Assembly (NCBI GenBank): GCA_032718475.1
Contig: JAUCBJ010001490.1
Span: forward strand, 1 to 64,000
Length of the DNA: 64,000 nt
Reading direction: 5' to 3'
DNA from: Nemertoderma westbladi
Lineage: Eukaryota; Animalia; Xenacoelomorpha
The position numbers and the translations under genes are program-made. Numbering within the stretch: the first letter of the stretch is position 1; each line of letters starts with the position of its first letter. The notes beneath the pieces are model-generated. The model made no database searches and was not told the origin of the DNA. It was given only the letters and a program-made list of their open reading frames with translations. Positions 1 through 64,000 of this stretch are shown in pieces.

Positions 1-101
1 AATATCGAGCAATATGATAAAGACTAAACTGTTGTAGAAAACATTATTTTTGGGTGGGGTGGTCCGTGTCATCAGAAAATAACACTTATTACGGGTCATG
101 G

Positions 102-122
102 TTTATTATAGGGAGATTTATT
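102..122 (-). promoter_or_regulatory. Two AATAAA polyadenylation-signal candidates for MTMR9
   Basis: TTTATT on + at 102-107 and 117-122. These are the first AATAAA hexamers I could find on the - strand downstream of the MTMR9 stop, because the 31-bp satellite unit contains none. Confidence 0.45.
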
Positions 123-141
123 ACACATTATACATTTACAT

Positions 142-3100
142 TACGAGTTCTGCTGATCGTCACATAAAACCGAACGAGTTCTACTGATCGTCACATAAAA
201 CCGAACGAGTTCTACTGATCGTCACATAAAACCGTACGAGTTCTACTGATCGTCACATAAAACCGTACGAGTTCTACTGATCGTCACATAAAACCGAACG
301 AGTTCTACTGATCGTCACATAAAACCGAACGAGTTCTACTGATCGTCACATAAAACCGTACGAGTTCTACTGATCGTCACATAAAACCGTACGAATTCTA
401 CTGATCGTCACATAAAACCGTACGAGTTCTACTGATCGTCACATAAAACCGTACGAGTTCTACTGATCGTCACATAAAACCGTACGAGTTCTACTGATCG
501 TCACATAAAACCGCACGAGTTCTACTGATCGTCACATAAAACCGAACGAGTTCTACTGATCGTCACATAAAACCGTACGAGTTCTACTGATCGTCACATA
601 AAACCGAACGAGTTCTACTGATCGTCACATAAAACCGTACGAGTTCTACTGATCGTCACATAAAACCGTACGAGTTCTACTGATCGTCACATAAAACCGT
701 ACGAGTTCTACTGATCGTCACATAAAACCGAAAGATTTCTACTGATCGTCACATAAAACCGTACGAGTTCTACTGATCGTCACATAAAACCGAACGAGTT
801 CTACTGATCGTCACATAAAACCGAACGAGTTCTACTGATCGTCACATAAAACCGAACGAGTTCTACTGATCGTCACATAAAACCGTACGAGTTCTACTGA
901 TCGTCACATAAAACCGAACGAGTTCTACTGATCGTCACATAAAACCGTACGAGTTCTACTGATCGTCACATAAAACCGAAAGATTTCTACTGATCGTCAC
1001 ATAAAACCGTACGAGTTCTACTGATCGTCACATAAAACCGAACGAGTTCTACTGATCGTCACATAAAACCGAACGAGTTCTACTGATCGTCACATAAAAC
1101 CGTACGAGTTCTACTGATCGTCACATAAAACCGTACGAGTTCTACTGATCGTCACATAAAACCGTACGAGTTCTACTGATCGTCACATAAAACCGTACGA
1201 GTTCTACTGATCGTCACATAAAACCGTACGAGTTATACTGATCGTCACATAAAACCGTACGAGTTCTACTGATCGTCACATAAAACCGTACGAGTTCTAC
1301 TGATCGTCACATAAAACCGTACGAGTTCTACTGATCGTCACATAAAACCGTACGAATTCTACTGATCGTCACATAAAACCGTACGAGTTCTACTGATCGT
1401 CACATAAAACCGTACGAGTTCTACTGATCGTCACATAAAACCGAAAGATTTCTACTGATCGTCACATAAAACCGTACGAGTTCTACTGATCGTCACATAA
1501 AACCGAACGAGTTCTACTGATCGTCACATAAAACCGAACGAGTTCTACTGATCGTCACATAAAACCGAACGAGTTCTACTGATCGTCACATAAAACCGTA
1601 CGAGTTCTACTGATCGTCACATAAAACCGTACGAGTTCTACTGATCGTCACATAAAACCGTACGAGTTCTACTGATCGTCACATAAAACCGTACGAGTTC
1701 TACTGATCGTCACATAAAACCGAACGAGTTCTACTGATCGTCACATAAAACCGAACGAGTTCTACTGATCGTCACATAAAACCGTACGAGTTCTACTGAT
1801 CGTCACATAAAACCGTACGAGTTCTACTGATCGTCACATAAAACCGTACGAGTTCTACTGATCGTCACATAAAACCGTACGAGTTCTACTGATCGTCACA
1901 TAAAACCGTACGAGTTCTACTGATCGTCACATAAAACCGAACGATTTCTACTGATCGTCACATAAAACCGTACGAGTTCTACTGATCGTCACATAAAACC
2001 GAACGAGTTCTACTGATCGTCACATAAAACCGTACGAGTTCTACTGATCGTCACATAAAACCGAACGAGTTCTACTGATCGTCACATAAAACCGTACGAG
2101 TTCTACTGATCGTCACATAAAACCGAACGAGTTCTACTGATCGTCACATAAAACCGAACGAGTTCTACTGATCGTCACATAAAACCGTACGAGTTCTACT
2201 GATCGTCACATAAAACCGTACGAGTTCTACTGATCGTCACATAAAACCGTACGAGTTCTACTGATCGTCACATAAAACCGTACGAGTTCTACTGATCGTC
2301 ACATAAAACCGTACGAGTTCTACTGATCGTCACATAAAACCGTACGAGTTCTACTGATCGTCACATAAAACCGTACGAGTTCTACTGATCGTCACATAAA
2401 ACCGAACGAGTTTTACTGATCGTCACATAAAACCGAACGAGTTCTACTGATCGTCACTAAAACCGAACGAGTTCTGCTGATCGTCACATAAAACCGTACG
2501 AGTTCTACTGATCGTCACATAAAACCGTACGAGTTCTACTGATCGTCACATAAAACCGTACGAGTTCTACTGATCGCACATAAAACCGAACGAGTTCTAC
2601 TGATCGTCACATAAAACCGAACGAGTTCTACTGATCGTCACATAAAACCGTACGAGTTCTACTGATCGTCACATAAAACCGTACGAGTTCTACTGATCGT
2701 CACATAAAACCGAACGAGTTCTACTGATCGTCACATAAAACCGAACGAGTTCTACTGATCGTCACATAAAACCGAACGAGTTCTACTGATCGTCACATAA
2801 AACCGTACGAGTTCTACTGATCGTCACATAAAACCGAACGAGTTCTACTGATCGTCACATAAAACCGTACGAGTTCTACTGATCGTCACATAAAACCGAA
2901 CGAGTTCTACTGATCGTCACATAAAACCGTACGAGTTCTACTGATCGTCACATAAAACCGTACGAGTTCTACTGATCGTCACATAAAACCGTACGAGTTC
3001 TACTGATCGTCACATAAAACCGATACGAGTTCTACTGATCGTCACATAAAACCGTACGAGTTCTACTGATCGTCACATAAAACCGTACGAGTTCTACTGA

Positions 3101-6100
3101 TCGTCACATAAAACCGTACGAGTTCTACTGATCGTCACATAAAACCGTACGAGTTCTACTGATCGTCACATAAAACCGAACGAGTTCTACTGATCGTCAC
3201 ATAAAACCGTACGAGTTCTACTGATCGTCACATAAAACCGAACGAGTTCTACTGATCGTCACATAAAACCGAACGAGTTCTACTGATCGTCACATAAAAC
3301 CGTACGAGTTCTACTGATCGTCACATAAAACCGAACGAGTTCTACTGATCGTCACATAAAACCGTACGAGTTCTACTGATCGTCACATAAAACCGCACGA
3401 GTTCTACTGATCGTCACATAAAACCGTACGAGTTCTACTGATCGTCACATAAAACCGTACGAGTTCTACTGATCGTCACATAAAACCGTACGAGTTCTAC
3501 TGATCGTCACATAAAACCGTACGAGTTCTACTGATCGTCACATAAAACCGAACGAGTTCTACTGATCGTCACATAAAACCGTACGAGTTCTACTGATCGT
3601 CACATAAAACCGAACGAGTTCTACTGATCGTCACATAAAACCGTACGAGTTCTACTGATCGTCACATAAAACCGTACGAGTTCTACTGATCGTCACATAA
3701 AACCGAACGAGTTCTACTGATCGTCACATAAAACCGTACGAGTTCTACTGATCGTCACATAAAACCGAACGAGTTCTACTGATCGTCACATAAAACCGTA
3801 CGAGTTCTACTGATCGTCACATAAAACCGAACGAGTTCTACTGATCGTCACATAAAACCGTACGAGTTCTACTGATCGTCACATAAAACCGAACGAGTTC
3901 TACTGATCGTCACATAAAACCGTACGAGTTCTACTGATCGTCACATAAAACCGAACGAGTTCTACTGATCGTCACATAAAACCGTACGAGTTCTACTGAT
4001 CGTCACATAAATCCGTACGAGTTCTACTGATCGTCACATAAAACCGTACGAGTTCTACTGATCGTCACATAACACCGAACGAGTTCTACTGATCGTCACA
4101 TAAAACCGTACGAGTTCTACTGATCGTCACATAAAACCGTACGAGTTCTACTGATCGTCACATAAAACCGTACGAGTTCTACTGATCGTCACATAAAACC
4201 GTACGAGTTCTACTGATCGTCACATAAAACCGAACGAGTTCTACTGATCGTCACATAAAACCGAACGAGTTCTACTGATCGTCACATAAAACCGAACGAG
4301 TTTTACTGATCGTCACATAAAACCGAACGAGTTCTACTGATCGCACATAAAACCGAACGAGTTCTACAGATCGTCACATAAAACCGTACGAGTTCTACTG
4401 ATCGTCACATAAAACCGAACGAGTTCTACTGATCGTCACATAAAACCGAACGAGTTTTACTGATCGTCACATAAAACCGAACGAGTTCTACTGATCGCAC
4501 ATAAAACCGAACGAGTTCTACTGATCGCACATAAAACCGAACGAGTTCTACAGATCGTCACATAAAACCGAACGAGTTCTACTGATCGTCACATAAAACC
4601 GTACGAGTTCTACTGATCGTCACATAAAACCGTACGAGTTCTACTGATCGTCACATAAAACCGAACGAGTTCTACTGATCGTCACATAAAACCGTACGAG
4701 TTCTACTGATCGTCACATAAAACCGTACGAGTTCTACTGATCGTCACATAAAACCGAACGAGTTCTACTGATCGCACATAAAACCGAACGAGTTCTACAG
4801 ATCGTTACATAAAACCGAACGAGTTCTACTGATCGTCACATAAAACCGTACGAGTTCTACTGATCGTCACATAAAACCGAACGAGTTCTACTGATCGTCA
4901 CATAAAACCGAACGAGTTCTACTGATCGTCACATAAAACCGAACGAGTTCTACTGATCGCACATAAAACCGAACGAGTTCTACAGATCGTCACATAAAAC
5001 CGAACGAGTTCTACTGATCGTCACATAAAACCGTACGAGTTCTACTGATCGTCACATAAAACCGAACGAGTTCTACTGATCGTCACATAAAACCGAACGA
5101 GTTCTACTGATCGTCACATAAAACCGAACGAGTTCTACTGATCGCACATAAAACCGAACGAGTTCTACAGATCGTCACATAAAACCGAACGAGTTCTACT
5201 GATCGTCACATAAAACCGTACGAGTTCTACTGATCGTCACATAAAACCGAACGAGTTCTACTGATCGTCACATAAAACCGAACGAGTTCTACTGATCGTC
5301 ACATAAAACCGAACGAGTTCTACTGATCGTCACATAAAACCGAACGAGTTCTACTGATCGTCACATAAAACCGAACGAGTTTTACTGATCGTCACATAAA
5401 ACCGAACGAGTTCTACTGATCGCACATAAAACCGAACGAGTTCTACTGATCGCACATAAAACCGAACGAGTTCTACAGATCGTCACATAAAACCGTACGA
5501 GTTCTACTGATCGTCACATAAAACCGAACGAGTTCTACTGATCGTCACATAAAACCGTACGAGTTCTACTGATCGTCACATAAAACCGAACGAGTTCTAC
5601 TGATCGTCACATAAAACCGAACGAGTTCTACTGATCGTCACATAAAACCGAACGAGTTCTACTGATCGTCACATAAAACCGAACGAGTTCTACTGATCGT
5701 CACATAAAACCGAACGAGTTTTACTGATCGTCACATAAAACCGAACGAGTTCTACTGATCGCACATAAAACCGAACGAGTTCTACTGATCGTCACATAAA
5801 ACCGAACGAGTTCTACTGATCGTCACATAAAACCGAACGAGTTCTACTGATCGTCACATAAAACCGAACGAGTTCTACTGATCGTCACATAAATCCGTAC
5901 GAGTTCTACTGATCGTCACATAAAACCGTACGAGTTCTACTGATCGTCACATAAAACCGAACGAGTTCTACTGATCGTCACATAAAACCGAACGAGTTAT
6001 ACTGATCGTCACATAAAACCGTACGAGTTCTACTGATCGTCACATAAATCCGTACGAGTTCTACAGATCGTCACATAAAACCGAACGAGTTCTACTGATC

Positions 6101-9100
6101 GTCACATAAAACCGAACGAGTTCTACTGATCGTCACATAAAACCAAACGAGTTCTACTGATCGTCACATAAAACCGCACGAGTTCTACTGATCGTCACAT
6201 AAAACCGTACGAGTTCTACTGATCGTCACATAAAACCGTACGAGTTCTACTGATCGTCACATAAAACCGTACGAGTTCTACTGATCGTCACATAAAACCG
6301 TACGAATTCTACTGATCGTCACATAAAACCGAACGAGTTCTACTGATCGTCACATAAATCCGTACGAGTTCTACAGATCGTCACATAAAACCGAACGAGT
6401 TCTACTGATCGTCACATAAAACCGTACGAGTTCTACTGATCGTCACATAAAACCGAACGAGTTATACTGATCGTCACATAAAACCGAACGAGTTATACTG
6501 ATCGTCACATAAAACCGTACGAGTTCTACTGATCGTCACATAAATCCGTACGAGTTCTACAGATCGTCACATAAAACCGTACGAGTTCTACTGATCGTCA
6601 CATAAAACCGTACGAGTTCTACTGATCGTCACATAAATCCGTACGAGTTCTACAGATCGTCACATAAAACCGTACGAGTTCTACTGATCGTCACATAAAA
6701 CCGTACGAGTTCTACTGATCGTCACATAAAACCGAACGAGTTCTACTGATCGTCACATAAAACCGAACGAGTTATACTGATCGTCACATAAAACCGTACG
6801 AGTTCTACTGATCGTCACATAAATCCGTACGAGTTCTACAGATCGTCACATAAAACCGAACGAGTTCTACTGATCGTCACATAAAACCGAACGAGTTCTA
6901 CTGATCGTCACATAAAACCAAACGAGTTCTACTGATCGTCACATAAAACCGTACGAGTTCTACTGATCGTCACATAAAACCGTACGAGTTCTACTGATCG
7001 TCACATAAAACCGTACGAGTTCTACTGATCGTCACATAAAACCGCACGAGTTCGACTGATCGTCACATAAAACCGTACGAGTTCTACTGATCGTCACATA
7101 AAACCGTACGAATTCTACTGATCGTCACATAAAACCGAACGAGTTCTACTGATCGTCACATAAAACCGAACGAGTTCTACTGATCGTCACATAAAACCGT
7201 ACGAGTTCTACTGATCGTCACATAAAACCGAACGAGTTCTACTGATCGTCACATAAAACCGTACGAGTTCTACTGATCGTCACATAAAACCGTACGAGTT
7301 CTACTGATCGTCACATAAAACCGTACGAGTTATACTGATCGTCACATAAAACCGTACGAGTTCTACTGATCGTCACATAAAACCGTATGAGTTCTACTGA
7401 TCGTCACATAAAACCGTACGAGTTCTACTGATCGTCACATAAAACCGTACGAGTTCTACTGATCGTCACATAAAACCGTACGAGTTCTACTGATCGTCAC
7501 ATAAAACCGAACGAGTTCTACTGATCGTCACATAAAACCGAACGAGTTCTACTGATCGTCACATAAAACCGTACGAGTTCTACTGATCGTCACATAAAAC
7601 CGTACGAGTTATACTGATCGTCACATAAAACCGTACGAGTTCTACTGATCGTCACATAAAACCGAACGAGTTATACTGATCGTCACATAAAACCGTACGA
7701 GTTCTACTGATCGTCACATAAAACCGAACGAGTTATACTGATCGTCACATAAAACCGAACGAGTTATACTGATCGTCACATAAAACCGTACGAGTTCTAC
7801 TGATCGTCACATAAAACCGTACGAGTTCTACTGATCGTCACATAAAACCGAACGAGTTTTACTGATCGTCACATAAAACCGTACGAGTTCTACTGATCGT
7901 CACATAAAACCGTATGAGTTCTACTGATCGTCACATAAAACCGTACGAGTTCTACAGATCGTCACATAAAACCGAACGAGTTCTACTGATCGTCACATAA
8001 AACCGAACGAGTTCTACTGATCGTCACATAAAACCAAACGAGTTCTACTGATCGTCACATAAAACCGTACGAGTTCTACTGATCGTCACATAAAACCGTA
8101 CGAGTTCTACTGATCGTCACATAAAACCGTACGAGTTCTACTGATCGTCACATAAAACCGCACGAGTTCGACTGATCGTCACATAAAACCGTACGAGTTC
8201 TACTGATCGTCACATAAAACCGTACGAATTCTACTGATCGTCACATAAAACCGAACGAGTTCTACTGATCGTCACATAAAACCGAACGAGTTCTACTGAT
8301 CGTCACATAAAACCGTACGAGTTCTACTGATCGTCACATAAAACCGAACGAGTTCTACTGATCGTCACATAAAACCGTACGAGTTCTACTGATCGTCACA
8401 TAAAACCGTACGAGTTCTACTGATCGTCACATAAAACCGTACGAGTTATACTGATCGTCACATAAAACCGTACGAGTTCTACTGATCGTCACATAAAACC
8501 GTATGAGTTCTACTGATCGTCACATAAATCCGTACGAGTTCTACTGATCGTCACATAAAACCGTACGAGTTCTACTGATCGTCACATAAAACCGTACGAG
8601 TTCTACTGATCGTCACATAAAACCGTACGAGTTATACTGATCGTCACATAAAACCGTACGAGTTCTACTGATCGTCACATAAAACCGAACGAGTTATACT
8701 GATCGTCACATAAAACCGTACGAGTTCTGCTGATCGTCACATAAAACCGTACGAGTTCTACTGATCGTCACATAAAACCGAACGAGTTCTACTGATCGTC
8801 ACATAAAACCGTACGAGTTCTACTGATCGTCACATAAAACCGTACGAGTTCTACTGATCGTCACATAAATCCGTACGAGTTCTACTGATCGTCACATAAA
8901 ACCGTACGAGTTCTACTGATCGTCACATAAAACCAAACGAGTTCTACTGATCGTCACATAAAACCGTACAAGTTCTACTGATCGTCACATAAAACCGTAC
9001 GAGTTCTACTGATCGTCACATAAAACCGTACGAGTTCTACTGATCGTCACATAAAACCGTACGAGTTCTACTGATCGTCACATAAAACCGTACGAGTTCT

Positions 9101-11998
9101 ACTGATCGTCACATAAAACCGAACGAGTTATACTGATCGTCACATAAAACCGTACGAGTTCTACTGATCGTCACATAAAACCGAACGAGTTATACTGATC
9201 GTCACATAAAACCGTACGAGTTCTACTGATCGTCACATAAAACCGTACGAGTTCTACTGATCGTCACATAAAACCGTACGAGTTCTACTGATCGTCACAT
9301 AAAACCGTACGAGTTCTACTGATCGTCACATAAAACCGAACGAGTTCTACTGATCGTCACATAAAACCGAACGAGTTCTACTGATCGTCACATAAAACCG
9401 TACGAGTTCTACTGATCGTCACATAAAACCGTACGAGTTATACTGATCGTCACATAAAACCGTACGAGTTCTACTGATCGTCACATAAAACCGAACGAGT
9501 TATACTGATCGTCACATAAAACCGTACGAGTTCTACTGATCGTCACATAAAACCGAACGAGTTATACTGATCGTCACATAAAACCGAACGAGTTATACTG
9601 ATCGTCACATAAAACCGTACGAGTTCTACTGATCGTCACATAAAACCGTACGAGTTCTACTGATCGTCACATAAAACCGAACGAGTTTTACTGATCGTCA
9701 CATAAAACCGTACGAGTTCTACTGATCGTCACATAAAACCGTATGAGTTCTACTGATCGTCACATAAAACCGTACGAGTTCTACAGATCGTCACATAAAA
9801 CCGAACGAGTTCTACTGATCGTCACATAAAACCGAACGAGTTCTACTGATCGTCACATAAAACCAAACGAGTTCTACTGATCGTCACATAAAACCGTACG
9901 AGTTCTACTGATCGTCACATAAAACCGTACGAGTTCTACTGATCGTCACATAAAACCGTACGAGTTCTACTGATCGTCACATAAAACCGCACGAGTTCGA
10001 CTGATCGTCACATAAAACCGTACGAGTTCTACTGATCGTCACATAAAACCGTACGAATTCTACTGATCGTCACATAAAACCGAACGAGTTCTACTGATCG
10101 TCACATAAAACCGAACGAGTTCTACTGATCGTCACATAAAACCGTACGAGTTCTACTGATCGTCACATAAAACCGAACGAGTTCTACTGATCGTCACATA
10201 AAACCGTACGAGTTCTACTGATCGTCACATAAAACCGTACGAGTTCTACTGATCGTCACATAAAACCGTACGAGTTATACTGATCGTCACATAAAACCGT
10301 ACGAGTTCTACTGATCGTCACATAAAACCGTATGAGTTCTACTGATCGTCACATAAATCCGTACGAGTTCTACTGATCGTCACATAAAACCGTACGAGTT
10401 CTACTGATCGTCACATAAAACCGTACGAGTTCTACTGATCGTCACATAAAACCGTACGAGTTATACTGATCGTCACATAAAACCGTACGAGTTCTACTGA
10501 TCGTCACATAAAACCGAACGAGTTATACTGATCGTCACATAAAACCGTACGAGTTCTGCTGATCGTCACATAAAACCGTACGAGTTCTACTGATCGTCAC
10601 ATAAAACCGAACGAGTTCTACTGATCGTCACATAAAACCGTACGAGTTCTACTGATCGTCACATAAAACCGTACGAGTTCTACTGATCGTCACATAAATC
10701 CGTACGAGTTCTACTGATCGTCACATAAAACCGTACGAGTTCTACTGATCGTCACATAAAACCAAACGAGTTCTACTGATCGTCACATAAAACCGTACAA
10801 GTTCTACTGATCGTCACATAAAACCGTACGAGTTCTACTGATCGTCACATAAAACCGTACGAGTTCTACTGATCGTCACATAAAACCGTACGAGTTCTAC
10901 TGATCGTCACATAAAACCGTACGAGTTCTACTGATCGTCACATAAAACCGAACGAGTTATACTGATCGTCACATAAAACCGTACGAGTTCTACTGATCGT
11001 CACATAAAACCGAACGAGTTATACTGATCGTCACATAAAACCGTACGAGTTCTACTGATCGTCACATAAAACCGAACGAGTTATACTGATCGTCACATAA
11101 AACCGTACGAGTTCTACTGATCGTCACATAAAACCGAACGAGTTATACTGATCGTCACATAAAACCGAACGAGTTATACTGATCGTCACATAAAACCGAA
11201 CGAGTTCTACTGATCGCACATAAAACCGAACGAGTTCTACTGATCGTCACATAAAACCGTACGAGTTCTACTGATCGTCACATAAAACCGCACGAGTTCT
11301 ACTGATCGTCACATAAAACCGAACGAGTTCTACTGATCGTCACATAAAACCGAACGAGTTCTACTGATCGTCACATAAAACCGTACGAGTTCTACTGATC
11401 GTCACATAAAACCGTACGAGTTCTACTGATCGCACATAAAACCGTACGAGTTCTACTGATCGCACATAAAACCGAACGAGTTCTACTGATCGTCACATAA
11501 AACCGTACGAGTTCTACTGATCGTCACATAAAACCGAACGAGTTCTACTGATCGTCACATAAAACCGAACGAGTTCTACTGATCGTCACATAAAACCGTA
11601 CGAGTTCTACTGATCGTCACATAAAACCGCACGAGTTCTACTGATCGTCACATAAAACCGAACGAGTTCTACTGATCGTCACATAAAACCGTACGAGTTC
11701 TACTGATCGTCACATAAAACCGAACGAGTTCTACTGATCGTCACATAAAACCGTACGAGTTCTACTGATCGTCACATAAAACCGTACGAGTTCTACTGAT
11801 CGTCACATAAAACCGTACGAGTTCTACTGATCGTCACATAAAACCGTACGAATTCTACTGATCGTCACATAAAACCGTACGAGTTATACTGATCGTCACA
11901 TAAAACCGAACGAGTTCTACTGATCGTCACATAAAACCGTACGAGTTCTACTGATCGTCACATAAAACCGTACGAGTTCTACTGATCGTCACATAAAA
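142..11998. repeat. 31-bp tandem satellite, ~380 units
   Basis: Unit ACGAGTTCTACTGATCGTCACATAAAACCG(T/A) repeated head-to-tail with few variants and no unique spacers. Confidence 0.99.
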
Positions 11999-12003
11999 AC
12001 AAC

Positions 12004-13629
12004 TCAACGCAGCAGTTGTTGCCTCAGTCGTAACGCGTCTTTCTTTAAATGTTCTCTGCGATCGATTAGATCATCGACTAGATGGTTGGTGTACCTTTCG
12101 CGTGCGGTGCACTCGGGGTTCACCCAGCGGGCGTAGCACTGCAACCAGACGAGCAGCGATTGTGGCGCTATCGAGGGCCACAGTACCGCGGGGTTGGCCT
12201 CGTACAGACGGTTGGTGAACCGCTGGAGAACCCCGGACGAGTTGACCCACTCCCACAACGAGTGGGTTTCCGTTTGGGTGTCCAGTTGGTTGCGTTCGCG
12301 CTCGCAGTTACCGAGGAAAGTCCCGTACGGACTCGCAAAAACGTGTTCGCTGAGTTCCACAAGCAGGTCCTGGTTGAACTCGAAGGAGCAGGGGAACTGA
12401 TGGATGAGTTGAAAGACGCAATCGAGGAACAGAATGAAGGTCGAAGATTCCGTTTTCATCCTCATCGACGTCGGACTGTAAACAGACTTGTAGTAGCGGT
12501 CCATAAAGGGGTGACCGCCGGACAACCAGACGCGTTCTACGAGAGCCTGGAAACCGGATACCGTCCGGGACTGCGTGTCCAGGATGAGTTGGGCGAGAGA
12601 GACGACGAGGAGGGTGGTGTCGGTGCCCGCGGTTCCGTGGACCACAACCGACGATCCGCCGTCCCGGTCTACGCACTGCGCGGTGAGACAGGCCGCAGAG
12701 AGGACGTCACGCACGTTGCCTAGCCAACCGGAACCGTCTAAACGGGACAGCCACTTATCCATGGAACTACCAACGTCGACGACGCCTTCAATGAGTTTAC
12801 TGAAGGAGTCGAGAAGGTTGGACGAGCGTTCTATCGGTTTGTTAACCTTAGTCCACAGCGGGTAGTTCCCATCCGGCTCGCTTCCACCTCCTCGCGTCTT
12901 AGCGGCCGCTACAACCCCCGGCAATCTCGTGTCTATAATGAACCCCTTCCTACCCTGAGACAGGATCGCGTTGAGCAGACGTTCGTCGTCTCGACACCGC
13001 CGGTTGTTAGCGCCGACTAGCGGCTGACTCGCACTCACCACCGCGCCTCCGGTGGGACCGTGGAAGTAGCTGAGCACCGGGAACCGCCCGTCGCTACGGA
13101 AACCGGCGGAACCCGCAAGAGTATCGTCGGTGACGTCATTCGGTACAACGACAAGCGAGGGATACGAAGGACAGAGTCGGAAGTCGAGATTGGCTTGCGA
13201 AATCCTCCAGCCAGGGGATCTACTAACCAACTTACTGGCTTCTACCGTAACCGAGAACTCAGACCAGTAATCCACCTGGCTGAGGTAGCGATGGAAGAAG
13301 GGGTAAAGCAGTTTAACGTTATCGAAGGAAGAAAGTACTTCGATCGAATCGGCAACATTGCTGCAGTCGTCTAGACTCGGGATATCGAGGGTGATGGTTT
13401 GAAGGGATTTACATCGAATAGTGAGACAACCGACAGAACCTACGAATCGCTTCTCTACGGAGTCCACATTCCGATGGAGTATCCATAACTCCTCGGAGGC
13501 GTCGCGACGGGAGGATAGTATTATGTGATGGCCAGTTATGCAGAGTGTCCCTTCCACTGGTAAGCTAAACGCTTGTCTCAGGATCACGTTGTCTACCTTT
13601 GGTGTTTTAATTACCTCAGCGAACTCCAT
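12004..13629 (-). CDS. MTMR9: Myotubularin-related protein 9 (pseudophosphatase), single exon
   Basis: N-terminus MEFAEVIKTPKVDNV and PH-GRAM region GTLCITGHHIILS; myotubularin motifs CPSYP, RFPVLSY and FLDCVFQLIHQFPCSFEFN. The catalytic loop reads VHGTAGTDTT instead of HCSDGWDRT, as in inactive MTMR9. C-terminal coiled coil present. ATG at 13629 (the ORF track starts at an upstream TTG). Confidence 0.95.
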   Translation of the reverse strand: MEFAEVIKTPKVDNVILRQAFSLPVEGTLCITGHHIILSSRRDASEELWILHRNVDSVEKRFVGSVGCLTIRCKSLQTITLDIPSLDDCSNVADSIEVLSSFDNVKLLYPFFHRYLSQVDYWSEFSVTVEASKLVSRSPGWRISQANLDFRLCPSYPSLVVVPNDVTDDTLAGSAGFRSDGRFPVLSYFHGPTGGAVVSASQPLVGANNRRCRDDERLLNAILSQGRKGFIIDTRLPGVVAAAKTRGGGSEPDGNYPLWTKVNKPIERSSNLLDSFSKLIEGVVDVGSSMDKWLSRLDGSGWLGNVRDVLSAACLTAQCVDRDGGSSVVVHGTAGTDTTLLVVSLAQLILDTQSRTVSGFQALVERVWLSGGHPFMDRYYKSVYSPTSMRMKTESSTFILFLDCVFQLIHQFPCSFEFNQDLLVELSEHVFASPYGTFLGNCERERNQLDTQTETHSLWEWVNSSGVLQRFTNRLYEANPAVLWPSIAPQSLLVWLQCYARWVNPECTARERYTNHLVDDLIDRREHLKKDALRLRQQLLR

Positions 13630-14214
13630 CAAAATGAATTCGGTTGGCCAACAAATTACTTTCCCAGTCTATGTAGTTTCCCAGTACCAGTACACTACCA
13701 ACTATGTACTTTCCCAGACTACTGAATCAATGGTACTGCGGTTGGCAATGTGACGCGATATATATTTTCGAACTGCAAAAAATGCCTGATTGTTTTTCCT
13801 ATTGTAAGATTATATATATTTCGATGGAAAGAGTATTTCATATCATATTTTCACAAAAAATGATTTAATTCAAAATGAGGTCATCCAAAGCAATTATTTG
13901 GCACTAAATAAAATAATGCCTTCACAAATAATGTATTCAAGCATCATGCATCAATAATAATAAATTCGCCGTAGAATTATTTTTAGATTCGTAAAGATCT
14001 ATCTATTATAGCAAACAGTCTTCTTGACAACCGAAACTTTATTAATCATCTTCTTTACCAGTTCCGCGTTATTACGTATCCATTGTCTTGTCTAATGGCT
14101 CGGTTAACATCGATATCATTTTATTGAAATCTGAGTGCCAAATATGCAAAATGGTCGCAGAATGAATTATGATCCGGGGGGGGGGGGGGGGGGGGGGGTT
14201 GGGGGGTGGTTGGT

Positions 14215-15129
14215 CCATGTCTTACTAAAGATACGACCATGAAAGCCGCATTCTAGTCTACTTACAGTACTCAATTTAGAAGGCACACGTTCTTAAATTG
14301 ATCTTATATCTTATCTTATCTTATCTTATCTTATATCTTATCTTATATTGATATTTTTTCGCCCGAGTATACCCCAAATCAGGGAGAAAAATGAGTAATT
14401 TTTCCTCTAGGAAAAAAAGTAACCCATAGGATTGCATTGATTTTACTTTTTTTCCCGACGAAAAAAGTTAAAAAAACTATTTTTGGTGGAATGAAGGAAT
14501 GACATGTATTGAAAGAGCATCGAAGTACAGTAGAAAAGGTTTGCAAGTAATTTGGGCAAAATCCATTCACACATTGAAAAGTTATTGCATTGAATATTAT
14601 TGATATTGATATGAACATTGAGTAAGGCAGCATCAGGAGTTGAATAGAACAATACAATAATTTGAATCGCAGTAACAATGGAAGCAATATTTTAATTATA
14701 GTAAAAAAAGTTCAACTTTTTCCCATGTAATAAATAATTACTGTATTTTATTTCTGAACGATTTTACAATAAAACTTTTCTAGAACATTTTTGTATAATT
14801 CATTTCCATGAAGGCCTATCATGTCATGCAATCTCATTAAGATTTGTACACAAGTGTCGGGTTGCTCATTGAATTAAGACACTCTTCCATGAAACGGCGC
14901 ACCATAAGCAGGTACAGACGAAGTGGAACTGGCGGCATTTACCAATAATAATATGAAATTAGCTATTTGCGTACGTTGTTTAAAAATTATTAGACTTGAC
15001 TATGACTATATTGAAATGAATCATTAAAAATTTTGTAAAATCCTTCAAAGATAAAGAAATTATTTTAAAAACGTATGCCTACCAAATTTAGGATACAGCT
15101 TTCATGATCGTATCTTTAGTAGGTCATGG
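14215..15129. mobile_element. Degenerate MITE / non-autonomous TIR element (~0.9 kb)
   Basis: ~40-bp imperfect inverted repeats: CCATGTCTTACTAAAGATACGACCATGAAAGCCGCATTCTA at 14215 versus TAGGATACAGCTTTCATGATCGTATCTTTAGTAGGTCATGG ending at 15129. AT-rich non-coding interior with an (ATCTT)n tract. No clear TSD. Confidence 0.6.
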
Positions 15130-16026
15130 TTGACGAAAATTCCATCTGGAATAAAAATTGTTAATCATGGGAAAGGAGCAGGTTACACTGGCATATTAAT
15201 CTACCCAGGATACAGGTGTTGTTGTATATATATGTTGTAAATTATTCATCAAAATCAATATCAAAATGATCAAAATCAATCTTGATCTAAACACCGATGG
15301 GCCCCACCACAATTTCTCGTGTTGAGGTTACTTTATATACACTGAAGTTGTGTAGAAATGTTATAAAGTAGGCTAATTCTGCTTTAGGGAAATCAATAAA
15401 TTATACATACCTAATATATCAGTTTTTGCAATAAAGTTAAGTTATACTACACGTGCTGCGCGCAGCGCGCCCTTTAGTTCGACTTTATAACAAATCCGAT
15501 TCCGGAATATACAAGGCCAAATTGGGTTCCTGATCGAAAAGAAGTATAACATATTATTTTATTATCACTCACTTGTTTCTTATAAATCAGTATTGGATTG
15601 CATAAATTAATATTCTTATAACATAAAATAACTTGTAGAATAACTAAATAAAAATATGCAGATGAAATTTTCATTAAAATATAATAAAACCAAGAACAAT
15701 AATTTATAACGCACAAATTACATTTACAACAAATCAACGAGAAATACATCAGAATTACAGCAGCTGTTCGAGTTTCTTCATGCAGCTGTAATATATAATT
15801 AAGCAAAAGTAAAGTAAAGTAAAAAAAGCAAAGGAAAATAAAGTATTTATAATATTAATATAAACCAATATTAAGGACCATTATCAGTAACCCCACGTGA
15901 ATCACATTTATGTTGCATAGTACGGAGTAAAATTTAGAATACTAAAATTAATATTGGTGCGGTGCGACCGTGAGGGAGACACATATAAATTACCCTTTCA
16001 TATTTTGCGACAAATTTTGTGGGTAA

Positions 16027-19000
16027 TTATTCACCACCACCCTTCTTATACGGAGTCATGAAGGATGATTTTCTTGCTCCGGTGGTCTGCCTTATGGTAG
16101 CAGGTTTTGTGGATACCATGGTAACAACAGGCCTGACTTGTGGTGCGATAGTAGCACAGACAACAGAGTGACGTTGAAGAGAAGTTGATATTATTCTTGG
16201 TTGAACCATTGTCTTGTTACTGGTACTCGATATCATCAATGGATCTAATGACGTCACCACTATTTTCTGGATCTCGCTCGTTGGGTGCTGCACGCAACCC
16301 GGCAGCGGTAAATTATCTAAAGTTGCTAGAAATGTTTGACACCCTGAAAATACTTTCAGTTTCTCATCGTTTGACGTGGAAGTTGTTTTTCTCGCAAGAA
16401 CTCTACTCGAAACAAGTGATTTGCTAGGTTTTACTACATTTAATGGAATAGAACATAGCGATTGCGTTTTACCACCTATAGGATTTAGTAGAAATGAGCT
16501 AATAGGAGTACCCGAATCCACAAGTTGTTTCTTTTCCAATAGACCTCTGTTGTCAACAGCGACAGGATATTCCCGGCTGTTGGAAAACAACTCGTACATA
16601 TTAGTATTGGCTAATCTCTTGATTAGTTGTGCCAATGCTTCATTCCCAGGTTTAGACTCCGTTGAATATTCGTCTTTAACAAATTTGTAAACTTTTTCGC
16701 CTGGATGGTAGTGTTCGTCGTAGGCACTCATCCAGGTAGTAATATTGCGATTGTAATTATTAGTCGCGGTATATGTAATAGGGATATCCCCATCCGGAAC
16801 ATCGGGAAGAAGATCCGACAAGTTATTACTAGTTAAAGGTGAGGTTGATACAACGGCAACATGTGTCGGTATAGTGGCGGGAGTAAAAGTTTTACATGGA
16901 TTATCTGTATCGTTAGTAGCAGGAGGCGATGGTAAAAACATTGAAGTACCATATATTAATGGAGTAAGTTTCGTGGCAATATAGCCGGATGGAGTTAGTG
17001 TAGTGGTAATAAAGGTTGAAGGAGTAAGTGTGGTTGTAACATAGATGGATGGAGTAAGTGTGGTTGTAACATAGGTGGATGGATTAAGTGAGGTTGTAAC
17101 ATAGGTGGATGGATTAAGTGAGGTTGTAACATAGGTCGATGGAGTAAGTGAGGTTGTAACATAGGTCGATGGAGTAAGTGAGGTTGTAACATAGGTGGAT
17201 GGATTAAGTGTGGTTGTAACATAGGTGGATGGATTAAGTGAGGTTGTAACATTGGTCGATGGAGTAAGTGAGGTTGTAACATTGGTCGATGGAGTAAGTG
17301 TGGTTGTAACATAGGTGGATGGATTAAGTGAGGTTGTAACATTGGTCGATGGAGTAAGTGTGGTTGTAACATAGGTGGATGGATTAAGTGTGGTTGTAAC
17401 ATAGGTGGATGGATTAAGTGAGGTTGTAACATTGGTCGATGGAGTAAGTGAGGTTGTAACATTGGTCGATGGAGTAAGTGTGGTTGTAACATAGGTGGAT
17501 GGATTAAGTGAGGTTGTAACATTGGTCGATGGAGTAAGTGTGGTTGTAACATAGGTGGATGGAGTAAGTGTGGTTGTAACATAGATGGATGGAGTAAGTG
17601 TGGTTGTAACATAGGTGGATGGATTAAGTGAGGTTGTAACATAGGTGGATGGATTAAGTGTGGGTGTAACATAGGTCGATGGAGTAAGTGAGGTTGTAAC
17701 ATAGGTGGATGGATTAAGTGTGGTTGTAACATAGGTCGATGGAGTAAGTGAGGTTGTAACATAGGTGGATGGATTAAGTGTGGTTGTAACATAGGTCGAT
17801 GGAGTAAGTGAGGTTGTAACATAGGTGGATGGATTAAGTGTGGTTGTAACATAGGTGGATGGATTAAGTGAGGTTGTAACATTGGTCGATGGAGTAAGTG
17901 AGGTTGTAACATTGGTCGATGGAGTAAGTGTGGTTGTAACATAGGTGGATGGATTAAGTGAGGTTGTAACATTGGTCGATGGAGTAAGTGTGGTTGTAAC
18001 ATAGGTGGATGGATTAAGTGAGGTTGTAACATACGCCGATGGAGTAAGTGAGGTTGTAACATAGGTAGATGGAGTAAGTGTGGTTGTAACATACGCCGAT
18101 GGAGTAAGTGAGGTTGTAACATTGGTCGATGGAGTAAGTGAGGTTGTAACATAGGTCGATGGAGTAAGTGAGGTTGTAACATAGGTCGATGGAGTAAGTG
18201 AGGTTGTAACATTGGTTGATGGAGTAAGTGTGGTTGTAACATAGGTCGATGGAGTAAGTGAGGTTGTAACATAGGTCGATGGAGTAAGTGAGGTTGTAAC
18301 ATAGGTGGATGGATTAAGTGAGGTTGTAACATTGGTCGATGGAGTAAGTGAGGTTGTAACATAGGTCGATGGAGTAAGTGTGGTTGTAACATAGGTCGAT
18401 GGAGTAAGTGTGGTTGTAACATAGGTCGATGGAGTAAGTGAGGTTGTAACATTGGTTGATGGAGTAAGTGTGGTTGTAACATAGGTCGATGGAGTAAGTG
18501 AGGTTGTAACATTGGTCGATGGAGTAAGTGAGGTTGTAACATTGGTCGATGGAGTAAGTGAGGTTGTAACATTGGTCGATGGAGTAAGTGTGGTTGTAAC
18601 ATAGGTCGATGGAGTAAGTGAGGTTATAACATAGGTCGATGGAGTAAGTGTGGTTGTAACATTGGTCGATGGAGTAAGTGTGGTTGTAACATAGGTAGAT
18701 GGATTAAGTGTGGGTGTAACATTGGTCGATTGAGTAAGTGGATTGGCAAAGTAGGTGGATGGGGCAAGTGGAGTTATTGTTAGTGGAGTAGGAGTAACAA
18801 TGTGAGATGGAGGGGTGCAAGTATTGGTATCTGAATGAGTATTGATGGTGGAAGTTGGAGTTCCAATGGTTAATGATGTTGTAAATGTAGAAGTTTCTAC
18901 ACGATCTCCTAAGATAGGTGTGGATATAGTACATATTTGAGAGGTATTTGAATATGAAGCACAAACGTTTCGGGATGTAGTTCCAGTTGTAGATTCAATA

Positions 19001-19691
19001 ATGACTGGTTTATTTACATAATTGATATGAATGTCATTCAGGTTGACAAATGGAAATGGTTGTACATTACAGACACTATCGGTACAAACGATGCTCGATG
19101 GAGATACATTGATGATACCACCTGTAGGGGAGCTAGTGGGAGACGCAATACTGATATGACCAATAGACGAGGTGCTAGATGGTGATGCATTAACGATTCC
19201 ACATGTAGGCAACACATTGATTATATTACCTGTAGTCGACGTGGCAAATGTTGATGATGTATTGGTGATACCACTGTTATTTAGGGTGGTATACGAACAA
19301 TGTGAAGGTAAAGATTCATTGATACTATTATTAGTTGTATCTGCATGAGATTCAATGGCCTGTGGCTGAAAACCGTATTCTAAATTAAACTTCGATCGAA
19401 TATGCGAATTTAGAACATCACATGTTTTTGGGTAACTAGTCCTACTATATGACTTGAAACTTTCTATAGGTTTATAATATTCCGGAAAGTTGTCCTGCTT
19501 TCCGGATATGTATTGTTCGGTTTCTGTAAAACATTCCTTACTTTTCCAATTATCTTTACCATGGTCATCATAATGCAAGATATGACGGGGAGTAAGTATT
19601 GTGGGCGAACAGAAATTTCTTTCTTTCATTTCATTGTTGCAAGTGGATTGTTCATTATTACTACAAAGATAAAAAGAAGTCGTCTTTAAAT
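16027..19691 (-). CDS. Exon 2 of DUF2439 (ZGRF1-like N-terminus) gene; low-complexity Thr/Ser/Pro-rich
   Basis: Long open frame. Acceptor ...TATATCTCTAG|ATTTAAAG at 19692/19691 is phase-1 compatible with the exon 1 donor. Ends at TAA 16027. Confidence 0.7.
16991..18740 (-). repeat. 30-bp coding tandem repeat (~58 units), peptide (Y/N)VTT(S/T)L(T/N)PST
   Basis: Exact 30-bp register with no indels and no stops in the coding frame. Confidence 0.95.
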
Positions 19692-20174
19692 CTAGAGATA
19701 TATAATTAACCAATATAGAGTTCATACGTATCTCATGCAATTTTAAGAAAACGATAAATCCATTATTATTATAGAATACAATTAAATACAACATCCCGAA
19801 ATTAACAAAACATATAAGATTGTATTTATTTAAGGTAACATTTGGAAAACATTAACCGTGGTTATCGGTGCGGTGGTGGTCCAAATATAATTAAACGAAT
19901 ATCAGAATAGTAATTTCGGTACAGGAAAAAAGTAAACTAAGTAATGTTACAAATCAGGTAGACTTCGCAAATTACAGTGAATTAATTGGAACTGTGCAAT
20001 TTAAAATTCAGACAATGTATCATCCACCATAATTAATAAGGTTACAAATACAGAAAAAGTGTATAACCTATAAAAAAATTAATTTTTTTACTTTTACGAC
20101 AACATGATAATGTTGATAATTTAATTTAATTTATATTGGTTAATTAATGAAAAGCTTTGGAACTTTTCCTTTAC
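19692..20174 (-). other. Predicted GT-AG intron (483 bp, phase 1)
   Basis: Donor TTTG|GTAAAG and acceptor CTCTAG|AT. AT-rich interior. Joins the two long ORFs in frame (G+AT = Asp). Confidence 0.7.
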
Positions 20175-22593
20175 CAAACGAGTCAGCCTCATTACTGCAA
20201 ATATTTGGATTAATCTCCCGTAGTTTTGGTTTCAATAAGGTCCCAGGCTTTCTCATACATGTGTTACTCTCAATTACTATCTTCCCAGACAAATCTTTCA
20301 TGTTGACCTCCAGGTTATCTCGGGGCCGGTTTTGAACCCGGTTAGAATTGTTATGTTCATGATGGAATTTGTTTAAAATGTTATAATTGGGATTTGTGGA
20401 AGATTGAGCTGCAGTCGCAGGACCTTTTTGTGAGGCATTGACAAATTGGCTAAACTTCACACTTGCCGAACTTTCACCCGTTCTGTAGTTAAAGTTTTGC
20501 TCAGATTGAAACGCATCTGTTGGCAGAGCTATTGGCCTTGGGCATGATAGCTTTGTTTCGAAAGGAATAGGTATATTAAGGTGATGAGAGGTTCTCTTCT
20601 GGGAAGTGGTTGTACCAGAATATGGTACATGTTTCTTTGCTCCCATATTCCTATGTGATGCACTATCAAGAAATGAGCTATCGATTCCATGTAGAAGCCC
20701 TTTAATCTCTCCGACTGTAAACGGTTGGAAACGACAAACTCCATCGTTTTCAACCATAACAGAATTGCTACTATTATGAGATTTATTACTACTATTAGAC
20801 TTATTAAATAAATCTTCCCACATGCTTAGTAACTCAGATCTGTGTGATTCATCTAGCTTACTTCCTTCTGTATCAGAAACCAATACAGCCAGTCTGTTAC
20901 TATCACAATTAACGTCATCGCTAGCATTGTTAGTACTCTTATCTGTATTGGAATTGGAAGTTCCTTCTAGCAAAACGTCAACATCCTTTTCAGTTTCGTA
21001 ATATATATTTTCCGCTGGTGGATAAAAATCCAATTTCACAGAATCAGTCATTGTATCCGGAATATCAGAAATGTTAAAATCTTTATTATTATTATGACTA
21101 TCTAAACCAAATACGGTATTCCAGACTTCATCCTCTAAATTTACCAACTTACAATCATTAACAATATGGCTACTCACCACTTTTTGCAGAGGTTTGTCAC
21201 TGTGGGAAATTTCTGGGACCTGGAGGATCGCGCCACTTGAAACAGCCTTATGTTGTGAATCAATTGTATTTATGGTATTGCTTTTTTCTTTCTTTGTGAG
21301 AGAGAACTGATTTTCATTTAAGAAAGGCACATAAGAATCGAATGTTGAAGCATCATCTTCATTTAAAATAGGTGAGAGATTTGGAACAGCCTGCATGTCT
21401 GAAAAATGGTCAAATTTACTATCAGTATTGGCAACCGTATTATTGCTGTGAGGAATATTTGATACCTCAAAGTCTTGAGAATGAAACACATCTTCACCAG
21501 AGCACTGGATGTTAACAGCATTATTAGAATTAATAGAACTCTCAACTTGCGATTGTGAAAACATGTCAGATAGTTCTTCCAAGTCAACAAATTTGTCGAG
21601 GGTTTGTGTTGCTAACTGTGTCATTGGCGCTGGTGTTGGTCCATTATCGGAAATATTATTTGAAATTGGATCGGGTTTAAGAGTTTCAAGAAAGGTATCT
21701 TGAATTATATCCATGTTTAGTGGCAGCTTGCTTACTAAATTATTGACAATATCAGTAACAAATTCAAAAAGTGCATTATTATTCTTACAAACACGATTGG
21801 ATTGAAATTTTTTAGTGTTGAGTAATAGGGATGATATTGACACTCTAGATGCCGATGTTACACCCAGTCGTGTATCAGAAAGATTATTATCAGGAGTTTT
21901 ATGAATAAACGGTTTATTATTGAATTTAAAAAGTTGGTTCAGAGGTTTAGCAGAGAAATCCTCATCCTCAGTCATAATCTCTGCTCTGGGTTTTAATAGA
22001 GAAATAGGCGTGCTAAATAACTTGCTTGGCTTATCATCTGTTGGAACTCTGACACAGTTTGAATAAATCATATTTCTGTTCGAATATTGTGTGGTAGAGT
22101 TAATTAATGATGTTTTGCCATCAGATACATTTGATAAGGGAATGTGAGTGGGAATGTATTTGTAAAAGTCAATTGTCTTGTTGACTGAGGTCTTTCCCAA
22201 TTTAATATTGGAATTTGAAGAATTAAGTGACGCATCTGGGTTTATATCTAAAGTCTCTGGAGTAGATATTGGTTGCTGGAGTTTGTGATTTCTGTTAATA
22301 AAAGGATTACGCTCAAGCCCAAAAAGTGTAACATCATGTGATAGTGCCATTTTACAGGATGGTACAGTTGGATCCGGGCAAATCAAATCTTCAATTGTAA
22401 TTATATAATAACTTGACTCTAACTCTTCACCAGGTGACACCTCACTAAGTTTTACATATACAGTCTCCAATCTCCTTTTACTGCAATCATATAGGCCAGC
22501 GTTATTTCCATCAGAATGAAAAATAAGAAATCCATCTTTCCAGGTCTTATATTTTTTATGCTTCTGATTAGTATACAACACTTGGAATTCCAT
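20175..22593 (-). CDS. Exon 1 of ZGRF1/Mte1-like gene (DUF2439 domain followed by a disordered region)
   Basis: MEFQVLYTNQKHKKYKTWKDGFL...LETVYVKLSEVSPGEELESSYYIITIED closely resembles the ZGRF1 N-terminal DUF2439 (LYTHQK..K.K.WQDG.L...V.PGDDLES..YLITVEE). ATG at 22593. Confidence 0.85.
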
Positions 22594-24119
22594 GTTAATA
22601 TTAAACAATCAAATAAACAACAGTAGGCCTATACTGGAACATCGCAGTGTACACGCATGCATGCATATGGATGGAGAGCCCATAAATTATGACAATGTAT
22701 TAAGCCTACAGTATTACGCCATTTCCAAAAATATTTACAATATTACATGTATCGGTTATCGTTCATATGCGTACCTGTGGCAAAAGGAGCAGGTTACAGT
22801 GGCGGTGTTTTCTAACCAAAACAATAAACAAAACTAGATTTTTTAAATAACGGAAATGAGCAGGTTACAGTGGCGGGCTTTTCTTACCAAACAATAAACG
22901 ATAACTCAATAACATACAGTAGGTTACCGTACAGTTTTATTATTGCAATACGGGTACGGATACGGATGGATACAGGTACGGATATTAACTACCCTACAGT
23001 ATAACTCATGAATCAAAACAAATAGGCCTATATTTGGAATCCTTGCAACGCCAGTTTTCTAATGACATTAAAAATCACGACTAATGTGAAGAATAACCAC
23101 GATACGAAGAGTTCGATTCCGCAATAGACCACAAATAAAAAATTCTGACTCCAAGTGGACATCGACGGTGAGCTGCACTACTGGAGTTATCTGTCAAATT
23201 TGTATGTCATTATGACAAAGATTATTAAAAACAAATATGGGAAGTCCGTTCCATCAGAAAATGACACCGAATCATGGGTAATTGCGTATAACAATTTCCA
23301 AATATTATAATTGTTGACCATGTCTTACGCGATATCCTGTAGCCTAGTGATATAAAGGCCTAGGCCTACAGTACTTCAGTACTTGTTACATGTACAGTAC
23401 CGGTACAGTAGTTAGAATTTTGTCCGGTTTGGAGAGGTCAGATCAAATAAATAACACACTACAATACATAATTAACATTATGTTGTAATTTTGGCCGAAA
23501 CGGCCGCCTCATAGGGTAACCATACACAGCTGCATGCAAGTATGTAAAATGTACAACACGTCTAGTACAGCATACAGTAGTAATATGCAAGGCATATAAT
23601 AGGCCCAATAGGGCCTACTGTGTGTAGCCAGTACCCTCCTGCCCTCTGCAATCAGCACTTATAAATTAGCATTTTTATAGAAATGTTGATGATCACCAAG
23701 TAACACACTTCCAGTAATTATTCAGATAGGTTACCGGTACTCTTACCTACAGGAAACAAATACTTTCAGTATAATTGTACCAGTAGTACAGGCATGGCGT
23801 TCTATCAAAGTTCTATATTCCTAGCAAACACAGCAAACATAATAATAATAATGCATTTGCATAGCGCCAAATTAAGAATACGAAAAGTACGCCACATCGC
23901 TTACGTCAGACACAAACGTAAAGTACACGTGTCCTCCGCTTTACCAACTGTTCCGTACTGACTCATCTTAGGTGTTACCGTTTTAATGATTTATTTACTC
24001 ACCCGACGCCGATAACGATCCACCAGTTACTCAACCACTTCCAACCGAGGCTGACTCAGATATTGGTCTTAACGCCCACCCAGATGTCCCAAAATTATTC
24101 CAACTCAAACATTTTGTAT

Positions 24120-25035
24120 TAAGCACACGGCTGTTCTTTGCATTTCGGAATCCTGGTTAGATAATACTACTGTATTTGTGACGGGGAGATACCTGTACAC
24201 TTAGATAATTATGTAGTTATTCGTAAAGATGGGAATAGAGATAGAGGTGGATTTTGTATATTTGTCCGGTCCGACCTGACTTTCACAGGCAGGGACGACT
24301 TGGAAACTACGGAAGAAGAAATTATATTTATAGATAACTTCTCACAAAAACAAAACCAATTTTAATAGGTTCAGTTTATAGGCCACCAAAATCTAAAGAG
24401 TTCTTACAAAATTTGGGGGAAAATATTTTAACTAAGTTACGAACAGACTTTGAAATTAATATCTTAGGCGATTTTAACATTTTTGCTGTTTTCAGAAAGC
24501 ACATGGCCTATTTAAGTCTTATTTGGTATTCTAAATGTGGAGAATCGATTTAAATCTTATCTGGTATTCTAAATCCGTGCACAATAAACATGCACAAAAT
24601 CAATCAGAATTTATCGCCGAAATACCTCCAAAATAAAGTTTCAAAAATTAGCGAATCTCATAGCTATAATACCCGCAGTAGCTTACTACAGTACACAACT
24701 TTCACGTCCCAAATTGTAAATCTTATGAAACCGATACATTCTTTTTCACTGCAATTAAGGATTGGAATTCGTTGCCAGATGAGATTAAACAAATTCAACA
24801 TTTAAGCGGCTACAAATCGGCAGTAAAATAAAATCTAAGAGAGCGCTGCAAACTACCTTTACTATTACTATTAGTATTTTATGTACCGTTGTGATTTGTT
24901 TTTAGTGCTGTAGAGTACTGTATAGCGTAACGTAGGCCTACAGTAAGATACACAATGTATGGCCTACCGGTAACTATTTTAAAGGAACCACTTGGAAAAA
25001 AGCGACAACGCTTTAGAGGTTAATCCTATACAATA
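24120..25035 (+). mobile_element. Degenerate, internally deleted CR1/L2-type LINE relic
   Basis: APE endonuclease fragments LCISESWLD, RKDGNRDRGGFCIFVRSDL, ILIGSVYRPPK and ILGDFNI, followed directly by ORF2 C-terminal motifs HSYNTRSS and AIKDWNSLPDEIK. Frameshifted; no RT domain. Confidence 0.75.
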
Positions 25036-25669
25036 CAGTATGTTACAGTGTGTATTTACATACCGGTAATGTTTACTATAATTACTCTAGGCGTATAGCC
25101 AGCCAGTACGTAGGCCTATAGCATAAAAGTTACAACCGTCACAAACAATAGACCTTACCATAAAGTTAGTACAAATACCATAACAATTAGCCTTTTTTAT
25201 CGCCACAACAATAAAAACGTTCAGTACAAATGGCATAAAAATTACAGAAACAATAAAACACGTATAGTAAGCAAAGCAGGCCTTCAAAAACAGTAGTTAG
25301 ACCTTTTCGTTTACAGCGCTATTTTAAGAATATATTATTAAATGCTAAAATTTGGTTAGCATTTAAAATATAAAAATATATTTCGCGAATTTTCATTAAT
25401 TAATCAATTCAAAATCAATTCCAAACAAATCAATTTGTTAATTAGTGCCAAAGTAGGGCATACAGTAACCTGGTGCAAAGTTCTAACTTTGCGCGCCTGT
25501 CATTTAAAACGACGAAAGTTTATTATCTTAAGATTCGGGAAGTGAGTAAAGGTGATAACTGATTATAAATAAAGAGTAATTGATATTTGAATTTGTTTAC
25601 ACCTTTTTCGTTTTTCCTTTTTCCAACCGAACAAATGAGAAAAACTACTGTACTACTGTACAGACCTAA

Positions 25670-26361
25670 TCTATATATATAAATATCCTCTGTCTGTCTG
25701 TGAGTCTGTGAGTCTGTGAGTCTGTCCAAGCTATACACTCCGACACACGAGCACCAATCTGAGCGAATGATACATCGATCGAAAGCTCTCGTCCCGAGCA
25801 CGTAAACTATCGCTATCTCGAGGCTTATTTTACGCGTATGCTTGCGTGAATGCGTATTTTGTATTCGCTGCAACATGTTGTGTGATAAAATCTCACAGTG
25901 ATTCGAATATTCCTTTTGGCAGTACAGGCCTGGCAAAGCTGAGAGTTAGTTAGCAAGGCAGCTAGCTACTTGCAGACCAATCATAGGTGGCCTGCAGCAG
26001 GCTGGGTTGGTTAAGTAGTAATCTCAATAAATAGGACCCAGCAGGAGAGCGGAGTGGAACTACTGTGATTGGTTCTTGACTTACATTGGTAAGAACAAGC
26101 AGTAAATCTTAGATTAGCTTTTTATCAGTTCACATATTGTTTATAATCATAAACACAAAATGATTCAATTATTCATTTTTGCAATGTACCGGATGGGTGC
26201 TAGCGAGGTAGGCCTAGCAGGTCGTCAGTCCGTCATCCTACAAGTTGGATCTTGACTCTATCATGTGCGTGCACCTATATAATGCAGACCATCCTCAGCC
26301 CGTGAACATGAATTGTAAAGGCTATCTCGAGGCTGATTTTTTACACATTTACTTGATAGTA
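25670..26361 (+). mobile_element. 5' part of a related Helitron-like element
   Basis: A|TCTATATATATAAATATC followed by a (TCTG/TGAG) microsatellite, the same 5' terminus as the Helitrons at 26362 and 29662. No matching 3' hairpin-CTAG identified. Confidence 0.5.
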
Positions 26362-29300
26362 TCTATATATATAAATATCGATTGTCTGTCTGTGTGTTTG
26401 TCATCGGCTATACAATCGAACCCATCTCGATGAAATCTCGCTTGCTATATCTCGTTAGAAAGGTCTCGCCCTAACTCGTTGCAACGTAATACTCAGAGCC
26501 GTCGGAAGTTCGCCCGTCTGCCGCTGGGCGATTTTCGTGATTTTCGGGCGAAATTTATCGAATTATTTCGGTTCTTCTATCGGTAATTAATGATTTAGAG
26601 GGCTAACATTTATCCCACGCCCACCTGGTATAAAATTAACATGGGTAGATTCGCCGTGTCCCATTCTCACAAAGTTTTTATTTTATTCGAGTGTTTAATA
26701 TAAATATGTATGATTATTTATTGATTAAAAAGCAAATAGTGTATAAATATGTCATATTCGCCAAGCACGATCGAATTGGCCTATTCTTATTGAATAGGGA
26801 AGGATTTTTTTCTGTATCATAGCAACGTTAAGGTAATTATTGAACTCGCAGCTAGCTGGCTGGGCACAGATAAGGAGCAAGCAGGCTGGAGTGTTGATTG
26901 GGGTGGGTTTGGGTTGTCTATTGCGAATTGCTCAAGAGTAATTCTGCTTTCTCAATCATTGGCTGCATGGAAGGAGAGGGTTATAACATTTTTGTTTTAC
27001 TGTTATGAATATTAAAAGTAAAATAATTATTTCTGTAGGCCTATACTTACTGTATTATTATTTTATCTAATATTATACATCTAATCTCCATGAAATCTCG
27101 CTTACTATAGCTCGTTAGATAGGTCTCGCCCTAACTCGTTGCAACGTAATACTCAGAGCCGTCTGAAGTTCCCCCGTCTGCCGCTAGAGGGCGAATTGTC
27201 TGATAGTGAAAACCTGATCTCATTGGGTTGTTTTTAATGCTTTTGTGCTGAAACTTGGTAGCTATATACTGCAGCATAGGCTGTATATTTCCGGAGTCTC
27301 TGAGTTTCCACCAGTATATTTCCGGAGTTGTCCACAGTTCCCCAGTCTACCGTTAGAGGGCTAAATGTCTGAGAGTTAACATCTTCTCCAACTTTGTTAT
27401 TTACAATCCGTTTAGACTGAAACTTGGTAGGCATCTACTACAGCAAAGGCTGTATCTTTACTGAGTCGCAGAGTCGTCTACAATTCCCCAGTCTACCGCT
27501 AGAGGGCGAAATGTCTGAAAGTTAACATCTTCTCCAACTTTGTTATTTATATCAACGTAATACTCAGAGCCGTCGGAAGTTCGCACGTCTGCCGCTGGGC
27601 GATTTTCGTGATTTTCGGGCGAAATTTATCGAATTATTTCGGTTCTTCTATCGGTAATTAATGATTTAGAGGGCTAACATTTATCCCACCTGGTATAAAA
27701 TTAACATGGGTAGATTCGCCGTGTCCCATTCTCACAAAGTTTTTATTTTATTCGAGTGTTTAATATAAATATGTATGATTATTTATTGATTAAAAAGCAA
27801 ATAGTGTATAAATATGTCATATTCGCCAAGCACGATCGAATTGGCCTATTCTTATTGAATAGGGAAGGATTTTTTTCTGTATCATACAGTAGCAACGTTA
27901 AGGTAATTATTGAACTCGCAGCTAGCTGGCTGGGCACAGATAAGGAGCAAGCAGGCTGGAGTGTTGATTGGGGTGGGTTTGGGTTGTCTATTGCGAATTG
28001 CTCAAGAGTAATTCTGCTTTCTCAATCATTGGCTGCATGGAAGGAGAGGGTTATAACATTTTTGTTTTACTGTTATGAATATTAAAAGTAAAATAATTAT
28101 TTATGTAGGCCTATACTTACTGTATTATTATTTTATCTAATATTATACATCTAATCTCCATGAAATCTCGCTTACTATAGCTCGTTAGATAGGTCTCGCC
28201 CTAAATCGTTGCAACGTAATACTCAGAGCCGTCTGAAGTTCCCCCGTCTGCCGCTAGAGGGCGAATTGTCCGATAGTGAAAACCTGATCTCATTGGGTTG
28301 TTTTTAATGCTTTTGTGCTGAAACTTGGTAGCTATATACTGCAGCATAGGCTGTATATTTCCGGAGTCTCTGAGTTTCCACCAGTATATTTCCGGAGTTG
28401 TCCACAGTTCCCCAGTCTACCGTTAGAGGGCTAAATGTCTGAGAGTTAACATCTTCTCCAACTTTGTTATTTACAATCCATTTAGACTGAACTTGGTAGG
28501 CATCTACTACAGCAAAGGCTGTATCTTTACTGAGTCGCCGAGTCGTCTACAATTCCCCAGTCTACCGCTAGAGGGCGAAATGTCTGAAAGTTAACATCTT
28601 CTCCAACTTTGTTATTTATAATCCATTTAGACTGAACTTGGTAGGCATCTACTACAGCATAGGCTATATCTTTACTGAGTCGCGCAGAGTTGTCTACATT
28701 ACCCGCGTCTGCCGCTAGAGGGCGAAATGTATGAAAGTTAACATCTCCTCCAACTTTGTTATTTACAATCCTTTTAGACTGAAACTTGGTAGGCATCTAC
28801 TATAGCATAGGCTATATCTTTGCGGAGTAGTAGAGTCATCTACAGTTCCACAGTCAGCCGCTAGAGGGCGAATTGTCTGATAGTGAAAACCTCATCCCAT
28901 TTGGTTCTTTTTAATCATTTTGAGCTGAAACTTGGTTGGTATCTACTACATCATAGGCTGTATCTTTACGGAGTTGCAGAATCCTATTCACTTCCCCAGT
29001 CTACCGCTAGAGGGTGAAATTTCTGAAAGTTAACATCTTCTTCAACTTTGTTATTTACTAACGGTTTAGACTGAAACTTGGTAGGCTTCTACTGCAGCAT
29101 AGGCTGTACCTTTTCGGAGTCACAGAGTTCTATACAGTCCGTATCTGCCGCTAGAGGGCGAAATATCTGATAGTGAACACCTCATCCCATTTGGTTCTTT
29201 TTAATCGTATTGAGCTGGAACTTGGCAGGAATCTACTACAGCATATTCTGTATCTTTACGGAGTCCCAGAGTCGTCTACAGTTCTTCAGTCTACCGCTAG

Positions 29301-29661
29301 AGGGTGAAATGTCTGAATGTGAACATCTACACCAATTTTGTTATTTACAATCTGTTTAAGCTGAAACTTGAAAGGCAGGCATTTTAATTCACCATAAACC
29401 CCATCTTTACCAAACTGCAGCGCCGTCTGCATTTCACCAGTCCGCAGGTAGAGGGTGGATCTGAAAGTGATCATTTTCTGGAAATTTTGTTATTTACAAT
29501 CTGCCTAAAGTTGAAACTTGACAGTTATCTCTTATGGGGGTGGTGTTTTATTTAATGATAGTGTCTGTTCCGTATGCAGTTATCAAATATCCCACACATA
29601 TTCATATATCATCTGCATGTGCACTAGAAAGCTGTGGCCCGAAGGGCCACAGGCTTTCTAG
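26362..29661 (+). mobile_element. Non-autonomous Helitron, copy 1
   Basis: 5' A|TC terminus; 3' hairpin TGTGGCCC-GAA-GGGCCACA then CTAG. Internal ~105-bp subrepeats and a ~1.07 kb internal duplication (26482 vs 27553). Confidence 0.85.
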
Positions 29662-31912
29662 TCTAATATATATAAATATCGATTGTCTGTCTGTCTGTGT
29701 GTTTGTCATCGGCTATACAATCGAACCCATCTCGATGAAATCTCGCTTGCTATATCTCGTTAGAAAGGTCTCGCCCTAACTCGTTGCAACGTAATACTCA
29801 GAGCCGTCTGAAGTTCGCCCGTCTGCCGCTAGAGGGCGATTTTCGTGATTTTCGGGCGAAATTTATCGAATTATTTCGGTTCTTCTATCGGTAATTAATG
29901 ATTTAGAGGGCTAACATTTATCCCACCTGGTATAAAATTAACATGGGTAGATTCGCCGTGTCCCATTCTCACAAAGTTTTTATTTTATTCGAGTGTTTAA
30001 TATAAATATGTATGATTATTTATTGATTAAAAATCAAATAGTGTATAAATATGTCATATTCGCCAAGCAGGATCGAATTGGCCTATAGTTATTGAATAGG
30101 GAAGGATTGTTTTCTGTATCATAGCAACGTTAAGGTAATTATTGAACTCGCAGCTAGCTGGCTGGGCACAGATAAGGAGCAAGCAGGCTGGAGTGTTGAT
30201 TGGGGTGGGTTTGGGTTGTCTGTTGCGAATTGCTCAGAGTAATTCTGCTTTCTCAATCATTGGCTGCATGGAAGGAGAGGTTTATAACATTTTTGTTTTA
30301 CTGTTATGAATATTAAAAGTAAAATAATTATTTCTGTAGGCCTATACTTACTGTATTATTATTTTATCTAATATTATACATCTAATCTCGATGAAATCTC
30401 GCTTACTATAGCTCGTTAGATAGGTCTCGCCCTAACTCGTTGCAACGTAATACTCAGAGCCGTCTGAAGTTCCACCGTCTGCCGCTAGAGGGCGAATTAT
30501 CCGATAGTGAAAACCTGATCTTATAGGGTTGTTTTTAATGCTTTTGAGCTGAAACGTGGTAGCTATATACTGCAGCATAGGCTGTATATTTCCGGAGTCA
30601 CTGGGTTGTCTACAGTTCCCCAGTCTACCGTTAGAGGGCTAAATGTCTGAGAGTTAACATCTTCTCCAACTTTATTATTTACAATCCGTTTTGACTGAAA
30701 CTTGGTAGGCATCTACTACAGCATAGGCTGAGTCGCAGAGTCGTCTACAATTTCCCAATCTACCCCCTACCGCTAGAGGGCGAAATGTCTGCAAGTTAAC
30801 ATCTTCTCCAACTTTGTTATTTATAATCCATTTAGACTGAACTTGGTAGGCATCTACTACAGCATAGGCTATATCTTTACTGAGTCGCGCAGAGTTGTCT
30901 ACAGTACCCGCATCTGCCGCTAGAGGACGAAATGTATGAAAGTTAACATCTTCTCCATCTTTGTTATTTACAAAGAGGGCGAATTGTCTGATAGTGAAAA
31001 CCTCATCCCATTTGGTTCTTTTTAATCCTTTTGAGCTGAAACTTGGCAGGTATCTACTACGTCCTAGGCTCTATCTTTACGGAGTTGCAGAGTCCTATAC
31101 ACTTCCCCAGTCTACCGCTAGAGGGTGAAATGTCTGAAAGTTACCATCTTCTCCAACTTTGTTATTTATAATCCATTTAGACTGAACTTGGTAGGCATGT
31201 ACTACAGCATAGGCTATATCTTTACTGAGTCGCGCAGAGTTGTCTACATTACCCGCGTCTGCCGCTAGAGGGCGAAATGTATGAAAGTTAACATCTTCTC
31301 CAACTTTGTTATTTACAAACGGTTTAGACTGAAACTTGGTAGGCATCTACTACAGCATAGGCTCTACCTTTACGGAGTCGCAGAGTTGTATACAGTTCCC
31401 CTATCTGCCGCTAGAGGGCGAATTGTCTGATAGTGAACACCTCATCCCAATTGGTTCTTTTTAATCCCTTTGAGCTGAAACTTGGCAGGAATCTACTACA
31501 GCATATTCTGTATCTTTACGGAGTCCCAGAGTCGTCTACAGTTCTTCAGTCTACCGCTAGAAGTCTGAATGTGAACATCTACACCAATTTTGTTATTTAC
31601 AATCTGTTTAAGCTGAAACTTGAAAGGCAGGCATTTTACTTCACCATAAACCCCATCTTTACCAAACTGCAGCGCCGTCTGCATTCACCAGTCCACAGGT
31701 AGAGGGTGGATCTGAAAGTGATCATTTTCTGGAAATTTTGTTATTTACAATCTGACTAAAGTTGAAACTTGACAGTTATCTCTTATGGGGGTGGTGTTTT
31801 ATTTAATGATGGTGTCTGTTCCGTATGCAGTTCTCCAATCTCCCACACATATTCATATATCATCTGCACGTGCACTAGAAAGCTGTGGCCCGAAGGGCCA
31901 CAGGCTTTCTAG
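29662..31912 (+). mobile_element. Non-autonomous Helitron, copy 2 (head-to-tail with copy 1)
   Basis: Starts with TC immediately after the copy 1 CTAG and ends with the same hairpin plus CTAG|T at 31912/31913. Confidence 0.85.
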
Positions 31913-32582
31913 TAATTGAATATAAATATCTGATTTGAGTTAACGTCAAATAAATAAAAACATCGGGAAATGGGTACCGGTAGTGTGACAATTTTATATA
32001 AAATTTTGATGTTTTTGATTTAATTTTCTAACAAATTTTCGAAATTGCACCCAAAATTGCCCTATTTTTTAGATTATCGTGATTTTTTTTATTTATTTGT
32101 GTGGTATTACTGTAATTTCGCGATACCAAATCGCCAGGGCGACATATTTTTCAACTTTATTTCGCAGTGCGAAATTATTTATGTTATGTCATATGTTTAT
32201 GATACGTATGTTCAATTATCCAGTTGTCACCGTGTCATACTGGATATACACCATATCCTGGAATATATAGTCGTTATTTAGTGACACCCCCCCCTTAAAA
32301 AACAATTTTGCACCCATTTCACCGCAGTTATTCTTCTTATTCTTACAGCTGTTTGTTGGTACCAATGGAAAGCTGGCCGTGCAATAATAACAAATACGAA
32401 AAAATATTTTTGAATTTTGTTGGGAAATACTGTAGCTGAGCTATGGGCATTCGAATGTTGCATCTATTTTTTTCCACTATAGGTATTTTGTTCGTTTTCC
32501 CATCCATTTGCTATATTTAATAAATAAAACATATTCTAGAACATTTTGTTTATGTATGAATATCCACATACTAGTATTATTA

Positions 32583-35500
32583 GGTCCCCTTCACACGGAG
32601 CTACTTGTTTCTGCAACTTGTTTCTGAAACTTGTTGCTTGATTCCCTCACACAGAGACACTTGTTGTTGGACTCCTCACACACAGAAACAAGTTTCGGAA
32701 ACGAGTTTCAGAAACTTGTTGCTGGACTAGTCACACACAGAAACAAGTTGCAGAAACTTGTTGGACTCCTCACACACAGAAACAAGTTGCAGGAACTTGT
32801 TGCTGGACTCCTCACACACAGAAACAAGTTGCAGGAACTTGTTGCTGGACTCCTCACACACAGAAACAAGTTGCAGGAACTTGTTGCTGGACTCCTCACA
32901 CACAGAAACAAGTTTCGGAAACAAGTTGCAGAAACTTGTTGGACTCCTCGCACACAGAAACAAGTTTCGGAAACAAGTTGCAGAAACTTGTTGGACTCCT
33001 CACCACAGAAACAAGTTTCGGAAACAAGTTGCAGAGACTTGTACTCCTCACACACAGAAACATGTTGCAGAAACTTGTTGGACTCCTCACACACAGAAAC
33101 AAGTTTCGGAAACAAATTGCAGAAACTTGTTGGACTCCTCGCCATAGAAACAAGTTTTGGAAACAAGTTGCAGAAACTTGTTGGACTCCTCACCACAGCA
33201 ACAAGTTTCGGAAACAAGTTGCAGAAACGTGTTGCTGGACTCCCTCACACACAGACATTTGTTCCAGCAACATGTTGCTTGACTCCTCACACACAGAAAC
33301 AAGTTTCGCAAACAAGTTGCAGGAACTTGTTGGACTCCTCACACACAGAAACAATTTGCAGAAACTTGTTGCTGGACTCCTCACACACAGAAACAAGTTT
33401 CGGAAACAAGTTGTAGAAACTTGTTGGACTCCTCACACACAGAAACAAGTTTCGGAAACAAGTTGTAGAAAATTGTTGGACTCCTCACACACAGAAACAA
33501 GTTTCGCAAACAAGTTGCAGGAACTTGTTGGACTCCTCACACACAGAAACAATTTGCAGAAACTTGTTGCTGGACTCCTCACACACAGAAACAAGTTTCG
33601 GAAACCAGTTGCAGAAACTTGTTGCTGTTGGACTCCTCACACACAGAAACAATTTGCAGAAACTTGTTGCTGGACTCCTCACACAAAGAAACAAGTTTCG
33701 GAAACAAGTTGCAGGAACTTGTTGGACTCCTCACACACAGAAACAAGTTGCAGAAACTTGTTGGACTCCTCACACACAGAAACAATTTGCAGAAACTTGT
33801 TGCTGGACTCCTCACACACAGAAACAAGTTTCGGAAACCAGTTGCAGAAACTTGTTGGACTCTTCATACACAGAAACAAGTTTCGGTAACAAGTTGCAGG
33901 AACTTGTTGGACTCCTCACACACAGAAACAATTTGCAGAAACTTGTTGCTGGACTCCTCACACACAGAAACAAGTTTCGGCAACCAGTTGCAGAAACTTG
34001 TTGGACTCTTCATACACAGAAACAAGTTTCGGAAACAAGTTGCAGGAACTTGTTGCTGGACTCTTCACACACAAAAACAAGTTTCAGAAACTTGTTGCTG
34101 GGCTCCTCACACACAGAAACAAGTTTCGGAAACAAGTTTCAGAAACTTGTTGCCGGACTCATCACACACAGAAACAAGATTCGGAAACAAGTTGCAGAAA
34201 CGTGTTGCTGGGCTCCTCACACACAAAACAAGTTTCGGAAACAAGTTGTAGAAACCTGTTGCTGGACTCTTCCACACAGAAACAAGTTGCAGAAATTTGT
34301 TTGACTCCTCGCCACAGAAACAAGTTTCGGAAACCAGTTGCAGAAACTTGTTGGACTCTTCATACACAGAAACAAGTTTCGGAAACAAGTTGCAGGAACT
34401 TGTTGCTGGACTCTTCACACACAAAAACAAGTTTCAGAAACTTGTTGCTGGGCTCCTCACACACAGAAACAAGTTTCGGAAACAAGTTTCAGAAACTTGT
34501 TGCCGGACTCATCACACACAGAAACAAGATTCGGAAACAAGTTGCAGAAACGTGTTGCTGGGCTCCTCACACACAGAAACAATTTGCAGAAACTTGTTGC
34601 TGGACTCCTCACACACAGAAACAAGTTTCGGAAACCAGTTGCAGAAACGTGTTGCTGGGCTCCTCACACACAAAACAAGTTTCGGAAACAAGTTGTAGAA
34701 ACCTGTTGCTGGACTCTTCACACACAGAAACAATTTGCAGAAACTTGTTGCTGGACTCCTCACAAACAGAAACGAGTTTCGTAAACAAGTTGCAGGAACT
34801 TGTTGGACTCCTCACACACAGAAACAAGTTTCGCAAACAAGTTGCAGGAACTTGTTGGACTCCTCACACACAGAAACAATTTGCAGAAACTTGTTGCTGG
34901 ACTCCTCACACACAGAAACAAGTTTCGGAAACCAGTTGCAGAAACTTGTTGCTGTTGGACTCCTCACACACAGAAACAATTTGCAGAAACTTGTTGCTGG
35001 ACTACTCACACACAGAAACAAGTTTCGGAAACAAGTTGCAGGAACTTGTTGGACTCCTCACACACAGAAACAATTTGCAGAAACTTGTTGCTGGACTCCT
35101 CACACACAGAAACAAGTTTCGGAAACCAGTTGCAGAAACTTGTTGGACTCTTCATACACAGAAACAAGTTTCGGAAACAAGTTGCAGGAACTTGTTGGAC
35201 TCCTCACACACAGAAACAATTTGCAGAAACTTGTTGCTGGACTCCTCACACACAGAAACAACTTTCGGAAACCAGTTGCAGAAACTTGTTGGACTCTTCA
35301 TACACAGAAACAAGTTTCGGAAACAAGTTGCAGGAACTTGTTGGACTCCTCACACACAGAAACAAGTTTCAGAAACTTGATGCTGGGCTCCTCACACACA
35401 GAAACAAGATTCGGAAACAAGTTGCAGAAACTTGTTGCTGGGCTCCTCACACACAAAACAAGTTTCGGAAACAAGTTGTAGAAACCTGTTGCTGGACTCT

Positions 35501-38500
35501 TCCACACAGAAACAAGTTGCAGAAATTTGTTTGATTCCTCGCCACAGAAACAAGTTTCGGAAACAATTTGCAGAAACTTGTTGCTGGACTCCTCACACAC
35601 AGAAACGAGTTTCGTAAACAAGTTGCAGGAACTTGTTGGACTCCTCACACACAGAAACAAGTTTCGCAAACAAGTTGCAGGAACTTGTTGGACTCCTCAC
35701 ACACAGAAACAATTTGCAGAAACTTGTTGCTGGACTCCTCACACACAGAAACGAGTTTCGTAAACAAGTTGCAGGAACTTGTTGGACTCCTCACACACAG
35801 AAACAAGTTTCGCAAACAAGTTGCAGGAACTTGTTGGACTCCTCACACACAGAAACAATTTGCAGAAACTTGTTGCTGGACTCCTCACACACAGAAACGA
35901 GTTTCGTAAACAAGTTGCAGGAACTTGTTGGACTCCTCACACACAGAAACGAGTTTCGTAAACAAGTTGCAGGAACTTGTTGGACTCCTCACACACAGAA
36001 ACAAGTTTCGCAAACAAGTTGCAGGAACTTGTTGGACTCCTCACACACAGAAACAATTTGCAGAAACTTGTTGCTGGACTCCTCACACACAGAAACGAGT
36101 TTCGTAAACAAGTTGCAGGAACTTGTTGGACTCCTCACACACAGAAACAAGTTTCGCAAACAAGTTGCAGGAACTTGTTGGACTCCTCACACACAGAAAC
36201 AATTTGCAGAAACTTGTTGCTGGACTCCTCACACACAGAAACAAGTTTCGGAAACCAGTTGCAGAAACTTGTTGCTGTTGGACTCCTCACACACAGAAAC
36301 AATTTGCAGAAACTTGTTGCTGGACTCCTCACACACAGAAACAAGTTTCGGAAACAAGTTGCAGGAACTTGTTGGACTCCTCACACACAGAAACAATTTG
36401 CAGAAACTTGTTGCTGGACTCCTCACACACAGAAACAAGTTTCCGAAACCAGTTGCAGAAACTTGTTGGACTCCTCACACACAGAAACAATTTGCAGAAA
36501 CTTGTTGCTGGACTCCTCACACACAGAAACAAGTTTCGGAAACCAGTTGCAGAAACTTGTTGGACTCTTCATACACAGAAACAAGTTTCGGAAACAAGTT
36601 GCAGGAACTTGTTGGACTCCTCACACACAGAAACAATTTGCAGAAACTTGTTGCTGGACTCCTCACACACAGAAACAACTTTCGGAAACCAGTTGCAGAA
36701 ACTTGTTGGACTCTTCATACACAGAAACAAGTTTCGGAAACAAGTTGCAGGAACTTGTTGCTGGACTCTTCACACACAAAAACAAGTTTCAGAAACTTGA
36801 TGCTGGGCTCCTCACACACAGAAACAAGATTCGGAAACAAGTTGCAGAAACGTGTTGCTGGGCTCCTCACACACAAAACAAGTTTCGGAAACAAGTTGTA
36901 GAAACCTGTTGCTGGACTCTTCCACACAGAAACAAGTTGCAGAAATTTGTTTGATTCCTCGCCACAGAAACAAGTTTCGGAAACAAGTTGCAGCAACTTG
37001 TTGCTGGGCTCCTCACACACAAAACAAGTTTCGGAAACAAGTTGTAGAAACTTGTTGCTGGACTCCTCACCACAGAAACAAGTTTCGGAAACAAGTTGCA
37101 GAAACTTGTTGGACTCCTCACACACAGAAACAAGTTGCAGAAACGTGTTGCTGGACTCCCTCACACACAGAAACAAGTTTCGGAAACAAGTTGCAGAAAC
37201 TTGTTGGACTCCTCGCCACAGAAAAAAGTTGCAGAAACTTGTTGGACTCCTCACCACAGAAACAAGTTTCAGAAACAAGTTGCAGAAACTTATTGGACTC
37301 CTCACACACAGAAACAAGTTTCGCAAACAAGTTGCAGGAACTTGTTGGACTCCTCACACACAGAAACAATTTGCAGAAACTTGTTGCTGGACTCCTCACA
37401 CACAGAAACAAGTTTCGGAAACCAGTTGCAGAAACTTGTTGCTGTTGGACTCCTCACACACAGAAACAATTTGCAGAAACTTGTTGCTGGACTCCTCACA
37501 CACAGAAACAAGTTTCGGAAACAAGTTGCAGGAACTTGTTGGACTCCTCACACACAGAAACAATTTGCAGAAACTTGTTGCTGGACTCCTCACACACAGA
37601 AACAAGTTTCCGAAACCAGTTGCAGAAACTTGTTGGACTCCTCACACACAGAAACAATTTGCAGAAACTTGTTGCTGGACTCCTCACACACAGAAACAAG
37701 TTTCGGAAACCAGTTGCAGAAACTTGTTGGACTCTTCATACACAGAAACAAGTTTCGGAAACAAGTTGCAGGAACTTGTTGGACTCCTCACACACAGAAA
37801 CAATTTGCAGAAACTTGTTGCTGGACTCCTCACACACAGAAACAACTTTCGGAAACCAGTTGCAGAAACTTGTTGGACTCTTCATACACAGAAACAAGTT
37901 TCGGAAACAAGTTGCAGGAACTTGTAGCTGGACTCTTCACACACAAAAACAAGTTTCAGAAACTTGATGCTGGGCTCCTCACACACAGAAACAAGTTTCG
38001 GAAACAAGTTTCAGAAACTTGTTGCCGGACTCATCACACACAGAAACAAGATTCGGAAACAAGTTGCAGAAACGTGTTGCTGGGCTCCTCACACACAAAA
38101 CAAGTTTCGGAAACAAGTTGTAGAAACCTGTTGCTGGACTCTTCCACACAGAAACAAGTTGCAGAAATTTGTTTGATTCCTCGCCACAGAAACAAGTTTC
38201 GGAAACAAGTTGCAGCAACTTGTTGCTGCAACTTGTTGGACTCTTCATACACAGAAACAAGTTTCGGAAACAAGTTGCAGGAACTTGTAGGTGGACTCTT
38301 CACACACAAAACAAGTTTCGGAAACAAGTTGTAGAAACTTGTTGCTGGACTCCTCACCACAGAAACAAGTTTCGGAAACAAGTTGCAGAAACTTGTTGGA
38401 CTCCTCACACACAGAAACAAGTTGCAGAAACGTGTTGCTGGACTCCCTCACACACAGAAACAAGTTTCGGAAACAAGTTGCAGAAACTTGTTGGACTCCT

Positions 38501-41500
38501 CACACACAGAAACAAGTTTCGGAAACAAGTTGCAGAAACTTGTTGGACTCCTTGCCACAGAAAAAAGTTGCAGAAACTTGTTGGACTCCTCACCACAGAA
38601 ACAAGTTTCGGAAACAAGTTGCAGAAACTTATTGGACTCCTCACACACAGAAACAAGTTGCAGAAACGTGTTGCAGGACTCCCTCACACACAGAAACAAG
38701 TTTCGGAAACAAGTTGCAGAAACTTGTTGGACTCCTCACCACAGAAACAAATTGCAGAAACTTGTTGGACTCCTCGCCATTGAAACAAGTTTCGGAAACA
38801 AGTTGCAGAAACTTGTTGGACTCCTCGCCATAGAAACAAGTTTCGGAAACAAGTTGCAGAAACTTGTTGGACTCCTCACCACAGAAACAAGTTTCGGAAA
38901 CAAGTTGCAGAAACTTGTTGGACTCCTCACCACAGAAACAAGTTTCGGAAACAAGTTGCAGAAACTTGTTGGACTCCTCGCCATAGAAACAAGTTTCGGA
39001 AACAAGTTGCAGAAACTTGTTGGACTCCTCACACACAGAAACAAGTTTCGGAAACAAGTTGCAGAAACTTGTTGGACTCCTCACCACAGAAACAAGTTTC
39101 GGAAACAAGTTGCAGAGACTTATTGGACTCCTCACACACAGAAACAAGTTTTGGAAACAAGTTGCAGAAACGTGTTGCTGGACTCCCTCACACACAGAAA
39201 CAAGTTGCAGAAACTTGTTGGAATCCTCACCACAGAAACAAGTTTCGGAAACAAGTTACAGAAACGTGTTGCTGGACTCCCTCACACACAGAAACAAGTT
39301 TCGGAAACAAGTTGTAGAAAGTTGTTGGACTCCTCACCACAGAAGCAAGTTTCGGAAACAAGTTGCAGAAACGCGTTGCTGGACTCCCTCACACACAGAA
39401 ACAAGTTTCGGAAACAAGTTGTAGAAACTTGTTGGACTCCTCACCACAGAAACAAGTTTCGGAAACAAGTTGCAGAAACTTGTTGGACTCCTCACCACAG
39501 AAACAAATTTCGGAAACAAGTTGCAGAAACTTGTTGGACTCCTCGCCATAGAAACAAGTTTCGGAAACAAGTTGCAGAAACTTGTTGGACTCTTCATACA
39601 CAGAAACAAGTTTCGGAAACAAGTTGCAGGAACTTGTTGCTGGACTCTTCACACACAAAAACAAGTTTCAGAAACTTGATGCTGGGCTCCTCACACACAG
39701 AAACAAGATTCGGAAACAAGTTGCAGAAACTTGTTGCTGGGCTCCTCACACACAAAACAAGTTTCGGAAACAAGTTGTAGAAACCTGTTGCTGGACTCTT
39801 CCACACAGAAACAAGTTGCAGAAATTTGTTTGATTCCTCGCCACAGAAACAAGTTTCGGAAACAATTTGCAGAAACTTGTTGCTGGACTCCTCACACACA
39901 GAAACGAGTTTCGTAAACAAGTTGCAGGAACTTGTTGGACTCCTCACACACAGAAACAAGTTTCGCAAACAAGTTGCAGGAACTTGTTGGACTCCTCACA
40001 CACAGAAACAAGTTTCGCAAACAAGTTGCAGAAACTTGTTGGACTCCTCACACACAGAAAGAAGTTTCGGAAACAAGTTGCAGGAACTTGTTGGACTCCT
40101 CACACACAGAAACAATTTGCAGAAACTTGTTGCTGGACTCCTCACACACAGAAACAAGTTTCGTAAACAAGTTGCAGGAACTTGTTGGACTCCTCACACA
40201 CAGAAACAAGTTTCGCAAACAAGTTGCAGGAACTTGTTGGACTCCTCACACACAGAAACAAGTTTCGCAAACAAGTTGCAGAAACTTGTTGGACTCCTCA
40301 CACACAGAAAGAAGTTTCGGAAACAAGTTGCAGGAACTTGTTGGACTCCTCACACACAGAAACAATTTGCAGAAACTTGTTGCTGGACTCCTCACACACA
40401 GAAACAAGTTTCGGAAACCAGTTGCAGAAACTTGTTGCTGTTGGACTCCTCACACACAGAAACAATTTGCAGAAACTTGTTGCTGGACTCCTCACACACA
40501 GAAACAAGTTTCGGAAACAAGTTGCAGGAACTTGTTGGACTCCTCACACACAGAAACAATTTGCAGAAACTTGTTGCTGGACTCCTCACACACAGAAACA
40601 AGTTTCGTAAACAAGTTGCAGGAACTTGTTGGACTCCTCACACACAGAAACAAGTTTCGCAAACAAGTTGCAGGAACTTGTTGGACTCCTCACACACAGA
40701 AACAATTTGCAGAAACTTGTTGCTGGACTCCTCACACACAGAAACAAGTTTCGGAAACCAGTTGCAGAAACTTGTTGCTGTTGGACTCCTCACACACAGA
40801 AACAATTTGCAGAAACTTGTTGCTGGACTCCTCACACACAGAAACAAGTTTCGGAAACAAGTTGCAGGAACTTGTTGGACTCCTCACACACAGAAACAAT
40901 TTGCAGAAACTTGTTGCTGGACTCCTCACACACAGAAACGAGTTTCGTAAACAAGTTGCAGGAACTTGTTGGACTCCTCACACACAGAAACAAGTTTCGC
41001 AAACAAGTTGCAGAAACTTGTTGGACTCCTCACACACAGAAACAATTTGCAGAAACTTGTTGCTGGACTCCTCACACACAGAAACAAGTTTCGGAAACCA
41101 GTTGCAGAAACTTGTTGCTGTTGGACTCCTCACACACAGAAACAATTTGCAGAAACTTGTTGCTGGACTCCTCACACACAGAAACAAGTTTCGGAAACAA
41201 GTTGCAGGAACTTGTTGGACTCCTCACACACAGAAACAATTTGCAGAAACTTGTTGCTGGACTCCTCACACACAGAAACAAGTTTCCGAAACCAGTTGCA
41301 GAAACTTGTTGGACTCCTCACACACAGAAACAATTTGCAGAAACTTGTTGCTGGACTCCTCACACACAGAAACAAGTTTCGGAAACCAGTTGCAGAAACT
41401 TGTTGGACTCTTCATACACAGAAACAAGTTTCGGAAACAAGTTGCAGGAACTTGTTGGACTCCTCACACACAGAAACAATTTGCAGAAACTTGTTGCTGG

Positions 41501-44492
41501 ACTCCTCACACACAGAAACAACTTTCGGAAACCAGTTGCAGAAACTTGTTGGACTCTTCATACACAGAAACAAGTTTCGGAAACAAGTTGCAGGAACTTG
41601 TTGCTGGACTCTTCACACACAAAAACAAGTTTCAGAAACTTGATGCTGGACTCCTCACACACAGAAACAAGATTCGGAAACAAGTTGCAGAAACGTGTTG
41701 CTGGGCTCCTCACACACAAAACAAGTTTCGGAAACAAGTTGTAGAAACCTGTTGCTGGACTCTTCCACACAGAAACAAGTTGCAGAAATTTGTTTGATTC
41801 CTCGCCACAGAAACAAGTTTCGGAAACAAGTTGCAGCAACTTGTTGCTGGGCTCCTCACACACAAAACAAGTTTCGGAAACAAGTTGTAGAAACTTGTTG
41901 CTGGACTCCTCACCACAGAAACAAGTTTCGGAAACAAGTTGCAGAAACTTGTTGGACTCCTCACACACAGAAACAAGTTGCAGAAACGTGTTGCTGGACT
42001 CCCTCACACACAGAAACAAGTTTCGGAAACAAGTTGCAGAAACTTGTTGGACTCCTCGCCACAGAAAAAAGTTGCAGAAACTTGTTGGACTCCTCACCAC
42101 AGAAACAAGTTTCAGAAACAAGTTGCAGAAACTTATTGGACTCCTCACACACAGAAACAAGTTTCGCAAACAAGTTGCAGGAACTTGTTGGACTCCTCCC
42201 ACACAGAAACAATTTGCAGAAACTTGTTGCTGGACTCCTCACACACAGAAACAAGTTTCGGAAACCAGTTGCAGAAACTTGTTGCTGTTGGACTCCTCAC
42301 ACACAGAAACAATTTGCAGAAACTTGTTGCTGGACTCCTCACACACAGAAACAAGTTTCGGAAACAAGTTGCAGGAACTTGTTGGACTCCTCACACACAG
42401 AAACAATTTGCAGAAACTTGTTGCTGGACTCCTCACACACAGAAACAAGTTTCCGAAACCAGTTGCAGAAACTTGTTGGACTCCTCACACACAGAAACAA
42501 TTTGCAGAAACTTGTTGCTGGACTCCTCACACACAGAAACAAGTTTCGGAAACCAGTTGCAGAAACTTGTTGGACTCTTCATACACAGAAACAAGTTTCG
42601 GAAACAAGTTGCAGGAACTTGTTGGACTCCTCACACACAGAAACAATTTGCAGAAACTTGTTGCTGGACTCCTCACACACAGAAACAACTTTCGGAAACC
42701 AGTTGCAGAAACTTGTTGGACTCTTCATACACAGAAACAAGTTTCGGAAACAAGTTGCAGGAACTTGTAGCTGGACTCTTCACACACAAAAACAAGTTTC
42801 AGAAACTTGATGCTGGGCTCCTCACACACAGAAACAAGTTTCGGAAACAAGTTTCAGAAACTTGTTGCCGGACTCATCACACACAGAAACAAGATTCGGA
42901 AACAAGTTGCAGAAACGTGTTGCTGGGCTCCTCACACACAAAACAAGTTTCGGAAACAAGTTGTAGAAACCTGTTGCTGGACTCTTCCACACAGAAACAA
43001 GTTGCAGAAATTTGTTTGATTCCTCGCCACAGAAACAAGTTTCGGAAACAAGTTGCAGCAACTTGTTGCTGCAACTTGTTGGACTCTTCATACACAGAAA
43101 CAAGTTTCGGAAACAAGTTGCAGGAACTTGTAGGTGGACTCTTCACACACAAAACAAGTTTCGGAAACAAGTTGTAGAAACTTGTTGCTGGACTCCTCAC
43201 CACAGAAACAAGTTTCGGAAACAAGTTGCAGAAACTTGTTGGACTCCTCACACACAGAAACAAGTTGCAGAAACGTGTTGCTGGACTCCCTCACACACAG
43301 AAACAAGTTTCGGAAACAAGTTGCAGAAACTTGTTGGACTCCTCACACACAGAAACAAGTTTCGGAAACAAGTTGCAGAAACTTGTTGGACTCCTTGCCA
43401 CAGAAAAAAGTTGCAGAAACTTGTTGGACTCCTCACCACAGAAACAAGTTTCGGAAACAAGTTGCAGAAACTTATTGGACTCCTCACACACAGAAACAAG
43501 TTGCAGAAACGTGTTGCAGGACTCCCTCACACACAGAAACAAGTTTCGGAAACAAGTTGCAGAAACTTGTTGGACTCCTCACCACAGAAACAAATTGCAG
43601 AAACTTGTTGGACTCCTCGCCATTGAAACAAGTTTCGGAAACAAGTTGCAGAAACTTGTTGGACTCCTCGCCATAGAAACAAGTTTCGGAAACAAGTTGC
43701 AGAAACTTGTTGGACTCCTCACCACAGAAACAAGTTTCGGAAACAAGTTGCAGAAACTTGTTGGACTCCTCACCACAGAAACAAGTTTCGGAAACAAGTT
43801 GCAGAAACTTGTTGGACTCCTCGCCATAGAAACAAGTTTCGGAAACAAGTTGCAGAAACTTGTTGGACTCCTCACACACAGAAACAAGTTTCGGAAACAA
43901 GTTGCAGAAACTTGTTGGACTCCTCACCACAGAAACAAGTTTCGGAAACAAGTTGCAGAGACTTATTGGACTCCTCACACACAGAAACAAGTTTTGGAAA
44001 CAAGTTGCAGAAACGTGTTGCTGGACTCCCTCACACACAGAAACAAGTTGCAGAAACTTGTTGGAATCCTCACCACAGAAACAAGTTTCGGAAACAAGTT
44101 ACAGAAACGTGTTGCTGGACTCCCTCACACACAGAAACAAGTTTCGGAAACAAGTTGTAGAAAGTTGTTGGACTCCTCACCACAGAAACAAGTTTCGGAA
44201 ACAAGTTGCAGAAACGCGTTGCTGGACTCCCTCACACACAGAAACAAGTTTCGGAAACAAGTTGTAGAAACTTGTTGGACTCCTCACCACAGAAACAAGT
44301 TTCGGAAACAAGTTGCAGAAACTTGTTGGACTCCTCACCACAGAAACAAATTTCGGAAACAAGTTGCAGAAACTTGTTGGACTCCTCGCCATAGAAACAA
44401 GTTTCGGAAACAAGTTGCAGAAACTTGTTGGACTCCTCACACACAGAAACAAGTTTCGGAAACAAGTTGCAGAAACTTGTTGGACTCCTCAC
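32583..44492. repeat. Complex satellite (39-55 bp monomers built from 13-bp subunits), left arm
   Basis: Consensus GGACTCCTCACACACAGAAACAAGTTTCGGAAACAAGTTGCAGAAACTTGTT. Contains multi-kb higher-order duplications. Confidence 0.98.
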
Positions 44493-45015
44493 TGTTAGCT
44501 TATTCAATCCCGCCAACACCCCATAAAGTTATAAGCCGATAAGCAATATTGGGAGCCACGAGATTGGGCAATTAACCAACTCGTGCCATCCCAATGAGAG
44601 TGGGAAGGAAGCACACAATAGAGGGTCAGGGGCCAAACCCCTAACCCAGAGAACACAGGTGGAGTGAACGGGAATACTCCACGGGGCGCCAACAAGGGTA
44701 TTAACCAATCAGAGGGGGGGAATGGCATCGATTGAGTAGCAGTAAGGCCACCGTGCAATATAACCAATAACCTATTAATCAGTGATTCAGTTATCTCAGT
44801 GTAGCAGTGCTAGCGTAGGTTGGTAGTCAATTAGTTTAGTTAGGGGATCACGGGACTTTAGTTACCGTATCCCGCCTTGTACACATTATATCTATATCTA
44901 TATCCTATGCCCTATTATTATTATACACCGAACTTCAGAACTCAGTTACTTTATTTCACCCTTATACACGGCGGGGACGCGTGGACTAAATTACCACATC
45001 GGATAAATCGGCACA
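44493..45015 (+). repeat. 5' LTR (523 bp; 19-bp deletion near its 3' end relative to the 3' LTR)
   Basis: TGTTAGCTTATT...ATAAATCGGCACA. Nearly identical to 58895-59436 but lacks GATCCCTCCTGGATCCCGT. Confidence 0.95.
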
Positions 45016-45024
45016 GTAACTAAA
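45016..45024 (+). promoter_or_regulatory. Non-canonical primer-binding site GTAACTAAA
   Basis: Directly follows the LTR with no TGG. Reverse complement of TTTAGTTAC at 44857-44865 in the LTR. Repeated at 48345-48353. Confidence 0.6.
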
Positions 45025-45095
45025 TCCGAGCTGCCGCCCCAGTTAAACTCTAAGAACTACACTGCTAGCTAGCCGAACTCCACCGACCAGACGAG

Positions 45096-47978
45096 ATGAG
45101 TGAATCGGGCGAGACACCGACGCGGACCCCGGACGAAGATCAAACGATCCGCGAGGCCGCGACCAAGCGATACAGGCCCACGACGCCGGAGCCATCGATA
45201 ACGGGCGAACCGGAAGTCCAGAACGAGGAGAGTCTGGAACCCGAAGTCGAGCCAAGAGAGAAAGGGAGCGAGATGGAGGGAGATGGAGACGAGTCGACAC
45301 GGGACGGAGAACGGCGCGCCGATGTCGCCGGCCAGCTACCGGCCGAGGGCGACGAGCGGCCCACCGAAACGGCGACGGTGGGGCCGACGGTGCGACGCCG
45401 GACGCGAAGAGATGGAGGAGAGATCGGTACCGATGTCGCCGGCCAGCTACAGGCCGAGGGCGACGGACGGCCCACCGGAACGGCGACGGTGGAGCCGCCG
45501 GTACGACGTCGAACCCGGAGGGACGGAGGAGAGGTCGGCGACGAGGATGTCGGGGTTTCAGAGCGACTTCGACGGGCCTACAACGCGACCCGGAAGCTGA
45601 TGAAGGACGCCAAGAAGGAAGGGGCGAAGGTAGACGAGGTGAGACTGAGAAAGCGACTAGGTGAGTCGGATAGACACTTTAATTATCTAATACGTTTTGG
45701 GCAGAGAGAACTAGCCGAAACGAGAGCACATGAGATTGCCGGGGAACTGTTTGAACTATGGGAATGTGGGAGTGTGGAACCTAGCGTAGCGTCAGTGTAC
45801 ATAGGGCCATACTTGGTCGATGCCTGGGGAGTAAAACCAGTAGGTTGGAGGGGACTCGAAGGGGGCGAATCCGAGGTTAACCCCGAGGATTCGGCCTCGT
45901 CGGTCGGAGAAAGCTCCGGGAAGCAGGGGAAAGTCAGTAGGTCGGGAAGGCGGGGGAAATCCGTCGTAACCGATAAGTCTGTTACATCCTCCGCGAAAGA
46001 AAGAGCGGTGAGAGAAATAGGTGCCGCATACCGTCTCAGCATGGCAGAGCAAGGTCATAGAGAAATGAAGGAACGGCTAGAGGAAGGGAGAGTGCGGTTA
46101 GAGAGGGAAACGGCATTGCTTAAAGAAACCGGAGAGAGGGCCGAAAGGGCTTTGAAAAGCCTAAGGGAGTATGATGAGATAGAGGAAAGGGAGTGTAGGG
46201 AGCGTGAGGCAAGGGAGGAAAGGGAACGCAAGGAGCGTGAGGCGGAACGCAAGGAGCGTGAGGCGAGAGAGGAAAGGGAACGCAAGGAGCGTGAGGCAAG
46301 GGAGGAAAGGGAACGCAAGGAGCGTGAGGCGGAACGCAAGGAGCGTGAGGCAAGGGAGGAAAAGGAATGCAAAGAGCGCGAAGTGAGACGAAGGGAGAGC
46401 ATTAAGAGTGCTGCAGAGTCGGCCATCAGGGACATCCAGGAGCGTGAGAGGAGAATGGCAGAGACTGAAAAAGAGCGCAAGGAATTAGAGAGACGGCAGA
46501 GTGAGTTTGCGGGAGATAAGATTAGACGGGCACACGAGCTGCAACTGGTGCGAGCGTCGCCGTCTGAAAGCGGGGCCGGCTCGAGTATTTTTAGGGAGCC
46601 GGGGGCCGTAGATACATTTATTAATACCCCACTGACAGGGACCGCACGACAGACTCAAGACTGGTGCGACCGTACGGGCGGGGGGGGGGGGGGGGTAATA
46701 ATAATAATGGTACAGTAGACGTTGTTGATATTGATAATACCGTATGGGACAACACTAATCAAACCTTTATTACAGGGAATGCTTTACATAGTGGTAGTAA
46801 TTTAAATTTAAATCAGAACGCCCCTAGTATTAATGTAGGAAATAATTCTGATATTAATGTAGCTACGCAAAATAATTCAAATAATCAAAATAATAACCCA
46901 GATTCGAATCTACAAAATAATTTAAATAACGCAATTACGCAAAATAATTAGAATAATTTAAATAATGACCTATGCCCGAATTTACAAAATAATTCAGATA
47001 ACGTAGTCGTGCAAAATAATACAAATAACTTTGTTCCAAACGAGCAAAATAATTCCGTTTCCAATATGGGTGCTATTAATGTAAACACGTCGGGCCTACA
47101 TAACCAGGGAGCAGAGGGCCTGGTAGGCCACGTAGTTAGTAGACAGGGAGCAGAGGGCCTGGTAGGCCACGTAGTTAGTAGACAGGGAGCAGAGGGCCTG
47201 GTAGGCCACGTAGTTGGTAGGCAGGGAGTAGAGGGCCTGGTAGGCCATGTAGTTGGTAGGCAGGGAGTAGAGGGCCTGGTAGGCCACGCAATAGCAGAGG
47301 GAGAGGCGGGGGTGAATGGACCCGACCGCAGTAGGGTTGATGTGTCGACTAGAGAGGTATATAATAGCGGGGAGAGAGGTAGCGAAGTTAGACGTAGCGA
47401 GTGGGGGGAGGGGGGGGGGGCTACGAGGACCCCACAACAGAGAGTTAGCGGCGAGAGGGGGGGGGGGGGCAGGGAGTGTCCCACAGCCGTCAGCGGATAA
47501 TGCGAGGGCCGAAATAGGTAAACCGCAACGACCGGCGACGGAAAGTAATAGGGGGATCGCGAGTATCCCCAGCGGCGTGCGACCGAGCAGAGAGAGACAG
47601 GTTGATGTCGCGAGAGGGCGGACGAAGCGTCGAGCCCGATCAGAGGAGGGAAGAAGAACAGTGGGGTTTAACCGGGAGGTCGACGAGAGATCTCGCGAGC
47701 GGGAATATTCCACTGATAGGAGAAGAAAGGAAGACAGTAGTAGAAGTATCGCCGCAAACGATAGAAGAGTGAGAATGGATAGCGAGCCGTCGGTGGTCGA
47801 GATGAGAACGGAGAGTCAGTGGGGTCGGACTCCGGGAGATTGCCGTCGCCCCGGAGGGATGCGACCCGGTGAGATGCATTACACGCCGAGAGAGGGGTAC
47901 ATGATGTACCGGTACGAAGATGAGAACAATAGAGGGTCAGGGGCCAAACCCCTAACCCAGAGAACACAGGTGGAGTGA
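45096..47978 (+). pseudogene. Disrupted N-terminal extension of gag (E/R/K coiled coil, Asn-rich tract, 39-bp repeats)
   Basis: ORFs 45096-46718, 46664-46951, 47009-47500 and 47316-47978 join via frameshifts at poly-G runs and one in-frame TAG (46949-46951). Runs into the internal LTR. Confidence 0.65.
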
Positions 47979-48344
47979 ACGGGAATACTCCACGGGGCGC
48001 CAACAAGGGTATTAACCAATCAGAGGGGGGAATGGCATCGATTGAGTAGCAGTAAGGCCACCGTGCAATATAACCAATAACCTATTAATCAGTGATTCAG
48101 TTATCTCAGTGTAGCAGTGCTAGCGTAGGTTGGTAGTCAATTAGTTTAGTTAGGGGATCACGGGACTTTAGTTACCGTATCCCGCCTTGTACACATTATA
48201 TCTATATCTATATCCTATGCCCTATTATTATTATACACCGAACTTCAGAACTCAGTTACTTTATTTCACCCTTATACACGGCGGGGACGCGTGGACTAAA
48301 TTACCACATCGGATAAATCGGGATCCCTCCTGGATCCCGTCACA
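47926..48344 (+). repeat. Internal, 5'-truncated third LTR copy (LTR positions ~123-542) followed by a second PBS
   Basis: Near-identical to the terminal LTRs from ACAATAGAGGGTCAGG to GATCCCGTCACA, followed by GTAACTAAA. Confidence 0.95.
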
Positions 48345-48507
48345 GTAACTAAAACGTTTTAAAAAAAAAACAGTACGAAGGTGAAGGCAGTAGAGGGGGG
48401 GGGGGGGTCGAAGAGAAACTTTCCGACGGAATACACCTATCGATCGAGACTACGGTAGCCGCGGGGAGGATTATTCGAGAAGAATAAACTTCGATCCCGA
48501 GCAACAC

Positions 48508-51500
48508 ATGCAGACTGTAGGGCATACTGTAGGTCTTACTGCACATACCGTAGGCCACACTGAGAGAGGCAATGTAGGCGATAGGATAGCGCGGACGACG
48601 GAATTAAACCCGGAAGTCGCGGAATACGTACCGGCGAGTAGGCCAGAAGCTGATAGGCCTATACCGGTACCAACACAGCAGTATGACTACAGCATGCAGG
48701 GACATAACATATACCCAGGGGAGGGGGGAATTATTGCGGATAGGTGCATGGGCCCCAACATATTAACATCAACCCCATTACCAAACATACCGGTGGGGGG
48801 GGGACAGGGTGACATTCCCCCATCACAATATCAACAATATACCCCGATGGTAGCAAGAACAACGAGACCCCTGGACGAAAACAGATCGTGTGACACAGAT
48901 ATATGGAGGGGGCCGCTACCCCCAATGACATACCCAAGCCAGAGAAGGTCAAGAAGTAGGACAGACGGAACGCACCAAACAGGGGAAACTATACAGCACC
49001 CGTCGAATCCATTGGAAGCGCAGGCGATAGGGATGGCCACGTTGATCGATGCTTTGAAAACGAGGATCGAGTTACCACCCGTGGAACCATTCAAGTTCGA
49101 CGGGAGTAGGCCGGAAGAATATTTACAATTTCGGCGAATGTATAGTAACGAAATACTAACAAAAAACTTGACGCAGGCGGAGTGCCTAAAGTATCTACAA
49201 GTGTACACGGGAGGCCCAGCATACGATATCGTGAGGCAATATCAGGGAATAGAGGGCGGCTTCACGACAGCATGGCGGGCACTGGATAGGGAATACGGGC
49301 ACCCGGCCAAGATCATCAGGCAGACGCTGAGAGGCATAACATCGGGTGGCCTACAGGATAACCCCGTTAGCATCAAGGCGTTTGCTAACAAAGTCGAAAA
49401 GGCGCTAATCGTGCTGAAGACGCTAGACGCGCCGTACGAGCTCAACGCGTCCAACAACATCACCACGATAGCGCAGGCACTACCGAACTGGCTGCGCAAC
49501 AAGTGGAGGAAGATCGCTTTCTCCACTCGAGACAAGAAGGGTGCGGATGCGGAACCGGGTTTAGAAGAAATGTCAAACTTCTTAAATTACGAGGCTGAAC
49601 TAATAACGGACCCAGTCTATAGTGAAGATAGCCTGGGAAAGGGACCAAAGACAGATCACTACAGGCCGAAACCAGAGCACAATACATCAAACGCATTGCC
49701 GAGACTCAGGCAATCATTGCCATACGCAGCGACCCAGGGGACTGCAAGTCCACAGGCAAACGAAGACAAGACTACATCATGGAACGGACAGGGGAACAAT
49801 AACAACATGAATAAACATAACCCCAGTACGTCCAGTAGGCCAAATCCAGTCAATAAGAATAGTAGGGACTTTGGTACGAATATAACTGCGATACGCAATG
49901 CATTGTATAAAGAGGGCTACGACCCAAAGAGCAAATGCCAGTTACACGCAAATGCACTTCATAAAACCATGAACTGCAGGTACTGGCAGGCGCTACCGAG
50001 GCAAGACCAGATAGATTACGCGTCGAGCAATAAAATCTGCTCGCGATGTGTGAAGAGTGGACACAAGGCCAGGGAATGCCAAGAGAAGCCGGTCAAGTTT
50101 GGCCAAAGGAGAGGCCAAACGATGGCAACGAGCACGGTAGGGGCGAAGAAGAGAGGCACGGTGTTACTTGGAGTAGTACCGGTGCGAGTGATCGGGGAAG
50201 GCAATCGATCAGTAACAACACTAATGCTGGTTGATAGTGGAGCTGCCTTCACATTAGTCGAGGAATGGGTAGCCGAAGAAATAGGATTGAGAACAAGGCC
50301 AAGCAAAATGGCGGTAACAACCATCTCTAGCAAAGATGAGATCCTAGAGATGAGGACAGGACGGTGCGCAATTGCAGCAGTGGCACCAGGATGCGATTAT
50401 GGGGCAACCATCGACCCCATCCAAGTAATAGAGTCAATTAACATCAATGCCAGGCGGCCAACCAACATCGAGGTCGAGCAATACAAATTCCTGGACGACA
50501 TTGACTTCTCGATCCCAGACGTGGACGTTAGGAAGGTATCCATCATAGTAGGAATGGACTGCCCGACGGCCCACGAAAGAATGCAAACGGTCTTCGGCGA
50601 AGACAAGCAGAGCAACCCGGTGGCCATATTAACACCATTCGGGTGGACGCTGAGTGGTCCAATAAAGAGCAAGATACCATTTAGGATGTCGGAGACATCA
50701 GGATGCATGTTCGCGGGAACAATGCAGGAAATGGGCGATGAGGGAGCAGAGGAGCAGCTTAAAAGACTCCTCAGGCAAGATTTCGAGGGACTGAAAGAAA
50801 CCGGGGTTGGGACCTCGGTGGAAGACAAGCAGGCTCTACAAAGCGTGGAGGGATCAATGACATGCGATGAGGGACGGTATACTATAGGAATGGTATGGAA
50901 ACTACCGAAGATACCGTTACCCGACAATAGGGGGATGGTACTCACGAGACTCCGCAAACTGAAACAAACACTAAAACGGAGCCCCGAGAAGAATGAGTAC
51001 ATCCACAGGACGATTAAGAAGTACGTCGAGAAAGGATGGGCCGTGGAGTTACCGGTCGACGAGCCGAACACGGATAGAACATATTACCTGCCACTGCACG
51101 TGGCTTTAGATCCAAAGAAAGGTAAACTAAGGATGGTAGTCGACGCATCGGCGAAGACCGACGGAAAATGCTTAAATGATTACCTGTTGGAAGGCCCAAA
51201 TATTTACAATTCGGGCATAGAGGTGTTACTTAGATTTCGAAATGGGAAACACGCCTTCACGTGTGACATAGAAGGCATGTTCAACCAGGTCTGTGTAACG
51301 GAAGAAGACAGTGACAGTCAACGCTTCTTATGGTATAACGGCGAAGAAGAACCGCCGGTAATACCAGCGTATAAGATGGTAGTACAAAACATGGGGGCCA
51401 AGTCGTCCTCATTTACGACGACTATGGCAGTGAGAGACACGGTAAAGGGCAAGGAAGATAGATACAGCAGTAGGGCCGTCGATATGATCCGACGCGGCTT

Positions 51501-54141
51501 CTACGTAGACGACGGTATGGAGTCTGGAAATACGGTTGAGGAGATACTGGAAACAGGGCGCGAGGTTCGCGACATCCTGAAAGGATCCGGCTTCAACCTG
51601 ACCAAATTCCAATCCAGTTCAGAAGAATTTATCAAGGCAATAGAGGACAAGAAACCAGAATCGACCATGGACAACCCTACAACAGCCAAAGGACAGGACA
51701 TGGCGAATAAGAGAATACAATCTCAGCAAAAGGCGTTGGGAATCGTGTGGGATAGAGGAACAGACGAACTGAAGTATCAGCTGAGCCAGGAGGGCGCAGA
51801 CACCCATACGAAGAGGGGTTATGTATCGTATATAGCAAGGATATACGATCCCCTAGGCCTAGCATCCCCATTACTAGTCACGGGGAAACAGATACTCAAG
51901 AGAGTATATAAATTGAAGGATGAGTGGGACGTAGAGGTACCAGAGGACATCAAGAAACAGTGGAGCAAATGGACAGGAGACTTGGAGAGGATGGGAACAT
52001 ACAACATGCCGCGAGTGTATTTTCCGGACGGGAACATGACGAATCTGGATCTACTTATGTTCTCCGACGCGTCGTTAGAGGCATACGGAGCGGCACTCTA
52101 TTTGGTACAACGAGGGGGGGCTCACAAGCCCAGACTAGCCTTTAGCAAAGCTAAGTCAATGCCGCCAGATTCAGCATCTGTTCCCAAGTTAGAATTGACA
52201 GCTGCGAGACTAGGAGTTAGAGCCACAGCCTACCTAGTGGATACAATTCCCAACATAGTGGAGACACACTACTGGACGGACTCCATGGTAGTGCTTGGTT
52301 GGCTACACAACGAAAAGACGAGATACCCGATATTCATCGCGAATAGAGTGGACGAAATAAGGGCGAGCACAGAACTGGAAAGGTGGCACTACTGCCCAAC
52401 GGACGAGAACCCAGCGGACTTGCTGTCGAGGGGCGTGGAACGCCACACTTTCCTGAAGAAGGAAGCATTGTGGCAACATGGGCCACAATTTCTGAGCGTT
52501 AAAGAGGCCTGGCCGCCAATGAGAAAGGTGGAGCCGGGCTCAGAAGTAGTGTCAGAGGGAGAAGAGGGAAACTCAGAGGGAGAAGAGATATACTCCCAGA
52601 TGGTGAGGGAGATTAGGGACGTGCAACCAAAGCAAGAACTACGCGATAACCCGACGGACAAACTCCTCAGCTACAGTTCTAGTTGGTACAAGACCAAGAA
52701 ATTAGTGGCGTACTGGAGAGCTTTCGGGAATTTCCTCGCGGGAGTTAATAAGGAGAAGAAAACCAGGGAAACCATAGATCTGGAAGGAGCGGCCAAGGCA
52801 ATAATCCGCTATGAACAACGAAAGAACTACGGCGACGAGGTGGAACGCGTCGGTAACCAACAGCACCTCCGACGGGGCAGCGAGTTGATTACGCTGTCGC
52901 CACAACTCAACGACGATGGGATTCTAGTAATGAATTCTAGGGTGGGATATAACAACAGCATAGTCGTGCCACCGAAACCCATCATCATTCCCACAGGATC
53001 ACCAATAGTCCACCAGATCATATGGGAATCCCACAAATCGATACTGCATGGGGGCACCAACCGAACCCTCACCGAGATAAGGAGGACCTTTTGGGTCAAA
53101 CAACTAAGGAAGAAGGTTAAAGCGGTAGTGGGGCAGTGCCAGACCTGCCGACGGGCGAAGAAGGAGCGAGCCATACAGGAGATGGCGCCACTACCGGCGA
53201 GTAGGGTAAGACAGCACGACCCGCCATTTACGCATTGTGGTGTGGACATGTTCGGGCCGATAAAGATCAAGGTGATGCGACACACGGAGAAACGCTACGG
53301 TATTATCTTCGTATGCAACAATACACGGGCGGTAGGGATAGAACTCGCCCAAGATGCAACCGCATCAGCATTCATTAACGCCTTAGAAAGGTTTAGGGAC
53401 CGCAAAGGTGGGACGATCGCAGTGATATACAGCGACAACGGCACCAACTTTGTGGGCGCAGAGAGTGAGATGGCAGAGGCCTTGGACATCTTGGAGGGAG
53501 AAGAAGTCAGGGCAGCCATGAGGAGACGACAAGTAAAGTGGGAGAGAAGGACGCCGTATGCACCACATACACTAGGATGCGTCGAGAGACTGGTGGGCAG
53601 TTCAAAGCGTCTAATGACGAAGTTAATGAACACCCACATGGTCACTGAGGACGTCTTACGGACAGTACTTGCGAAGTGCGAGGGGATCATTAATAGCAGA
53701 CCGCTATACCCGGAGAATGATGACCCTGAGTCATTAGACGTGTTGACGCCTAGCCATTTTCTGATGGAAAGGCCAGCGACCATCGATATGCAGGGTGTAG
53801 ATCCAGATGATATACATTCCCGCCAGAGTTGGAAAGTCGCTAAAGCAATAAGCGCAGAGTACTGGAGGAGGTGGGTAGAAGAATACCTACCCACGCTCCA
53901 TAAGCGAAGCAAGTGGAGGAAACCGAACAGGGAGTTAAAAGAGGGAGATCTCGTAATCGTCACGGATGATACTATCATCAACAACCAATGGCGGTTGGCG
54001 AGAGTTGTAGGCACCTACTCCGACGAGGACGGAAGAGTCCGATCGGTAGAAGTGCGAATAGGTGGAAAGATAGGTGCGAAGGACAGAAAAACTTACAGGA
54101 GAGCTGTAGGGAAATGCTGTCTTCTAGAAGGGGCACCTTAA
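48508..54141 (+). CDS. BEL/Pao Gag-Pol polyprotein (1877 aa, intact)
   Basis: DUF1759-like gag (PFKFDGSRPEEYLQF); zinc knuckles (CQLH..H...C, CSRCVKSGHKAREC); protease LVDSGA; RT RMVVDAS / DIEGMFNQV / FYVDD; Pao RNase H FSDASLEAYG, PKLEL, WTDS, ENPAD; integrase HHCC, VDMFGP, SDNGTNF, GCVERL; DUF5641-like WVEEYLPTL. Confidence 0.97.
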   Translation: MQTVGHTVGLTAHTVGHTERGNVGDRIARTTELNPEVAEYVPASRPEADRPIPVPTQQYDYSMQGHNIYPGEGGIIADRCMGPNILTSTPLPNIPVGGGQGDIPPSQYQQYTPMVARTTRPLDENRSCDTDIWRGPLPPMTYPSQRRSRSRTDGTHQTGETIQHPSNPLEAQAIGMATLIDALKTRIELPPVEPFKFDGSRPEEYLQFRRMYSNEILTKNLTQAECLKYLQVYTGGPAYDIVRQYQGIEGGFTTAWRALDREYGHPAKIIRQTLRGITSGGLQDNPVSIKAFANKVEKALIVLKTLDAPYELNASNNITTIAQALPNWLRNKWRKIAFSTRDKKGADAEPGLEEMSNFLNYEAELITDPVYSEDSLGKGPKTDHYRPKPEHNTSNALPRLRQSLPYAATQGTASPQANEDKTTSWNGQGNNNNMNKHNPSTSSRPNPVNKNSRDFGTNITAIRNALYKEGYDPKSKCQLHANALHKTMNCRYWQALPRQDQIDYASSNKICSRCVKSGHKARECQEKPVKFGQRRGQTMATSTVGAKKRGTVLLGVVPVRVIGEGNRSVTTLMLVDSGAAFTLVEEWVAEEIGLRTRPSKMAVTTISSKDEILEMRTGRCAIAAVAPGCDYGATIDPIQVIESININARRPTNIEVEQYKFLDDIDFSIPDVDVRKVSIIVGMDCPTAHERMQTVFGEDKQSNPVAILTPFGWTLSGPIKSKIPFRMSETSGCMFAGTMQEMGDEGAEEQLKRLLRQDFEGLKETGVGTSVEDKQALQSVEGSMTCDEGRYTIGMVWKLPKIPLPDNRGMVLTRLRKLKQTLKRSPEKNEYIHRTIKKYVEKGWAVELPVDEPNTDRTYYLPLHVALDPKKGKLRMVVDASAKTDGKCLNDYLLEGPNIYNSGIEVLLRFRNGKHAFTCDIEGMFNQVCVTEEDSDSQRFLWYNGEEEPPVIPAYKMVVQNMGAKSSSFTTTMAVRDTVKGKEDRYSSRAVDMIRRGFYVDDGMESGNTVEEILETGREVRDILKGSGFNLTKFQSSSEEFIKAIEDKKPESTMDNPTTAKGQDMANKRIQSQQKALGIVWDRGTDELKYQLSQEGADTHTKRGYVSYIARIYDPLGLASPLLVTGKQILKRVYKLKDEWDVEVPEDIKKQWSKWTGDLERMGTYNMPRVYFPDGNMTNLDLLMFSDASLEAYGAALYLVQRGGAHKPRLAFSKAKSMPPDSASVPKLELTAARLGVRATAYLVDTIPNIVETHYWTDSMVVLGWLHNEKTRYPIFIANRVDEIRASTELERWHYCPTDENPADLLSRGVERHTFLKKEALWQHGPQFLSVKEAWPPMRKVEPGSEVVSEGEEGNSEGEEIYSQMVREIRDVQPKQELRDNPTDKLLSYSSSWYKTKKLVAYWRAFGNFLAGVNKEKKTRETIDLEGAAKAIIRYEQRKNYGDEVERVGNQQHLRRGSELITLSPQLNDDGILVMNSRVGYNNSIVVPPKPIIIPTGSPIVHQIIWESHKSILHGGTNRTLTEIRRTFWVKQLRKKVKAVVGQCQTCRRAKKERAIQEMAPLPASRVRQHDPPFTHCGVDMFGPIKIKVMRHTEKRYGIIFVCNNTRAVGIELAQDATASAFINALERFRDRKGGTIAVIYSDNGTNFVGAESEMAEALDILEGEEVRAAMRRRQVKWERRTPYAPHTLGCVERLVGSSKRLMTKLMNTHMVTEDVLRTVLAKCEGIINSRPLYPENDDPESLDVLTPSHFLMERPATIDMQGVDPDDIHSRQSWKVAKAISAEYWRRWVEEYLPTLHKRSKWRKPNRELKEGDLVIVTDDTIINNQWRLARVVGTYSDEDGRVRSVEVRIGGKIGAKDRKTYRRAVGKCCLLEGAP

Positions 54142-54249
54142 ATTGGAGTTAGAGTGGAGTTTAGTCGTCCAAGTTTTGGACTGAGGGGGGTGGGATTGAG
54201 GGCAAGACGCCCTTCCCACACAAATAAAAATAAAATAAAATAAAAATAA

Positions 54250-55160
54250 TAGTTAGTTAGTTAGTAGGTACGTAGTACCTAGAGTTAGTTAGTTAGTAGG
54301 TACGTAGTACCTAGAGTTAGTTAGTTAGTAGGTACGTAGTACCTAGAGTTAGTTAGTTAGTAGGTACGTAGTACCTAGAGTTAGTTAGTTAGTAGGTACG
54401 TAGTACCTAGAGTTAGTTAGTTAGTTAGAGGGTACGTAGTACCGTTAGTTAGAGTTAGAGTTAGAGGGTACGTAGTACCGTTAGTTAGAGTTAGAGTTAG
54501 AGGGTACGTAGTACCGATAGTTAGAGAGTTAGAGGGTACGTAGTACCGTTAGTTAGAGTTAGAGTTAGAGGGTACGTAGTACCGATAGTTAGAGAGTTAG
54601 AGGGTACGTAGTACCGTTAGTTAGAGTTGAGTTAGAGGGTACGTAGTACCGATAGTTAGAGAGTTAGAGGGTACGTAGTACCAATAGTTAGTTAGAGTTA
54701 GAGGGTACGTAGTACCGATAGTTAGAGAGTTAGTAGGTACGTAGTACCTAGTTAGAGTTAGAGTTAGAGGGTACGTAGTACCGATAGTTAGAGAGTTAGA
54801 GGGTACGTAGTACCGTTAGTTAGAGTTAGAGTTAGAGGGTACGTAGTACCGATAGTTAGAGAGTTAGAGGGTACGTAGTACCAATAGTTAGTTAGAGTTA
54901 GAGGGTACGTAGTACCAATAGTTAGAGAGTTAGTAGGTACGTAGTACCTAGTTAGAGTTAGAGTTAGAGGGTACGTAGTACCGATAGTTAGAGAGTTAGT
55001 AGGTACGTAGTACCTAGTTAGAGTTAGAGTTAGAGGGTACGTAGTACCAATAGTTAGTTAGAGTTAGTAGGTACGTAGTACCTAGTTAGAGTTAGAGTTA
55101 GTAGGTACGTGGTACCTAGTTAGAGTTAGAGTTAGGGGGTACGTAGTACCATTAGTTAGA
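54250..55160 (+). repeat. Tandem array of ~27 hairpin-bearing 32-36 bp units
   Basis: Core GGTAC-GTA-GTACC separated by (TTAG/TTAGAG)n linkers. Confidence 0.95.
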
Positions 55161-55657
55161 GAGAGAGAGTGAGAGATAAAAGGGGTAAATAGGATATAGA
55201 TATTAGTTAGCAGTAAGTAGAGTTAGTAGCGAGAGGGGGGCATATGAGTACAGCTGGATAAATCGTGTGGCCACACGACGCATACTGCTGTACTGCATGG
55301 GCCCACAGAGTAGGCCAGAATATGGATCAGAGAATAGAATAAACCCATAGGCAGTAGTAGGTAGTAGGACAGTAGAATCAAAGCAAACAAACAAATAAAT
55401 AGAATAGGGCTAAAATCGTAAAATAGTGGCAACACAAGGAAAGTCGTTCTAGAACATAATAAAAGTAACGGACGGAAATTGTAAATTAGGCTGATTTACT
55501 AGCTCCGAAATTAATTAGGTTAAATTTAGCTTGAAAGGCGCAATTAAGTAGAAAGTAGGCCATTATCGAACTGTACGAAACATCTTAAATACTTCACTCA
55601 TCTGTATTGCGCCTTGGTAAGGCACCACCCTGCAGGTGAGCGAGTGTAGTGTTCGGA

Positions 55658-55993
55658 ATGGCGAGTAAGTTGATCAGGAAGAGGAAGGCGGAGTCAGGAG
55701 GAAAAGAAATACTGGTGGATTTCACCGAAAGACACCCGGAAGAGAAGACGAGAGGATACTACGAGAAGTTGGAAAGGGGTCACGCGGCACGAGCGCTGCA
55801 GGACCACTTCCGGGAGATGCACGAGCAGCGGCTGGTCGGGACCTACGGAACGCCGTCGCTGGACAACGCGATCTTCCAACACTTCCACTACGTGGTGAAA
55901 GGGGACGAGGCGAAGTTCGGGATTCCGAAGTATCCAAGGGAATCGCCGAGGAAGGACTGGAAAAGATTCATAGAGTCCGTCAACAGAGGATGA
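55658..55993 (+). CDS. Accessory ORF segment A (unknown; in frame with the exonuclease ORF)
   Basis: Purine-rich open frame with element-like codon usage. Ends at TGA one codon before the next ATG in the same frame. Confidence 0.5.
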   Translation: MASKLIRKRKAESGGKEILVDFTERHPEEKTRGYYEKLERGHAARALQDHFREMHEQRLVGTYGTPSLDNAIFQHFHYVVKGDEAKFGIPKYPRESPRKDWKRFIESVNRG

Positions 55994-55996
55994 TAT

Positions 55997-56902
55997 ATGA
56001 TCCTAGATGACGAGGGAACCGTGGAAGACGAAGCGGGTTCGAGACGAGGAACGGCAGGGTCGGCCAGGACCATACTCCTACATTTGGCCGCGCCAAATGG
56101 GGACATCTTCTTATTCGACCTAGGGACGTATGGGAAGAAGGACGGGCCGAAATTAGACCGATTACCGAAAGCGGTACAAGTCTTAGTAAGAGAGAAGTCG
56201 ACGACGAAAGTGGGATTGGCGATTCGCGAGGACGCGGAGAGGATCATCGGTCCGGACGCCACCAACCTCCTGGATATGCAGAAAGTCTTTATGGCTATGG
56301 CGGCACCGGATGGATTGGGGGTGGTCGAGAATACAGGCCAATGCGGGGCGGTGGCGATGGGCCAATTATTGGGGCTCGTATGCCACAAACCGATGGACTG
56401 GGGAAAGTTTAGGGAAGAATACGGGGCAGAACTAGCGAACTCGCTGAAGTGGGGAGCGAGACCGGGAAAGCAGGAGGTATATCAGTTTCGCAGAGGAGCG
56501 ATAAAGGTATATCAGAAGCGATATATCCTGCAGGAGGACTGGATGATGATAAGTTTGCTTAACTTATTCATGACCGTAGTTATCGAAAGGGAACCAGGGG
56601 CATTTCTGTTATCGGGATCACCCCTAAGCTACAGGAGAGCCTTTAAAGTGGCCTTTGACGGTCTGGTAGACCACCCGGGGCTGAAGGGCGAGTCGGTGTA
56701 CTACAACAGCCGACATCTGGTAGACGGGGAGACAGATACACCGTATCAGAGATGGGAGCAGCTAGAGGCGGACAGACGAGAAGCAAAGCGACTGGAAGAA
56801 GTCGCTAGACGGGAGAGGATAGAAGCAGAGGAGAGGGAAGAGGAGGCCAGGGCACAGAGTTACGGCTTCGAGGAACAGGCGGGCCTAGACGAACTTCATT
56901 GA
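55997..56902 (+). CDS. DEDDy (RNase D/WRN/Mut-7-like) 3'-5' exonuclease domain
   Basis: ExoI ILDDEG, LLHLA..IFLFD, LPKAVQVLVREKSTTKVGLAIREDA (ExoII), NLLDMQ, and ExoIII-like QKRYILQED. Recognised by motif pattern only. Confidence 0.75.
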   Translation: MILDDEGTVEDEAGSRRGTAGSARTILLHLAAPNGDIFLFDLGTYGKKDGPKLDRLPKAVQVLVREKSTTKVGLAIREDAERIIGPDATNLLDMQKVFMAMAAPDGLGVVENTGQCGAVAMGQLLGLVCHKPMDWGKFREEYGAELANSLKWGARPGKQEVYQFRRGAIKVYQKRYILQEDWMMISLLNLFMTVVIEREPGAFLLSGSPLSYRRAFKVAFDGLVDHPGLKGESVYYNSRHLVDGETDTPYQRWEQLEADRREAKRLEEVARRERIEAEEREEEARAQSYGFEEQAGLDELH

Positions 56903-58192
56903 ACTTCGTCAGGGAGTTCGGGGGAGTCTCTAGGGCGAGAATTGGGATGGACGGTGGGATCGCCGAAAAAGTCGACGTCGGGGTTGCAAACGATGCCCAT
57001 ACCAGCGGGCGCCGAGGGCGACCAACCGCCAAGGAAGTTAAGGGAGCTAGAGGGATGGAGAGCTACGGGCGAGAGTCAAGGCGGGAAGGGACATAGTGGA
57101 TCCATCGGGATACCGGGATTGGAGACACTACCAGAAGAGGAGGATGGCGACGACGAGTTCGGAGAGATGCCGCCCATCGAGAGGATAGGCCACTCGGACA
57201 CGGACTGGGTTGGCGGAAGGGTGGTGACAGCCAGTGGGGCGAGGGCCTTCTGGAACAGATCCGGCAAGCGGACCTGGGTGCACGAGGAGCCGGCGATGGA
57301 TTTCGCGGGGAGCACCATCAGGTTGGGCGAGCAACCGGGGACGGCACCACGGATAGTATTCGGGGAGACGATGCCCGAGAGGGGCGGAGAGATCGACGTA
57401 AACAGGGAGACCAACGTAGAGAAGTTCGCCTACCAGCGACTCCACAGACCGCGGAGATCGCTTGGGACGAAAGACGAGGTGGGACGGGAGACATTGGTAC
57501 TCGGCTGCGACTACTGCGGGAGACAGACCCATCGGGAAAGCAGCTGCCTATACCGGTTCCAAAAGGGAACCTTCTGTCTCTACTGCAGAGAACCAAGTCA
57601 CAGGATGGGGGCGTGTCCACGGTTGCATAACCGATGTCCAAAGTGCCACTTTCGGGGACACTACGGACGCGAGTGCGACTGGATGAACGACGAGGAGAAG
57701 TTCACAAGGTTCGAGGAGTGGGCCGACGTCGGGGCCATGACGCGCCAGCGCATGAAGGCCCAAGAGTTCAAGTGGGGTTTCTTCCTCATAAACCAGGAGA
57801 CCCACATGGAAATCATAAAGCGAAGGTTACCGTTTACCTATCAAGAGGTAGCAACGGCTGCGTCGTTCGCCGGAGTTATGAACACGCAACGGTACCTGGA
57901 CAGGTGGACACCAGAGAACCGGAGGGAGTTTAGGGATTTCTTGGCGGAACACGTACCAAAGGCAATGAAAATGATCCTATGGGACGCCACGCGAGGGAGA
58001 CAACCAGGCCATTCTGAGGGGCCACCGGCGAAGCGGTATCGGGCATTAATAACACCAGCGCCCAAGGAGCCGACGACCGGGATCAGCAAGGAAGTGGCGG
58101 CGAAGGTCCGGAAGCAGAAAGCGGATGATGCCAGAGGAACGGTGATAACCAAGAAACGGGCCAGGGAAGAGGACGTGAGGAGGAACAGATAA
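56903..58192 (+). CDS. Accessory ORF segment C with three CCHC zinc knuckles
   Basis: CDYCGRQTHRESSC, CLYCREPSHRMGAC and CPKCHFRGHYGREC (CX2CX4HX4C). The frame is open from 56903, in frame with the exonuclease ORF. Confidence 0.75.
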   Translation, partial: TSSGSSGESLGRELGWTVGSPKKSTSGLQTMPIPAGAEGDQPPRKLRELEGWRATGESQGGKGHSGSIGIPGLETLPEEEDGDDEFGEMPPIERIGHSDTDWVGGRVVTASGARAFWNRSGKRTWVHEEPAMDFAGSTIRLGEQPGTAPRIVFGETMPERGGEIDVNRETNVEKFAYQRLHRPRRSLGTKDEVGRETLVLGCDYCGRQTHRESSCLYRFQKGTFCLYCREPSHRMGACPRLHNRCPKCHFRGHYGRECDWMNDEEKFTRFEEWADVGAMTRQRMKAQEFKWGFFLINQETHMEIIKRRLPFTYQEVATAASFAGVMNTQRYLDRWTPENRREFRDFLAEHVPKAMKMILWDATRGRQPGHSEGPPAKRYRALITPAPKEPTTGISKEVAAKVRKQKADDARGTVITKKRAREEDVRRNR

Positions 58193-58885
58193 GTTCCCAG
58201 ATACGAGGGAGTGAGACTGAGACTGGGACGTGGTGCGCCTGGAAGGCGCCGCATGGAACGTACGAACCATTAAGTACAAATTTAATTAATGCAAATAATC
58301 ATATAAGTGCAATTTGTATGTACGTACGTAGTAATTAGCAGTAAAATACACGATCGGAGTAAGTACTATAGTCATACAACCTTTCTCAACTAGCTAGTGG
58401 GACTGGGGGATAACTGACTATGGCACTGTGGACGAGACGCCAGACAATTTCACACCTCTTGAGTGCGACGGCACGAGAGAGGGGGGGGAGATTCGTCAGA
58501 AGGTATGAGGTAGTCAAAGTGGGGTTGAGGAACGGAGTAAGAGTGCGAAGTGCGGAGAGAGTACGAACGCAATTCTAGTGTGGGGGGGAGAATAAGAGGC
58601 TGAGTAAGGGACGAGGAGGTCCGAATGTGAGAGAGTTATGGTGAGAGTGAAGGTGAGGTAGGGCGGAAATGTTGGGGAAACAAAAGTTGCGTGGGAGGTG
58701 AGCGCGATCGGCCCGACATGAGACGCCAGGCACACAGGGTAGCGTTATCATACCCATAGGGGGCGGCCTGGAAAGCCAGCTCCTAGAGAAAAGAATTCCA
58801 CCCCACACCCGATACTAGATCGGGATCCAGCAGGATTGTAACGCACTTTTAGGTTGATGCTATCTTCTTACCGGGAAGATAGCAT

Positions 58886-58894
58886 GGGGGGGAG
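58886..58894 (+). promoter_or_regulatory. Polypurine tract
   Basis: GGGGGGGAG immediately before the TG of the 3' LTR. Confidence 0.85.
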
Positions 58895-59436
58895 TGTTAG
58901 CTTATTCAATCCCGCCAACACCCCATAAAGTTATAAGCCGATAAGCAATATTGGGAGCCACGAGATTGGGCAATTAACCAACTCGTGCCATCCCAATGAG
59001 AGTGGGAAGGAAGCACACAATAGAGGGTCAGGGGCCAAACCCCTAACCCAGAGAACACAGGTGGAGTGAACGGGAATACTCCACGGGGCGCCAACAAGGG
59101 TATTAACCAATCAGAGGGGGGGAATGGCATCGATTGAGTAGCAGTAAGGCCGCCGTGCAATATAACCAATAACCTATTAATCAGTGATTCAGTTATCTCA
59201 GTGTAGCAGTGCTAGCGTAGGTTGGTAGTCAATTAGTTTAGTTAGGGGATCACGGGACTTTAGTTACCGTATCCCGCCTTGTACACATTATATCTATATC
59301 TATATCCTATGCCCTATTATTATTATACACCGAACTTCAGAACTCAGTTACTTTATTTCACCCTTATACACGGCGGGGACGCGTGGACTAAATTACCACA
59401 TCGGATAAATCGGGATCCCTCCTGGATCCCGTCACA
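58895..59436 (+). repeat. 3' LTR (542 bp)
   Basis: TGTTAGC...GATCCCGTCACA followed by the TSD CTCAC. Confidence 0.97.
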
Positions 59437-62400
59437 CTCACCACAGAAACAAGTTTCGGAAACAAGTTGCAGAGACTTATTGGACTCCTCACACACAGAA
59501 ACAAGTTTTGGAAACAAGTTGCAGAAACGTGTTGCTGGGCTCCTCACACACAAAACAAGTTTCGGAAACAAGTTGTAGAAACCTGTTGCTGGACTTTTCC
59601 ACACAGAAACAAGTTGCAGAACTTTGTTTGATTCCTCGCCACAGAAACAAGTTTCGGAAACAAGTTGCAGCAACTTGTTGCTGGGCTCCTCACACACAAA
59701 ACAAGTTTCGGAAACAAGTTGTAGAAACTTGTTGCTGGACTCCTCACCACAGAAACAAGTTTCGGAAACAAGTTGCAGAAACTTGTTGGACTCCTCACAC
59801 ACAGAAACAAGTTGCAGAAACGTGTTGCTGGACTCCCTCACACACAGAAACAAGTTTCGGAAACAAGTTGCAGAAACTTGTTGGACTCCTCGCCACAGAA
59901 AAAAGTTGCAGAAACTTGTTGGACTCCTCACCACAGAAACAAGTTTCGGAAACAAGTTGCAGAAACTTATTGGACTCCTCACACACAGAAACAAGTTGCA
60001 GAAACGTGTTGCAGGACTCCCTCACACACAGAAACAAGTTTCGGAAACAAGTTGCAGAAACTTGTTGGACTCCTCACCACAGAAACTTGTTGGACTCCTC
60101 GCCATTGAAACAAGTTTCGGAAACAAGTTGCAGAAACTTGTTGGACTCCTCACCATAGAAACAAGTTTCGGAAACAAGTTGCAGAAACTTGTTGTTCTCC
60201 TCACCACAGAAACAAGTTTCGGAAACAAGTTGCAGAAACTTGTTGGACTCCTCGCCATAGAAACAAGTTTCGGAAACAAGTTGCAGAAACTTGTTGGACT
60301 CCTCGCCATAGAAACAAGTTTCGGAAACAAGTTGCAGAAACTTGTTGGACTCCTCACACACAGAAACAAGTTTCGGAAACAAGTTGCAGAAATTTGTTGG
60401 ACTCCTCACCACAGAAACAAGTTTCGGAAACAAGTTGCAGAAACTTGTTGGACTCCTCACACACAGAAACAAGTTTCGGAAACAAGTTGCAGAAACTTGT
60501 TGGACTCCTCACACACAGAAACAAGTTTCGGAAACAAGTTGCAGAAACTTGTTGGACTCCTCACACACAGAAAGAAGTTTTGGAAACAAGTTGCAAAAAC
60601 GTGTTGCTGGACTCCCTCACACACAGAAACAAGTTTCGGTAACAAGTTGCAGAAACTTGTTGGACTCCTCACACACAGAAACAAGTTGCAGAAACTTGTT
60701 GGACTCCTCACCACAGAAACAAATTTCGGAAACAAGTTGCAGAAACTTGTTGGACTCCTCACACACAGAAACAAGTTTCGGAAACAAGTTGCAGAAACTT
60801 GTTGGACTCCTCACCACAGAAACAAGTTTCGGAAACAAGTTGCAGAGACTTATTGGACTCCTCACACACAGAAACAAGTTTTGGAAACAAGTTGCAGAAA
60901 CGTGTTGCTGGGCTCCTCACACACAAAACAAGTTTCGGAAACAAGTTGTAGAAACCTGTTGCTGGACTCTTCCACACAGAAACAAGTTGCAGAAATTTGT
61001 TTGATTCCTCGCCACAGAAACAAGTTTCGGAAACAAGTTGCAGCAACTTGTTGCTGGGCTCCTCACACACAAAACAAGTTTCGGAAACAAGTTGTAGAAA
61101 CTTGTTGCTGGACTACTCACCACAGAAACAAATTTCGGAAACAAGTTGCAGAAACTTGTTGGACTCCTCACACACAGAAACAAGTTGCAGAAACGTGTTG
61201 CTGGACTCCCTCACACACAGAAACAAGTTTCGGAAACAAGTTGCAGAAACTTGTTGGACTCCTCGCCACAGAAAAAAGTTGCAGAAACTTGTTGGACTCC
61301 TCACCACAGAAACAAGTTTCGGAAACAAGTTGCAGAAACTTATTGGACTCCTCACACACAGAAACAAGTTGCAGAAACGTGTTGCAGGACTCCCTCACAC
61401 ACAGAAACAAGTTTCGGAAACAAGTTGCAGAAACTTGTTGGACTCCTCACCACAGAAACAAATTGCAGAAACTTGTTGGACTCCTCGCCATTGAAACAAG
61501 TTTCGGAAACAAGTTGCAGAAACTTGTTGGACTCCTCGCCATAGAAACAAGTTTCGGAAACAAGTTGCAGAAACTTGTTGGACTCCTCACCACAGAAACA
61601 AGTTTCGGAAACAAGTTGCAGAAACTTGTTGGACTCCTCGCCATAGAAACAAGTTTCGGAAACAAGTTGCAGAAACTTGTTGGACTCCTCGCCATAGAAA
61701 CAAGTTTCGGAAACAAGTTGCAGAAACTTGTTGGACTCCTCACACACAGAAACAAGTTTCGGAAACAAGTTGCAGAAACTTGTTGGACTCCTCACACACA
61801 GAAAGAAGTTTTGGAAACAAGTTGCAAAAACGTGTTGCTGGACTCCCTCACACACAGAAACAAGTTTCGGTAACAAGTTGCAGAAACTTGTTGGACTCCT
61901 CACACACAGAAACAAGTTGCAGAAACTTGTTGGACTCCTCACACACAGAAATAAGTTTCGGAAACAAGTTGCAGAAACTTGTTGGACTCCTCGCCATAGA
62001 AACAAGTTTCGGAAACAAGTTGCAGAATCTTGTTGTACTCCTCACCACAGAAACAAGTTTCGGAAACAAGTTGCAGAAACGTGTTGCTGGACTCCCTCAC
62101 ACACAGAAACAAGTTTCGGAAACAAGTTGTAGAAAGTTGTTGGACTCCTCACCACAGAAACAAGTTTCGGAAACAAGTTGCAGAAACTTGTTGGACTCCT
62201 CACCACAGAAACAAGTTTCGGAAACAAGTTGCAGAGACTTATTGGACTCCTCACACACAGAAACAAGTTTTGGAAACAAGTTGCAGAAACGTGTTGCTGG
62301 GCTCCTCACACACAAAACAAGTTTCGGAAACAAGTTGTAGAAACCTGTTGCTGGACTCTTCCACACAGAAACAAGTTGCAGAAATTTGTTTGATTCCTCG

Positions 62401-64000
62401 CCACAGAAACAAGTTTCGGAAACAAGTTGCAGCAACTTGTTGCTGGGCTCCTCACACACAAAACAAGTTTCGGAAACAAGTTGTAGAAACTTGTTGCTGG
62501 ACTACTCACCACAGAAACAAGTTTCGGAAACAAGTTGCAGAAACTTGTTGGACTCCTCACACACAGAAACAATTTGCAGAAACTTGTTGCTGGACTCCTC
62601 ACACACAGAAACAAGTTGCAGAAACGTGTTGCTGGGCTCCTCACACACAGAAACAAGTTGCAGAAACGTGTTGCTGGACTCCCTCACACACAGAAACAAG
62701 TTTCGGAAACAAGTTGCAGAAACTTGTTGGACTCCTCGCCACAGAAAAAAGTTGCAGAAACTTGTTGGACTCCTCACCACAGAAACAAGTTTCGGAAACA
62801 AGTTGCAGAAACTTATTGGACTCCTCACACACAGAAACAAGTTGCAGAAACGTGTTGCTGGACTCCCTCACACACAGAAACAAGTTTCGGAAACAAGTTG
62901 CAGAAACTTGTTGGACTCCTCGCCACAGAAAAAAGTTGCAGAAACTTGTTGGACTCCTCACCACAGAAACAAGTTTCGGAAACAAGTTGCAGAAACTTAT
63001 TGGACTCCTCACACACAGAAACAAGTTGCAGAAACGTGTTGCAGGACTCCCTCACACACAGAAACAAGTTTCGGAAACAAGTTGCAGAAACTTGTTGGAC
63101 TCCTCACCACAGAAACAAATTGCAGAAACTTGTTGGACTCCTCGCCATTGAAACAAGTTTCGGAAACAAGTTGCAGAAACTTGTTGGACTCCTCGCCATA
63201 GAAACAAGTTTCGGAAACAAGTTGCAGAAACTTGTTGGACTCCTCACCACAGAAACAAGTTTCGGAAACAAGTTGCAGAAACTTGTTGGACTCCTCGCCA
63301 TAGAAACAAGTTTCGGAAACAAGTTGCAGAAACTTGTTGGACTCCTCGCCATAGAAACAAGTTTCGGAAACAAGTTGCAGAAACTTGTTGGACTCCTCAC
63401 ACACAGAAACAAGTTTCGGAAACAAGTTGCAGAAATTTGTTGGACTCCTCACCACAGAAACAAGTTTCGGAAACAAGTTGCAGAAACTTGTTGGACTCCT
63501 CACACACAGAAACAAGTTTCGGAAACAAGTTGCAGAAACTTGTTGGACTCCTCACACACAGAAACAAGTTTCGGAAACAAGTTGTAGAAACTTGTTGGAC
63601 TCCTCACACACAGAAAGAAGTTTTGGAAACAAGTTGCAGAAACGTGTTGCTGGGCTCCTCACACACAAAACAAGTTTCGGAAACAAGTTGTAGAAACCTG
63701 TTGCTGGACTCTTCCACACAGAAACAAGTTGCAGAAATTTGTTTGATTCCTCGCCACAGAAACAAGTTTCGGAAACAAGTTGCAGCAACTTGTTGCTGGG
63801 CTCCTCACACACAAAACAAGTTTCGGAAACAAGTTGTAGAAACTTGTTGCTGGACTCCTCACCACAGAAACAAGTTTCGGAAACAAGTTGCAGAAACTTG
63901 TTGGACTCCTCACACACAGAAACAAGTTGCAGAAACGTGTTGCTGGACTCCCTCACACACAGAAACAAGTTTCGGAAACAAGTTGCAGAAACTTGTTGGA
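59437..64000. repeat. Complex satellite, right arm (continues past the window end)
   Basis: Same monomer family as 32583-44492, resuming in register after the TSD. Confidence 0.98.

Follow-up and report, generated by a model that had tools for sequence, protein, structure and literature searches.

In this study, we analysed a 64,000-nt stretch of the genome of Nemertoderma westbladi (hereafter the window) and found in it a BEL/Pao LTR retrotransposon that has no tRNA-type primer site and that probably primes its minus-strand synthesis with its own RNA, from a site at 44857-44865 within the LTR. The preliminary description of this DNA had proposed self-priming from this site or from a second one further downstream; the former is the best explanation in view of its conservation in the family, the predicted structure and the relatives, and the latter is not conserved. 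Taken alone, the locus provides moderate evidence, and the stronger signal comes from the relatives. All features of the element given below lie on the + strand, and genes on the other strand are marked (-).

The element (44493..59436; 14.9 kb) is flanked by a 5-bp target duplication (CTCAC, 44488-44492 and 59437-59441) and is inserted in a satellite array of 38-55-nt units. It is young, and its family is very abundant as judged by summed contig depth. The 5′ LTR (44493..45015; 523 nt, TG...CA) ends in ...CACA, and at the other end (58886..59436) a polypurine tract is followed by the 3′ LTR (58895-59436; 542 nt). The pol open frame (48394..54141; 1915 aa) encodes DUF1759, an aspartic protease, a reverse transcriptase with YVDD, Peptidase_A17/RNase H, the H2C2 and core parts of integrase, and DUF5641. 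The order of its Pfam domains (DUF1759, protease, Peptidase_A17 at 1.7e-38, Integrase_H2C2, DUF5641) is Pao-type; the frame is about 35% identical to its best homologues, all of which are Pao-type, and PF05380 is present in all 120 homologues listed. The Pao-type gag-pol with PR-RT-RH-IN order, together with the TG...CA LTRs, the target duplication and the polypurine tract, places the element in BEL/Pao (Belpaoviridae). Belpaoviridae/Semotivirus, as described by the ICTV, likewise have LTRs, a polypurine tract, gag followed by PR-RT-RH-IN, and the Pao-specific domains (PMC8742986). The element is longer than the 4.2-10 kb given for Belpaoviridae (PMC8742986), the excess being due to an LTR fragment within gag, a tandem array and an additional ORF.

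The 5′ part of the gag-like region (45069..47925) contains a coiled coil and repeats, with frame changes near G runs; a Pfam search of this region returned no match, and its identity as gag is suggested by its position. The internal tandem array (54249..55161), made of 32/68-nt units rich in GTTAG, sits between pol and the extra reading frame and matches the PBS complement over 7 nt at many places. The extra frame after pol (55649..58192) has two in-frame TGA stops, a 3′-5′ exonuclease-like part and Cys/His knuckles; it gave no significant Pfam match, and its similarity to DNA_pol_A_exo1 clusters (Atlas score 0.92, recognition 2269) is weak and below the reliable level. That it serves in primer trimming or small-RNA evasion is only a guess. 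The window further holds two unrelated satellites, an array of 31-nt units at 1-12000 and the higher-order array of 38-55-nt units at 32600-64000 that hosts the element. It also holds MTMR9 (12004-13668, -), which is a single 554-codon open frame about 52% identical to the listed animals of many phyla, a ZGRF1-like gene (20140-22608, -) with an 822-codon frame, and a 1274-codon open frame (16027-19851, -) with a strong strand skew and no Pfam match. The single long frames of MTMR9 and the ZGRF1-like gene suggest an intron-poor animal genome.

The PBS position (45016..45024) directly follows the 5′ LTR without a spacer and reads GTAACTAAA. As had been described, this sequence stands in place of TGG, and the first TGG occurs only at +220; GTAACTAAA is found again at 48345-48353, after the internal LTR fragment. 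A search for tRNA genes in the window was negative, and within 44400-59500 Rfam gave nothing at E<=1. The PBS is the exact reverse complement, over 9 nt, of site 1, the candidate self-primer TTTAGTTAC (44857..44865), which is followed by CG (AC^CG); this complementarity was confirmed, and every sequence named in the preliminary description lies where it had been placed. TTTAGTTAC occurs at 44857, 48167 and 59259, once in each LTR copy, the window containing no further occurrence, and the pairing reaches 12 bp if one base is bulged (GGA 44853-55 with TCC 45025-27). Site 2, TCAGTTACT (44942..44950), does pair with the PBS as proposed, over 6 nt or over 7 including the last LTR base, but it varies among the family copies (48255 G>A; an added T after 48258) and is unlikely to be the primer.

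Several null models were applied to the 9-nt match. Dinucleotide shuffles of the LTR reached 9 nt in 24 of 5000 cases at offset 0 and in 75 of 5000 at offsets 0-3, random 40-mer leaders did so in 3 of 1000, and among the 13,443 9-mers in the interior of the element, 26 find their complement in the LTR. When seven LTRs were compared with seven PBSs (a 7 x 7 matrix), the window's LTR obtained a score of 9 against its own PBS, the scores against the other six being 4-6. TTAGTTA is frequent on this strand (29 copies), and all six occurrences of TTTAGTTA fall in the three LTRs, two apiece. The match is real and modestly above chance; its 9 exact pairs are fewer than those found in the relatives and fall one short of the rule by which plant self-primers are called at >=10 bp, 0-5 nt after the LTR, in the available sections of PMC6317226.

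Between the 5′ and 3′ LTRs there is one substitution, and 19 nt of U5 are absent from the 5′ LTR. These 19 nt are a hairpin, which is present in the 3′ LTR and in the internal fragment. At the corresponding place of the 5′ LTR the family contigs run on into the hairpin, and the short U5 is therefore peculiar to the window's 5′ LTR copy. Its loss at 45011-45012 can be read as a hairpin-driven deletion or as an assembly error.

To describe variation in the family, contigs (unitigs) from three studies were aligned to the internal copy (48140-48440). The resulting table is complete for substitutions in rows of at least 4%, and its indels and loose ends are those among the rows listed. None of the 20 variant rows falls in 48140-48187 (site 1 and a stem arm), 48271-48306 or 48319-48353 (hairpin and PBS), although summed contig depth can mask rare variants at such conserved sites. 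Sixteen of the 20 lie in the loop between the arms of a predicted R stem, the arms themselves being without listed variants. Only three fall within the 66 paired positions out of 187 (hypergeometric 0.034), a count as low as which was given by 17 of 186 circular shifts (0.09). Compensatory changes between the LTR 9-mer and the PBS, to which the preliminary description had looked for support, were not seen among the family contigs. In a diverged-family contig (study X5, depth 62), PBS positions 5 and 7 carry transitions after which pairing with the window's site 1 would persist as G-U; since the contig's own site 1 is not visible, these changes do not amount to covariation. One further contig keeps the outer U5 stem with a different loop, and among the contigs of study X6, which we guess to be RNA, none lies over 44835-45176.

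The internal LTR fragment (47926..48353) interrupts gag. It runs from LTR nt 123 to the LTR end (48344), contains an intact U5 hairpin (48319-48339) and continues for 9 nt into a copy of the PBS. This copy is followed by a palindrome of 12 nt and a run of A (48349-48384), which can be read as fold-back or end-joining filler, and beyond these gag resumes; a 12-nt near-repeat is present on both sides of the inserted fragment (47912-47923). In one contig (study X3), 48344 and 48380 are linked through a stretch whose letters are not readable, and no contig lies over 48360-48370. The claim that exactly 9 nt beyond the LTR end are common to both places holds in that 9 nt are identical; the last three A's, however, continue into the A-rich filler, so that the shared tail is 6-9 nt. 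Plus-strand strong-stop DNA ends in a copy of the primer, and a tail of 6-9 nt is thus consistent with a short primer but not with a tRNA site of 18 nt. The fragment is compatible with a captured plus-strand strong-stop DNA, as a single event. Alternatively, it could have been copied as a repair patch from a 5′ LTR in the chromosome, the copying having ended at this point by chance.

In the predicted fold of the RNA, a long R stem (44866..44982) would form between approximately 44866-44882 and 44966-44982, with a variable AT-rich loop between them. The predicted primer helix stacks on this stem and adjoins the 8-bp U5 hairpin. For the copy with intact U5, the primer:PBS pairing was predicted at 0.86-0.99 over most pairs with starts at 48163-48170, and the fold had a z of -2.3. 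With upstream starts the predicted pairing was <=0.29 at all but one of the starts tested, and for the window's own 5′ LTR it ranged from 0.01 to 0.84 depending on the start and the leader length; the fold prediction is thus a fragile one. From a start at 44789 the predicted pairing was <=0.28, and site 1 was predicted to pair instead with GGACTAAA (44983..44990), its competing partner inside the LTR in MFE structures. This stretch includes ACTAAA (44985-44990), a candidate variant poly(A) hexamer. TCGGA (44997..45001), the first base of which is variable (48309 T>C), is a 5-bp partner of TCCGA in the leader (45025-45029), and the two may possibly form the U5-leader arm of a Tf1-type pretzel. 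A long LTR:leader duplex (44789-44856 with 45025-45075) was discarded as compositional, since equal stability was reached by 381 of 1000 and by 326 of 1000 shuffles. Likewise set aside was a hairpin enclosing site 1 (44844-44853 with 44865-44873), which is absent from the computed MFEs; the competitor in these is 44983-44990.

Where transcription starts bears on how the primer would be made. A candidate core promoter (44705..44792) comprises CCAAT at 44705, the TATA-like AATATAA at 44757 and a third Inr-like site, TCAGTT, at 44787, with the TATA-like motif 32 nt and the CCAAT box 84 nt upstream of the A of the last. Judged by these best promoter motifs, A44789 is the candidate start, which would put site 1 about 70 nt inside the RNA. 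The Inr-like TTAGTT that had been noted at site 1 is present (44858) and has no TATA; an Inr-type start there would fall on A44860 and give a 5′ end of 6 nt, not the 9 nt implied. The promoter motifs thus favour 44789, whereas the predicted folding and the internal relic would favour a start at 44853-44860. A start at 44789 would mean that the primer is shortened by a second cut or, failing that, that the relic is something other than strong-stop DNA. The 5′ end at 44789 itself (AGUUAU) was rejected as a primer, since no more than 6 pairs, including a wobble at the end, can form and a copy of it would mismatch the relic.

We propose that folding of the genomic RNA in its 5′ region would bring 44857-44865 onto the PBS, and that a cut after C44865 would provide a 3′-OH from which reverse transcriptase could extend the primer through U5 and R. 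By analogy with Tf1, the cut would be made by the element's own RNase H. The relic suggests that the 5′ end of the primer would lie 6-9 nt from the cut, for which transcription would have to begin at 44857-44860 or, if it begins at 44789, a second cut would have to follow.

Relatives of the element were taken from 79 metagenome loci (from the best 80 of at least 558 confirmed in a scan limited to 600 stretches), and 53 of them were examined; 8 were too short, 18 had no LTR pair and 27 had one. Left out were L053, L073, and the duplicates L022 and L042 (of L024 and L038, respectively). L024 and L073 are head-to-tail tandem BEL/Pao copies, 100% identical and sharing LTRs, and may be real tandems or assembly loops. 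Three of the six loci with alignment-fixed LTR ends (L004, L006, L033) carry a tRNA PBS of the TGGTCC type and lack a self match. The PBSs of L029, L031 and L038 pair over 12, 15 and 11 nt, respectively, with their own LTR and with no other, across the joint left by an intron that runs from GTAAGT or GTACGT to YAG (null 0/1000 each). Among the 15 loci without a fixed LTR end, four passed the null (L026, L079, L011, L036; 11-14 nt; 0-1/200) and 10 had no spliced match; L064 has a 13-nt match, given without a null. Unspliced candidates of 10-11 nt (L007, L039, L024, L023, L066) are also given without a null, and L065 showed no match. In viral contigs, no relative was found by a single protein or by a 24-nt LTR pattern, and one weak locus found by alignment was not used.

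In nine of the 11 candidate relatives AC forms the end of the primer, and CG follows in five, against 4% of AC overall, a motif that was found post hoc; site 1 of the window reads AC^CG, and site 2 reads AC^TT. The distance from the primer end to the LTR end is 74-244 nt in the passing loci without a fixed end and 169 nt in the window's element with intact U5. A TATA motif would place the primer at the RNA 5′ end in one of eight spliced candidates (L029) and lies 142 nt upstream in another, the remaining six having none, and the TATA-to-primer spacing in the relatives is thus uninformative. The loci with splice-built primers (L011, L026, L029, L031, L036, L038, L079) resemble the window's element in that they are BEL/Pao and have a non-tRNA PBS, mostly starting with GT, and a primer ending in AC. 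They differ from it in that an LTR intron must be removed to give their 11-15 pairs, whereas the window's family has no such intron. Their pol identity to it is about 31-34%, with no sister relation shown.

The pol tree (68 rows, midpoint root, loci with fewer than 750 aligned residues left out) was built without named references; the named groups of BEL/Pao are Pao, Bel, Sinbad, Suzu, Tas, Dan and Flow. In this tree, a clade with support of 1.0 unites the tRNA-type L004, L006 and L033 with the splice-type L011 and also L077, pointing to switches between priming modes. The window's element lies on a long branch with placement support of 0.37-0.70, from which neither inheritance nor independent origin follows. 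The proposal that self-priming arose independently here found no support, given that distant BEL/Pao relatives have LTR-complementary PBSs and that the tree cannot place the element. Inheritance is the simpler reading: self-priming probably came down from a more widespread BEL/Pao habit, with the primer usually split by an intron, and the window's family has the primer ready-made. A broader proposition, to which we give somewhat less than an even chance, is that much of BEL/Pao self-primes via a cut at AC^(C)G, usually with a splice-assembled primer, that the window's family has lost the intron and retains a ready-made primer of 9 nt, and that the relic is a strong-stop fossil recording the primer length.

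The conservation of site 1 may have a different cause. From a start at 44789 it pairs with 44983-44990 and may be conserved for this R hairpin alone. Site 1 would then be kept to pair with ACTAAA and hide a poly(A) signal, the PBS would share the hexamer by chance and another primer would be used. MFE structures contain this pairing for several starts, 44983-44990 is also without a listed substitution, the strand is biased towards TTAGTTA, and P values of 0.003-0.015 are not small given the many windows scanned. Nevertheless, we consider this explanation improbable: the PBS match consists of 9 exact pairs ending at the first post-LTR base, whereas the internal partner needs wobble and bulges, and the AC end and a PBS starting with GT recur in relatives with matches of 11-15 nt.

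A slightly poorer candidate is a host RNA ending in ...UUUAGUUAC, which might be half of a tRNA, a tRNA that is trimmed or mitochondrial, or a small RNA of another kind. It would give no reason for the LTR complement, and a fixed host RNA would resist the variation that the PBS shows in the diverged family. The lack of TGG rules out a mature tRNA 3′ end, and the 9-mer as an anticodon loop violates the U33/purine-37 rule. In favour of such a primer, the available sections of two sources report half-tRNA primers in copia lineages (PMC6317226) and the case of Cer1, for which a tRNA match was reported after the element had initially been described as having no PBS (PMC3315495). Least probable, and very much so, is self-priming by a spliced primer or from another site (site 2 at 44944; joints 44819/44945 and 44664/44834). 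Splice-built primers do pass nulls in seven relatives, and sites 1 and 2 both resemble AG|TTAC acceptors. Under strict splice signals, however, no joint in the window's LTR matches the PBS, and a loose search of the window over all GT/GC-AG pairs yielded only weak-signal joints; a splice-built primer was accordingly rejected for the window, which shows no intron of that class. The joint 44664/44834 gives 11 pairs, but its donor is weak, it lacks a pyrimidine tract and it was found among all GT/GC-AG pairs, the joint 44819/44945 gives 8 pairs, fewer than the unspliced 9, and site 2 is variable among copies. Self-priming from site 1 thus remains the preferred explanation.

The nearest parallel is Tf1, which self-primes with 11 nt cut by its own RNase H, according to the available sections of PMC7175516. 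In the sections available, self-priming is described for the Tf1/sushi group (PMC7175516, PMC4600332, PMC5341516) and predicted for Tcn1 and the TAR lineage of plant Ty1/copia (PMC6317226). In Tf1/Tf2 of Schizosaccharomyces pombe, Tj1 and Tf1/sushi, as far as these sources extend, the PBS directly follows the 5′ LTR and complements the element's own LTR, as in the window. The available text on the Tf1 pretzel gives three duplexes around the PBS (bioRxiv 10.1101/2022.12.06.519325); compared with what is given there, the element has a predicted U5 hairpin of 8 bp without listed variants, which is absent from its 5′ LTR, and a short candidate U5-leader arm that would complete the order of the duplexes. 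The window's element differs from Tf1 in having 9 bp, not 11, and an added long R stem beside the primer, and in being known from sequence alone. Unlike the Tf1/sushi elements, which are Ty3/gypsy chromoviruses, it has BEL/Pao proteins and no chromodomain match and is not a member of that group. It likely works like Tf1 without belonging to it. For TAR copia (Houba, Osr-1), self-priming has also been deduced from sequence outside the Tf1 lineage; TAR and Tcn1 belong to other superfamilies and hosts, and were called at >=10 bp (PMC6317226, available sections). The ICTV describes BEL/Pao replication as poorly understood, with an 18-nt PBS for tRNA-Arg or tRNA-Gly (PMC8742986), which the window's element lacks; the PBS is a descriptive trait there and not a basis of grouping. 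The available sections of the Sinbad paper (PMC554778) and of the BEL/Pao survey (PMC3118150) contain nothing on priming. Full-text literature searches turned up no report of self-priming or of a spliced primer in BEL/Pao; subscription journals and Repbase lay outside this scope, and a prior mention there is possible.

In summary, self-priming has been demonstrated for Tf1 alone, with predictions for a few lineages of gypsy and copia, and the locus described here, by itself a modest example, predicts exact RNA ends at 44865/44866. If the proposed priming is true, a third LTR superfamily would be independent of host tRNA, and PBS annotation based on tRNA would miss many elements. tRNA priming, splice-built primers and ready-made primers would then form a testable evolutionary series within BEL/Pao.

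Follow-up and report, generated by a model that had tools for sequence, protein, structure and literature searches.

Results

The element and its third open reading frame

The window, by which we mean the whole 64,000-nucleotide stretch of Nemertoderma westbladi DNA that was analysed, contains a BEL/Pao element of 14.9 kb, inserted within a satellite array (Table 1). TG...CA LTRs, differing by 1 mismatch per 519 LTR bases, a short target-site duplication and a polypurine tract (PPT) are all present, as in a BEL/Pao LTR retrotransposon. The pol frame encodes protease, RT, RNase H and integrase in the order that defines the Pao type, and Pfam assigns it to BEL/Pao through Peptidase_A17 (E 1.7e-38), DUF5641 and DUF1759. 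The gag-like 5' region, for which a Pfam search returned no match, is split into several frames, and the internal LTR copy behind it is followed by the same nine primer-site bases as the 5' LTR. With its gag broken and 420 bp of LTR lodged internally, this copy of the element is therefore young but defective.

Table 1. Features of the BEL/Pao element and of ORF3 in the window (all positions refer to the window)
Feature	Positions	Strand	Remarks
Left target-site duplication, 5 bp	44488..44492	+	second copy at 59437-59441
5' LTR, 523 bp, TG...CA	44493..45015	+	19 bp shorter than 3' LTR, near own 3' end
Primer-site position	45016..45024	+	does not begin with TGG; nine bases able to pair with LTR positions 365-373
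Gag-like 5' region	45069..47925	+	several frames, breaks near long G runs and an in-frame stop
Internal LTR copy (3' part of LTR)	47926..48344	+	99.5% identity, 420 bp
Gag-C-terminal/pol frame, 1915 codons, BEL/Pao type	48394..54141	+	no interruption; stop is TAA
Tandem array of 27 units, period about 32	54249..55159	+	unit with small inverted repeat, possible hairpin
ORF3, 844 codons, ATG to TAA, two in-frame TGA	55658..58192	+	frame analysis
Predicted DEDDy/DnaQ-like exonuclease domain, residues about 57-352	55826..56713	+	profile, model, motifs
First in-frame stop (TGA, codon 112)	55991..55993	+	within exonuclease domain
Long charged helix, residues 362-405	56741..56872	+	family conservation absent
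Second in-frame stop (TGA, codon 415)	56900..56902	+	low-complexity linker
Three CCHC zinc knuckles, residues 617-673	57506..57676	+	starts 617, 640, 660
Helical cap, conserved, residues about 678-765	57689..57952	+	3' of knuckles
Polypurine tract	58886..58894	+
3' LTR, 542 bp	58895..59436	+

The third open reading frame (ORF3) lies 1.5 kb 3' of the pol frame and upstream of the PPT and the 3' LTR, in the slot that an env gene would occupy. The sequence-only reading of this locus had noted that no env-like transmembrane protein follows pol, and this is borne out: ORF3 contains no transmembrane stretch (the top 19-residue hydropathy is 1.3), and Pfam finds no env family in it. The succession described in the same reading, an exonuclease motif set, a charged helix and three CCHC knuckles, is likewise present in full. 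The first of the two in-frame stops is private to the window copy, as all contig depth over the site, in four runs from two samples, differs from it; the site of the second is open in one diverged contig.

The exonuclease domain

Searched alone against Pfam and with phmmer, the ORF3 protein yields nothing significant. A HMMER search with ORF3 collected 74 relatives, almost all via the knuckle region, and 11 of these also match the N-terminal 370 residues (E under 0.01, within this small set of 74). The Pfam family DNA_pol_A_exo1 is matched by a single one of 40 relatives scanned (E 6e-5), and none of 18 intact ORF3s has a Pfam exonuclease match. A family profile of 20 sequences, the window protein among them, matches EXD2 (E 6e-10), the Trypanosoma brucei RNase D (TbRND; 3e-7), WRN (6e-7) and Egalitarian, with the TbRND match spanning the exonuclease plus a knuckle; a profile built without the window protein scores that protein at 86 bits (E 1e-28). 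The AlphaFold model of ORF3 is weak overall (pLDDT 56.5) and reaches about 80-89 across much of the nuclease core. Its best Foldseek matches are TbRND, Egalitarian, Nibbler and EXD2, and VIA aligns residues 60-352 with the EXO domain of Nibbler (Z 13.9, rmsd 3.5, 204 residues aligned). Many DEDDy relatives are tied with Nibbler at Z 12-14, at an identity of only 9-17%, and these ties at the head of the list point to no one parent family. The matches to the fold include structures of Egalitarian in complex with I-factor RNA. The N-terminal part of ORF3 is predicted to adopt the DnaQ/DEDDy fold; the fold match on which the exonuclease assignment had been made to depend was found with the 20-sequence profile, with Foldseek and with VIA alike.

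By alignment, the window ORF3 appears to possess the four acids and the tyrosine of the DEDDy active site: D117 and E119 (ExoI), D192 (ExoII), and Y289 and E293 (ExoIII). E293 replaces the usual D, and a D-to-E variant with such a pattern occurs in 5 of 90 domains of the family.

The zinc-knuckle module

All three knuckles have the spacing CX2CX4HX4C, and a family signature, H-x4-C-x2-L-H-x2-C-x2-C-x2-R-G-H, spans knuckles 2 and 3 and is found in 61 of the 78 proteins compared. Conservation peaks at the cysteines and histidines of the knuckles, partly by construction for the loci that were found by the motif. Together with the helical cap, the knuckles are predicted to fold as one module (pLDDT 80, pTM 0.76), for which neither VIA (Z above 2.5, 48,161 chains) nor Foldseek (E under 0.4) returned a match, hence no clear solved counterpart. 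Missing structural matches are no proof of a new fold, and we call the module only new-looking. A profile of the module, run against 133 BEL gag-pol proteins, scores 9.8 bits at best, and the knuckles of BEL gag are unlike those of ORF3.

Spread of the family in BEL/Pao elements

As a DNA pattern, the family motif has a single match in the window and none in 100 shuffles. In metagenomes it retrieved 120 loci, from 26 of the 64 parts scanned, of which 80 came with flanks; 67 of these 80 contigs belong to one accession-prefix group and may stem from few host species. An exonuclease profile that predates the retrieval matches 56 of the 80 flanked loci. Gene order was read in the 40 loci whose upstream flank measures 3.5 kb or more: pol is detected in 35, the exonuclease in 37 (by a refined profile that includes these loci) and both in 33; the exonuclease occurs without pol in four, and two loci, L047 and L059, have pol and the knuckles with the exonuclease undetected. 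A further locus, L071, with neither pol nor exonuclease, was rejected as a chance match of the motif. Pol was found at 42 loci, and the 21 long pol frames among them that were scanned are without exception of BEL/Pao type. The ORF3 cassette is thus present in sister BEL/Pao elements, as the sequence-only reading required of a genuine element gene. Viral contigs, scanned for the motif, contained no match, and a word-index protein search gave none with one query and only five close proteins with another. The family of the window is represented by thousands of matching contigs per run, which is not a copy number.

Loss of the catalytic residues

The active site is far from universal in the family. 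Of the 90 exonuclease domains, 44 have all the acids, the ExoI pair is missing from 33 (a few of these may be alignment slips), 12 retain part of the set and 1 departs at another position; with near-copies removed (71 domains), the corresponding numbers are 33, 27, 10 and 1. One clade of 23 rows, supported at 97 and also grouped together in the RT tree, is dead throughout, and its members have intact pol frames and dN/dS of 0.04-0.47 in six pairs. Judged by these residues, some members of the family do without catalysis. Since dead versions persist under selection, RNA binding, rather than cutting, is likely the core job of ORF3.

This weakens the roles of RT proofreader and trimmer that had been suggested for the protein. 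A DNA exonuclease that proofreads the RT or polishes cDNA ends before integration would agree with the matches of the fold to WRN, EXD2 and the proofreading domains of polymerases, and a fusion behind integrase (see below) would place such an enzyme in the particle. However, the absence of the ExoI acids from 33 of 90 domains, the dead clade with its intact pol and selected ORF3s, and the retention of pol and knuckles in L047 and L059, where no exonuclease is detectable, make this explanation quite unlikely.

Inheritance and selection

Distances in the exonuclease tree follow those of pol, both for RT (Spearman 0.87, 23 elements, Mantel p 0.001) and for integrase (0.79, 30 elements, Mantel p 0.001), with the proviso that the loci are mutually related and these p-values overstate the support. 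The exonuclease diverges about twice as much as pol (mean tree distance 3.9 vs 2.25). Its tree was calculated with FastTree, with long-branch warnings that include the window row. The RT of the window is placed among other BEL elements (support 95-98), as might result from several acquisitions of ORF3, but a single clade of all ORF3 carriers is not rejected (AU p 0.27, 14 vs 18 rows).

Seventeen tree-picked pairs were compared, of which the 16 that are unsaturated give exonuclease dN/dS values between 0.04 and 0.50; for the knuckle module, 8 of 11 pairs lie between 0.03 and 0.39. Such pairwise averages are blind to selection at single sites. Among the copies of the window family, 49 of 69 variable places listed are third codon positions (p 2e-10), as counted in 40 rows of each of two listings, off-frame rows and the row of the stop excluded. 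Neutral evolution, which would have undone the case for a functional cassette, is not what these values indicate: with dN/dS of 0.04-0.5, selection is purifying. ORF3 is a long-inherited accessory gene of BEL/Pao elements, positioned after pol, spread among them, co-diverging with pol and kept under purifying selection.

These data also bear on the view that ORF3 is a functionless passenger, either a host gene that was captured or a duplicate of the gag knuckle array, and is merely drifting. The two stops and the broken gag of the window copy could be read in this way, as could the neutral variation of rotifer ORF3s within the genome (PMC5408684). Yet dN/dS well under 1 and the third-position bias already contradict drift, ORF3 has co-diverged with pol, and the knuckle profile does not exceed 9.8 bits on the 133 BEL gag-pol proteins, so that we regard this view as hardly credible.

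The primer site

No TGG-type tRNA-complementary primer site adjoins the 5' LTR in the window, and no tRNA gene was found in its 64,000 nucleotides. Instead, the nine bases that adjoin the 5' LTR could pair with LTR positions 365-373, and the complementarity ends at the LTR boundary (chance 0.003-0.01, duplex -10.7 kcal/mol, for a match that was examined after being noticed). It is conceivable that in the lineage of the window, which keeps the catalytic acids, ORF3 trims an element-derived RNA to a duplex with this non-tRNA site and so takes part in self-priming. Folding of 44780-45060 speaks against this, as the duplex does not form (z +1.47), and so do the sister loci with the same ORF3: 19 of the 80 oriented loci have TGGCGCC-type primer sites, most of the others falling short of the region. 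We take these sites to be complementary to tRNA-Lys. Given the 19 sister loci, primer trimming, once suggested as a possible task of the enzyme, is not supported as the general job of the family, and we consider even its restriction to the window lineage very unlikely.

The junction of pol and ORF3 in relatives

In 11 of the 40 relatives, ORF3 follows the pol stop in frame with no further stop. The pol stop is UGA-C in 10 of these 11 loci, vs 5 of the other 29 (Fisher p 3e-5, for loci that are not independent). Frame 0 is kept in 10 of the 13 UGA loci of the dead clade despite differing linker lengths, and a UCGG motif lies about 20 bases 3' of the stop in nearly all of these 13, vs 1 of 24 others. 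In about 8 of the 11 in-frame loci, UCGG forms the bulge of a predicted hairpin; the hairpin has a weak z-score in roughly half of the 11, and in several cases its stability does not exceed that of shuffled sequence. From this layout we consider a readthrough fusion of ORF3 to Gag-Pol probable in some relatives. It resembles the third open reading frame behind pol in soybean SIRE1 (pol/env), which is in frame behind a single stop, and the readthrough signal of Sindbis virus, UGA-C with a stem-loop on its 3' side (PMC2194720, PMC8310308). It differs from them in belonging to 11 of 40 relatives and not to the window; Tca2, with a UGA plus structure and no readthrough, is a counter-example (PMC2194720). 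The linker peptide of the in-frame relatives ceases to be conserved after about 20 residues, whereas a Met-Phe start before the nuclease is conserved, and therefore these relatives may use a start of their own. The clue of a fusion does not apply to ORF3 of the window, because it lies 1.5 kb behind a TAA pol stop, in another frame and past the 27-unit inverted-repeat array. Like the window, 29 of the 40 relatives have ORF3 as a separate frame with its own ATG.

Discussion

Third open reading frames with a DEDDy exonuclease have been published for the bdelloid rotifer elements Juno, Vesta and Athena/Terminons (PMC5408684), and in Juno and Vesta, too, the exonuclease is encoded by an ORF3 after pol, in the env slot and with no membrane segment. 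The sequence-only reading had mentioned such frames from rotifers and nematodes; the rotifer half is correct, while for the nematode half this source does not contain the word "nematode" at all. Compared by published description, our family differs in its BEL/Pao carrier and in the added triple-knuckle module with its helical cap; the five mentions of "knuckle" in the rotifer paper refer to gag or pol. It differs further in purifying selection between elements, in its dead clade and in the probable readthrough link, while the rotifer ORF3s are described in that paper as varying neutrally within the genome, with no sign of selection. Among the listings of openly accessible papers that we searched, none described an ORF for an exonuclease in a BEL/Pao element, and in this respect the earlier impression that an exonuclease with three CCHC knuckles was unfamiliar in BEL/Pao stands; the layout itself, however, has a cellular precedent in TbRND. 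What seems new is a DEDDy third gene in a BEL/Pao carrier, plus the triple-knuckle module; DEDDy third ORFs as such were already known from rotifers.

TbRND, the top Foldseek match, also consists of a DEDDy exonuclease followed by C-terminal CCHC knuckles. It is a cellular protein with four knuckles, in contrast to the three of ORF3, which are preceded by a long disordered linker and followed by the helical cap, and the knuckle module matches its four-knuckle domain, which has a preference for uridine, weakly (Foldseek E 0.42). The two appear to share a layout, and we make no claim of orthology. In TbRND, the knuckles provide RNA binding and raise both binding and cleavage, and overexpression of the enzyme leads to fewer guide RNAs (PMC7797062). 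From these knuckles we infer, by analogy, that ORF3 binds RNA. The DnaQ-like fold predicted for ORF3 is shared by Nibbler/Mut-7, EXD2, the WRN exonuclease, NrnC, Egalitarian and EXD1. Egalitarian is catalytically inactive. EXD1 is likewise described as inactive (PMC5408684), and the dead clade of ORF3 has its parallel in these two proteins.

We tentatively propose, with a probability of roughly 0.4, that ORF3 uses its knuckles to take hold of RNA, most likely that of the element itself, and then retains or trims the 3' end. The knuckle module would grip single-stranded RNA, whose 3' end, by analogy with TbRND, would be presented to the nuclease pocket and there be held or trimmed. The target would be the RNA of the element within its ribonucleoprotein or particle, as suggested by the strict co-inheritance with pol and by the probable readthrough fusion in relatives. 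In the window family, where the active-site acids are kept, trimming is likely, and the protein would be made from a separate transcript. All of these functional steps are ones that we infer.

The closest folds, Nibbler, TbRND and EXD1, act on small RNAs, an observation that a role in counter-defence fits equally well. In such a role ORF3 would bind precursors of piRNAs or siRNAs and shorten them before 2'-O-methylation, and its dead forms would sequester the ends or compete with host trimmers. Besides the identity of these small-RNA factors, the lowering of guide RNAs by overexpressed TbRND (PMC7797062) agrees with this, and so does the separate frame with its own ATG in the window and 29 of 40 relatives, as would be expected of a protein acting in trans. 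ORF3 is, moreover, accessory and diverges faster than pol, and thousands of matching contigs per run, without being a copy number, fit a successful family. On the other hand, the pairwise averages reveal purifying selection only, and the in-frame UGA-C layout among the 11 of 40 loci suggests a protein made in small amounts and bound to the particle. We favour action on the element's own RNA and regard counter-defence as the main alternative, possible though doubtful. A still more speculative scenario, which we think rather improbable, would combine several of these elements into an ancient and widespread anti-silencing system of BEL/Pao, in which a knuckle-guided exonuclease trims or sequesters the ends of piRNAs and siRNAs, has repeatedly turned into a dead decoy, is produced in one branch as a UGA-readthrough Gag-Pol-ORF3, and in the window lineage may also serve self-priming. 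Explanations beyond the five named here have a slim chance, ranking just behind that of a DNA exonuclease.

Whatever its biochemical role, ORF3 has long belonged to many BEL/Pao lineages, inherited together with pol and under selection, and is invisible to Pfam. We know of no non-env third gene of animal LTR elements with a shown function. The UGA-C stretch of the relatives offers a short cassette for the question of readthrough from pol into ORF3, and the naturally occurring active and dead versions of ORF3 make up matched pairs for the question of whether retrotransposons encode a factor of their own that processes RNA ends or acts against piRNAs.

Expression and variants of ORF3

In 11 of the metagenome loci found by the knuckle motif of ORF3 (the third gene, predicted to encode a DEDDy exonuclease with three CCHC knuckles), pol ends in a UGA, mostly in the context UGA-C, and ORF3 lies downstream in the same frame, which makes this arrangement, as read from the sequence, a candidate for programmed readthrough. 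In the dead clade, whose ORF3 lacks the exonuclease catalytic acids, a UCGG motif occurs at a fixed distance, within a predicted hairpin. Other relatives carry ORF3s with the knuckle module and no detectable exonuclease, or with long additional N-terminal parts; Pfam returned nothing informative for either group.

In the window, the inverted-repeat array that separates pol from ORF3 may give a series of RNA hairpins, and the CAG/GTGAG junction could act as a splice site.

Features of the window and of related loci
Feature	Location	Strand
Pol stop, ORF3 in frame downstream	L007:1234, L029:6877, L031:6684, L065:6736, L068:5645, L069:6538, L076:1309	+
ORF3 in frame after pol stop	L021, L034, L066, L080	-
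ORF3 with knuckle module, exonuclease undetectable	L047:3341-6529, L059:6880-9648, L061:2-2425	
ORF3 of 1300-1600 residues, N-terminally extended	L005, L051, L043, L015	
Array of 27 small inverted repeats, pol-ORF3 interval	54249-55159	
CAG/GTGAG junction, ~20 bases 5' of ORF3 start (sequence inspection alone)	55630-55642	
Partial LTR copy plus 9 primer-site bases, inside gag	47926-48344	
31-bp satellite	1-12000	
Long host-like frame, intronless	12004-13668	-
Threonine-rich repeat frame	16027-19851	-
Second long host-like frame, intronless	20140-22608	-
~51-bp satellite hosting the BEL/Pao element	32600-44490, 59437-64000	

The first host-like frame resembles a myotubularin-related protein, and the second a ZGRF1-type N-terminus.

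Primer sites

At the non-tRNA primer-site position of the window element, bases 45016-45024 are complementary to nine LTR bases (44857-44865), and the complementarity stops at the LTR boundary; self-priming through this pairing is a tentative possibility. The partial LTR copy and the 9 primer-site bases in gag together resemble a strong-stop product that jumped to the wrong site. A short way 5' of the polypurine tract, L040, L060, L065, L066, L068, L069 and about ten more loci carry a sense-strand stretch like CCCCACGTTGGG, which resembles a tRNA 3' arm, presumably that of tRNA-Lys, and in most of them the primer-site match is just ~11 bases long. Ty3 has a split primer-binding site, and by analogy these relatives possibly use one as well.
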